From assembly GCA_973895155.1 (NCBI GenBank), contig OZ316896.1, positions 682,001 through 746,000 of the forward strand: a DNA stretch of 64,000 nucleotides, given 5' to 3'. Shown here piece by piece: positions 1-64,000 of this stretch. How positions within the stretch are numbered: the first letter of the stretch is position 1; each line of letters opens with the position of its first letter. Source of the stretch: Marsupella aquatica. Its lineage: Eukaryota; Plantae; Marchantiophyta. A model generated the notes under the pieces. The model saw only the letters and a program-made list of their open reading frames with translations. It was not told the DNA's origin and searched no databases. The position numbers were made by a program, and so were the translations under genes.

Positions 1-478
1 TTAACACATACATTTAGCAATCTGAGTCAATTATTTCCTTACTATATAATTCGTCCAGCACGAGCTTGAGCACTACGTCGCTGTGCAATACCTTCGTTAT
101 TTCAGTGCAACATTACAACTACGGGTGAAGTCTTTTGATGATGCCTTGAACAATCTTGTGGGTGTTCAGGGTAAGCAGTTCGAATACACGAAACTTGCTT
201 CAACAAAGGAACATAAAGGAAACAAAGTGCTAATTTTCTGAGCGACCTCACGATGTTTTGAGTGCAAGATCAAATTAATACACCGAGATAAATTAAGGGA
301 GCGATAGGTAGATGGGAAACAGCACGAGCTGTTTTACGTCAAAATTGTGCCTAATTTCGATAGTACGAAAGAGGTACCGACGGGAAGCCAACACAAGTAC
401 ATCTATGCAAGGTAATATTTAATCGCCCAGGACTTTCTTAAAACTGGACACTAAGAAAGGTTTCTAGGAGAAACCTAC

Positions 479-3400
479 CCATTCGATGAGAGTGATAGTG
501 CTGCCATCTGGACGTTCCGCAACATGAGGATGGCGACCTGAAATTATCTCCAGGAGAACCACCCCAAAACTATACACATCGCTCTTTGGAGTTAACCTTT
601 GCGTGACGAAGTACCTACATAAAATTCCGTTAAACTTATGACATTCTCTACGGTGTATGTATAATTAAGTCAATATGTTTTCCGAGAAAACACAAATAAA
701 AAGTAATTCATCTACGTTGTTTGTTCAATGACCGTGAATGAAGGAAGAAATGGCTCAGTCAATTAATAAGGTTTGATTTCATACTCTGGATCAATATACC
801 CAATCGTGCCCTTCAAGAGGGTATCAACGCCGCTGAATACGCCTTCTGGGGCCTGCTTTGAGATTCCGAAATCCGCAACCTTGGCTACCATGTTCTCATC
901 AAGCAGTATGTTGTTGCTCTTGACATCACGATGAATAATCCGCGGATGACAGTCCGTATGCAGATATTCTAGCCCTGTGAGAGTTACCGAGATGCAGATC
1001 AAGGCAAGCGTTGTTAATTTTTGGGAACAAACGAAATTTTCCCAAACGAAATAAATATACATTGGCAAGTGGATAGATTCGAATGTCGACGTTTTAGCCT
1101 CCGATATTTACCTTTTGAGGATTCATGCCTTCGATGTAGACCATTATCCGTAATTAAGCCATGTTATCAAACCTTCAATTCATATTCGTTCAGAGTTCTG
1201 ACAATTTGAATTGCCTTCCTAGTTGTCCCTAGCTACCCGGCCCGTAACCGTGACCTAGACACTTGTGGTAGGTGGGATCGAATTATCAGACCTTTAGCCG
1301 AGTTCAGAGCAATGTCAAGTCTTGTCCTCCAATCCAGACGCTTCTTTGATTTGTTGCCTACAAGATCGAAAACAGTATTGCCAAGTTAATTTATAACATG
1401 CGTTTGAGCGCTCTACACACGAAAAGGTATTTTTCCAAACGATCGAGGAGCTGGAATATAAACTATTGTAAACTAATGTTTCCATGCTCAAATGTTGCAT
1501 GGTCGCTGTCTTGGATTCAGAACAGGAATTGTTACCATAAAGGTGGTCACTAAGAGTCCCATTACAAAAATAAACGTAGATGAGAATTTGCTGGTTCTCT
1601 TCTTCACAGTAACCAACCAGCGACACAAGGTTCCTGTGGTGTATACGCGACAGTAATTCAACCTGAAAATGTACAACACATAGATGGATTGCGTACTGTT
1701 AGCAACAGACAGCTTTCGTGCCTGAGGGATCAAAGAGCAAGATACGAACGCGCGGTCGGTCATATACAATTCGCACGGAGAGTATATATGTAGCTAGCGC
1801 TTCTATTAATTAATTTCTAGAAAACAGATTGGTTGCAAACAAACCTCGTTCAAAAACTCAGTCACTCCTTGACGAGAATCTTTCTTCTTCACTTTCACAG
1901 CCACTTCTTGCTCATTCGGAAGTTTTCCATAGTACACCGGCCCGAATGATCCCTCTCCAATTTTCGTCGAGAACCTTTTTGTCGCGTCGCTCAATTCTTC
2001 TAATGTTAGCAAGGTCGTTGATGATAGTAAAGCTTTTCTACTTAATGTGTACCCCTGTGAATTTTGATTCTCTACACACAATTCAGACGAAGGAATAAAC
2101 ATTATAAAGAGAAAATCAAACAACCATTCACCGCTCGCAGTCTGCAAATCTTGAAGAAACGTTTTGCGTATGTGGGAAGAAATATGATCGCAGGTCGTCA
2201 TGTGTTGAGCATTAATCGAACTGCGTGCTTTTACACTGTGATCTAGATCTGATGTACAAGATTGCCGAGAAAATGTACATATAAAACATGCACGCTCGTG
2301 AATTGTTGCACAAGATTCATTTTGAAACAGCTAGGGAGGCGATAAGCGTTTCCTGAACATTCAAGGACGAGTGGAATTGATCACAGGATACCTATGTACT
2401 GACCTGCTTCTCCTATTGCTCTGACGATGCGACGTCTAGATCGCTTTCTTCTCGTACAAATAGCCCAAAGGATGGCAGCAGCTATTGCGAGTGCAGCAAG
2501 ACCGCCCAGGATGCCACCCACAATAGCTCTGTCTGTCGACGACCTCGACTTTGCGGGTGTGGAAGTGGGGCTGGAAGGTGCCGGTGCGAGAACACCACAG
2601 CCAGGGGTGGTACATATCATTGAAGGATTGTTCAAAACCCTGTATCCATCACAACGTGCTAGAATCAACAGCAAGGTAAGATCACTTAATTACTTAATTA
2701 TAGCTACTGCGTAATCAGAAAAGACTTATGAATTGTGACAACATATTCATGTTATATACACTCTTTGGTCTCGAGTATATCTGACAACAATTAGATATAA
2801 ACCATTTGGAGAGCAAATGCGAGCGCCACAGGTAACACAAAACTAGCTAGCCGAACCAATTTTCGGCCTACGTACCTATTACATTCCTACGTCGAACCAG
2901 TTAGAAGGGTAAGTTGGCACTAAGTCACTAGAACATGAATCTAAATAACGAACTTAACGTGACCATTATCTATTCATGAGGTCTATAATAAATTCAAGGG
3001 GACACCGTCTATCACATATTTGAGTAGGTGCGTGAAGAAATTCACGTGAAGTTCAATCCAGGTTTCTTAAGATTCGAGGGCACAGTTCCACTGAGATTGT
3101 TGTTCGCCAAGTTCCTGCACACCAAAATAGTAGTAGGGTCAAAGTCCGTTTCTCGATCCGAAGTTCAATGGCCGGTAGGGAGTCAGACTAGCTCAAACAA
3201 CCATCAAGTTTCTGCGTAATTCAATGATAAATCCTGGATTTTAGCAACAGGAATCTAAAACGGTATCTGAACAGCCAGTTACATCGAGATCAAACTGGTT
3301 TCGGGGGATCAGTTCGCAGTCGCTTCATGACGAGCTTCATTTGCTAATCATGACCGAAATCTTGAGCAATTGCTTACAAGTATGCAAATGAGGCAACCCA

Positions 3401-6400
3401 TTATCAAACCGAGAACAATGGGAGCTGATATTAGTGGACCTACTGAACTCTTATTGAAATACCCATGGCAATTACGACTTACAGTTGGGTTAGATTGGGG
3501 AGCGCACTGCCGAGAAAAGTTGGAATACCTCCACTCAGTTTGTTATCCTGTAAATCTCTGTCATCCAACTTTCACAGCCTATATTTTAAGATACAAATAG
3601 TCTTGTACTTAATACCAATTAAATATATCAACAATTTGCACTTCAAAACACACCAAGGTACAGACTGAACTTAAATCGATGGATAATTAGAGGTGTGTAG
3701 AATCAACCATAGTGCAGATAATAAAAGCTCGTCTACAGATTAAATCATGATACACTCCTTTAACAGCAGAAATTTATAACAAAGTAAGATACATCCTCAA
3801 AAGAGTTCTAGATGCAGCCGAAGAGCAGGAGTTGAACAGATTGTCAGGCTCTTACATATTTTGAAGATGCACAAGAAGGCTCAAATAATCTGGGATCGAA
3901 CCAGTGAAGCTATTGTTACTGAGTGTCCTGAGAAACACACAACATGTGGCTTTAGATGCGCTTTCAGAATGCCAAGATCGCATGTACTAACGTATAGGTA
4001 CGATTCCCGTCATGCAACACGGTCGGCACATGAATCTGATCGAGTGTCTACATCAACTACAGTTGCTTATCAATCATTCCAGTGAAGGGAAATGGGAGAC
4101 TACTAGTATAAATCCCTCATCCCGTTGATGGGAGTCCGAGGTGGAGAAGGACTTACAGATGCACAGTACTCCCTCGGACCCGGGCATTAGTTTGCTTAGA
4201 CCAGGATTTCATTTATATTTTAAAAACTTACACTACTAAATATTATAGTAGACTTTTCACTGAGTTACAAGTTTTTTTACCTCATTGCATCCACTCTCAG
4301 ATAGTACCTGGACCACGGCCTTAGTTCAATAAAACAGAAGGTTTCAAAAGGTTCCAAACTGCACGGAACGTAACTCACTCGGTTACAATAGATATCTTTA
4401 AACTCATTGTGTCCCCTCTCACATAGGATTAAAGTTCATGGTAGCAAAAACGAACAGGGCTAAAATTTGAGACACTGGTTCAAACCATTCAAAACCCTTT
4501 CCGGTACACTTCATTGTTACTAATGGTGGCAACGGTACTTCGATTAGTTTTTCAATGATCAAAATTCGTGTAGCCGTAACTACTTCTCTACCAGGAGGGT
4601 ACTGCCCGTGACGAGAGATGAATTGAATGATTGCTTTAGTTAATGTAAAGATGAAATGAAGCGATGAAATGAATGATTGCTTAGTTAATGTCCAAGAGAT
4701 CAAATGAATGATAAATTGCTTAGTTCATGTCCAAGAGGATCACAAGCAACAGTGTACAATGGGTTCCCCAGCGATATGAAAATCGGAGAATTCCGTACCA
4801 CCTTGGTTCCAAACATTGGACAGTTCGATATTAATTGGTTGTTAAGGATTAGGTCTGTCTGAAAGTCCATTTTATCCTGCTGAAAACGTACATAGTTGTT
4901 TAACATCACAAGTTAACACATGCGATCTTCTTTCGATGACGAGATGAAACTTACAAATTAGTCAACGCTGTGAGGAATGAGATCTGCGTTGGGATATTCC
5001 CAGCGAATCCTTGATTTCCTAGATACCTGCAAAGAAATTATTTGCACTAGTGAGAAATTTTCCTTCTTATCAGGACTCTCGTGAACATTTAGCTCGCAAA
5101 TAACTAACTGCACAGTTCCTACCATGACTGTAGCTCGACGACCACGGTGCTTCCAGATGTGCTATCCTATCGCACTGCTAGATTTGCAATTAGAAATTAC
5201 TATTCAAATACTATGTGAATCGTCAGATTAAATTATAAACACTCACAGTGCGGTTATGCGTGGAGCGACCGGATCGTTATTGCAATTCAACCAGTCAAAT
5301 GGTCGGGGAATACAGGGATCACCAATCCAATCAGTTATGTTGAGGACGGATTGGAGACCAGCAAGATTGCTCACTGCGCAGAGGAGTAAAAGAAGGTCCC
5401 ATTTTAGACCTCTTGCCACTACTTCCAGGTGTAGTGGTTAACGCAATAAACATATCTAATTAATCTCATGTGCGCGCATGCGATCACAATCCAAAAAATC
5501 TCATGTGAGACAACTCTTCAATATATGTTCGATCATTCCCCAGAAGACTTACCGTCTTCAGCAGAAGTAGCACGCTGGTCGTAAGGGATTAACGCATAGA
5601 TCTCATAGGCATTCAAGATCGGCCCAAAGATGGACGAGTTGCTTTGTTGAACGGTGATGGTCAAATTGCTGTTCGGACTCATTACACTGGAATAAATCTC
5701 CAAAGGTGTATCCAAGCTGCTGCTGAATGACTTAATCAACTGATTGTTCAAATAGTAATTCATGCCCCGGACATTGGTCATAGAGACATTGCTGTCCAGC
5801 TCCTGGAAGTACGCAGCAACGTAAAGACCTTGGGCTTGTCCGGGGTTTAGCGGTCCTTCATACATGACCTCAAGAGAGCTGGGGTCGTACCAGGCAGTCT
5901 GCATTACAGTTTGTGGCGTTTGATCCTGGTCTTGTGCAAACGAATTAGACGAGCCGGCAGGAATATTGGGGTTATTTATTGCAAGGAAGTTCTCATTTGT
6001 ACCGAATAAACTCCAGATCCGGTCGTAAGGATCATCTGGGAATCTGTGATTGCAAAATTCGAACGTCTATGAGTGCAAATAGCACATAAGCAAAAGAGGG
6101 GAGAGATACACCATCAACAGGCAGGAACATATATACAGATCTACCTGCATATATCCAGATGGTCCGCGCGAAAAGGAACTGCATGTGAACACATCTACTC
6201 CAAATAACATCCCACTGTGATTTAGATGTGACAATGTACACAGTCAAGTCAAGAAGACACCGGAAACTCAAATAGCTGGCCCGGAAATTGTGTAATTGGA
6301 GACAACCCGATTTACGTACCTCCACAACTGAATGGGCCCCGTTTCAGGGGGCCCACAGTTAACTCTAGTGTTGAAGTCGAGCCAATATGGTTTTCCTGGC

Positions 6401-8623
6401 CCTAAGACGGCAGAGTACATGTCGGGTGCGAGCTGCCTAAGCTCCAATGCGGATATAAACATTGGTCCGTCAATTCGTACCAGGCATACATCTAAAGTGC
6501 TTCCGGGAACGGAATATATCATTTCGTAGTTATCTGAAACGTAGCGTTTATCTGCACGTAACCTTTCAATCAGTCAAAACCAACAACCCACATCCTCAGG
6601 TTCCGTATGCATTCTACATTGAGTACAGCGATTTCAAATCCATGTCGATACAATGGATTTGAAATCGCTCCCACAGACTACACCATTCTTTGACGAGAGT
6701 TTCAATGTAAACAAGATTTTCAACGGGCTACTAACAGATTTGACATATGTTAATTAAGCCTTCTCCCCCAAAATTCACTAGTACGCATCTGTCATCCTTC
6801 GCAGCATGGATCGACCCTAGCTAGCTCGCTAAGAGTCTTGATCGAAGCGGTTTCTTAGGTTATAATATTCCAACAAAAAAATTTCAAACAGCAAATTTCG
6901 AAGCTAGCTCTAGATTTGAAATGTCTTTTTCTTTCCCCAAACACACCCCGACACTGGAGACCTTCCGGCTCACAGCTTAGTTCGGAGCAAGAAGAAATAT
7001 ATTTTCGGTGCTCAACTTTAGCGTTTGAGCATCCACCAGCGATACATATATATCAGAGCCCCTCATCAAATCCGAAAGCTGGGACACGGACGGTACGATT
7101 TGGAAACGATTGAGCAGGTTGGTACTTACCTTCGGTCCATTGCAAGTTCAGCCAATTGAGGTGGTCCACAAACACTTCGAAAGCGCCAAAGCTACTATCA
7201 CTTAAGTTCCCAAAGTAGAACGTTGCGCGTAAGAGATAAGTTGACCCAGTCTGCACAGGCAACGAATAGCAGTTTCTGCTGCGTGTACTATCGAAATATC
7301 TTAGCGTCGCTGCTTGATATCGGTTCACGAGGGAGTCACTATTATTTTTGACCAGGATATTTACATTCTTTCCCACTGTCTTGCTGTAAGTAGCATCGGT
7401 CTCCCAATGGATCCCAGTGTTATCTTTATAGGGTATATCACTTCCACAGTCAATACTCAAGAATCCTGCATAGAAGGACAGAATTAAATGTATATCAAAT
7501 TCTCATTGATGTGCAAAAGAGAGCCCCTGAATGTACAGTATTTCATCAAGCATTACCTTCGTGGAGGGATGGACAAAACTGTTTTCTCATTATCTGTTAA
7601 ATTCAAACTCATTATTGGCATTTGTGTTTGTGCACAACAATGTATCCTTTTTTGGGTCATGTACACATGTGCAGGAATATAAAGCCAGGGGAGCCTGTGA
7701 CGTCGATATCGCCTTAGTTTCCAATCATATTTTTTCATGTGCAGAAATATAAAGCAAGAGGAGGTTGTGACGTCCTGAAGAACTTCTACTAAACCTTAGC
7801 TACTTCAAATAATTTTATAGGTGCTTATTCTCTCTAATTCCACGTTCATTTTCATAGCAAGCCATTCCTTAGCATCTAGCAAAAGCAGCAGCGAACAGGC
7901 TTCGAAGATCGCCGACAAAATTCTGCCACAATGGGAATGACCACCTTCTGAGAGTTCTATTCTCGCATTAAGCTCTTCGCATTTGTCATTTGTTACCGTC
8001 CAAGTACAAGTCTTACTAAATGATATGGCTCCTCTCTAGCTAGGATGCTCTAACAGAATTTCCACATAACTTGTCCACCATCAATTGCCTTCTCAACCCT
8101 TCATGAGAACCAATGCGCCAGGTGGATCCAATTATGCATCCTCAAACCGATACGCCTGGTGGATCCGATTATGCATCATCTTGAAATAAAGCATGGTGCA
8201 GTGGACTTGGAGGATCTTGCGACTTGGACTTGGAGGATCTTAAGCCACAGACATCTAGATATGCGCAGCTAGATGTGCGAAAGAAATACACGACACCACA
8301 CCTGCAGAACCTGTATCCCAAGTACTTTGACCGAACGCCACTATTCTAGCTCTTACTATGCTCAATCGAGGTTTCTTGTTGTTCACTCAAAGTCCGGAAG
8401 AACAGCAATATATACCATGCATGCCAAAGTCACATATGCAGCATCGGACAAATGTGTGCTAGGGTATGTGCGCTTAATTAGTTGACATCAACTCTCTGCC
8501 AAAGTACCTTGTGGATGGAGAAAACTCACCTTGTTGGCTTTTAACAGCAGAGATGCAAGCAAGACAAATGACCAGCAGAAACCAGAGCCAACGTGGGCAT
8601 CTTCCTCCATCGAGGATCTCCAT
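479..8623 (-). CDS. Malectin-like domain LRR receptor-like kinase (LRR-I / IOS1-SYMRK-like architecture), copy A; multi-exon, last exon outside the window
   Basis: GT-AG exons 8623-8530 (signal-peptide-like [23 protein letters not shown]), 7465-7130 (GFLSIDCGS), 6551-6320 (FISALELR) and 6043-5553 ([11 protein letters not shown]...PILNAYEIY), with consistent phases. Then ~5373-5247 (WIGDPC), LRR exons ~5027-4956, ~3556-3482 and ~3114-3046, TM exon ~2639-2404 ([25 protein letters not shown]), and kinase exons ~2071-1845 (GEGSFG, VAVK), ~1662-1537, ~1357-1292, ~973-782 ([17 protein letters not shown]) and ~613-479 (SDVYSFGV). Confidence 0.92.
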
Positions 8624-9423
8624 GATCACCGTACAATCCTGCCTCAAGACGCGGGGCTATTGATCCAATTGACCAAGTCTGTCATCTCGCCTTAGTCTCC
8701 ATTGATTCAATCCTGCTGTTCTACAGGGGTTCTACAAAGTCTGCGATTGAGACGACGTCTTTCCAAACAGGCAGTGCCAACTGCTATGTCTTAAACTGAC
8801 TCAGGACGATGTTCCGCCAAGCAAACCTGCTCTGGTCAATCTACTAGCTCCAGGCTCACTTTCTATCAGCAGACTATCCAACCCGTATCCATGATTCAAA
8901 CAACAATCCAATCTTGACGCTCTGAAAGCAACCTTTCTTTCCTTGGTTGCAAGTTGCGGGAGCAAATCTGTGATCAGCACTATCCATAACCGTACCGAAA
9001 ATGTATTCAAATTGGAATCCAATCTTCGAGATCTGGGTGCTCTTCTTTTTTCTAATCAAACTTTGCAAGTTGCAGAGCAGAGGCGGCTTTACTCTACTAG
9101 CTCGGTCTAGGGAGACGGAACGTGTGAAACCACGGATCATTCGGTGCAAGGTCCAAACTCCAAAGCTCAAAAGTCAGGCTGGCCGGGGTCATGCAGAACT
9201 CTGACGAAGAACAAAACTTTTTCTTTGCGTCAGACTGACACATTTATGGCTCTACAATGACGACGTTCATTCTGGAATTGAATATTCTATCAAAGCTTCA
9301 ACAGAGCCTTCTTCAAAAGCGATCATCAATTATACTGTAAACTAAACAAGTCCTCCTGTCAGTTGCTCTTGTTGCTGTCCAGAGAATGACCATGCAATTC
9401 TGCAAGGCTCGAACACCGGATCT

Positions 9424-10400
9424 GGTGAACCTTTCTTACCTGATGGGCCTCTAGTTAACTTTTTTTACCAAGAAGGACCCCTCTTAATGACCAGTACACC
9501 TGTTCTTGTGTGGTACCTACACCTGTCCTTGTGTGGTGCCTACTATATATGGTGACTCCAAGCAAACTGCACAGTTGAACCGTGCGATCAACTTTGCATG
9601 GTCGACCGAGAAACCACGGAGATGATTCGGGAGAAACCGCGAAAAGCAACTACCGCTGTCGAAACTATGATTTGAAAACAATATGCATTATGTCTTTGGA
9701 TTCAATGGGTTAATGTCTGAAGACTCAATGGATTATGTCTTCCCGTGTTTCAAGGTTTAGGGTTTAGGGTGTACCCCACCCCGACACCTTTGGGTCTGTC
9801 TTCTTTTGAAATTGTTTGTATGCATTGCACAGGGAAGTATTACCATTTTTTGAGCACAATTGTCAATCATTTGCCAATTTTTGTTGTGGCGGCAGTAGGC
9901 AAATTCTAAACATTGAACTTGAATATTCTTTGTGGACATTTGGAGGTACCCCACACTGACCCTGACAGTCGTGCATGAAAACATCGTGAAAAACCCATGT
10001 GCGCAACGTGAAGAACATACCTAATAACTACCCCACGATACGGTAAAAATTTGAACCCGAAGACATAATCCATTGTGTCTTCAGGCATTAACCCAGTGAA
10101 TCCGAAGACATAATGCATATTGTCTTCAAATCGCAGTTTCGACAGCGACAGTCGCTTTTCGTGGTTTCTCCCGAATAATCTCTGTGGTTTCTCGGTCGAC
10201 CATGTAAAGTCGACCGCACGGTTCAACTGTGCAGTTTGCTTGGAGTCACTGTACATAGTAGGCACCACACAAGGACAGGTGTAGGTACCACACAAGGACA
10301 GGTGTAGGCACCACACAAGAACAGGTGTACTGGTCATTAAGAGGGGTTCTACTTGGTAAAAAAAGTTATCTAGGGGCCCATCAGGTAAAAAAAGTTCACC
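9424..10400. mobile_element. Foldback / long-TIR non-autonomous element (~320-340 bp arms)
   Basis: 9424-9741 (GGTGAAC...GGATTATGTCTT) is the reverse complement of ~10060-10400 (AAGACATAATCC...GTTCACC). The right arm has an extra ~21-bp CCACACAAGGACAGGTGTAGG unit. No clear TSD. Confidence 0.85.
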
Positions 10401-10644
10401 CGGGGGCCATCAAACATATATCGTAGAAAGCACATCATAAGATGTGCAATCATGAAGGTACGGAGTTCCGCACTCTAATGCGTTGAATAATCAATGTCAT
10501 TTTTGTAGATAAAGGGATTTTTGTTTTTGCCAGATACTACTACTTGACTTGTTTGGCCTCTTTAGTCTTCTGGTTTTTCTCTTCCCGGTTCTTTTGCCTT
10601 TGGATCATGTCTCCTGGAATGGGCAGTATGATATGATATATATA

Positions 10645-10855
10645 AGGGCTTCACAAGGAACTAGAGGGACAGAAGTACGGTAGTATTTTTCCAGGACCAA
10701 GTCTGCTCTAGATGCCCTGTCAGTAATGCTTTGAATAAATCATGCTGTAGATGCCCTGTCAGTAATGCTTTGAATAAATCAATGTCATTTTTTAGATGAC
10801 TTCACAAGGAGCCAGAGGGACAGAAGTACGGTAGTATTTTTCGAGGACCAAGTAC
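10645..10855. repeat. Local direct duplications
   Basis: CTTCACAAGGA..AGAGGGACAGAAGTACGGTAGTATTTTTC..GGACCAAGT occurs twice, and TAGATGCCCTGTCAGTAATGCTTTGAATAAATCA occurs twice. Confidence 0.8.
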
Positions 10856-12359
10856 CATAGATGCCGGTGGGTAATCCGATATCAAAATGTGGCAACATAT
10901 TTTTCCAGACCAAGTCTAGATGTAGTGTGTGCACTCATTAATTTAAAAATAATAATAACGTTTATCATGGTGGATAATCACATATCAAAATGTGATAACA
11001 TACTGTGTTCCCTTATTGATTTAAAAATAATAATGAGGTTTATCATGGTATGAAAGAATGACTTATGCAATAAATGTTATATTCTGATCTAGATGGATGA
11101 AAGACTAGAGGAGACCAACAAGAAGTTTCTAGACCCATGTGTAATCTCAGTCATGACAAAAAACAAAAACACCAGAATTGGGGAGGCAAAATAGCCCAAT
11201 ATAGGGAGTGAAAGGAAAAGGCCTCAAGAAGACCCACAAGAAGTTTCTAGGCTCATACGAAAACGCCAAATTGGGGAGGCAAAACAGCCCAATCAATAAA
11301 GGGAGTGAAAAAAGGCCTCAAGAACTCAAGACTCACAAGAAGTTTCTAGGCTCACATGCATGTCATGTGAGCTGTTAGAGTTATTTAATTTGTGATACTG
11401 CTGGACTATATAAATGCTCTGGCTGCCATTTCAACTGGGATGCTCAACTGACATGGCAGTTGGTGGGTACTGATGTGGGTCCTGAGAAGTAATGGCAAAA
11501 TGGTGACCTATATATTGTTTTGGTCTCCAAAGTTTAGATACTTCAAGAGTAGATGGTCTAAGCTTTTGTGATTTGGATCTCTTGGAGTGTACTGATTGCA
11601 TCCGTAACTCGAACAGCTCCCCTAGTCCTAGGCAGGGGAAGCTCAACTTTAGACTAAAAGTTGTCAAAAGAATTTGGTCAGACATGGAAACTTTTCACTC
11701 TTTTATTGTTCTTTTAAGGCCATCCTCAAGTCGGTTGAGGAACAGTTCCACTGTTTTCTCGTTCATGTAAAGCCACTCTCAGGTCTATTACAGTCCAGAG
11801 TCAAGAAGGGTCAATTACCTTATAGTTAACGGTTCTAATGGCATCCCAGTCCAGAAAAAGAGACTTGTCCCTCCTCTTGTTCTTGTAAAGCTCCGCAAGA
11901 ATGCACAGTCTAGTTTTGGTATCTGGCCAGCTTAATTTTTGAGGTTTACCCTAAACCCTACACCTTTTGAAGCTCATTGGACCCCTTGCTTTTAAATATA
12001 AATTTACATAAAGGAAACTAATGCAGAAAGAAAGTTCTCGTAGGCCTTCAAGTGTACTAACGGAGTAGTATGGCAATAGTAGCCCCTTAAAATTCAAGTC
12101 AAAAAGCCTCCTTTTGGGGGGTATTATAGCCCATAATGCCCTGTTATAATGATTACTGCTTCTTATAGTGGCTGGTAAAATAAATCAGTGGAAAGTTTAG
12201 TTTGCCATGCAAAATTCTGTCATCCCATACAAGATGAGAACCCTGATGAGAATAAAAGCAAGGATTGGTCACAATGTTTGACAACCAAATTGCAACCTAC
12301 ATAGAGCATTTTGTATTTTGACTCAAATAGCATTGTTCTTTTGTATAAAATAATCACAA

Positions 12360-13445
12360 CATAGTGACGGACTAAATGAGAAGTGTGACCACACTCTCAT
12401 TTTGCCTACATCTCTCAGGCAAAAAAGTACTGGATACGGAATCGGTATTCCCTCTAAAAACCCAGATTTGAGATTTTGAAAATGGGAAAAAAATGACTTG
12501 AATCCAAAGCACGGATACGATGTATCCCATTTTGGATCCCACCACGGTTTTAAAAACCAAAACAAAACAACAAATGCAGTAAAAGGGGCGAGGTTGGTTT
12601 ACCCATCAAGAATATTCCTAGAAAATTCTATTTAACGGTAACTTTCAACCAACTGCGATGAAACTGCGGTTAGAAACTGACCACGGTCGGGGGGAAACTA
12701 TAATAGGAGAGCCCCGACTCAAATCTTTCCATTCATTTCTTCTCGCTCCCACATCCTCTTGCTCCCAGGAATCTACACTCTCTATGCGAAATTGTATCCC
12801 CCAAAATCAGACTGGATGAACAAGTGAAATTGATATATCTTTTAATTTGGAAATGATGAGGACGGACCCCAAATGGGATACGGTTTGGGATTCAATCTTC
12901 AAAAATTCAGTTTGGGTGTCATAAACTTGAGAAAATGAAGTTGGATGCAAAGTGGGATACCCTGTATTCCACTTCGCATTCAACCTCTGAATATGACGCA
13001 TTTAGGTGCAAAATGTAGGAAATTCAAGGTTGAATGCAAAATGGGATACCACCCACTTTGGATTCAACCAGCGAATCACACGTATTTTAGAATCAAAAGA
13101 TAGAAATATAATTCAATGTTGAATGCGAAGTGGGATACGAGGTATCTCATTTGGTATTCAAACTCTGAATATATCTCAGGTTAAGTATGAAAGGTAGAGG
13201 TTGAATGCGAAGTGGGATATCGTGTATCCCATTGGGTATCTCACAATAAACACAGTGACGGGCCAAATGAGAAGTGTGAACACACTTCTCATTGTGTCCA
13301 CGGCAAAAAAAAATCTAAGGCAAAAAAATGTCAGATACATATTCTGCATTCCTTGTCAAAACTGAGTTGTTCGTTGCAAAAAAGGGGAAAAAAGTAGTTG
13401 AATGAAAATGTGTGATATGGCGTATCCCATTTCGCATCCCACTAA
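12360..13445. mobile_element. Probable non-autonomous DNA-transposon remnant with TGGGATAC/GTATCCCA motif array and CACAGTG-initiated hairpin ends
   Basis: Two direct copies of CA(C/T)AGTGACGG(G/A)C(C/T)AAATGAGAAGTGTG..CACAC(T)TCTCATT at 12360 and 13251. Repeated GTTGAATGC(G/A)AA(G/A)TGGGATAC motifs occur in inverted pairs. Confidence 0.55.
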
Positions 13446-13999
13446 GTTTTTCCAAAGAAAGAAAAATCTCAAACGATAGTAAAACCTCTATGGTCATATT
13501 ACATGTGCACAATCTCTCATGAAAAGGATGAGGTCAACACCCGTGAAAGTAGTAAAGGTTGAAGATGTCCTATATTTGAAAACAAGGGTTGAAGATGCTC
13601 TCGTCCAAATAAGAGCATCTCTACCCAGTTGGCTTTTGGCTACTCAGTATTTGATATACCTATTGTAGTCAGACAGATTTTTGTCCTTTTTTAAGTTCGT
13701 TGTACATTTCTATTGCCCTGACAGGATCATACCCGGGATCATTTCCCTAAACAATAGAGATGAGCAACTGACTACCTTAGACTTAAATCTTTGAATTGAA
13801 AACTTAGCAACTGACACGATAGAAAGTGAGGTACTGTATATTATTCTCAACAGAAAGTGAGCTACCACTACCTTCCACCATTTGAAATCGTAAATATTGC
13901 AAAATCCCCCCAAAACAATGAATCTTGTGAGTCAAAGAGCAAATAAATTCAAAAGGCTTGAAGTGGAAGCATGAGAAAATAAATATTTTTAATTGAATA

Positions 14000-14475
14000 C
14001 AGTTAACTCTCTCTAAGTGCACACTCTCGGGAGGACAGATCTGGCATGCACTAAACCAGGTGTTGCATTGCTTGATAAACGCACCCCCCCCCCTAAAATG
14101 TGCACTTATTGATAAGTGGTTTTGTTTTAGATTCCTTTGTTAAAATTTAGAGCCCCTCCGTTAGTGAGTAATCACCCTCATACTTTGTATCCCTGCCCTA
14201 ATTCTGTGCCAACCCTCTTTAAGTGCATTCTATACTTACTAAGAATGGGCATGCATTTATCCATAAATGCAATTTCATGATGCATTTACTGATAAGAGCA
14301 TAGAGACACTTATCAAGGGTAAGCACTTATAAATTTGTAGTTTAGCGCAATGATTTTAGCCCTGTGTGTGCTTAGGAAAAACGCTTATCCCATGTTAAAA
14401 AAAAAAAAGGACAGGATGACCTGCACAATTCGAGGGTAAGCACTTATGGAGTGTGCACTTAGAGAGAGCCTACTG
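14000..14475. mobile_element. Tc1/mariner-pogo-type MITE
   Basis: TA|CAGTTAACTCTCTCTAAGTGCACACTC ... GAGTGTGCACTTAGAGAGAGCCTACTG|TA: ~27-bp TIR, CAGT termini, TA flanks. Confidence 0.85.
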
Positions 14476-14505
14476 TAGCCCCAATCATTATGAAACAGTA
14501 GTTGT

Positions 14506-15075
14506 AGGTCACCCCGGTTTGAAGTGACGGGCAACTTGCCGAGTTCCCCGGCACGTAAATGCCTCCATTTGACGCATATTCGCTCTTATTCCCCGGCCCG
14601 GCCTGAACTTCTCCCAGCCCGGCCCGGCCTGGCCCCTCCCCTCACCCGTACCCGGCCCAGCCCCAGACCCAGCCTGCCCCGTCCCGGCCCCGGCTAAATG
14701 GCAGCCGGGGGCGGGAAGGGGCACGCCGGGTCCGGGTGAGGAGGGAGGCCGGGTGAGGAGGGGAGGGGAGGCCGGGTCCGGGTGAGGGGGAGGAGCCGGG
14801 TCCGGGTGAGAGGGTCCGGGAATGAAATCCTGGAAAAGTCCGGGCCGGGCCGGATCTCGGGCCGGGGCTGGGGCCGGGACCGGAGGATAGGGCCGGGACC
14901 GGGAGAGTCAAAAGGGGAGCAAGACCGGGGGAAGGGGCCGGGGGGAGAGAGAGGAACTCGGGCCAGGAGGTCATGGCCAGACCGGGCCGGGACCGGGAGA
15001 GTCCGGGTGTCGACTTGCCGGTTGATGGCCTCGAAAGAGTCTATTTGCCGGGCAAGTCCAAACCGGGTAGATCAC
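14506..15075. mobile_element. GC-rich non-autonomous element with CCGGG/GGGCC repeats
   Basis: Abrupt GC-rich island. Imperfect terminal inverted match CCCGGTTTG...GGCAA / TTGCC...CAAACCGGG. Internal GCCGGGTCCGGGTGAG repeats. The ORFs here are low-complexity. Confidence 0.55.
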
Positions 15076-15119
15076 CCTTTTCATATATCTTCCCACTTTT
15101 TTGTCTAGCAGTCACTCTC

Positions 15120-15640
15120 TCTCATTCGATGCTAAAGTACTGACGAAATGTTTTCCAGCTCTTAACTATGAGAGCCTGAGCCTCCGAGGTGGAGGGGATG
15201 TCTTGTACACAAAGAGCACCCCAGCTTTTCCAGATATGACATGATACTACCGCCCTAAGTATACTCCAAATTTCTTTTGGGGGTTTCTGGGTGAAACGAA
15301 TGTGTCCCCAGAAGTGTTTTGTTGTCGTCGAGATATTCCTTCGTTGGTCAGGGATGCAACTGTTGTGGCCCAAATTCATTGGGGTCGAGAATGTAAGCAA
15401 TCCAATCCCAGCTAGAGGCAATGCCAGAGATTTTCATTGGCTCACTTTTATGGCACAGAGTAAGCACCAATGAACCCTAAGTAACCAATCCCAGATGGCC
15501 CCCAACAAATCTGGAACACAAAAGTACTGTACAGCGCAGGAGCTTTGTGTCCTCTGAACACATTGGTCAACAGGGACAATGTCAATTCTTTTGGTTTTTT
15601 CGAGGCCAAGGTACAATGTCAATTTGCAATGTAGCATATT
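15120..15640 (-). pseudogene. Degenerate LINE-like ORF2 C-terminal fragment
   Basis: Broken frames read ...WDWLLRVHW...AGI...C...TTKHFW...IWSILRAVVSCHIWK..., resembling the zf-RVT/C-terminal region of plant L1 ORF2. No RT core visible. Confidence 0.35.
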
Positions 15641-18600
15641 TAACTTGGCTTATAGCTTGGACTCGATTAGATCAGGAAATTGAGCTTTGAAAGCAATCCA
15701 AACTGGACTGATTGTTGAAGAAGGCACGAGACAACCTACTTTCTGGGACTACTTGAAGTGCCACTCGTGCCACCAGCACTCTCAATAAACTTCAGCCTCT
15801 CATTTATTTTATCTTCAAGATAATATTTGCTGCTCTAAGCTGCAGCAACTTACATATATAATTGACAACTAACACATACGTCAATTGACAATCTCAGAAC
15901 ACGATGAATTTCGTTCACAAAAGGCTGAGGGAAACCAGCTCCCATCAATTTTGGTTTAGACAGTGTAAGAATAGTATATCTCCATCCACACCTAAAGTGA
16001 TCATTTAAATGTAGCTCTCAAGCCTACTTCTTGAACTGGACACTTCAATTATTGTTTCCAAACCTTTCAGCTTGCTGATCGTAAACTGTTGTTGTGAACA
16101 GGAACTTCAAGTCGAGCACATGCCATATAGCTTCATATCCTGCCTGTACTCTACCTGCATCTCTTCCTAAGTTGTGTCCTGCATGATACCTTCGACTTTG
16201 ACTTAGATTTGAAAGTTTATCTTCTCATTTCTGGAGCCTTGTGACCTACACAGTCACTAGCACTAATTCAAGAGCACCCATTTCAGGGTCTACTCACTAG
16301 TTCTACTTCTACTCACTAGGTAGAGTTAGTCACACTAATTTTGTGCTGACATTATTTCACATGTATTAGTGTTATTGTGATCTCAACAGTGAAAATAAAG
16401 AGGGAATAAAATGCAAAAGTACAAGTACAGCACATGCCAAAGAAAAACACATTGCACATATTAATGAAAATAAAAGTACAAGTGCACAAGTCTTGAATGA
16501 AAAATTGTGCACATAAGATACATAATTTTTGCTTGTCCTAATGACATTCAAAAGTTGTGCACATAATTATGAGGTACAAAAAATACTCACTCGCCTTAGG
16601 TAACAGGAGTATTAAAATAGGAGATGTCCACATTCCTTGGTACCATTGTTCTCATTCACAAGAGGAGATAACATCTTTCTCCTAAAGTGCTTGGATGCTT
16701 TGTATTGAATTCTAAATCTACAAGAATGAGAGCTCTAGGATAACCAGATTAAAAACATTGAGAGAGGTGCATAAATAAAATAGAATCTAAATACTATAAG
16801 TGATGCACCTTGTTATGCCACAATAAAATAAAAATACAAAACTTAAAATCTTAATAAGACCAGACAGTGAAAGGTTGATTGGCCAATCTCGAAAAGGTTT
16901 GTCATATATTGCTGCTCTTTCCGAGAAACGGTCTTGTACGCTGCAAACGTCTAAAGTTTTTAAATGTTTGGATGTCGGCAATAATAATTCAAGGAACTGT
17001 TTGGGCAAAAGTGTCTCCTGTAGCTACTGAGGGTCCGGTGAGGGGATCCGAGTTACGACGACTATATGTCTAGTCGAATTTTGTGAGGCTCCAGTACAAC
17101 TGGTGGGGAAGCTTCAACGCAGGAGAAAGTCCAAGTCGTACTTAAAAGCCGAGCACTCAAATCTCACCTGTTGTCCTTCGCATTGGCAAGGGATGTCCAT
17201 CGCGTTTGCAAATGATGGCCACGTACCGGAAGACTTGAGCTATGTGTAACTTGACGTTTCTCACATGCATCTGTTGCCCCTAGAGCCTGTACGTCCCAAG
17301 AAACGTCTGCAACGCCCTCCCTCCCAACAACCTCGATCGATAGACTTTCCGCTACAAGAGCTGGAAAGAACGATGACAAGTACTCGTTGGCATGTGTGAA
17401 CTCCAAAGTGGTCTTCTTGCACGGGCAGGGTCAAACAATGCTGCATGTGAGGAACCTGTGCCTATCAGCTGCCTTCATATTTGTGGCCCTTGCTTACAGC
17501 TACGGTCTGAAGCCCTTCCGTGACAGTCAAGTTAAGAACCAATCCCGGAGCTGGTCAATAACATCTTGGCCTTTGACGTCCCTGGCGGCTTCCGAGCCCT
17601 GCCTGAGAACAGCCACGTTTCGATCAATGGCACTCTTCCACTGACCCAGTCCCATACTCCCATCGTTCCAAAAACCCGTTTGCTCGATTGAAGGCAGCAA
17701 TCAAGGAGGCACTACTAGTGTAGCTACTCAGGTAATTCAACAGGTAGCAATGTAGAAAGCTAGCCGAGCTGGTTCGCAAGCAACCAGGCATGTATTTGGG
17801 GGACCAGGCCAGATCAAAACGGAGACCGAATCTACACCCATTCGCATGCTCAACTTTAACATTTTACAGTCCATATCAATTCAAAAGAATTAGCAATTGT
17901 CCAGCTTTCCGCGTTTTCCCCTCCAATTTCATCCCATACCAACGTTCTTCTTTCGCATTACAAATGTCAGGATTTATTAGCGTTGCTGCAAAAACATTCT
18001 TATGGGCATAATCTTGCTCAGGCTGCTCATGAGACCTGAGCTGTAGGTTCATCTGATGCTAAGAGAGACATTTTTCTAATTCAGACAGCCGGGGTTGAGA
18101 AGGGTCTAGTGAACTATAAGTGGACCTAGCGCAGGAGCCTACAGTAGTGTCAACAACTGTCATTTACAAAAAGGAGAACAGAAGCAAAGAAAACGGGCTC
18201 CGTTGATTTTTAACTTGGGCGGCTTCTACTCGGAACGTTCTATTTATCATTCTCCTCTCCTGTTTCGAGGTCTCGCCAGTTCATATGTTTAGTAAGAATC
18301 CGTATTGCTTGGGATTGGTCCAATTTCTGTTGTGGTGTTATTGTGTGTCATATATGGATAAGATTGGTCTATATACTATTGTGAGCGTTCGTTTTGGACT
18401 CTTGATGTGCTGAATCACAGAAGATGAAGGCTGCATAAACCGTATACTGCAAACACTCATCAAAGATAGATGCTAAACGTGGTTTTTGTTCTCTAATTCT
18501 TAAATAATTATTCCGAACTGTTTCGCATGCAATAAACTTAGTGGGTTATCTGAACCATTAGCTCATTACTCAAACAATTATCAAACAGATAGAGATGATC

Positions 18601-19003
18601 CATTTAGATAATTGGTCTAGCTTTAGTGAATGTGGGAAAGGGTCTTGTATAGTAACAAAAGTTTTGATTGATAAATTCAGGAGTTTTTATTTATGATTAA
18701 AAGGGAATTTGAAGCTCCGCTTTGACCAATAGAAACATCCTGAAGGTTTCACTTGGATATAACATGTTTCCATTTCCTCAGTTGAATGCTAAGAAGGTAT
18801 ATTAGTCAGTTGACTACCAAGACGTTTGTTTACTTAAACCACACTGGCCCATATAAAAGACTCATTCACTCCATCACTACTACTCATTCTTGTCTTGTAA
18901 TGAAGAGTGTCTCACTATACTCCTCATTCTCTTAACTTTACTAATACCCCATAGCTCTTTACTGGTGGGGTTTATTAAGTGGAATGAACGTCGAAAAGCT
19001 GAC

Positions 19004-19125
19004 TTGGCGCATGTGAGAACTACGTGCCTAACATTCATAATCTAGTAACAAACAGTTGTACCAAACAAAATCTTGGCGCATGTGAGAACTACTTGCCTAA
19101 CATTCATAATCTATAAACAAACAGT
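19004..19125. repeat. Two-copy tandem repeat, ~68-bp period
   Basis: TTGGCGCATGTGAGAACTAC(G/T)TGCCTAACATTCATAATCTA..AACAAACAGTT occurs twice. Confidence 0.85.
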
Positions 19126-19764
19126 TACGAAACTAAATCTCGATCATAATTCCCGTGTAGAAAATTTCCCAGAGCTGTAGTCTCTCGGGAAAAATTCTGG
19201 GAGGAACCTATATATCCTGGATTCGGTACCTCCCGGGTACCTCACATACGAATTACAAAATTCAGATTGAGTAGAGGGTCTGTGTGGACAATCTGATGAA
19301 ACCGATGAGCAGGATGTCAATCAAAAGGGAAAATCCTGAAGATGGCTACCGGTATTTCTTTGTGACAAACCATCAACTTCAGCACGTGTCGAAGAACTTC
19401 ACCCGGTCTTGCGGTCCGGGTGAAGACCTTATCTCAAAAGGATCAGGTAACAACTTACATCCAGCCGGCAATTGGACAGTCCATATCGAACAGGAACACA
19501 GACGTCACATAGCAAGCTAGCCCGGCCAGTGGATTCATAATTAGAACGATCTAGTAAACGAAGGCAAAGGTGAACAAGATATTCCAGCTCGGAGTCTGCG
19601 AACAAGAACGAAAGGGAGGCCATTTCATACTTCGTTGATCTTCGGGATCAGAAGTTCCACCTTGGTTATTTTCAGTTGAAATCAAGTCGTGCCTATCGGG
19701 TTGAGACAACACTTGGAGCGTCAGTTGCCACGACCTCAGACCCTAGGAGATCTTTGTCTGAATA

Positions 19765-22700
19765 CTAGCGGACAGTTGCATAGTCATTGTCATCATGAGT
19801 GTGCTTAACGCTGGAATAGAGTTCCAGTTCAATGGCCTCTGACAGGGCGCGCACAACCTGGGCCATATCGGGCCTTACTGCTGTTGCAGAGTCAGTGCTT
19901 CTAATTGCGACGGATAACACTTTCATCATAGACTCCTCGTTAAATTTCCCATTTAACGACGGGTCAATGATTTCCCTGGCAGTCCCGGCCTGTTCTTCTC
20001 TACGGACCTGCATTTATACCACATACATTTACTAGCAAGAGTCAATTACTCCTTAGCTAGACAGACACTATATAATTTGTCCAGCACGAGCTTGCGCATT
20101 ACATCGCTGTGCAATACCTTCGCTATATTACAGTGCAACGTTACAAGTACGGGTGAAGTGTTTTGATGATGCCTTGAACAATCTTGTGGGTGTTCAGGCC
20201 AGGGTACGCAGTTCGAATACATGAAAGTTGCTTCAACAAAGGAACATAAAGGAAACAAAGTGCTAATTTTCTGAGCGACCTTACGATGCTTTGAGTGCAA
20301 GATCAAATTAATACACCAAGATAAAGGGAGCGATAGGTAGATGGGAAACAGCACGAGCTGATTTAAAATTGTGCCTAATTTGGATAGTACGAAAGAGGTA
20401 CCGAGGGGAAGCCAACACAAGTACATCTATTTAATCGCCCAGGACTTTCTTAAAACTGGACACTAAGAAAGGTTTCTAGGAGAAACCTACCCATTCGATG
20501 AGAGTGTTAGTGCTGCCATCTGGACGTTCCGCAACATGAGGATGGCGACCTGAAATTATCTCCAGGAGAACCACCCCAAAACTATACACATCGCTCTTTG
20601 GAGTTAACCTTTGCGTGACGAAGTACCTAATTAAAATTCCGTTAAACTTAAGGCATTCTCTACGATGTATGTACATGTCAATATGTTGTTCCAAGAAAAC
20701 AGAAGTAAAAAATAATTCATCTACGTTGTTTGTTCAATGATCGTGAATGAAGGAAGAAATGGCTCAGTCAATGAATAAGGTTTGATTTCATACTCTGGAT
20801 CAATATACCCAATTGTGCCCTTCAAGAGGGTATCAACGCCGCTGAATACGCCTTCTGGGGCCTGCTTTGAGATTCCGAAATCCGCAACCTTGGCTACCAT
20901 GTTCTCATCAATCAATATGTTGTTGCTCTTGACATCACGGTGAATAATCCGCGGATGACAGTCCATATGCAGATATTCTAGCCCTGCAAGAGTTACCAGG
21001 ATGCAGATATCCAAACGAAAATAAATATACCTTGGCAAGTGGATAGATTCGAATTTTTAGTCTCCGATGTTTAGCTTTCGAGAATTCATGCCTTCGACGT
21101 GGACCATTATCCGTAATTATGCCATATTTTCAAACCTTCAATTGATCTTCTGACATTTTGAATTGCCTAGCTAGTTGTCCCTACCCGTAACCGTGACCCA
21201 GACACTTGTGGTAGGTGGGATCGAATTATCAGACCTTTAGCCGAGTTCAGAGCAATGTCAAGTCTTGTCCTCCAATCCAGACTCTTCTTTGATTTGTTGC
21301 CTACAAGATCGAAAACTTACAGTAACTATTGCCGAGTTTATAACATGCGTTTGAGCGATCTACACACGAAAAGGTGTTTTTTCCGAACGAGGAGCTGAAA
21401 TACAAACTAATGTAAAGAGTTTCCATGCATGCTCAAATGTTTCATGGTCGCGTCTTGGATTCAGAACAGGAATTGTTACCATAAAGGTGGTCACCAAGAG
21501 TCCCATTACAAAAATAAACGTAGATGAGAATTTGCTGGTTCTCTTCTTCACAGTAACCAACCAGCGACACAAGGTTCCTGTGGTGTATACGTGACAGTAA
21601 TTCAACCTGAAAATGTACAACACGTAGATGGATTGCGTACTGTTAGCAAGAGACAGCTTTTGTGCCTAAGGCATCAAAGAGCAAGATACTAACGGTCGGT
21701 TATATACTATTCGCACGGAGGATATATATGTAGCTAGCACTTTAATTAATTTCAAGAACTCTATTCAAAGTTCTCTGAACACAGATTGATTCCAAACAAA
21801 CCTCGTTCAAAAACTCGGTCACTCCTTGACGAGAATCGTTCTTCTTCACTTTCACAGCCACTTCTTGCTCATTCGTAAGTTTTCCATAGTACACTGGCCC
21901 GAATGATCCCTCTCCAATTTTCGTCGAGAACCTTTTTGTCGCGTCGCTCAATTCTTCTAATGTTAGCAAGGTCGTTGATGATAGTAAAGCTTTCCTACTT
22001 AACGTGTGCCCCTGTGGATTTCGATTCTCTACAAAACAATTCAGACGATGGAATACACATTATAAAATACTCCTTGCATGATCAATTTCAAACTTTTCGA
22101 ATAATTTTGCGTACGGCAGATCTACAAATGAAGCACCGCTCGCAGTCTGCGAATCTTGAAGGAAGCTTTTGCGTAAGTGGGAAGAAATATAATTGCAGGC
22201 CGTCGATCATGTGTTGAGCATTAATCGAACTCCGTGCTTTTACACTGTGATCTAGATCTGATGTACAAGATTGCCGAGAATGCGATGCGTGCATATAAAA
22301 CATGCACGCTCTTGAATTGTTGCAAAAGATTCATTTTGACACAGCCAAGGAATTTTGAAAAAGCAGTTACTGAACCATTAAGGACGAGTGGAATTTATCA
22401 CAGGATACGCGTGTACTGACCTGCTTTTCCTATTGCTCTGACGATGCGACGTCTAGACCGCTTTCTTCTCGTACAAATAGCCCAAAAGATGGCAGCAGCT
22501 ATTGCGAGTGCAACGAGACCGCCCAGGACGCCACCCACAATAGCACTGTCGCTCGACGAAACTGACTTTGCGGGAGTGGAAGTGGAAGTGGGGGTGGAAG
22601 TGGGGGTGGAAGTGGAAGTGGGGGTGGCAGTTGCCGGTGCCGGTGCCGGTGCGACAACACCACAGCCAGGGGTGGTACATGTCATTGAAGGATTGTTCAA

Positions 22701-25700
22701 AACCCTGTATGCATCACAACTTGCTACAATCAACTGCAAGGTAAGATCACTTGACTACTTAATTATATATAGCTACAGCGATAATCAGAAAAGACTGTTT
22801 TGTGACAGTTACACATTCATGTTATGAGAAGTGACAGGATAGTTCGGACATACTCTTTGTCTAGCTCGAGTATATCTGACAACAATTAGATATAAACCAT
22901 TTGGAGAGCAAATGCGCTCCCCACAGGTAACAGAAAACTAGCCGAACCAATTTTCGGCCTAGCTATTACATTCCTACGTCGAACCAGTTAGAAGGGTAAG
23001 TTGGCACTTAGTCACTAGAACATGAATCTAGGTAGCGAACGTAACGTGACCAAAGTCAATTCATGAGGTCTATAATAAATTCAAGGGGACACCTGCGATC
23101 ACAATTTTGAGTGGGGCGTGAAGAAACTCACGTGAAGTTCAATCCTGGTTTCTTAAGATTCGAGGGCACTGTTCCACTGAGATTGTTGTTCGCCAAGTTC
23201 CTGCACACCAAAATAGTAGTAGCGTCAAAGTCCGTTTCTCGATCCGAGTTCAATGGCCGGTAGGGAGTCAGACTAGCTCAAACAACTATCAAGTTTTTGC
23301 GTAATTCAATGATAAATCCTTGGATTTTCCTTTAAACGTTTTAAATTTTTATAACTTTGGGGGCCACGCAAACCCCATGGCCGGGGGTAAATCCTTGGAT
23401 TTTAGCAACAGGAATCTAAAACGGTATCTGAACAGCCAGTTACATCGAGATCAAACTGTTTTCGGGGGATCAGTTCGCAGTCGCTTCCTGACGAGCTTCA
23501 TTTGCTAATCATGACCGAAATCTTGAGCAATTGCTTATAAGTATGCAAATGAGGCAACTCATTATCAAACCGACAACAATGGGAGCTGATATTAATGCAC
23601 CTATACTGAACTTTTAGTTAAACACCCATGTCAATTAATTAAGACTTACAGCTGGGTTAGATTGGGGAGCGCATTGCCGAGAAAAGTTGGAATACTTCCA
23701 CTCAGTTTGTTATCCTGTAGATCTCTGTCATCCAACTTAATAATATATGTTTTAAGATACAAATAATCGTGAACTAAATACCAATTAAATATATCAAACA
23801 ATTTGCAATTCAAAACCAAGGCACAGATTGAACTTGGATTATTAGAGGTGTGTGGAACCAACCATAGTGCAGATATAATTAAAGCTCGACTACAGATTTG
23901 ATCATGGTACACTCCTTCACTAGGCAATAATTTACAACAAAGTAAAAACATCCTGAAAAGAGTTTTAGATGCAGTCGAAGAGCAAAAGTTGAAGAGCAAG
24001 AGTTTAAGAGGTTGTCAGGGATTGTCAGGCTCTTACATAGCTTGAAGTTGCCCAAGAATGCTCAAATGGTCTGGGATCGAACCAGTGAAGCTATTGTTAT
24101 TGAGTGTCCTGAGAAACACACAACACGTGGCTTTAGATGCGCTTTCAGAATGCCAAGATCGCATGTACTAACGTATAGGCAAGTGACACGGGTGGTTCAT
24201 GAATCTGAGTGTCTACATCAACTACAGTTGCTTCTTAATCAAGCCAGTGAACGGAAGAAGGGAAATTATGGGAAACTACTATTATAAATCCGTGATCCCG
24301 GCGATGGGAGTCTGAGGGGGATGACTTACAGATGCACAGTACTCCCTCGGACCCAGGCATTAGTTTGCTTAAACCAGGATTTCATATATATTAAGATATC
24401 TTACACTACTAAATATTTTAGTAGACTTTTCACTCAGTTACAAAATTTCTTAACTCATCGCATCCACTCTCAGATAGTACCTGGACCACGGCCTTAGTTC
24501 AATAAAAACAAAAGGTTCTAAACTACAGGGAACATAACTCACTCGATTACAATAAATATTTCTCAACTCATTGCGTCCTCTCTCACATAGGATTAAATTT
24601 CATGAATAGCAAAAACTAAAAGCTAAAATTTGAGACACTGGTTCAAGCATTCAAAACCCTTTCTGGTACACTTCATTGTTACTAATGGTGGCAACGGTAC
24701 TTCTTTACCAGGGGTACTGCCCGTGACGAGAGATGAATTGAATGATTGCTTAGTTAATGTCCAAGAGATAAAATGAATGATATATTGCTTAGTGACAACT
24801 GGGTTACCCAGCGATATGAAAATCGGAGAATTCCGTACCATCTTGGCTCCAATCATCGGGCAGTTAGAACAATATTAATTCGTTGTTAAGTATTAGGTAT
24901 GTCAAGTCCATTTTATCCCGCTCACACGTACATTGTTGTTTAGAACATCACAAGTTAACACATGCGATCTCTTTTCGATGACGAGATGAAACTTACAAAT
25001 TAGTCAACGCTGTGAGGAATGAGATCTCCATTGGAATACCCCCAACAAATCCTTGATTTCCTAGATACCTGCAAAGAAATCATTTGCACTAGTAAGAAAT
25101 TTCCTTTCTTATCCGGACTCTCGTGAACATTTAGCTCGCAGATCACTAACTACACAGTTCATACCATAACTGTAGCTGGACGACCACGGTGCTTCCAAAT
25201 GTGCTATCCTATCCCACAGCTACATTTGCGATTAGAAATTAGTATTGAAATACGTTGTGAATCGTCAGATTAAATTATATATAAACACTCACAGTGCGGT
25301 TATGCGTGGAGCGACCAGATCGTAATTGCAATTCAGCCAGTCAAATGGTTGGGGAAGACAGGGATCACCAATCCAATCAGTTATGTTGAGGACGATTTGG
25401 AGAGCAGCAAGATTGCTCACTGCGCAGAGGAGTAAAAGAAGGTCCCATTTTAGACCTCTTTCCACAACAACGTTTACTTCCAGGTGTAGTGGTTAACGCA
25501 ATAAACATATAGATCTTATTAATCTCATGTGCGCGCATGCGATCACAATCCAAGGAATCTCACGTGAGACAACTCTTCAATATATTTTCGACCATTCCCC
25601 AGCAGACTCACCGTCTTCAGCAGAAGTAGCACGCTGGTCGTAAGGGATTAACGCATAGATCTCATAGGCATTCAAGATCGGCCCAAAGACGGACGAGTCG

Positions 25701-28270
25701 CTTTGTCGAACGCTGATGATCAAATTGCTGTTCGGACTCATTACACTGGAATAAATCTCCAAAGGTGTATCCAAGCTGCTGTTGAATGACTTAATCAACT
25801 GATTGTTCAAATAGTAATTCATCCCCCGGAAGTTAGTCATAGAGACATTGCTGTCCAGCTCCTGGAAGTAAGCAGCGACGTAAAGACCTTGGCCTTGTCC
25901 GGGGTTTAGCGGTCCTTCATACATGACCTCAAGAGAGCTGGGGTCGTGCCAGGCAGTCTGCATCACAATTTGTGGCGTTTGATCCTGGTCTTGTCGAGAC
26001 GAATTAGACGAGCCGGCAGGAATATTGGAGTTACTTAGTGCAAGGAAGTTCTCATTGTTACCGAATAAACTCCAGATCCGGTCGTATCTCCTGGGAATCT
26101 GTGATTGCAAAATTCGAACACCTATTCATGAGTGCAAGTAGCACGTAAGCAAAAGAGGGGAGAGATCGATACACCATCAACAGGCAGGGACATATATACA
26201 GATCTACCTGCATATATCCAGAAGGTCCGCGCGAAAAGGAACTGCATGTGAACACATCTACTCCAAATAACATCCCACTGTGATTTCGATGTGACAATGT
26301 ACACAGTCAAATCAAGAAGACACCGGAAACGAACTCAAATAGCTGGCCCAGAAATTGTGTAATTCGAGATACCTCCACAACTGGATGGGCCCCGTTTCAG
26401 GGGGTCCACAGTTAATTCTAGTCATGAAGTCGAGCCAATATGGTTTTCCTGGCCCTAACACGGCAGAGTACATGTCGGGTGCGAGCTGTCTAAGCTCCAA
26501 TGCGGATATAAACATTGGTCCGTGAATTCGTGTCAGGCATACATCTAAAGTGCTTCCGGGAACGGAATATATCATTTCGTAATTATCTGAAAAGTAACGT
26601 TTATCTGCACATAACCTTTCAATCAGTCAAAACCAACAACCCACATCCTCAGGTTCGGGATGCATTCCGATCGACCCTAGCTCGCTAGGAGAATTATACT
26701 TGCTAATCAAAGTCGTGAAACGTTTTCCACTTGAGGTTATAATATTCGAACAAAAAAATGGCAAGCAGTACATTTCGAAGCGAGCTCTAGATTTAACATG
26801 TCCTTTTCTTTCCCCAAACAAACCCCGATACAGGAGACCTTCCGACTCACAGCTTAGTTCGGAGTAAGAAGAAATGTATTTTCGGTGCTCACATTAGCGT
26901 TTGAGTATCCACAAGAGATATATCTGAGCACCTCATCAACCTCCGAAAGCTGGGACATGGACGGTACGATTGGAAACGATCGAGCAGGTTGGTACTTACC
27001 TTCGGTCCATTGCAAGTGCAGCCAATTGAGGTGGTCCACATACACTTCGAAAGCGCCAAAGCTACTATCACTTAAGTTCCCAAAGTAGAACGTTGCGCGT
27101 AAGAGATAAGTTGACCCAGTCTGCACAGGCAACGAATAGCAGTTTCTGCTGCGTGTACTATCGAAATATCTGAGCGTCGCTGCTTGATAACGGTTCACGA
27201 GGGAGTAACTATCATTTTTGACCAGGATATTTACATTCTTTCCCGCTGTCTTGCTGTAAGCAGCATCGATCTCCCAATGGATCCCAGTGTCATCTTTATA
27301 GGGAATATCACTTCCACAGTCAATACTCAAGAATCCTGCATAGAACGACAGAATTAAATTTATATCAAATTCTCATTGATGTGCAAAGAGAGCCCCTGGA
27401 ATTTACAGTATTTCATCAAGCTCCACGGGTGTTTGTGCACAAGTATGATACTCTTTTTTGGGTCGGACTGTGTACATATGCATGAACTTTAAAGCCGGGG
27501 AGCCTGTGACGTGGATATCGCCTTAGTTTCCGATCATATTTTAGCAGCAGCGAACAGGCTTCGAAGATCATTGACAAAACTCTGCCGCAATGGGAATGAC
27601 CACCTTCTCTGAGTTCTATTCTCGGTTCTAATCTCGCATAAAGCTTCGCATGTCATTTGTATGGCTCCTCTCTAGCTAGGATGCTCTAACAGAATTTTCA
27701 CATAACTTGTCCACCAGCAATTGCCTTCTCAACCCTTCATGAGAACCAATGCACCAGGTGGATCCAATCATGCATCCTCAAACCGATACGCCTGGTGGAT
27801 CCAATCATGCATCCTCAAACCGATACGCCTGGTGGATCCGATTATGCATCATCTTGAGAGAAAGCATGGTGCACTGGACTTGGAGTATCTTGTGACTTGG
27901 ACTTGGAGGATCTTTGAGTCACAGACAGCTACATATGCGGAGCTAGATGTGCGGAAGAAACACACGACATCTACACGTGCAGGAGCCTGTATCCCAAGTA
28001 CTTTGATTGAACGCCACTATTCTAGTGCTCAATCGAGGTTTCTTTTTGTTCACTGAAAGTCCGGAATAATAGCAATATATACCATGCCCACGTCTACGGA
28101 CATATGCAGCATCGGACAAATGTTTGCTCGGGTATGTGCGCTGTACCAAAGTACCTTGTGGATGGAGAAAACTCACCGTCTTGGCTTTTAACAGGAGAGA
28201 TGCAAGCAACACAAATGACCAGCAGAAACCAGAGCCAACGTGGGCATCTTCCTCCATCGAGAATCTCCAT
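19765..28270 (-). pseudogene. Malectin-like LRR receptor-like kinase, copy B; full exon set but frameshifted in exon 4
   Basis: Exons mirror copy A: 28270-28177, 27335-27000, 26604-26373, 26098-25612 (487 nt vs 491 nt in A), then LRR, TM and kinase exons, and last exon 20007-19765 (IIDPSL...RPDMAQVV). With the shared splice sites the frame reads [21 protein letters not shown]-stop. Confidence 0.8.
27755..27852. repeat. Intronic ~37-bp tandem repeat; one extra unit in copy B versus copy A (8120-8180)
   Basis: GGTGGATCCAATCATGCATCCTCAAACCGATACGCCT units. Confidence 0.85.
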
Positions 28271-30465
28271 GATCACCGTACAATCTTGCCTCACGACGCG
28301 GGGCTATTGGTCCAATCGACCAAGTCTGTCATCTCGCCTTGGTCTCCATGGATTCAATTCTGCTGTTCTACAGGAGTTCTATAAAGTCTCCGATTGAGAC
28401 GACGTCTTTCCCAACAGGCAGTGCCAACTGCTATGTCTTAAACTGACTCAGGACGATGTTCCGCCAAGCAAACCTGCTCTGGTCAATCCACTAGCTCCAG
28501 GCTCACACTTCCTATCTCACACTTTCTATCAGCAGACTATCCAACCCGTATCCATAATTCAAACTGCAATCCAATCTTGACGCTCTGAAAGCAACCTTTC
28601 TTTCCTATTTAAGGTTGCAAGTTCCGGAGCAAATCTGTGATCAGCAGACCATCCATAACCGTATATATCGAGAATGTATTCGCATTGGAATCCAATCTTC
28701 GAGATCTGGGTGCTCTTCTTTTTTCTAATCAAACTTTGCAAGTTGCAGAGCAGAGACGTTTACTCAACTAGGTCCTAGGGAGACGGAACGCGCGAGACCA
28801 CGGATCCTTCGGTGAAAGGTCCAAACTCCAAACCTCAAAAGTCAGCCTAGCCATGTAAATTTCTGACGAAGAACAACACTTATTATTTGCGTCAGACTGA
28901 CGCATTTATGGCTCTAGAATGAAGACGTCTATTCTGGAATTGAATATTCTATCAAAGCTTCAACCGAATCAACCGAGCCGTTTTCGAAAGCGATCATCAA
29001 TTATACTGTAAACTAAACAACTCCTCCTGTCAGTTGCTCTTATAGTCTTATTGCTGTCCAGAGAATGACCATGCAAGGATCGAATGTCTTCACGAGTTCA
29101 CGGGGACCTGGCGAGTGGCGACATTGGCGACATTGGGCATCCCACTACTAATTAATAAGATGCACAGTCAGGTACGGAGTTCCCACTGTACTGCTTTGAA
29201 TAAATCAATTTATGTCATTTTTGTAGATAAGGGGCTTCACAAGGAGCCACACTGCCAGAGGGACAGAAGTATATTAAGTGGACCATGTCTAGATGGATGA
29301 AAGACTAGAGCACAAGTTTATGAGCTATATGCTTGTGAGGGACCCTTGCAGTGAGGTATATGCTTGATGATACCTTGCCAAAATAGATGTACTTGACAGG
29401 CCCCAACCAACTCAGAACACAACATCATGGCCAGGCTTGTATTCTAATTGTGGGCCATGCGCACTCTATTTAAATATATAGTTCACCTGGGCATTATATT
29501 CGAGTTTGACTATGTGTTTTCATTTTTTTATGTTCATTGTATTCAATTATTGATGAGCGTTTGAATATTAGCATTGGTATATGATTCTTGAACACAAGGT
29601 CCGGGCACGTTGTTAAAACTATGTTGTGTTTGAAGAAAAAATACTTTTCATATGGAGATCTAAAAAATTCCATTTTTGAACATGCAACAACCGAACACTG
29701 TGTTTGGGGGAAGATGGGAGGCCCCCCACACAAATCTCTGCCAATAATCACACATCAAAATGTGGTAATATATAGTGTGTATTCATAGATTTAAAGAAAA
29801 GTAAGAACAACAGTTATCATAGTATGGAGCGTCACACACTGTATATGTCATATTTTTGATGTGCAGTTTCCAAGACCTGACAAATTTTGTTACAAACTAG
29901 GCCCACAACATAGTTTCCATACACATGGTTCTTATGTGGTGCCTAAATGCATGGTAAGCCGTACATTTCCTATTGCAATCCATCGCACTTCGCGTCATAG
30001 TCCACTACGTGTACGTTTATGTTTGAAGACATAATGGATTATGTCTTCACATGATTACAGAATTTTAGAGGATCCATCACTACATGATAGCGGGTTTGTA
30101 CAACATTTAGTCTAGTTCTTGCAGCTAACAAAATGTCCCTGTTGGTATCTTAATTTGTTTCACACTTAGACAATTTTTAAAAGTTGCAACAAATGAAAAC
30201 ACCCAACTGAAGAGTAAAAGATACTTAGTTGGTTCCTTCCATACTTAGACAATTTTGGGGTCTAGATGTGAGCAGACTTTGTTCCACACTTCGGTAATTT
30301 TTTAACGTTGTAATAGGGACCAATGGCCAAAAGTAGAGGACTCATTCCATAACTAGACAAGAGAACAAAGAAAACATCAATTGAAAACATCATGCAAACC
30401 ATGTGCATAGGTTGCGTGACGGACAGAATGGTAGAAATTCAAACTTGAAGACATGAACAATTATT

Positions 30466-30806
30466 TGTTAGAATTAACTCTTAGATCTAGAGTTACAACT
30501 GTATTGCAGTTAAGGCTAACCTTAGTTGCAGACTAGGTTAGGTTAGGCTGCACACACACCATACCCAAGCGGTGTTTGCTTGGATAGTGGAAACTCAGGC
30601 TCATTGTTATAGAGCCAGTTGAGAGATAAAGAGAGCTTATGTTGTGTATGTTTGGTATGGTCGATCGGCCTAGAGTGCAGTAAAGCTCTTGTGTGTTCTC
30701 GAGGACGTAGCCTCATGTGGAGGTGAACCACGTGTCTTTCTGTGTCGACTACTTGATCGTTGAATGGTTATGGGCATGTTGTTGTGAATGTCGTCAATGC
30801 GCAACA
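30466..30806. mobile_element. Probable solo LTR
   Basis: 341 bp bounded by TGTT...AACA and flanked on both sides by TATT. Absent from copy A; homology with copy A resumes just after it (~30815). Confidence 0.55.
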
Positions 30807-30935
30807 TATTTTGCCATTTGAATAAATATTGCAAAATCCCCCAAAACAATGAGTGAATCATGTGAGTCAAAGAACTAATAAATTCAAACAACTTTGAAGT
30901 GGAAGCATGAAAAAATTTACCTTTTTAATTGAATA

Positions 30936-31370
30936 TAGTTAACTCTATGTAAGTGCGCACTCTCAGGAAGACTGATTTGGCATGCACTAAACCAGGTGTT
31001 GCAGTCCTTGATAAGTGCACCCCCCTAAAAAGTGCACTTATTGAGAAGTGCAATTGTTTTAGAATCCTTTGTTAAATTTAGAGCCCCTTTGTTTGTCATT
31101 TAGTCTAGTTCTTTGTATCCCTCCCATAACTATGTGCCAACCCTCCTCAAGTGCATTCTATACTTAGTAAGGATGGGCATGCATTTATCCATAAATGCAA
31201 TAAATTTCATGATTTATGCATTTAACAATATGAGCATAGAGACACTTATCAAGGGTAAGTCCACGTACCTGAAGACCCTTACGTGCAATACCTGAAGACC
31301 CTTACGTGCAGTTGGAACGATGGGAGTTTAACAAAAACCCTTGCACTTATCAAGGGTAAGCACAAGTGCA
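30936..31370. mobile_element. Truncated duplicate of the 14000-14475 MITE
   Basis: Same left TIR (TA|TAGTTAACTCTATGTAAGTGCGCACTC), same upstream flank and same body to ~31260. Right TIR lost. Confidence 0.8.
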
Positions 31371-31686
31371 CACATGGCAAAAATCATTTTGCTAGACTTT
31401 CCGCTACAGGAGCTGAAGAACGATGACAAGTACGATGGAAGGTTCAGGATTGCTCCACGGAGAATATGACTTTCCAGCCAGGAATACCAAACCAAGAGAC
31501 ATGGTCCCAAAGGCAAAAGAACCCAATAAAGGGGGGGAAGGGAAAGACCTGAAGAAGACCAAAGAGGCCCAACAAATCAATCACTATCCCACAAAACCCA
31601 AAAGACTAAGAAGCAAACAACAACCTAAAGAACCCTACTGGGCAATAAAGTGAAAAGTCAGGTAGAGTTCTGGAGCAAAACCCACA

Positions 31687-31815
31687 GGAGAGTCACTTAG
31701 GGGAGCTGGAGAGTCACATAGGGGAGCTGGAGAGTCACATAGGGGAGTTGGAGAGTCACTGAGAGGAGCCTGGTAGAGCTCTGGAATAAGCAAACCCCAT
31801 AGGAGAGTCACTTAG
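31687..31815. repeat. 21-bp tandem repeat (GGAGAGTCACATAGGGGAGCT-like) plus a 65-bp segment repeated at 54223-54287
   Basis: About four units 31687-31760. 31743-31807 matches 54223-54287 at 62 of 65 positions. Confidence 0.85.
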
Positions 31816-34168
31816 GCATTAGAAACCGAATGGGCATAAAATAAGGCCCTTAAGCCTTTGTAAAGGGCACCTGCCCAGATTTCTCCTTAATCTGCCCGAA
31901 AAACATTTGACGGATGAGATTAATTGCATCTAAGGTATCGTGAAAGGAATTGGCAAGCAGTTCTCTAAAGAAAGTTGGGATCTCTTTTGATTGTGGCGTA
32001 AGTACAGTACGTGTATGTACGTACGTAGATGTTGACAGGAATGCGGATCGTGAATGAGCCGACTCTGTCACTCCCTTTCCAAAGGAAACAGTCAAAATTG
32101 CATCTCGCGGGAGTGTTGCTGGCTTGCATGGAACTGACTTTTTGCGGGAGGAATGCCGAGGCATAGTGAATCATTTTTGAACCTTTCTCTCAACTGAATT
32201 GGATTTGAAGTGTTTGGTCAAATCCAATACCTTCCAAAGACAATCCGCGGGAGTGAAACTGAGGAGCGATGAGTAGAGTGTGCATCAAAAAGTAGAATTG
32301 AGTTGAATAGTGGAACATTGGAATGGTGAATTGAGCAGAGCGGTGCGATGGCGTCCCGATGGGCAGGAGGAATGTTGACAATGCCATACTGTGCAGCCAA
32401 AATGTATAAGATTGGGCAATTCTGCCCCGTGGGATTGTCATGGTTTTTGAGCTTTGTGAGTTTAGAAATAGACTAAATAGCTCCACAATTCAAGCATCGT
32501 TATGTGGTAGAGTTAGCGTCGACTTCAGGCCTTGCCAGTGCCATCAAATTGGAAGAGGAATAGTCTATTTTCCTGCTTTCAATTCACTCGCGACAGCAGC
32601 AATAGCTACGGGGAAGTGACTCGAGCGCAAACAAATTGTGGATGCGAAGATTAATTGAGCTTCCACTCGTGATCTTTCCATGCAAAGATTCAATAGCGAG
32701 GAGTGTGCACTATCGGGTAGCAAATTGCGAGGATCGGAGAAGCTGGGACCAGGATAAGATTCGCGCTGAGCCTTGGCCAAGAGTGAGCAGTGTTTGCACT
32801 GCCGGGTAGCAAATTTTAAGGATCAGCCACAAGCCTTTGTCGGCTTGCTGTGCAATTTTTTGCCTCTATTTACTTCTGTGGGCCAGGCGATAGATCAGGC
32901 GATTCTGAATTGTTGAGGTACGAGAATTGTCCAATTGTTTAATTTGTAGAAAGTGTTCTTGCACTTTTGGTTCTACACTGTGGTCATGTTCTCGTCATGC
33001 TGTGCTGTGTACAACTACATTGTCATGCTTTTCTCCTATTTGTGATGACCTGTAGCAGGGAATTTGTCGCTTGTGCTGCACGAGGTCTCCCAAGTTTAAG
33101 CCACGGACCATACTCGTCCAACGAGTCATCACATTTACAGGTATCCAATCTTGCCAATCATGCGGTTGTGCCCGGTTGCGTCTTTGACCAGGTTCAAGAA
33201 TTCTCTGCTTAGGTATGAAATTTGCTTTTCAGTGGATCCCTGATTTGCTCCGCTGATGAAACGAGGCCCAGCCTTTGCTTAGAGATCTAACCGGTGTGTA
33301 GGGGAGCAAGTTGGTGCAGCTGTCGGCCCTGAAGCAAATAGAGAGGAGACGGAGAAGCCTTTTGCACTTTTACTAAGAAAACATACAAAGCAGTGAGTGC
33401 GCATCCGAACTTCTGCTCAATTTGTTCCTACTTACTGAAAATTGTTTGGTTTAGTGTCGGCATTTACTGTACACAGGCTCCTGGTCTGCTACTGATGTCT
33501 GCTCTATGAATCTATGATACGCATCAGAATAATGGATGTCAGGCTAATGCATTTTTGTTTTTGAAATTTACAGGCCAGTAGCTGAGTAGCGATCCACGTC
33601 GAGTTAAGCTAAAGCTTGTGAGATTTTTACTGACCATTCTAAGTGAGTTGAGAGACAGAACTAGTGGCGACAAGTGGGAATGCAAACACTCCCGCATGGT
33701 TGCTCCTTGTTTTGTCACTCAACAAGCTTCCAATTACTACTCAGTCTCGTGCAAAACCCCTGTATTCATCATGGTTGCCATAAGGCCAATTTACATGGAG
33801 AGTTTCTATCCTGAGAATGCGACTATAGATACCCTATTTAACTTGGTCCCCTTAGTGGATAATTGATAACTCTTTTTAAACTCATGTTTACAGGAGTGTG
33901 TTTGGGAAGCCAACAATACCCGAATTGGTCTGCTTACACATATATTTGGACATTTCTTGAGGTTAGTGTAGACATAAAACCTAAGTAAAACCCCTGCTTT
34001 GCTAATTTATCGATTGAATGTGTCTAAACCTATATAATCCTTAATTGACTTGACTAGCCTAATGGCATGGTTTTTGTTTATGAGGGTACTAATACATTCT
34101 CATCAGAGTTTAATTCCTAGTACTGTTAATTTGATTTTTTAAAATTTGAAGTGAATGCTTAGGACCAG

Positions 34169-35851
34169 ATGTCAACTCCAGACCAAGCAAAAGACGCACC
34201 AGATGGGCACGGCTCAGAGGAGGTTCCAGCTATCATTGTTGGTGAACGTAGCATTCCAGGGAAAAATAAAAAGAGAAAGTCTCACTTGTCTAAGCCTGAT
34301 ATTGCTAAGAAGCAAAGACTAAATGGGGCCATTAGACATAAGTGGATGGCAACTTGGTACCTTAACCTTGTTAACATCAGCATGGTAGAAGATGAATATA
34401 GCACACCTGGAACTCCTTATGGCCTTCACATGTTTGTCCAATTTCTGTTTGAAATTGGAAAGGAGGCAATATCCGAATTCTTAGCAGATTTGATAGCCTC
34501 CGAAGGTAATATAGACAAAGCCAGCAAAGAGGACAACGCCTTGTTGGAGATGTGCAAGCAAGGTGCTTTGAATTGGAAACGCGAGTGGGCCCTTTGGTTG
34601 GATTCTGCAGAGAAGAAGGAGTGGATTACTACGGAGGAGGGGGCATTAGTGTGGGGGGTGTTCACAACTGATGAGGCTTTCCTGACCAACCGCAACACTC
34701 TAGCTGAGGAGATAGAAGGGTGGTTCAATGCATCAAGTGGGTCTACAGGAAGAGTGGTGACCCAAAGACAGGTTGATGAGCCCATTACAGACCCCTCCCT
34801 TACTTGTATCTCATTGAAGGACCTATACTCTCCTTGGGATGATAGTTCACATATTTGCAGTGATTCTCAACATGATTATCACCTTGTCCGTTTTGTTGGG
34901 GTGCATCTTGTTAACTTATTTGGAGCATCCATGGTGTATGTGGCCAAACGCTTTAAGAGAGTTAACTATGAACGCCATATCTTGCCTCAACACCGCATGT
35001 TTTCAGAAATGCAGGTTTGTGGGGTAAGGATGTGTGGATTAGTTAACCCTGTAGCCATGATAAATGATTATGAGTGTCCAACACTCATTTTTCCATACTG
35101 GAATGGAGGGACATTGGAAGACATGTTGGGCCACTTGAGGGAATTTCAAAACAACCGAATGTTGAGATTCAATGAGGCACCAGAGCAAAGATTGGCCATT
35201 TTTATGGACAGTTGCTTAGAGATTTCCCTTGCCCTTTTAGAGACACTCCGATGTATGCATTCAAAGGGGTGGCTTCACAATAGCCTGCATGCTAGAAACA
35301 TCCTTTTACATTTTCCAACATGGCAATGGACTAAAAAGGGAGAGCAAAAAGTGACTGGGACCACTGATCTTGTGTTTGTTGGCATCTCAAACTTTGGAAG
35401 ATGTTGCAAAGTCACGGGAACAAAAGAGGACTGGGCTCCCAAGTTTGGAGAATGGAATTGGGAAATCAACCCAGTTGGCCCCCCTCGTCACATAGCCCCT
35501 GAGTTGTATATGGGGGAGAACAACCGACTTTCTCCCTCTGACGGGTCAAGATTTTACACTGAGCTCACTGATGTCTATGCTCTTGGCACCTCAATTAGAG
35601 GGATGTGCAAAAACTACTTTGAAGGTTGGGAAAGGGTGCATTACATTGGTTGGCATGATAGATTGGATCATACACAGGCCTTTAGAGATAAGAAGGGAGT
35701 GGCAAGTAGGTTAGTGCATCTTTTACACCGTTTGGCACATCCAGACATGAAGATTCGGAAAACAGCAAAGACTAATGCAAGGCAATGGAAAGAGGATCTG
35801 GGTGTGAACTCTAGAAATGTGTATAGGCCATTGGCTGGATGGTTTACTTAG
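34169..35851 (+). CDS. Protein kinase-fold protein, probable pseudokinase (560-aa ORF; may have upstream exons)
   Basis: Ordered subdomains YVAK, FPYWNGGTL, MHSKGWLHNSLHARNILL, ISNFG, HIAPE, TDVYALG. The catalytic-loop Asp and the DFG Asp are both replaced. Basic patch KNKKRK near the N-terminus. Possible acceptor (CTTAG) just upstream. Confidence 0.8.
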   Translation: MSTPDQAKDAPDGHGSEEVPAIIVGERSIPGKNKKRKSHLSKPDIAKKQRLNGAIRHKWMATWYLNLVNISMVEDEYSTPGTPYGLHMFVQFLFEIGKEAISEFLADLIASEGNIDKASKEDNALLEMCKQGALNWKREWALWLDSAEKKEWITTEEGALVWGVFTTDEAFLTNRNTLAEEIEGWFNASSGSTGRVVTQRQVDEPITDPSLTCISLKDLYSPWDDSSHICSDSQHDYHLVRFVGVHLVNLFGASMVYVAKRFKRVNYERHILPQHRMFSEMQVCGVRMCGLVNPVAMINDYECPTLIFPYWNGGTLEDMLGHLREFQNNRMLRFNEAPEQRLAIFMDSCLEISLALLETLRCMHSKGWLHNSLHARNILLHFPTWQWTKKGEQKVTGTTDLVFVGISNFGRCCKVTGTKEDWAPKFGEWNWEINPVGPPRHIAPELYMGENNRLSPSDGSRFYTELTDVYALGTSIRGMCKNYFEGWERVHYIGWHDRLDHTQAFRDKKGVASRLVHLLHRLAHPDMKIRKTAKTNARQWKEDLGVNSRNVYRPLAGWFT

Positions 35852-36218
35852 GTGATAGACTCGTACATTCTAGGTGGCTTAATTTGGACAGGATAGGCTG
35901 TTTTATCGGCAATGGATGTGGCCGACAAAAAGTTACTTTGTCTATCATTATACATTAATGAAGTATATTTCATTGTTGACCACCTATTGCAAAAGCTGGT
36001 GAAAGGACAATTGCCGGCATGCCAGTTTTGTATTATTAAGGATTTTTGCCTTAAGGCACAAATGTTCCATGCCAATGTTGTATGTTTGGGGTGCATGTAT
36101 GGGTGGCTTGATCAACTGATGAGGGTGATTATTTTAACTGCCAATATGAGTTTTATTTCTGAGTATGAGCTTGCCCTATGGCTAATGAAGATATGTTTAT
36201 TGTACTCTCTTATACAGA

Positions 36219-39045
36219 ATGATGGCCTTGGCAGATGTCACCAACAAATGGGGCAAGGCCTATGAAATTCACTTTTCAGTGGATCCCAAATTTGCTCCGC
36301 TGATCAAACGGGGACTCAACATTGATTTACAAACGCAAAAAAAGTCTTTTTCAACAAAAAGGGAAGAGGGGTGCACAAATCTTGACTTGTGGATAGATGG
36401 AGGCATATACCCTAGAGATCCAAGGACTAACTTAGCTCCCCCATTCACCAATTTAAAAGAACTTGTGGTCTTCTTTTGCCTTGGGAAAAATGGGTTTTAT
36501 GGGTATGCCCAAAGCCTTGCACAAGAGCATGACAGAACTCGTGAGAGAGAAGAACATGCTCTTGCCATCAAAGGCCTAGAAATTGATAAGAGTGTTTTAT
36601 TAAAGGATAATCTTCAGTCAAGGGTAGAAAATTTGGGTTTGTTGGCGAAGATAAGGTCATTGGGAGATGACAAGGAGCAGATGTTAGAGAGGATTACTGA
36701 GCTAGAGGAAAGCTTAGCAAGACAAATACAGGTTGTGCAAGACCTGAACCTGGCACATAGAAGAGCATTGCAAGGCAGGAGCAAAGTGTTTGCTTCATTG
36801 CGATACAAATACGAGAAGCTGTTGCGAGATGGACAGGTTCGCAAAAGGAAAAATTTGACAGAGCTTAGCCAAACAGGTGGGCATGCAAAGAAACTGAAAC
36901 GCCAAGTTCGTTCCCTACTACAAGCAAGCACAACGAAGCAGGCTCAGGAACAGAATGCAGCAAGTGGGACAAAACAACACTTTTGTGGAGATGTTGATGC
37001 ACAAAGGCATAGTGCTATCTTAATTGCAAGCATGTTGACAAAAAGGGAGAAGGAATATATGGTGCAACAACCCAACATGACAACAACAATTGTGAAGGCC
37101 ACAAACAATTTACTCACTGAGGTTGGAGATCATGTCCAAGCTAGTGATATGTTGGCTGCGTGTGACACAACAGGTGTATCTCAAAAGGATTTGCTGCAAT
37201 CCGTAAAACTTTGAAGAATGGCTTCAAGGTTGTGCATCCACAATTGAAGCTTGCAGCTGCTGTTCCAAGTTCACATCAAGTGACCAAGTTGCGGACAGAG
37301 TACAATGCAAACCTGTCGCAACTCATTGGTGACTACAAAAGCCTACAAATGGAGCTTCCGGATGCTCCAACATCAAAAAAGGCCAAAACCACTGATGGTT
37401 CCAAACCAAAGAAGATATTGCTAAGTGACAAGAATTCTCTATTCGTTGATCTTGAAGTGGTTCAAAAAAATATGGTCAATTTTTATGGAATCACTAAGGA
37501 GGAGATTGGTGAAGCTCCACTACTTTTTGTGCTCAAACTTGACAAGGCAGAGATTGTGAAAAATCAGAAGTTTGAAAGAGTCTCCATCACCCTTATGAAT
37601 CGAGCATTGGATAGCACAATCCTACATGATGATCCTCGATACTTCTCGGTGCAATCCGATCGTGATATTTGGCCTGTGGCTTGCTTTGAGGTGGCAAAGG
37701 AGTCGCATGCACAACTTAAATACATCTTTGGTCATACATCATTTCCAATGGTCATCGAAGCACAAGAAGCAGGGAAGTTGCTGCAAGTCCCTGGAATGGG
37801 GGAATACAAAGTGGAATGGCATCTTACAGCTGACATGAAGACAATTAAGTGCATGTATGGTTTGCAACATGGTGCAAATGCCAAACACTCATGCATATAT
37901 TGTCTTCAAGAGAAATCAAGTAAAGAAGCACTGGGGAGTGATACTGCTGCAAAGAAAGCTGCTAAACTTCGACAACAACCTTCTTGGAAAGGTGGGCTAT
38001 TCTCCACATGTTTTGGAGCTGAACCTAGCCGTGGGACCTCAACTGATGTTGTTTGGGACCCAATATTTGCAATACCATTGACAAGGGTTCACATTTGCAC
38101 ATTGCATGCCAATGTTCGAATGGTGGAGAAAATTTTGCATCTCCATTTCATGTTTGTTTGGAACATGCAAAATAAGGGTTTGCAAGTGAAAGCCATACAA
38201 GAAATGGAAGATTCTTTGTCATCTGCCGGAGTTCATGGAGGTAATGTGCGAATATTCAAAGATCCAAATCTTTCGGGATCAACAGGGAGTGTCCCAAATC
38301 GACCTAGCATGAATGGAGCGCATGTTGCTAGGTTATTCAAAAGAAGCTCATCGTCAGATAAGGAGAAAGTTTGGATGGATATATGTGCCGCTGATAATCA
38401 TAATGGGCAAGGCGGAAAATTGTCTAGGATGCGCATGTGGAAAGCTTACGAGGAGTTGCAACCATACCTCACTGGGCTAACCTTGACTGCCTCACAAAGG
38501 GTGGCATTCAAGGACAAGATTGAGAATTGGGGTCGGTTGTATATTGAAGCCTTTGGTGAGCACCATGTGACTCACTACATGGTAAGTGGCTATATTATGA
38601 GTAACCCTTATTTGCATAATAGTGCCATAGATAGACACCGCAATATTTTAGTGAGAACTTCCATCAGTTGTTCCTGGCTACATCAATAAATATCGTGAAA
38701 GTATACTGGCATTATATCTAATGTTGGCTTTGCCCACAACTCTTCTGATGATTGCAGCATGTTTTGGTTCGGCATGCGCCTTGGTTTGTGGACAAGTATG
38801 AGAGTTTGTCAGTTTGGAGTTCTCAAGGTATGGAAAAAAGTCACTCATCAGCTAAATCAGCATACCAACGACACACACAACATGGTGGCACAAAGAACCG
38901 GACATCACCAGTAGTGCAGACATTTCAACATTGGTACCGTATTATACAACACCGAGAGAACAGCAAACTGAAACTTGCACATGCAGAGGACACAATATCC
39001 CATGGTGTCACAATGACCAATGAAGAAGATGAGAGTGCAATGTGA
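36219..39045 (+). pseudogene. RAG1/Transib-like DDE transposase with N-terminal coiled-coil region; 1-nt frameshift near 37185, intron 38582-38757
   Basis: Joined product reads ...CDTTGVSQK/GFAAIRKTLK...VPSSHQVTKLR...FVLKLD(37541)K...WHLTAD(37832)MK...CIYC(37892-37903)...ICTLHANVRMVEKILH...VTHYM|HVLVRHAPWFVDKYESLSVWSSQGME(38833)KSH. Intron is GTAAGT...TTGCAG, phase 0. Confidence 0.8.
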
Positions 39046-39479
39046 CCTCTTGAAATAGTCAACTGATGCACAATAGTTTTCATTTACTTGTGGCAAGAGT
39101 GTACATTGAAGTAGATCATCTTTACATTCCTGAGTAGCTACCTACTATGCCATGGAGTAAGGATGGCATGGCTTTGTTTACACTGGGCATACTTTAGGAG
39201 CAAAAAGTGACCAACGAAATAGGTTGCAAAAGGCTGTTGCATTTTATTGATGATAGATTCATAGACCTACTAGCTAGCTAGGCAGCTTTACACATGACTT
39301 GCAATGTGGTCCTACACTTTTTTAATGCGGAGAAAATTTCCTTCGCCAATGTCCTGGACTAGCATCACCTTCTCCTTCCTTGCATTTATCTGCAGATTCA
39401 CAAGTACTGAAGTCATCAATTATAGTTGAATGGTAAGGGTTAAAAAAGTGAATGACACTAGAAGAAAACAGGGCCCTTT

Positions 39480-40200
39480 ATGACCAATCATCCAATGACG
39501 GAAATGAATCAATGACCAAAATTGCTAATGACACAAAAAGAATGACGGGAGAATGACTGTCCACAATGACCAATAGACTGAAATGACAAAATGATAACTT
39601 TTGCGTCATTTTGTATAATGTCTGTAATGACTGATGCGACCAAAATGACACAATTTTCCTAAAATGGTCAATTTAGACACATGTCCTAAATGACCCAATA
39701 AATAACAACCATGATAAATCAGTGTTTAGCACCATTATAGTCGCTTTGGACAATGATTGAAATGACCAAAAATCTATTTGGGTCATTTTGGACAACGGTG
39801 ATAAATGACAAAAATATATTTCTGTCATTTTAACCAACGGTGTTAAATGACAAAATCTAGGGTCACTCTCAAAATAAGAATATATCAGTGTTTACAACAA
39901 CATACCGTCATTATGGACTTCTCTCATAAATGACTAACTCTAGGGTCAATCTTGAAATTAGCATATATCAGTGTTTACAACAACATACTGTCATTATGGA
40001 CTTGTTGCATAAATGACTAAATATAGGGTCAATCTCAAAATCACGATATATCAATGTTCACAATAACATACAGTCATTATGAACTTATTGCATAAATGAC
40101 TACCTATAGAGTCATTAAAGAACCCAAGAGATATCAAGATTAAAATACTCAATAGTCATTCCAGACACCGGTCATAATTGTAGAGTCATTGAAGAATGCC
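39480..40200. repeat. GTCAT/ATGAC motif array directly downstream of the transposase
   Basis: Dense ATGAC motifs. Five consecutive GTCAT-N18-ATGAC inverted pairs at ~39782-40100, partly within ~81-83-bp tandem units. Confidence 0.9.
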
Positions 40201-43200
40201 AATGACTGCAATAAGGATAATGTCAATAGTCATATTAGAGGTCATTTTGACCAAATGACTATATAAGTAGTCATTCAATACATCCCTCATGGTGTCATTG
40301 TGGACCACCATAAATGACAATTTTTGGTCTACGAGCTTAAGGTGGGCCCGAGTGTGTAATGACTGCAGTTGTGGTCATTTGAGGGGTCCCTTGTGTAGTC
40401 ATTAAGCAAAAGCACAAATGACCAGTTTGGGGCTAGGGGCAGGACGTGGGCCCTAGAGTGCCATGTGGCCCCACATAGAGGTGAGAACCCCTCCACTGGG
40501 TGCGGGACACTATACTCATCATTGTCCAACCACTAGTTGCGGCATTAGCAATTTGAACACATGTCTTTGCATTTACTTAAGGCATGATGCACCTTTGGGG
40601 AAATCACTCCCAAGTCGTACGACTTTGGAGTGATTTGCCAAAAGTGTCACCATGGATGCATACCATCACATCCAAAGGCAAATAAAAGTTGTTTTTGGGT
40701 TCTCCAAGAGGTAGTGCTACACCAATGGAATGGGCAGGGGAGTCGTGCTTCCCTGTATGGTGTGGGTGCAGGTTTAGGGTAATTATAGGAATATTCCAAT
40801 TTTGCAAGGAATCTAGAGCGGGCTCTCTTTGGAGGTACTAGGGCCTTTATTGGGTCATATGTGAGCAATGGACCGTCATAAACGCCAATGACTACAAGTA
40901 GGGTCATTAAAATGGTCACATTGGATGTCATATAAGCCAAATGACATGAATTGTGGTGATTTGAGGGGTCCCTTGTGCAGTCATTTAGGAGAAGCACAAA
41001 TGACCAGTTTGGGGATAGGGACTACATGGGGGGCCAACAACCCCTTCACAAGGTGCTGGACACTCTACTTACTATTCTCCAGCCAGTAGTTGCACCCATC
41101 ATTAATCTTGAGACATGTTTTTGTGTTTACCTAAGGTGTTGATGCAACTTTGGGGAAATCACCCCCAAGTATACAACTTTGGAGTGATTTGCCAAAAGCG
41201 TCATCATGGATGAATATTTTATGTTCCAAAGGCAAATGGAGCCATTTATTTTGTTTCTCCAAGAGGTAGTGCTACAACAATGGAATGGGCATGGTTGTGG
41301 TGCTTCCCTCTATGGTGCATATGCATGAGGGTTTAAGGGTTTAGGGTTTTATTCCACTTTTGCAAGAAATCTAGAGTGGGCTCTTTTTGGAGGTACTAGG
41401 GCCTTCATTCCGTCACTTATGAATATACTTGTCTCAAAAATACCAATGACTACAAATATCGTCATTATGTACCAGCAGAAATGATCCTTTGGGTCTAGGA
41501 GCTTTGGGTGGGCCCTAGTGTGCCATGGGGCCCTGCATGAAGGTGGCAACCTCTCCACTAAGTGCGGGACACTATACCCACTATTGTCCAACGACTAGCT
41601 GCACCATGGAGCCATATTTTTTTGTTTACTTAAGGCATGATGGAACCTTGGGGAAATCACTCCCAAGTCATACGGCTTTGGAGTGACTTGCCAAAAGTGT
41701 CACCATGGTTGAATTTCATTGATCCAAAGGCAAAGGAAACCTTGTTTTGGGTCTCCAAGAGGGTAGTGAAACACCAATGGAATGGGCGTGACAGTGGTGC
41801 TTCCCTCTATGATGTGTGAGATGTTTAAAGGTATAGGAATATTCCAATTTTACAAGGAATCTAGAGTGGGCTCTCTCTGGAGATACTAGGACCTTCATTG
41901 AGTCATTTTTTAACAAAGTCGTGTCATAAGTGCCAATGACTACAAGTAGGGTCATTGAAATGGTCATATGGGATGTCATATAAGTCAAATGATTGGACTT
42001 GTTGTCATTTGAGGGGTCCATAGTGCAGTCATTGAAGACAAGCATGAATGACCAATTTGGGGCTAAGCATTGGAGGTGGGCCCTAGAGTGCCATGTGGCC
42101 CCACACACAGCTTGCAACCCCTCCACTAGGTGCAAAATACTATATTTGCTATTCTCCAACCACTTGTTGCACCATTAGCACTTTGAAGCCGTGTTTTTGT
42201 GTTTACTTTAGGCATGATGGAACCTTGGGGAAATCACTCCCAAGTCATACAACTTTGGAGTGATTTGCCAAAAGTGTCACCATAGAGTCATACCATCATT
42301 TCCAAAGGAAAATTGAGCCGTTTGTTTTGTCTCTCCAAGAAGTAGTGCAACGCCAATGGAAGATTGTTCTCCTTCTATGTAATTGTGTGATTTTTGTGTT
42401 GGTGTTTGATGGGGATAAGTCTCTGTTTGGCAAAGAATAGTGTTGGGGCATTGTGAGTAGGTGTTGTAATCTTCATTGGGTCATTTTGGAGTGATGGTGT
42501 GTCATTAGTGCCAATGACTGCAGTAAGAGTAATTTTGGCAGTCATATTGGAGGTCATTTGGACCAAATGACTGTATATGTGGTCATTAGTGAGGTCCCTC
42601 ATGGTGTCATTATGGACTAGCATAAATGACCCTGTTGGGTCTAGGAGATTTAGGTGGGCCCTAGAGTGCCATGGGGCCCTACATGGAGCTGACAACCCCT
42701 TCACTAGGTGCGGGACACTATGTACTCGTCATTCTCTGACCACTAGTTGCGCTATAAATATTTTGGAGCCATGTTTTTGTGTTTACTTTAGGCAAGATGC
42801 AACTTTGGAAAAATCACTCCCAAGTTATACAACTTTGGAGGGATTTGCCAAAGTGTCATTATGGATGGTACCTTCTTATCCAAATGCAAATTAAAACATT
42901 TTTTGGTCTCTCTAAGAGGTACATAGTGCAACATCAATGGAATGGGCAAGGTCGTAGTGCTTTGCTCTCTAGGGTGTGTGTGCGGGTTTGAGGTAGAGGC
43001 TAGGAATATTCCAATTTTGCAAGAAATATAGATTGGGCTAGCTTTGGAGGTACTAGGGCCTTCCTCGGGGGTCTCACTATATGGATGCCTCCCCATCACC
43101 TGCAACATTTTTAGGCCTTGGACCCCCTAAAATGTAAGAAAAAATATTTAATTTTCAACCCCTATAAAGTTGGAATATTTGATTTAAGAGACCCAATTTT

Positions 43201-44700
43201 TCTTCTCAGAAAATTCTTAAGTCTTCCCTTCAAACCAATAAAATAACCATCTACTTTGTAGCACATGATGTGCCATTTTTGTGAAAGTGAAACCCCCGAA
43301 GGGTCTTCATTCGGTCATTTGTGAACCATTGCATGTCATAATTACCAATGACTACATGTAGGGTCATTGCAATTGTCATATGGGATGTCATATGTGTCAA
43401 AAGAATGTATTTGTAGTCATTAGAGGGGTCCCCTGTGTAGTCATTCAGGATTAGCACAAATGACCAGTTTGGGCTAGAGGTTGGAGATGGGCCCTAGAGT
43501 GCCATGTGGCTTTACATAGAGCTAACAACCCCTCCACTAGGTGTGGAACACTATATTTACTATTCTCCTACCACTAGTGCACCATAATTAATTTTGACGC
43601 ATAGTTTTGCATTTACGTAAGGCATGATGCAATCTTGGGGAAATCACTCCCAAGTAGTATGACTCTAGAGTGAATTGCCAAAAAGTGACAATCAATGGAT
43701 ATCACTTATCCAAAGGCAAATGGAACCCTTTTTTTTTGGTCTCTCCAAGAGGTAGTGCAACAAGAATGGAGGGTTGTCGTCATTCCATGTAACTATGTGA
43801 TATTTGTATTGGTGTTTGGATGGGGGATACTCTGTTTTGCAAATGAATAGTGATGGGGCATTCTGAGGCGTTATTGTAATCTTTATTTGGTCAATATGCA
43901 ACAATGGTGTGTCATTATGAAAATGACTCAAATTGGGGTAATTTTGACTGTCATATTGGAGGTCATATGTACCAAATGACTGGATATGTGATCATTAGAG
44001 AGGTCCTCATGGTGTCATTATGGACCAGCACAAATGACCCTAGCTTGTGGTTCTAGGAGCTTTTCGTAGGCCATGATGAGTGAAGGTCCATTGAGTCAAA
44101 CGTACATTTATATTTATGTATGAACTTGTAAATTACATTTGACTTACAGTTGTCTAGCTTTTTTAATTGGTGGACACAAAGGCATGATGCAAATTTTTGG
44201 GGAAATTAAATCCCTCCCAAGTCATACCACTTTAGAGGGATATGCCAAAAGTGTCACGAAATAGGGGTATCACCTCATCCAAAGGCAAATGGAACTGAAT
44301 TTTTTCTCTACTAGGGGTGTTGCCACACCAATGGAAGGGTGTCGTCCCTGTGTTTGCCTTGGTGGTGTTTGTGGGGTGTTAGGGGTTGAAATATTATTTT
44401 CATTTTGCAAAGGAATATAGAAGGGGCTCTATAGATGGCCCTTTATTGGGTCATTTGTGAACAATGGGGTGTCATAAATGCCAGTGATATGAAAAATGGT
44501 CATTAGAGCTGTCACATTGGAGGTCATATGAGCCAAATGACTGCATATGTGGTCATTAGAGGGGTCCTTCATGATGTCATTTAAGACCACAAAAAATGGC
44601 CCATTTGGGACTAAGGTCTAGAGGTGGGCCTCAAAGTGTTGTGGAGATCTACATACACCACACAACCCATGTGAAGGATGCGGGGCACTATACTTGTTCT
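40200..44700. repeat. Diverged tandem satellite, ~570-bp unit, about 7-8 copies
   Basis: Landmark GGGGAAATCACTCCCAAGT (some copies diverged) at ~40597, 41152, 41650, 42227, 42807, 43637 and 44199; spacings 555, 498, 577, 580, 830, 562. The 830 interval includes a MITE. Confidence 0.92.
43065..43299. mobile_element. Mutator-type MITE inserted into a satellite unit
   Basis: TIR TCGGGGGTCTCACT / AGTGAAACCCCCGA. Flanks AGGGCCTTC(C) and AGGGTCTTC(A) form a 9-10 bp TSD. Sister units carry a single ACTAGGGCCTT(C/T)ATT site. Confidence 0.85.
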
Positions 44701-47700
44701 TATTTATTGGTGGCTCTTAGTGCAAGAGTTATTTAACTATAGCATTAATTTTGGAATGAATATGACTATGATACCGTCACTGAATGATACCATTTAATTG
44801 ATGCATTTGACTAATCTGCGAGTCTTGACAAATTTTGATCTAGTGCATACACATAGTTTTGAGAAATAACCCATCACCCAAAAAATTGCCTTAACATACA
44901 TTATATATATGCAGTCATGTTAAGTGGAAAGGGGAAATGTACTACTAAAAAATTAATGGAATTGTATCCATGCGTTTACAAAATAGACAAAGGTGTCATT
45001 TATAATGACATGATCATTGTTTTTGTCATTGAGGAGCATCAACAAAGCATATCTTTTAGTCTAGGGTCTAGTGGTCCTACGTACAGTATACACCACACTA
45101 CCCAACAAGAGGATGTGGGACAAAAAGCTAGTCGATCTTGGATGAGTATTTTCATTGGGATTCCCTTGAAGCCATACTGTAGCAATTCCATATCCTATCA
45201 AAAGTCAGATGAATTTGGGTACAGCTCAGCCAAAATTCTGTCCAAACAAGTATCAAAAGAAGTACCACCTTTACGGATAGGTTTGATAATCTAAAATAAT
45301 AGATGGGTACCACATTTTAGAATTTGTCATGCACAGTAGATAATTAATGTTAGGTGGCAATGTTTTTTGACAAGTACCCCAAATAAAAAAATACCCAATA
45401 TTTTCCCCTTTTCCTGCAGGGTTTGGCATTCAATTTCAGAATGCCCTTCCGGTAAAATCTACTACTCAACAAGGTGGCTTACAGATCTTGGAAAGGGGGT
45501 AAAATTGCTGGTTTACACCTCCTTTGCACCCCATTTACAGTTGTTTATAGGGTTTGTAAGTCAGGACTTACACTCTTGTAAATGTGATCACTCCTTCTTC
45601 TTTCTAATTCATTTTTGAAATTCAACCCTTGCACTTCAAAGGTCATCCAAATTGACTCGGGTTCACTCTAGGTTCTAAAAACCAGCTTTACAATGGTTTA
45701 TAGTCAGTTTACAGGTCCATAAGGAGTGATTTACAGTGTAAAACGGCTTTAACTACTTCCCTCTGTATTTTCAAAATTCCCACTCTTGAAAATAGTTGCG
45801 CGCGCTCAGTTCTTTGGGTGCTGCCAGACCTTCAAGCTCTCTAGCCATGGAGACTGGACTTAGTGCCCTATCACTCCGGTTGTATCATGACAAAATCTCT
45901 CAGTTGTTCTGCCCTCCCAATGTTTCCATAGCTTGATCCAACCTTCTCCAGCATGCTGCTAGATTCTTTCAACTACTGATTATTCCTTTGCTCCACTCGA
46001 CTCTGCAGATGGGCTTTCAATTTGACGTCTGTGCTATCTTTGTTGGCAGGCTCGTGCACATATGGACCGTCAAATCACTGCTTCAACTGGTATCAGTGTT
46101 CCCTGGTTTGTTGTGCTTTGCTGCAATCAGCCATTCTTTCAATGTCCGAAGCTGGTCATGCCTCCAATTGCAGCTATGCCCTTACTTTGCAATTTCCAAT
46201 TTGAACTGTGGGAAGATAAATTGAGTTGCTGTATCCATGAATGCAATGAGTCAGCAGCGTCCGTCTGAGCAGACTTTTTCATGACTTGCGAAAAGCTACG
46301 GGTCTCAATGGAAGGGATGCGACTCAGGTGAAACACAATGTTCGAGTGTTCTGGTTGCGGGAAATGTTCAAAGCTATGGAAATGGTTTGCGTATGCTTTC
46401 CTGGGCAGAAAGGCCCGAGTCCAGCCTTAATGTTGACTTAGCTGTAATTAACTGCAAACTATTTTACACTAGGTAGAGATAGTCGTAATTTGAACCTTCG
46501 GTGAGTACAACGGTGACGGAAATGACAGATTTCAGTGGAGAATTGATTGTAATTAATTAGGTGGCTGGCTGTAGCTGCGGGCGCCTTGCTATTGCACCCC
46601 AATCTCCCAGCTTGGAGCTGCATTGAGCTATATATGATCCCCTTCTCTTTTCTCCAGGCAGCCGCTGCCATCCACTTAGGTTTTGCCATACAGATTTTGG
46701 ATGCAACTGGCCAGTTTAATTGCTCATCTATCTTCCACGAGATTGATTTTACATTCGGTGCTGGTACTTGACCTCTGATATTCATCCCCGAATCAGTACG
46801 TCCTTCATTGCACTTGTAGTTTCTAAGTTTGAGACATTATTTTCTTATACAAGACAGTCACGTACAGTAGCCGAATCAGCTTGTTGGTTATAAATCTATA
46901 AATGATTGGCTCTAAGAATTGCCAGCAAGGAGGTGGATGGTAGATAGAGTGAATGGCCAAAGCAAATTCAATCAAAGACCTTGCTTTATTCTTCTGTGTT
47001 TCAATCTGAGTTGATGGGCCACAGTACTTTTCAACTCTTAATGCCCAAGGAAGTTGGACAAGGGACGTCTCTTTTTCAGCTTGGGACACTTTTTTGTTTC
47101 CCTTTTTCAAGTCTTGAATTGCTCAATTCGTAAGTGATGTCTCCTGCCGCATGCACTATCTGGATCTGCCTTGCTTTTTAGACAAGTTAACTTTAAAGGA
47201 TATCTCTCTTTATTGTATCTGCTTTTCTATTTAAGACAGCACTGTTTCCACTACTTGTCTCCCGGTTGAGCTTCGTTTTTATTACCCATTACAATCTAGA
47301 CCAATTTTCTGTCCAGGTGCATGTCAAAGTTGTTGTTTTGGATTTATTGGTGAGTCTTCTGCCCACTTGAATAGTATTTTCACCCGGGCCATCAAACGTT
47401 TTTGTCAGCTTTGGGAACAGTCTAGCTTGCCACCATTGGTAAGTTGGAGCTCCTCTGAGTATGTTTCATCGTCCTTTAATTTCCTCATTGTCCTTGCTTC
47501 TATTAATTCCATGGTGTTGGTGGGATGTAGCTTCTCAAGACATTGCAGGTCCTTTAGCAGAGATTTGGGAGGAGCGAGTCTCTTGATCAGGTCTCTTCAA
47601 GTGGCCTCAGTGACTAAAAAGCAAGGTAAGGCTTTTACTTTGCTTTGCTGCATTGGCAGAGTTTTTGGCTGGTGTGTCTGCTCTGGTGAACTGAATAATT

Positions 47701-49649
47701 TCAGAGTTTGAATCCCTTTGCAAAAGCTCAACAAATTAAATATTGGAGCATTTACTATGTGCAACATGGGACAGAGGAGAATGAGGAGTATTACTATATA
47801 CTTCTTCTCTACTGCTTTTAGTCGATTGAAAGCTGCAAGTTATTAATTGTGTCATTGTAACATTTGACAGAACCATATGATAGCCTGTGGGATCCTCCTT
47901 CGCTAGGAATATTTTCTGATTCAGTAATTCTAGCAACTAATTACTATTGCAGAGACATCTCTCTATATCCCAGGGCCATCCTAGAAAAGGCGCTTATGTT
48001 CCCTTCTCCAATTTTTAATCCATCCTGGTTTCTTTCATTGCAGGATATGTCCAATTCATTTGTCCAGATTGTAGTATATATTGTATTGATAGTTGAAATT
48101 TTATATTGCACATAGTGTCAATGGACATTTCAGATCCAATAAGATCTAGTGAGGACCTGGACAAGGACACAGTTTTCCAGTATCATGAAGCTTTCAAATA
48201 TCAAGTATTATGAAAGTCTATAAATTTTAGCAAAGCACCTAATTGCATGTCCTGCATCCCTTTGTTTGACTTCAAAGGATTTACTCTAACCAATAACCAA
48301 CTTCATCGTTGACTTGTTCACTTGGTTTTTTTGGATGACGAGCCAGGAAGGAATCTACTTTTTATGTGAAATTCTGGTAGGGACAGATGCTTTGATAAAA
48401 AAAAATTTAATGTTTTGTTTTGTACTTGCTGGCAGTGATATATTTGAAATGATTGTCAAAGGACTTGAGGATAAAAGGTACCATTGGTCCCTGTGCCACC
48501 CTAGAAAGGTGCAGTCCCTTCTCCAAATTTACTTATTGGTTTGGTCCCATTGCTCGACTTGCGTTCTTGCACTTTTGATGGGTACTAGATATTAAGCTCT
48601 TGACTAGGACCTAGATAAACATGAGTAAGTTGCTGGCATTGTTTATGTTCAACTTTGGTGACAAGAGGATATTTTTGAGAGGCCTTTTGGTAAGTCTGGC
48701 ATGCTAATTTAGAATTTCAATGTTGGCTGTCATCTTTGCAAAGATCCTGCAACCTGAAGACTCAAATGATATGTTATCTCATGATGGAAAGAGCAGAATT
48801 CAGATACTTGTTAGTTTGCGATGACAATAATTAAGGCTAGCTTACCAATGCAATGTTGGAATGAACTGGACTCTGGATGCTACAGTGGGATGGAATTGGA
48901 GGATCTGGCCAATAATTTTGATGAGGGCAAGAGAATGTTGATAATGGAGAGCTGAACAAGTTCCACAAGCTACACGGAGGACGAAGACTTGTGGGCAGGT
49001 ACCTCTTGGAATTTATAACAAGTACTTGCCTCTCAGACAATGCCCGCAATACAGGATCACTAGAGTGTGTTATTTTTTCATGTCACTTATTTTATTGTTG
49101 TAAGTTATGTCTAACCAGTTGCAGCCAACATTCTAATAGTCAATACTGCATATAATAGAGACATATTGAGAACTGCAATGTCTCACACCTTTTGTGTGTT
49201 GTACAGGATTTTCTTTGTATCAATTGTACATAGTGATTAATTTGTGGTGAGCAAGGAAAGTCACTCTTAATTAGAACATTTCTGATAGAGTTGAAACACA
49301 ATAAGCTACCGTAGATTGCTAAAGATAGGCTACAGGATTAGATGGTCAAGAGTGCCCTCATTCCATTGTAGATGCATTGATTAAACTATCCAAATTGTGT
49401 TTCCCACATAGCTTTTCAATCATTGAGTCATGAATAAAGCATGATTTCTATTTGGGTCTTTCAAAATACATCTATGAGTAACTTCCATTATCTTTGGATG
49501 ATTGTATTCCTTATGTAGAGATGTATGATTTGTCATTCTATATGTATTATGCATTTATCATATTGAATGTCATCCGTTATCATTTTTTAAGTAACATCTA
49601 GTGATTTCCTTTTTTTAAAGATGCAATAGAAAACTTCTAAATACATGAG

Positions 49650-50330
49650 TGTCAAAATGACACCCTCCATGACACTCAAAATGACATTATAAATGACGGT
49701 GCCTTATGACATCCAAAATGACACCGTGAAATAACATATTTAATGACCCCTTATGTAGTCATTTTAGCCATGACAATATGACATCTGTAATGACTGTCCA
49801 AAATGACTGATTGACTTATGCAATGTGTCGTCACTTAACTTGCTTAAACTAGGGTCACTTTGGACATATCCGAAATGACAACAAAGTTTCTCCAATGTGC
49901 TATGAGAGAATGATCCACATGGCGGCTAATGATTCATCACATCTTTAGTCATTTTAGACATGTCTGTAATGACAAGAAATTATTGCCACATGTTGATCAC
50001 TAGAGATGTCATGTGTCTGTATTTCATTCGCTCAAAATATGGGTCATTTTGGACTTGTCTGAAATGACATATTATTTGTTTAGTCAATGGACACGTGGCA
50101 TTCTGTTATTGGTGACGGTGACCGTCAACAATGAACGGCACAAGACCGTCGATGATAATTTTTTACGTCATTTTGGACCGTTAGTCATTTATGACCCAAA
50201 AATATTAGAGTCATTTTGGACAATAACAAATGACCATGAGACTTTTGGGTCATTTGTCCGATATGACCATGACGCATTTGTCCAATGCAACGTGTCTGGA
50301 AAGACAGAATCAAATGCGTCATTATTTTGA
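49650..50330. repeat. Second GTCAT/ATGAC motif array, directly downstream of the BAH-like gene
   Basis: AAATGACA repeats and GTCA(T/C)TTT(G/A)GAA/C-type pairs with 15-16 nt spacers, for example GTCATTTTGGACTTGTCTGAAATGAC at ~50043. Confidence 0.85.
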
Positions 50331-50411
50331 TGAAAAGACCAGTTGGGTTGTCATTGTTGCAGTCATAAACAACCATGTTTTCTACTAGTGTGATTAGAAT
50401 GTGACTTTTAG

Positions 50412-51740
50412 TTAAGCTGCACAAAATAGTATACCAATTACCTTCTCCCAACGTCCCTTCTTTGTTGGCCTAACAATGCCAAACAGGAAAGTAGTCTCAG
50501 CATCCTCTGAGTTGATGTAGAAGCACACTTCTTCCCGCAGATCTCGTAAGCCCCAATTTTTTCCAACATCCAAGTTCACATGTGTTCCATCAAAAAGTTC
50601 AACCTCTAGGTCCATCATTTCAACAGCATTAGCTTGGTCCATTGCAACCCACACATCTCGCACAAGCCGTTCACGCACATAACCAAAAGTCACATACAAC
50701 ATTTGTCGTCCCACATGGTACCTAAAACCAATCGATGGTCGAAGAACATGACACTTAATAATGTCATTTGCAGCCTCAATTTTAACATCCCAACCTGGAT
50801 CCATTAGAGATGCAAGTAGGGCTTCAGAAGCTGGTTTGAAGACACACAAGGTCTTAGTTTGACGCATTCCCATACCCCCTTCAACATTAAAAAGGTCTAT
50901 CATGATATGGATTGGCATGAACCAACTTACTCTACACACACGGCCACCTGTACTTGATTTCATTGCCAAATGGAAGTCCCCAAAGAGTCTAGCACGAAAT
51001 GATTCACTGCTGCTCATATCTGGAACTGGCCACGAGGGATCTTGGAATGGAGGAAGAGGTATAGCTGTCAAGGTTCCAAACTTCCCTTTTTTCAAGGGTG
51101 GTATATAGGCCGCATCATAAAACAAGATGCCAGAATGTAGCAACTCCTTGTGGGTTCGAGTTCCTCGAGTGGCTTCACCAATCACTCCATGTCGCACCAC
51201 AACCACATCCAAAATAGAAATTGGGTCTTGCCAATCTTCACACTTTGTTGGATAAATATCTGTAAAGAACAATACAAGCAAATCAGTTAGACTTCCACCA
51301 AATACTAGTGGCCCAAGATAGTCATATAACCTAATGTCCAACATGGGATTAACTATGGAGGCCTCACAGAATCACTTACAATTCAACCGGTTGCTTGGTA
51401 CCCCATGAGAGTTTGACTTGACTTGCAATTGGCGATGATAATATGCATGTGACACCAAAATTGATTGTATTGATGATGAACCCGGAGTAAACTTGAAGTT
51501 TTTGACTTGGCCAACAATATCTTGTTTGGCCCATGGCCCTCTTTTTGGTGGGTTCAAAGTAACCCATGAACCTTTATCAATTCTTTTGGGAACCCAAACA
51601 TCATTGTTGTCCCTCTTGATGTGGATGAGGACTGATTGGACCTGTGAGCGAGGGCGCTTCGTCATGAAAGCTGAGTTGTACAATATTCCACAATAGTCTG
51701 CATGTTGGAGTACACCCAATCTTTGACATAAGTGACTCAA
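50412..51740 (-). CDS. Spliced gene: putative BAH-like domain plus C-terminal ubiquitin-like (beta-grasp) domain; ends uncertain
   Basis: Exons ~51720-51380 and 51259-50442 join in frame over a GTAAGT...TTTACAG intron: IDKGSWVTLNPP...DIVGQVKNF...ILVSHAYYHRQL...NY|IYPTKCEDWQDPISILDVVVVRH...LFYDAAY. C-terminal part reads LEVELFDGTHVNLDVGKNWGLRDLREEV...FLF. Confidence 0.6.
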
Positions 51741-53011
51741 TTACATGTGGCATTTTATGTTTAATTTCAAGTCAAGAAATATACTGATTTCACCCTCCGA
51801 GTATGTCCAAAATAAAGGGTGGAATAGTGGTTTGGTTGGTTTAAGTATTCACCCACATTTTGATGTTCAATGATGATATGTAATTTCATTTAACTTTCCT
51901 TCATCAAATCCTTGTTCCACATGTTTTGGTTCACTTTGAATAGATTGTACAGACTCATCACACCTGAGGTATTGAAATAGTAACCTTCAGTACATAACAA
52001 ATCTGGGGTCCCAATGTTAATCAAATTTAATTTAATTAAACATGGGGTCCAATAGGCACATTCAAGTAGGAGATCATAGTGTTTAATAGGCAACTAACTT
52101 TCTAGATGGATGGGTACAGTTTGGTTGCAATATCCAGAACAATATATTACGGCACCCTGGATATGGAAAGTGGATTATTTTTGGCTAGAATGGACCTCAC
52201 TATTTGCCAAAGGCAGGCCGCCGTGCAGCCGGTTTTCCATTTGCAAGGGCTACTCATTGGGCTGAAGTGCCTTAACATGCCCCGCGATATACTATTTGCC
52301 GCAATGGCGAGTGTAACCTGACTGCTAAATGAGTCACGGTTCTACACGTGGCATTTTGAGTCGTGCCGATAAGCGGGGACGAGGGCTGGAGTTGCGAGAG
52401 ACGGAAGCGACGACACAGATGTAGCGACCGTGACTTGCAGAACCACCACCAGGATCGGCAGCGTCAAAACGCCACCGCCTGCTCATCTCCATGGCTGCTC
52501 GCTATTGGGATTGATTGTTCCTACACAACCCAGCAACCTCGATGGACAAAAATTGATCAACGCAGTAGGTGGATCGATCGGTTTCCTACACGACAAAGCA
52601 ATGTCGAAGGACCACTGCAAATGGATGTGAATCCGAGCGCAGACGAGGACAGCATGGTGAGTCGATCAATCGAAAGAATAGGAGAGGGTTATTAGTTTGG
52701 CACGAGCTTGCTTCAATCAAACTGGAGCGGAGTGTTGGGTTCAGGAGAGCTGCAGAGCATAGCAGAGGAGAAGAGAGGAGAGCCTGAAAGGAGACGTCCT
52801 TCATGAGTGACTTGACCGGAAGCAACCTTGGGTGTGCGAATTAGATTCACTCATCCCTTGTCACCGCCTGTCATGTCTCTCAGTTGGAGACTTGAATTCA
52901 AGGTGTGGACTGCCAACTAATGGTTTCTATAAGAACACAACCGGCAGCATGTGCAATTCAACTTCAGTCAGCTCTCACCTGCAATTACACTGGGTCTGTA
53001 ACCAAAGCATT

Positions 53012-53161
53012 CACATCCACAAAACCAAACTTAGCCCCAATCGAATGTCACATTCTAACTGAATGAAAGAGTCCCGTTACTTCCCAAATCAAAAATCCTG
53101 TGAAACGCGACCATTCACGAAACCAAAATTAGCCCCAATCAAATGTCACATTCTAACTGAA
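53012..53161. repeat. Local direct repeat (~50-60 bp core, two copies)
   Basis: AAACCAAA(C/A)TTAGCCCCAATC(G/A)AATGTCACATTCTAACTGAA occurs twice. Confidence 0.8.
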
Positions 53162-56100
53162 GAAAAGTCAGAGTCTTTACTTCTTCCCCAATCTGGAATC
53201 CTGCATTAGCCAGTGGCAAATCAGTCACAAAATGAGCTCCGTGTTTGAGCCATCATTAATCCCCGCAGAAAGTCTACTCAAATGTGACAATCAATTCATC
53301 ACCCTCGACGAAGTGACCGCAGTTGAGAAATCAGTGATACCTGGACTGGGACCTGGAGATTTCTAAGAGAGAATGAGCCAGAGGATAGGATTGTAAACTC
53401 GTCCATGCATGATTGATCAAGAAGCGCGCTAGCTACAGCACATAAACTCTTACATAGACACTTATGCATTCAAGACTTTGGATGCGCCGGTGCACAAAGC
53501 CTTGCCTAGTTTACAAATGATCTAGAGCAAACCTGAGCTAGTTATGTGTCGTTCTCGATTCTTGCCACCTCTCGATTGCTATCCATACTCTTGAGATGAT
53601 TATGTACTTCCGGGTGCAAATATGAAATCTATCGGCACATCCAAATTTGAAGCACACCTCATCGCGCGAGCGTATGCGCTAAGTTCCCTACTGTCACAAC
53701 ATTAATCTCCCGACTGCACTCGGCCATGCATTGCCAATTGCCTCAGCCAATGTGCTCTAGCTTGCGAGACCGCAAATTGGCCTGTATCCACATCTTAATC
53801 TGCAGCACACATTGCGTGAGCAGATGCAGCACTAAGTTCTCTAACATCAAGTTCATAAAGCTCCTGACTGCCCTCAGCCAGCTTGCAAGATCAATGGCGA
53901 ATTAGTCCAATTTGCTTTCGTCTTGGCCCTCCCCCTTCGCGCCTTGCTTCGCGCCAAAGAGTACCTGGGTTTCTCTGCCACTTCGTACTCGATCTGTACA
54001 GTCTGGGCGTTTTGCCTTCTGGCCGCCTGGCCGCGCGATGTTGACTCCCCCTTTTTCTTTTGAATGGACCAAGGAGACGGTTCTTTTTTCCCTCTGACTG
54101 ACACCCTAACTAGTGAGGTGGCACACCCATGAATCCATGGAAATGTACTTTGGGCAGCTTTGGGGCAGTCCTATGAAAACTTCTAAATTCCAGTCTTTAA
54201 TTGTGGCAAAACTATTTCTAATGGGAGCTGGAGAGTCACTGAAAGGAGCCTGGTAGAGCTCTGGAATAAGCAAACCCCGTAGGAGAGGTTTGAATTGGCA
54301 AGGGTTAGAATAATTTTTAGATGCCTGACAGTCTCGAAATTCAGAGAAAGGAACGAAAGGAATTATGTTTAGATATTGATTGGGAGGAGAGTGAGTTTTT
54401 CTGATTGTTGTTGACAATCGAGGAAGTGCTGGAGGAGGTGGAGCAGAGACATGGACAGTTTGTTCGTGACTGAAGAACAACTTAGGGAGGTGCAGGGGCC
54501 TGAGCTAGCTGCACCATGCTGCTGCTCCTGTTGCTGTTGCTGCTTTCCCATTCTGGCTTAGGTTTGGGTACTTACTTAGTTCTTGATCTAATATAATTGT
54601 TCAAGCATCTACACATTGTCTTAATTTGGATAGTAACCGAAATCGAGAAGTAACATAATTACACGAAACAGGATTCGCTCCAATTTCAAGGCGGGAGATT
54701 TACAGACTGCTGCACCTGAGTTCGGCTAGAGCTCATTGAGTGCGAGAAATGAGAACGGGAATCTAGAACCTACTGGAGTGGAAGGAAAAGGAGAAAAAAA
54801 CAAAGTGGGTTCAGTTCAAGACGACGAGGGTTGAAGTTTTATTGCACAGGTGATATATGGTGGCAGGAAAGTAGATGCAAAAATCACGATCGGGAATTCG
54901 TCGTGGCAGAAACAGCGTTCGCAGAAAAAGTGGTCGCAAAAACTGTAGTGGATTTTGTATGCCTCCTAAGAATGTCGTTTACAATATTAATGTCACCTGC
55001 CTTCACTGGCAGGGGGGTTTCATATACTTTGTATATAATTGTTCATGTTCTCATGTTAAGAGATATATATATTACTGTGCGAATCATAGGTCGCCCGATG
55101 AACCACAGTACTTAGCTGGCTATGAAGAAGAGGAACACATTACAGAATTGATAAAAACACACATGATAAGGATGTTTGTTTGAATCTTAACGGACGAAAT
55201 AAAGTAATTGAGTACTAAATCAATCGATGGCTAGTGTTAAAAATATGTTCCTATGACAGTTATTCACTTCGTAATTGACGATCTCCAATTCCATTTCACA
55301 TCTTGTTCGAATGGCAACGGGCGAAAAAACCTGGTGCGATACTGAAATCTGGGATCCTAGAAAATCGTTTGGAAGCTGGAATTCTGGAATCCCTGCCAGT
55401 GCAGTGAGTGACCAACTGAAGGTGAGTGCACCAAGTGTACTAGCAAACACTTTTTACAATGTCTGTTTTACAGTGTAGTCGTGCACTCCATCAAGTTCAC
55501 ATTTTAAAATCTTGAGGCTGATCACGTGATTTAGGGCTGTGGTTGTTATTGTCGGAAAACATGTGAACAAAGAACACAGACGGAGAATACATACCGAAGG
55601 ACAAATTATGCATTTGTCGCCTGTGTTTCTCTTGTGACCTAACTGTTAAAGCTGACCATCATGGTCTTCTGATAAAGGTTCACTCTGCTAATTTCAGTCT
55701 CTGCTAGACTGAATGCTCTTTCATCACTTGCTGACAAAAGTCAAGCAGCCATTACTGACACGAGCTGTTTAATTATTCAGTCGTCCTATCCAAAGGCCCT
55801 TGCAAGTCATCGAAGGAGAGGCTTGGTTTACATTTCTAAGTCAGGATTGGAAGATGAAGCATATGCAACCTTTTCAAATTTTCATTCCAGCAAACACCGC
55901 TTACTGTCGGACGTATAATCCTTGCATCGTCAACTACAGCATATAGCAACTTAGCCAAAAAATATTTGCACAGATAAAGACCTGGCAAGCCAAGGAAGGG
56001 ATTGGTTAACAGATTGCCAGAGCCAATATCCGCATGAGCAAGCCTTCAAGACCCAAACAAAATCTTTTCACAGGAAACAAAACCTGTACTCAGAACACCT

Positions 56101-56726
56101 TGAGTAAACTCACAAAAGTAGACAGCGAAACGTTCATTCCTTGATTTTGGGACAAACTTTGCATTCCTGAAAAGTTAGAAACATGAACAGAGAAATTGCA
56201 TGACGGAAGGTTTCATCTTGCTTCACTCGAAGAATGGTTATTTTTTGAAGCCCCTGTTCATAACAAGAAAACTACTGGAGGGCTTACGCAAAACCCTTTT
56301 GTCTCCTTAATCGACAAAGGAAAGTTAGAGTAGGTATCGGAAATTTACTTTTGCATATCAAGCCCAGAGCTTCATTTCGCACGTCTGTTATTTCGACTTG
56401 CAAGAACTAATATAGTTATGACGTGAACCTGGAACCGTGACTCACAGTGACCAACGATTTTCTTCCCGGTACTTTGTCAGTGAGAGTACCTGAAGGATTG
56501 GGAATGGTGAACGGATGAAACAGTCTTTGAGCCTGCTAAGGGCCAGGTACAACGCCAAACTGCATACTCTAAAGTTCCTCGGACGGAACTGCCATCCTGA
56601 GGGCTGCAGTGAAAGCTCTCGAAAATAATCTTTGAAATAGATGCTCGCCATCAAGGAAACAACGCAAACCTGATTATATCTGGGCTGCAAGAGAGTAGTG
56701 TGTTCGTGATTGAGCTTTCAATCTGC

Positions 56727-59700
56727 TCACCAGTAATCACCACAAGAACACACGCCATCTTTAAAATGATGAAAGCGACTTGCATCCCTCGTTATAATCT
56801 CGCGTCCTGTCACCTTAGAGATAAACTTGGTTGCTGTATGGCAATCTGAGCATACCCGAAGATTCTTCCTTACACGAATTGGTTCTTCCTCAGGTATGTG
56901 AATTAGTCCGTAAGCAATAGCCAACTTCTCACTGTGAGAGCAAAGAGCTAGTTCTTTATCCTCCTCGTTGATTTCATGCAACACAAGCCGAGTATCCGGA
57001 ATGTAGCCTTCAGCCTTCAAAGTTTCAATCAATTTATTGAGCTCAGTATATATCACCTTCGCTTCTGGGTGAGATGTATCCCCTACAACAAATTCATGGA
57101 TCTTGTTATCAACTTCAATCCAGCTACGCCCTGGCTCCTTCCGAACACCTCTCTTTTGCATCATACTGCGCACCAATGAAACCTTCTCCCATTTGCCAGC
57201 TGCAGCATAGATATTGGAGAGAAGCACATATGTAGAGGCCTTGCTGGGTTCCAACTTGAAAAGCTCGTTAGCGGCAAGTTCGCCTAACTCCACATTACGA
57301 TAAGTTCTACAAGCCCCAAGCAAAGCTGTCCAAGTTACTCCATCTGGTTCAATTGGCATATCACTAATGAAGAGCTTCGCTTCCACCAAGTGCCCCGCCC
57401 GCCCAAGAAGATCCACCATGCAGGTATAATGCTTGATGTTAGGCTCGATGCCATAATCTTGCGTCATAGCTAAAAAGAGTCTACGGCCGTCGTCAACAAG
57501 GCCTCCATGACAACAGGCTGACAACACTGCCACGAATGAATAATTGTCAGGCTTCACACCGTCTGCGTTCATTTTCCTGAAAAGTTTCACGGCTTCATTC
57601 CCATATCCATGTTGTGCAAGTCCACCGATCATTACATTCCATGTGACTATATCCCGTTTCTCCATTCTGTCAAAAACCAGTCGCGCATCATCTATACTGC
57701 CACTCTCTGCATACATGTGAATTAGTGCATTGCCCACACGCAAATCCGACTCCAGTCCCGCTTTGCTAGCATGGGCATGAACCTCCTTCACCCACTCCAA
57801 AGCCCCGGCGCTTGCAGCTGCATTGAGAATACTCGAATAAGTGAATGCGTCCGGTTCGAAGCCTTCCCGTCTCATTTCCAGAAACAGTCGATATGCTTCC
57901 ACACCATGACCAGTCTCTGCATAAGCTCCAACCATTATGTTCCATGTGATTAGATCTCGTTTTTTCACTCGGTCAAACATTCGCCGGGCACTATCTACAT
58001 TGCCACTTGCGGTATACGCACCAATCATTACATTCCAAGTGATAATTGTTCGATTCGTCAAATTTTCAAAAACTCGCCTTGCCTCCGTAATGCAACCACA
58101 TTTTGCATACATCTGTAGGAGGGCTGTCCCTACGCGCACATCTGTTTCAAAGCCGGCATGTCGAATACACTCGTGAACTTGTTTTCCGCATGATAGAGCT
58201 ACTGGGCTGGCACATGCCTTCAAGATGCACAGATATGTGACATCAGTAGGCCGCGCACCAGCTTGGCGCATTAATTTGAAAAGCTCCAGTGCGGATTCAG
58301 CATCATCACTCCTAGCATATCCTGCAATCATTGTGTTCCAAGTCACTACGCTCTTTCTCTCGAGTTCATCGAAAACTCGCCGTGCATCCAAAAGTCCCCC
58401 GCACCTGATATAAACATTCAAGAGGATGTTCGCCACATACGTATTTTTATCTATTCCACTCGGAATGATGCAGTCATGAACCTGCTTGGCCGCTAAAAGG
58501 TCATTCTGTTTCAAGCACATTTGCAGTACTTTCACATACGTGTCCGAGTCTGTAGTAATGCCTCGTTGTAGACGATGCTGCAAAACAGCAATTGCTTCAC
58601 TCGTGGTACCAGCGCTATGCATGTGTGTACTGCTATTCCCTTGTGCAGTGTCTCGAGACCAATTCGGATTAGAATTGCTGGAAGCGATTGGATTTGAGCT
58701 TCTTGGGAGAGGTTGTTTACCAAGCATGTAGCTCGTTTCAAAGCTTGGACCAGATTGCCGATTAGTTGGACTTGGGGCTCGCTGATCAGATGTGCTCTTT
58801 CCCGCCCGTCCTAACCTTCTATGCCCTAAGATAGTGCTGACAGTGGGTACTGGCTTAGAGTTTACTTTCAAACCCGGCTGGACAACTTCGAGCGTCGATG
58901 ATGAAGTACCTTGGTCAAAATTCCCGGGAGCACTCAAGTCCCCGTCCTTGCTCTGATCTACGCTCGCGGAAGGGAAATGAGGCTCAAGTGCCGTGTGGAG
59001 CTGGGTGACTAGAGAGGGATAATTCCGTGGGGCTCGATGACATTCGTCTAAGTGTCTATTGAAAGACTGTACATCCACAGTTCTCTTCGGTCCTCGGCTG
59101 GGATACAAGTTGAAATCGTCTTTAAACTTTTCCTTCGGCCTTGGCCTCTGCTGTTTCAGCGCTCTGGCATCTCCATAAAAAGAAGACGGGAAATGCTTCA
59201 CACAAGAACTTCCATTTTGTAATTTATTATCCAGGAGAAGTAACCCCTGCTGCTGATGGCTGAAAAAATGAAAACACGCAGTTCAGAAGTCAGAGGGATG
59301 GACAACGGTTGGCAATGCCCTACAATCCAAAGACGCGACCAAGGATGTGTGCATTGGAGGCACTTTTAGGGGGGGGGGGGAGGGGAGGAGGGAGGGAGGG
59401 AGGGAGGGAAGAAAAGAAAAGGAATTGTACATTGAATTCACTGAACCCAACCTGAGATCATTATTCCTAATAGCCTATATCGAACCGATTTTGAGAACCT
59501 CCCAGTGAATCACAATCACTAAAGGATTAGAACAGAGGCCCAATGATAGAGTGCAACATGTGCGGAACATTTCCAAGTTAGCAACAGAAGAATGAGAAAT
59601 GAAATTAAACGAAGATCACCAGAAGCAGAAACTAATATACGTACATCTAGAAGGACAGAAACTAAACAGCCATGGACCAACATGAAATGTAATCACGAAC

Positions 59701-59870
59701 CTTGGGATCGACCTGATAGTATGCGAGGAATGCTGAAGAACTCGTCGACAGGGCCGGAAGTGGGAAGAGAGGAAAGAGGTGGAGACAGAGGAGAGGTGCG
59801 GGGTCTTCTGCTGTGGCAGAAACTGCACCGGCGGCCCCAACCTCGGCAGGATTAGGCTGCTCCCTTCCAT
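56727..59870 (-). CDS. PLS-class PPR protein with E and DYW cytidine deaminase domain (organellar RNA-editing factor type); join 59870-59713, 59259-56727, 896 aa
   Basis: P-L-S repeats (VTWNTMIAGYA, VGTALLQMYAKCG), PG box (KEPGRSWIEV), HSEKLA, CSDCH, terminal CSCGDYW. The upstream 158-nt exon (MEGSSLILPRL...SSVSTSFLSSHFRPCRR, transit-peptide-like) splices in phase 2 via AG|GT...TTTCAG|C, giving 2691 nt. Confidence 0.95.
59369..59408. repeat. Poly-G/(GGGA)n microsatellite in the PPR intron
   Basis: G run followed by repeated GGGA. Confidence 0.9.
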
Positions 59871-61846
59871 CACTTCACTCACAACAATCCCTCTCCTCCA
59901 CACTCTCCTCAAAGGGCCCGCTCTCGCATTTTTCCTTCTTCCTCCACCACTTCGTCCGCCATGCCCCTGCTCGAGACCTTTCCCCCTGTCACCCAGTCCA
60001 ATCCGCTCTGATGCAACCCATCTATCGTAATCCAATCTAATGCGATCTCTGGGACCGCACTACATTTCTACAGTCAGAACGTTAAATCCTAAACCCTACT
60101 CTCTTCTGAGACAGGTGACGACTCGCTTGAATTCCACCTCCATAGCTACATCCGCAGCCATCTCTAGTTTCTCCTTCGTCCGCCCCCGTTTCTGCTACGC
60201 TGCTGCTGCTCTAAGTGAATGTCACACCAAGGTGATCTCGGTGGCTATGGTGGTGAGGAGGAGGAACCATTGATCTGTCACTTGGAATTAAGCTCGAATT
60301 TGCTCTCGCATAATAAGCCTTTGCTCCTTCACCTCGAATTGAGGTATCAGCTTTTTAAGTATTTGTCACTAAAGATTTTTCAAGATGTTCTAATTGACAA
60401 TATTGCCACTATTGCCATTTTCTTTTAATTTATAAAATGTCCCTGATTCATATATGGATGACAAGCTACCAAAATAACCGGGGAAATTATATAAAAAACA
60501 ACATGGCATTTTTGTAAATACCAAAAAAACAGTGACAGTATTGTATATTCAACCATCTTTAGTGAGGAGTTATTCCAAATCCCAACTTTGGCTCACCAAT
60601 TACAAATCCCAAACCCCAATGGCCTCCATCAGGATAATGTAAACCCCGTCAAAGTTTTTCTTTTTCTAGATGAGAGTTCTATGTAAACCGTTGTTTAGTT
60701 TGATGCTGCCCAAAATGTCAAAATTACTAACAGGCCCCCAAAACTAATTTAATCATGAGGTTGCCGACCATCCACGGGAGAGTTCCAAGTGGTTTTTCAG
60801 GAACATTTGCCTCACTACTATATATGGAAGATGTTCTCCCTCATTGGAGTGGACTTTACTGTCTTGTTAGGATGGGCCTGGCCAATTTTTGCCTATAAAT
60901 TCCATACCAGAATCTTTTTGCTAATCTGGAACTTCTGCAGGCCAGGCTCCAAGGTTTTACTTTTACAGAGCTTGATGAAGATCAAAAAGCTGGTTTCCCA
61001 AGAGGGTCAGAATCAAGTGGTCCCCAACCAACATTCCCCATGACCAGTGGGAAAGGCCAAAAAAGATCTGAGAAGGAGTAGATGTGTTTTGTCCAAAATG
61101 GGCGTCACCATACAGTGGTGAGCATTTGAAGTATACAATCGGTTAAGGCACCTAAGGTCTTGAATCAATAGACAACGTACTTAAACATGGGCCCCATGTC
61201 CTTGTAAAGCCAACTGTGACCGTTTCCACTCCTCTAGTGGTTGAGATTTAATCTCACTGGGAGTAAAAAAGCAACGGGCGGGACAACTTGAATGTCAAGT
61301 CAGTAAGCCACCCTTAATATAAATCCAATCACTTTCAATCCATTCAAGGACAGCCGTGTATGTTCTGGCATGACGGACCCATGTGACTCTCATACATCCG
61401 TTTTCCAATAGTGCACGTACTGAATGGCAGTGCAAAATGATTTGGGTGAGGGGCAATCATTGGGACAAAGAAATTGCAGCCGAAAAGGCATCATAGACCA
61501 AAAGTTTCCTTGTTTTGATACTTGTCATATTTGTCCTTTATGGACCTCTTGTGCTTTTACTTTGTTTGGCCACTTTTTGAAGATTGGCCAAGACTCTTTT
61601 TCCTTCCCCTTTTCCCAAATGAATTGGTTGTGTATAAAGCAGAAAGGTCCGGCAACCAGCTGGGAAAGGTTATATGTGATTTGAAGAGTTGAGATTGGTT
61701 GAAGACTATCTTACCTTAACCTCAATGGCCCAGGTTCAATCCTCCCTCCACACATAAGGGATGTGGAGGGTATGTGTGTGTAAGTGGGTGAGGTGTAGTG
61801 GTGGGAGTATTGATTGGGAGTATTGATTATCTCTTCAGCCTTGGTT

Positions 61847-62010
61847 GCCCACTTTGGGTTCTGGTTTAATCTTCTTTCCCTCCTGGTCTCAGTACTCCTG
61901 ACTTCTATCCTTTGTTGGATGCCCACTTTGGGTTCTGGTTTAATACTCTTTCCCTCCTGGTTTGAGTACTCCTGGTTTGAGTACTCCTGACTTCTATCCT
62001 TTGTTGGATG
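61847..62010. repeat. Two-copy tandem duplication (~75-90 bp)
   Basis: GCCCACTTTGGGTTCTGGTTTAAT...AGTACTCCTGACTTCTATCCTTTGTTGGATG occurs twice. Confidence 0.85.
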
Positions 62011-63249
62011 GGGTCTTGTCCCCTTGTGGCTACCCTACATAAAAATGCTTGCTCCAAAACAGTAAATCTATCCTCTGTTGGATTTGGATGAGCTTACTTT
62101 CGGTTCTCAAGGCAAAAAAATAGCACAAACTCCAAACTGGCAAATGAATAGAAATTTAGATAAAAGAATAAAAACGTGTTTGAATAGAATGAATAGAATA
62201 GATTCTAAAGTTGATCGTCTCCCGAGTCGGAGGATCTCCCAAGTCAGCAGGTTCGGGGACTTTCTCCCGAGTGGGTAGGTTCGGTCAGAGAAAAAGTGCG
62301 GGCCCCGGTTAGAATCATAATGGTTAGATGCGCCCCGTGCATTTTGACCCCGTGGTCCAAACCGCGTCCTTAGCTGGGACCCTCTGAAGTCCTGGGACGG
62401 TTCAGAAACGGTCCCTATCCCTCCCGAGCGACTCCAGCTTCTCCTCTGTCTCTAACAGGGAACTCGGCGAAACTCTCGACAAATCCTCGAAAAATTCTCG
62501 ACAATTCATTCTCTAGGATTACAGGAGATCGGAGCTCCGAATGCGGAGGACGTGGCGGTGGGAGAAGCCAATTCGACCGAGGATTGCGGAAATTTGGTGC
62601 GTGAGGAAGTTTGTACGCAAGGCGGCTTCGTGAGTTTCGGGCCCCTTTTCGACTGTCGAGCGCTACTACTAGTGTTGAAGTGTTCTGTAGTAGTCATGCC
62701 GGAATCGAAATGTGCTTGGCAGGTAGCGGAGAGAATATTGTCGGCGAGCACTTGTTTAATGATTTTTCGCCAGAGCGGACAGGAAAGCTGACCGATGCGA
62801 TAGAGCTTTGGACTTGTGCGCGAACATTTTTGAAGAGGGCCCTGCTACCATCGCCTCGGTCGTACGTTAGCGGTCCTTTTGCCCTTTCTCCTTCGGTAGT
62901 AGGCTGGTAGTACTGATTGCGTGGGCCAGAGGTGTCATTGTCACTCGAAGAAGGCACGTCTTGTGTGTGCGCTTCGTCTTCCTATCTGCCGGGATACGAT
63001 TTTACAAAGTTTGCGTCTCTCCGGCGGCAAGTTGCTAATAACGGAGCTGGGAAGGAGGAGTGGGAGGAGGAGGAGAATTGATTGAGCGACCTAATCAGAA
63101 GTGTCTCGCTGTGGTTTTGAGTTGCCTACAGATTACAGAGGTGGAGGAGGATTTCGGAGGAGAATTGAGTGAGCCGACTGCGTAGAGAAGGGGGAGGAGG
63201 TTTGCATTCTGGACCAGGATTGACCCGGGAAGAACAGATAGAGAGGGAG

Positions 63250-63776
63250 ATGGGGGAAGTTCCAGCAGATGTGATGGCGGTAAAGTCTCTGGTGGAGGAG
63301 AGGAGGAACGCAGGGGTTGATGTCGAGGCCTTGAAAGTGGTGTGGGAGGGGGGCGAGGAGGCGAAAAAAGTCGCTGATAAGATGAAGCAACTCGTGGCCA
63401 GTGATCCGGTAGATTTCTGCATGTTTTTCGTTTATCCTTTTGTAAATTGAAGTTTTTCTGATCTCCTCAATCATGTTTCCTGGATGGCCTTTCCGGAATG
63501 TCTTGTCAATTACACACCTTGTACTCAATTCTCGTTCGGAATGAAACATTCAGTGGAATCTCTTCGTCATGTGTAATTAATTAGGGTGGATTAGAACAGC
63601 GGTGTCCTGCGACTTTGGAAGCAGAACTACAAGTAATGAAATGAGTTGTGATGGTTATTGTGTATAGGTATTCATCAAGGACAATCGGCCACGGATCGAC
63701 CGCAAGGACTTGTATAAGCTCTCGCTGAGAAAGGCAGCACGTGCTTGGCAGCTCGTTCAGGAGCTCTCATTGACAG
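63250..63776 (+). CDS. ACX1: Peroxisomal acyl-CoA oxidase (ACX1-like), first two exons 63250-63408 and 63668-63776; continues beyond the window
   Basis: Spliced MGEVPADVMAVKSLVEERRNAGVDVEALKVVWEGGEEAKKVADKMKQLVASDP|VFIKDNRPRIDRKDLYKLSLRKAARAWQLVQELSLT matches the plant ACX1 N-terminus pattern as I recall it (L..ER.KA.FDVE.MKIVWAG...LVASDPVF.K.NR..L.RKEL...LRK). Confidence 0.88.
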
Positions 63777-64000
63777 GTTTGCCGTGTACCAATAAACCAA
63801 GCCGATGTTTGTCATCCTGTACCGGGTTTTTACTATTGTCGAGTACTAATTAAGGTCCTTTGTCATCATTTCATCGACCAGCAACAACCTAATATAGTCA
63901 TGTACTTACAGTATATGCCAATTTTAGCCTGCAATCGTCTCAAGTTACCCTCGTGCAACCCGTAGAGTAACGCCCTTGGCCCTAGAGATTATAGTGGTCT

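Follow-up and report, generated by a model that had tools for sequence, protein, structure and literature searches.

A liverwort transposon with a predicted RAG1-type transposase, bipartite CATTAG ends and a convergent BAH/ubiquitin-like gene

Antibody genes are put together by the enzyme RAG1, and most of the known RAG1-type elements come from animals. Transib elements were reportedly absent from plant genomes in a 2005 survey, and a 2022 survey is said to list plant Transibs and to link them to horizontal transfer. RAGL/ProtoRAG elements are organized as TIR-RAG1L-RAG2L-TIR, with a second gene encoding kelch and PHD domains. Transib carries one gene between ends of the form CACAATG...AAAAAAATC, with an invariant CAC, an A-rich nonamer and a 5-bp target site duplication (TSD; PMC1131882). 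Chromatin-acting cargo is known from other transposon lineages (PMC12730594).

Within the window, the 64,000-nucleotide stretch of Marsupella aquatica contig OZ316896.1 that was analysed, positions 31817–54223 form one transposon with inverted CATTAGAAA ends, whose insertion split a host tandem repeat. It spans 22.4 kb, or 11.5 kb without a nested CACTA element, and contains a pseudokinase gene (+), a transposase gene (+) and a three-exon BAH/ubiquitin-like (BAH-Ubl) gene (−). With slightly better than even confidence, we regard it as a cut-and-paste transposon in which a RAG1/Transib-type transposase cuts bipartite CATTAG ends and the BAH-Ubl protein is a dispensable helper that binds methylated histones and counters silencing. 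Its features were as follows.

31687–31816, no strand: host tandem repeat, left half of the split target, 21-bp GGAGAGTCAC units (TRF); resumes at 54224
31817–31854, plus strand: bipartite left terminus; CATTAGA, spacer and GGCCCTTAAG, ending at base 38
33214–33266, plus strand: 53-bp remnant with 89% identity to 5' coding sequence of the transposase
34169–35851, plus strand: pseudokinase open reading frame, 560 aa (Pfam Pkinase and motif inspection)
36219–38581, plus strand: transposase exon 1, with a single frameshift in the A-run 37183–37186; D126, D223, C243/C246 and H314 (residues numbered from 37166)
38758–39045, plus strand: transposase exon 2, separated from exon 1 by a GT-AG intron of 176 bp; H473, H478 and catalytic E498
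39312–39389, minus strand: BAH-Ubl exon 3, located by tblastn with the Calypogeia homolog P0090
39456–50390, no strand: nested CACTA (En/Spm) element, 10,935 bp, with CACTAG(A/T)AGAAAAC ends and a TGA target duplication
50442–51259, minus strand: BAH-Ubl exon 2, middle exon of the spliced model
51380–51665, minus strand: BAH-Ubl exon 1, where the predicted BAH fold begins (fold from a model of P0090)
54186–54223, minus strand: right terminus, CATTAGAAA on the minus strand
54224–54287, no strand: host tandem repeat, right half of the split target, direct repeat with the left half

The transposon was flanked by a 65-bp direct repeat (31743–31807 and 54223–54287, 95% identity), and the flanks rejoined without the transposon matched an intact upstream repeat unit. 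Each breakpoint of the host repeat carried one arm of a perfect 9-bp inverted repeat (chance approximately 8e-6 per placement), and there was a diverged second copy, with contigs in runs X2 and X3 ceasing to align exactly at 54223. The original prediction had placed the element at 31809–52313; its left boundary lay no more than 8 bp from the true end at 31817, but the right end is the breakpoint of the host repeat at 54223. An exhaustive CA..TG scan (at least 10 of 16 matches) yielded no convincing pair near 52313 among the matches listed; the true pair was not among them either and was traced via the interrupted host repeat. The flanks read TTAGG to the left and GGAGC to the right, corresponding to a TSD of 0 or 2 bp in this single insertion. 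A TSD was not demonstrable, because GG stands on both sides of the junction and GGGG is already present in intact repeat units.

Because the terminal inverted repeats sit at the breakpoints of the interrupted host repeat, the three genes belong to one mobile unit. The prediction had reached this conclusion for a different reason, namely that both convergent genes ended in the same motif array, and this reason did not hold: the transposase gene stops at 39045, before the array, and the BAH-Ubl gene crosses it to reach exon 3. The GTCAT/ATGAC arrays themselves are real (16–36 motifs per kb vs. 2.1 per kb outside). As shared gene ends they were ruled out, since they are part of the nested CACTA, which sits in the last intron of the BAH-Ubl gene and combines CACTA ends and a 3-bp TSD with GTCAT/ATGAC subterminal repeats and internal repeat units of approximately 575 bp. 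No coding gene was found inside it by ORF scan, and contig depth was far higher over its repeat-rich parts.

Fold comparison confirmed the expected RAG1-like transposase at 36219–39045 (+). The best match of its model was RAG1 (Z 15.4; 375 residues aligned, rmsd 4.9), with Z scores of 14.1 for BbRAG1L, 11.7 for HzTransib and 7.3 for the P element; Foldseek gave E 1.8e-9, and the top ESM Atlas matches of the relative L004 were RAG1 clusters (0.96). The protein is predicted to fold like RAG1, with an RNase H fold and a ZnC2/ZnH2 insertion; its DDE triad (D126/D223/E498) is intact and the zinc ligands C243/C246 and H473/H478 are kept. The two ZnH2 His and the catalytic Glu (473/478/498) are spaced as in RAG1, where we take their counterparts to be 937/942/962. 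Exon 2 was matched in 23 of the 34 related loci. Sequence and profile searches against PDB sequences gave no match, and identity to RAGL/ProtoRAG was approximately 13%. The window copy is decayed and probably non-functional, because it carries the frameshift, an E127K substitution adjoining the first catalytic Asp, and a BAH-Ubl gene that has lost one cage aromatic; less damaged copies appear to exist in related genomes. No relatives were found in the viral contigs or prokaryote genomes searched. The family is apparently native to non-seed plants.

Membership of a CMCT lineage that has already been catalogued (e.g., an EnSpm, Plavaka, Lanisha, Chapaev or Mirage family in Repbase that comes from a moss, liverwort or fern) seems quite improbable. 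The structure matches listed included no CACTA, Chapaev or Plavaka transposase, for which we know of no solved structure, and with none among these matches the fold search was unable to rank them. The element resembles CACTA/En-Spm and the CMCT clade (Mirage, Chapaev, Plavaka, ESTA, Lanisha) in its CA..TG ends, its multi-gene layout, its introns, and the CxxC and His motifs that lie after the second Asp and before the Glu. RAG1 similarity is common to all CMCT lineages, as are CA..TG ends and the motifs C(2)C and H(3-4)H (PMC12730594). However, the window transposase had no match in Pfam, the 25 weak families listed, out of 62, for 69 homologs included no transposase family, and the nearest named ESM Atlas clusters were RAG1. 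Neither the window protein nor the families listed for the homologs included Tnp2 (Transposase_21), distant members of which may escape Pfam; a KDZ domain was equally absent from these Pfam results, with the fold and Atlas matches pointing to RAG1. Unlike CACTA elements, the outer element has no CACT(A/G) ends, 3-bp TSD or subterminal arrays of its own. Its CATTA..TAATG ends differ from the CATCA..TGATG of PlavakaB, although its TSD length would be compatible with the 2–3 bp given for PlavakaB (PMC12730594). Finally, a conserved second end block at bases 30–40 corresponds to a Transib/RSS-type design (PMC1131882).

The terminal sequences are consistent with the preferred reading of a RAG1/Transib-type transposon. 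Six of the 34 related loci had a bipartite left end, CATTAGG...TAAG closing at base 38–40, on the 5' side of the transposase, compared to 0.04 expected in shuffles for a pattern drawn after the loci were seen. The second block closed at base 38–40 in all seven left ends (the window copy and six related loci), with the consensus CATTAG(G/A)...CC(T/C)TGTAAG. Judged from these seven sequences, the left end is RSS-like in geometry and new in sequence. Like Transib, the element has an end of approximately 38 bp in which a spacer separates a 7-bp block from a second one, as seen at the left ends; at the right end of the window copy the second block resembles the left one weakly, and the 34 related loci yielded no right end. 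Unlike Transib, it reads CATTAGG...CCTTGTAAG and carries two or three genes; neither CAC nor the nonamer was found at the ends of the window copy and the six loci, where CAT takes the place of the CAC of RAGL/ProtoRAG, and the 5-bp TSD of Transib and RAGL was absent from the one window insertion (0 or 2 bp). In ends and TSD the element matches none of Transib, RAGL and CACTA.

The second gene was convergent with the transposase gene, as originally described, with stop codons 266 bp apart, tail to tail, once the CACTA is removed. Its spliced model (393 aa) was 63% identical to Calypogeia P0090 end to end. The anticipated BAH-like and ubiquitin-like parts were both recovered: the N-terminal part is predicted to adopt a BAH fold (best match AIPP3, Z 10.1; BAH-bearing proteins in 49 of the 50 VIA rows listed), using a model of P0090 with a mean pLDDT of 37 and 60–80 solely in parts of residues 11–120, and the C-terminal ubiquitin-like match was weak (E 0.07). 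Pfam BAH was matched in one of 104 family members (E 0.017), and P0090 gave only leads below 0.9 in ESM Atlas (Ubl/SUMO-like). Methyl-lysine-reading BAH domains (EBS, SHL, AIPP3, BAHCC1) have a Y/W/Y aromatic cage. In the BAH-Ubl family, aromatic-His-aromatic cage positions were conserved in 40/45, 41/47 and 46/50 rows, the cage Trp being replaced by His throughout; the window copy reads Ile/His/Tyr, with Ile at the first position. In Calypogeia fissa the family is scattered, its 12 proteins lying on 11 or more scaffolds (told apart by length).

The kinase-like ORF at 34163–35851 also proved real (Pfam Pkinase, E 1.9e-7) and encodes a pseudokinase that lacks both catalytic Asp residues, with HNS instead of HRD and NFG instead of DFG; the VAIK Lys is retained. 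Its cassette is bracketed by two 53-bp copies of the transposase 5' region (33214–33266 and 36261–36313), which look like a capture scar, and the six loci with a left end have no space for a kinase gene. Both observations would suit a passive capture (Pack-type) in which the BAH-Ubl and pseudokinase genes have no role in the life cycle, but we consider this very improbable. The BAH-Ubl gene is whole, spliced and similar to its liverwort homolog along its full length; its family numbers 378 matches (50%-identity clustering) and lacks a named host counterpart. An open frame is retained in the pseudokinase, at 57–58% identity to two homologs (P0097 and P0098), and both catalytic Asp are likewise missing from one of these. 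The pseudokinase was likely added later and in this lineage specifically, either as a scaffold or without any role.

Whether the BAH-Ubl protein is a functional analogue of RAG2, binding the transposase, tethering it to marked nucleosomes and setting the insertion site, was weighed against its being a dispensable helper. The original ProtoRAG analogy rested on the RAG1-type fold, the BAH/Ubl assignment and the tail-to-tail layout, all of which stood, and the element shares with RAGL/ProtoRAG bipartite ends, a convergent second gene inside the TIRs and a partner with a predicted histone-reading domain. RAGL elements show the same tail-to-tail layout (PMC7204232), here with 266 bp between the stops. 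A retained ZnB region, tied to RAG2 binding (PMC9435367), would fit the 375 residues aligned to RAG1 vs. 301 to HzTransib, judging by aligned length. One X4 contig entered the same flank by 5 bases and then diverged, a weak hint of target preference; the left flanks of the six related loci, however, had no clear target motif in common. In place of a kelch propeller and PHD, the second gene gave BAH-fold and ubiquitin-like matches, and the element, unlike RAGL/ProtoRAG, has varying partners and an extra pseudokinase gene. Co-folding of the transposase with the Calypogeia BAH homolog was uninformative (score 0.00, run without alignments, with the partner fold uncertain).

The partners weakened the analogy. 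A BAH or kinase gene was found in 0 of 34 related loci, four of which, from the window's own clade, were too short, stopping at most 284 bp past the transposase or before its end. Of the 13 related loci whose downstream sequence reached 600 bp or more, seven had a convergent gene X, four a histone-H3-like gene, one another gene and one none. Three or more other partner genes, in differing orientations, accompany the same transposase family. On this gene content partners look swappable, as would not be expected of an obligate RAG2-like subunit, and we consider the RAG2-analogue explanation rather unlikely. A broader version, which we find unlikely, is an old RAG1-type lineage extending from Klebsormidium to liverworts and ferns, with RSS-like ends and a swappable chromatin-gene slot, in which BAH is an independently recruited RAG2 equivalent that steers the transposase to marked nucleosomes. 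The contents proposed for this slot are the BAH-Ubl reader, a histone H3 variant and an acidic protein.

For the preferred transposon with a dispensable helper, RAG/Transib biochemistry suggests that the transposase would bind both end blocks, excise the element by nicking and hairpin formation, and then carry out strand transfer. The BAH domain could read a methyl-lysine mark on histones, and the middle and ubiquitin-like domains may recruit or block host factors; the helper is likely to shield the element from host silencing. VANDAL/VANC, TET/JBP-bearing fungal elements and SET-bearing HarbingerS likewise carry a lineage-variable second gene predicted to act on chromatin, but belong to other transposase superfamilies. 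In the literature searched, no description of such a land-plant element was found, nor was any RAG1-type element found to be reported with BAH-Ubl or histone-H3-like genes as cargo. The new bipartite ends and possibly intact copies could provide a new enzyme for the study of end recognition, possibly a tool. The varying partners allow a direct test of why a RAG1-type transposase acquires a chromatin reader, with targeting, activation and escape from silencing as candidate benefits in RAG evolution. The histone-H3-like genes borne by sister elements form a separate lead.

A host tandem repeat at 31687–31816 was broken off and continued at 54224. The breakpoints carried CATTAGAAA (31817) and its inverse (54223), found nowhere else in the window; the chance of an exact 9-mer at these positions was approximately 8e-6. 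When the intervening DNA was removed, the rejoined flanks matched an intact upstream repeat unit. The inverse ends enclose the transposase, the BAH/ubiquitin-like (BAH-Ubl) gene and the pseudokinase in 22,407 bp (11,469 bp minus a nested CACTA element), and the original prediction of one mobile unit therefore describes a real, sharply bounded three-gene transposon, with the following gene models:

36219–38581, plus strand: transposase exon 1, with a frameshift at 37183–37186
38758–39045, plus strand: transposase exon 2
51665–51380, 51259–50442 and 39389–39312, minus strand: spliced BAH-Ubl gene (393 aa, no internal stop)

Since all three intact repeat units contained GGGG and the element's flanks read GG/GG, the target duplication was either 0 bp or, if the G run had become shorter, 2 bp. 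A diverged copy, which differed at 29 positions and by 32 gap letters across 53905–54223, was represented in two public sequencing runs (X2, X3) by contigs whose alignment stopped exactly at 54223; the X2 contig extended approximately 1 kb beyond 54223. One contig of run X4 agreed over 54224–54228, five bases beyond the right end, before diverging, which may hint at a target preference.

The GTCAT/ATGAC arrays were confirmed by motif count, at 16–36 per kb in 39456–44700 and 49500–50390 vs. 2.1 per kb elsewhere, but they are not the shared end of the two convergent genes, as had been proposed. They were flanked by CACTAGAAGAAAAC (39456) and an inverse copy ending at 50390, with TGA on each side; this block is a CACTA element of 10,935 bp inside the last intron of the minus-strand BAH-Ubl gene, an intron of 114 bp without it. 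In four public runs, contigs over its repeat-rich parts were as much as hundreds of times deeper than the surroundings, a measure that does not equal copy number. Contig edges suggested CACTA-free alleles, the joint itself not being among the matches listed: X3 and X4 contigs began aligning exactly at 50391, their further letters diverging from the CACTA sequence, and X2 contigs stopped at 39452 and started at 50391. A short high-copy element lay inside the CACTA element (43064–43248), with many contigs having loose ends on both sides.

The transposase had 89 homologs, 68 of them in the alignment with the window protein. Its predicted model (pLDDT 86.8) matched RAG1 best (Foldseek E 1.8e-9; Z 15.4, 375 aligned, rmsd 4.9), followed by BbRAG1L (Z 14.1), HzTransib (11.7) and the P element (7.3), and retained the DDE residues D126, D223 and E498 as well as C243/C246, H314, H473 and H478, in agreement with the RAG1-like transposase originally predicted. 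The H-H-E spacing was the same as in RAG1 (937/942/962); the structural alignment ends at 937. Other CMCT lineages also resemble RAG1 (PMC12730594) and would be compatible with the fold match alone. An ESM Atlas search with an intron-less relative (L004) ranked RAG1 clusters top (0.96), which speaks for RAG1/Transib. The frameshift, and Lys127 at a position with Glu in 59 of 60 aligned rows, make the window copy look decayed. X1 and X3 contigs spanning the frameshift had one gap each somewhere along the alignment, which would fit an open frame at this site. Near-identical contigs over the element were approximately 2–4 times as deep as the contig on its right-hand side, which hints at recent copies, whether dispersed or in tandem. 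Separately, near-identical transposases on many long contigs (53–657 kb; P0032 cluster) suggested that a family of them expanded recently in some genome.

The BAH-Ubl product shared 63% identity over its full length with a Calypogeia protein (P0090), and a profile search retrieved 378 relatives. The P0090 model was poor overall (pLDDT 37); its N-terminal part resembled BAH domains (EBS, E 5e-4; AIPP3, Z 10.1), and 49 of the 50 structure matches listed were BAH-bearing proteins, among them DNMT1, MET1, ZMET2 and DIM2. A 104-row family profile matched the BAHCC1 BAH domain (E 0.013) and ubiquitin-like domains (E 0.07–0.5), and the predicted BAH-like/ubiquitin-like character of the gene was retained. 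Likeness of the middle part to ZW10 in the same profile (E 0.002) was taken as chance. The cage positions were aromatic, His and aromatic. Calypogeia had 12 members of the family, spread over at least 11 scaffolds. Diverged contigs in X1 and X2 (141 differences in 769 for the transposase, 79 in 545 for the BAH-Ubl gene) were consistent with a second whole element, with no listed contig joining both genes. A cluster of 29 proteins of 593–594 aa (P0110) combined an N-terminal extension bearing a zinc ribbon with the BAH-Ubl part; most of the 15 members listed sat on contigs of approximately 2.2 kb, and this type is possibly a domesticated host gene.

The third component was a pseudokinase, as predicted, both catalytic Asp residues being lost here and in a homolog (P0097); two of the four matches found were close homologs. 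Because a 53-bp piece of transposase 5′ sequence occurred on either side of it, and six related loci with a left end had no space for it, it was regarded as a late addition in the window's sub-lineage.

Co-occurrence of these genes, proposed as a check, was not seen elsewhere: none of 34 metagenome loci with related transposases had a BAH or kinase gene. Four loci belonged to the window's clade (L001, L002, L017, L019), three of which were in the tree, drawn from 31 of the 34; all four were too short to show either gene. Downstream sequence of 600 bp or more was available at 13 loci, of which seven had gene X, four a histone-H3-like gene, one another gene (recurring in L027) and one none:

L009, L010, L014, L023, L025, L026 and L029, minus strand: gene X, convergent, downstream of the transposase
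L004:2129–2704, L005:1675–2226, L021:3633–4436 and L015:2628–2888, transposase strand: histone-H3-like genes, directly downstream

The gene X product was acidic, of approximately 600 aa and without a Pfam match; one of its domains recurred in L024 and also, joined to a BAH-like part, in P0239. Three H3-like genes matched Pfam Histone (E 7e-34 to 3e-18), and at L015 only the tail was visible. Their tails were divergent, and they are possible transposon-borne histone variants. As partners varied over the 13 loci and H3-like genes occurred in two separate transposase clades, the slot appears to be a changing one, often holding chromatin-related genes. This changing slot argues for a BAH protein whose inferred role is that of a dispensable helper rather than an obligate RAG2-like subunit, and weakens the ProtoRAG analogy originally drawn.

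A left end of this design stood in six of the 34 loci, where CATTAGG, 19–22 spacer bases and G(G)CC(T/C)TGTAAG followed one another along the plus strand, 430–860 bp upstream of the transposase N-terminal motif, vs. 0.04 matches expected in shuffles for a pattern defined after inspecting the loci; three of the nine loci for which 500 bp or more of upstream sequence was available lacked it. The second block finished at base 38–40 in every one of the seven left ends (window and six loci), which is the geometry of Transib ends and the 23-RSS (PMC1131882), whereas the sequence differs. The element probably works as Transib and RAGL elements do, but its ends and target duplication differ from those defining either. 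The lineage is apparently an unnamed plant one related to RAG1/Transib. No description of this family, or of BAH-Ubl or H3-like partners in a RAG1-type element, was found in the literature listings searched, with Repbase and most subscription papers outside the search. Horizontal transfer has been invoked for 39 plant Transib-like proteins, for which a figure legend names only seed plants, and six non-seed plant genera gave no match in one supplement (PMC9435367). In a survey of 1007 plant genomes, Transib was not among the seven superfamilies with active elements (PMC12973397); the window transposase would escape this survey because of the Pfam-based screening described there.

The element's protein relatives with species names came from Klebsormidium nitens, Adiantum nelumboides and Calypogeia fissa. 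The window itself is land-plant DNA, with two malectin receptor-kinase genes at left and a PPR gene at right:

1–9400 and 20017–29076: tandem duplicate malectin-domain receptor-kinase genes, approximately 85% identical
56727–59282, minus strand: DYW-type PPR gene, intact and without introns, from the family of organellar RNA editing factors

It also contained MITE-like elements (9424–10400; 13878–14477 and 30814–31259; 12358–13451), comprising long inverted repeats as well as a repeated element whose inverted ends measured approximately 29 bp.
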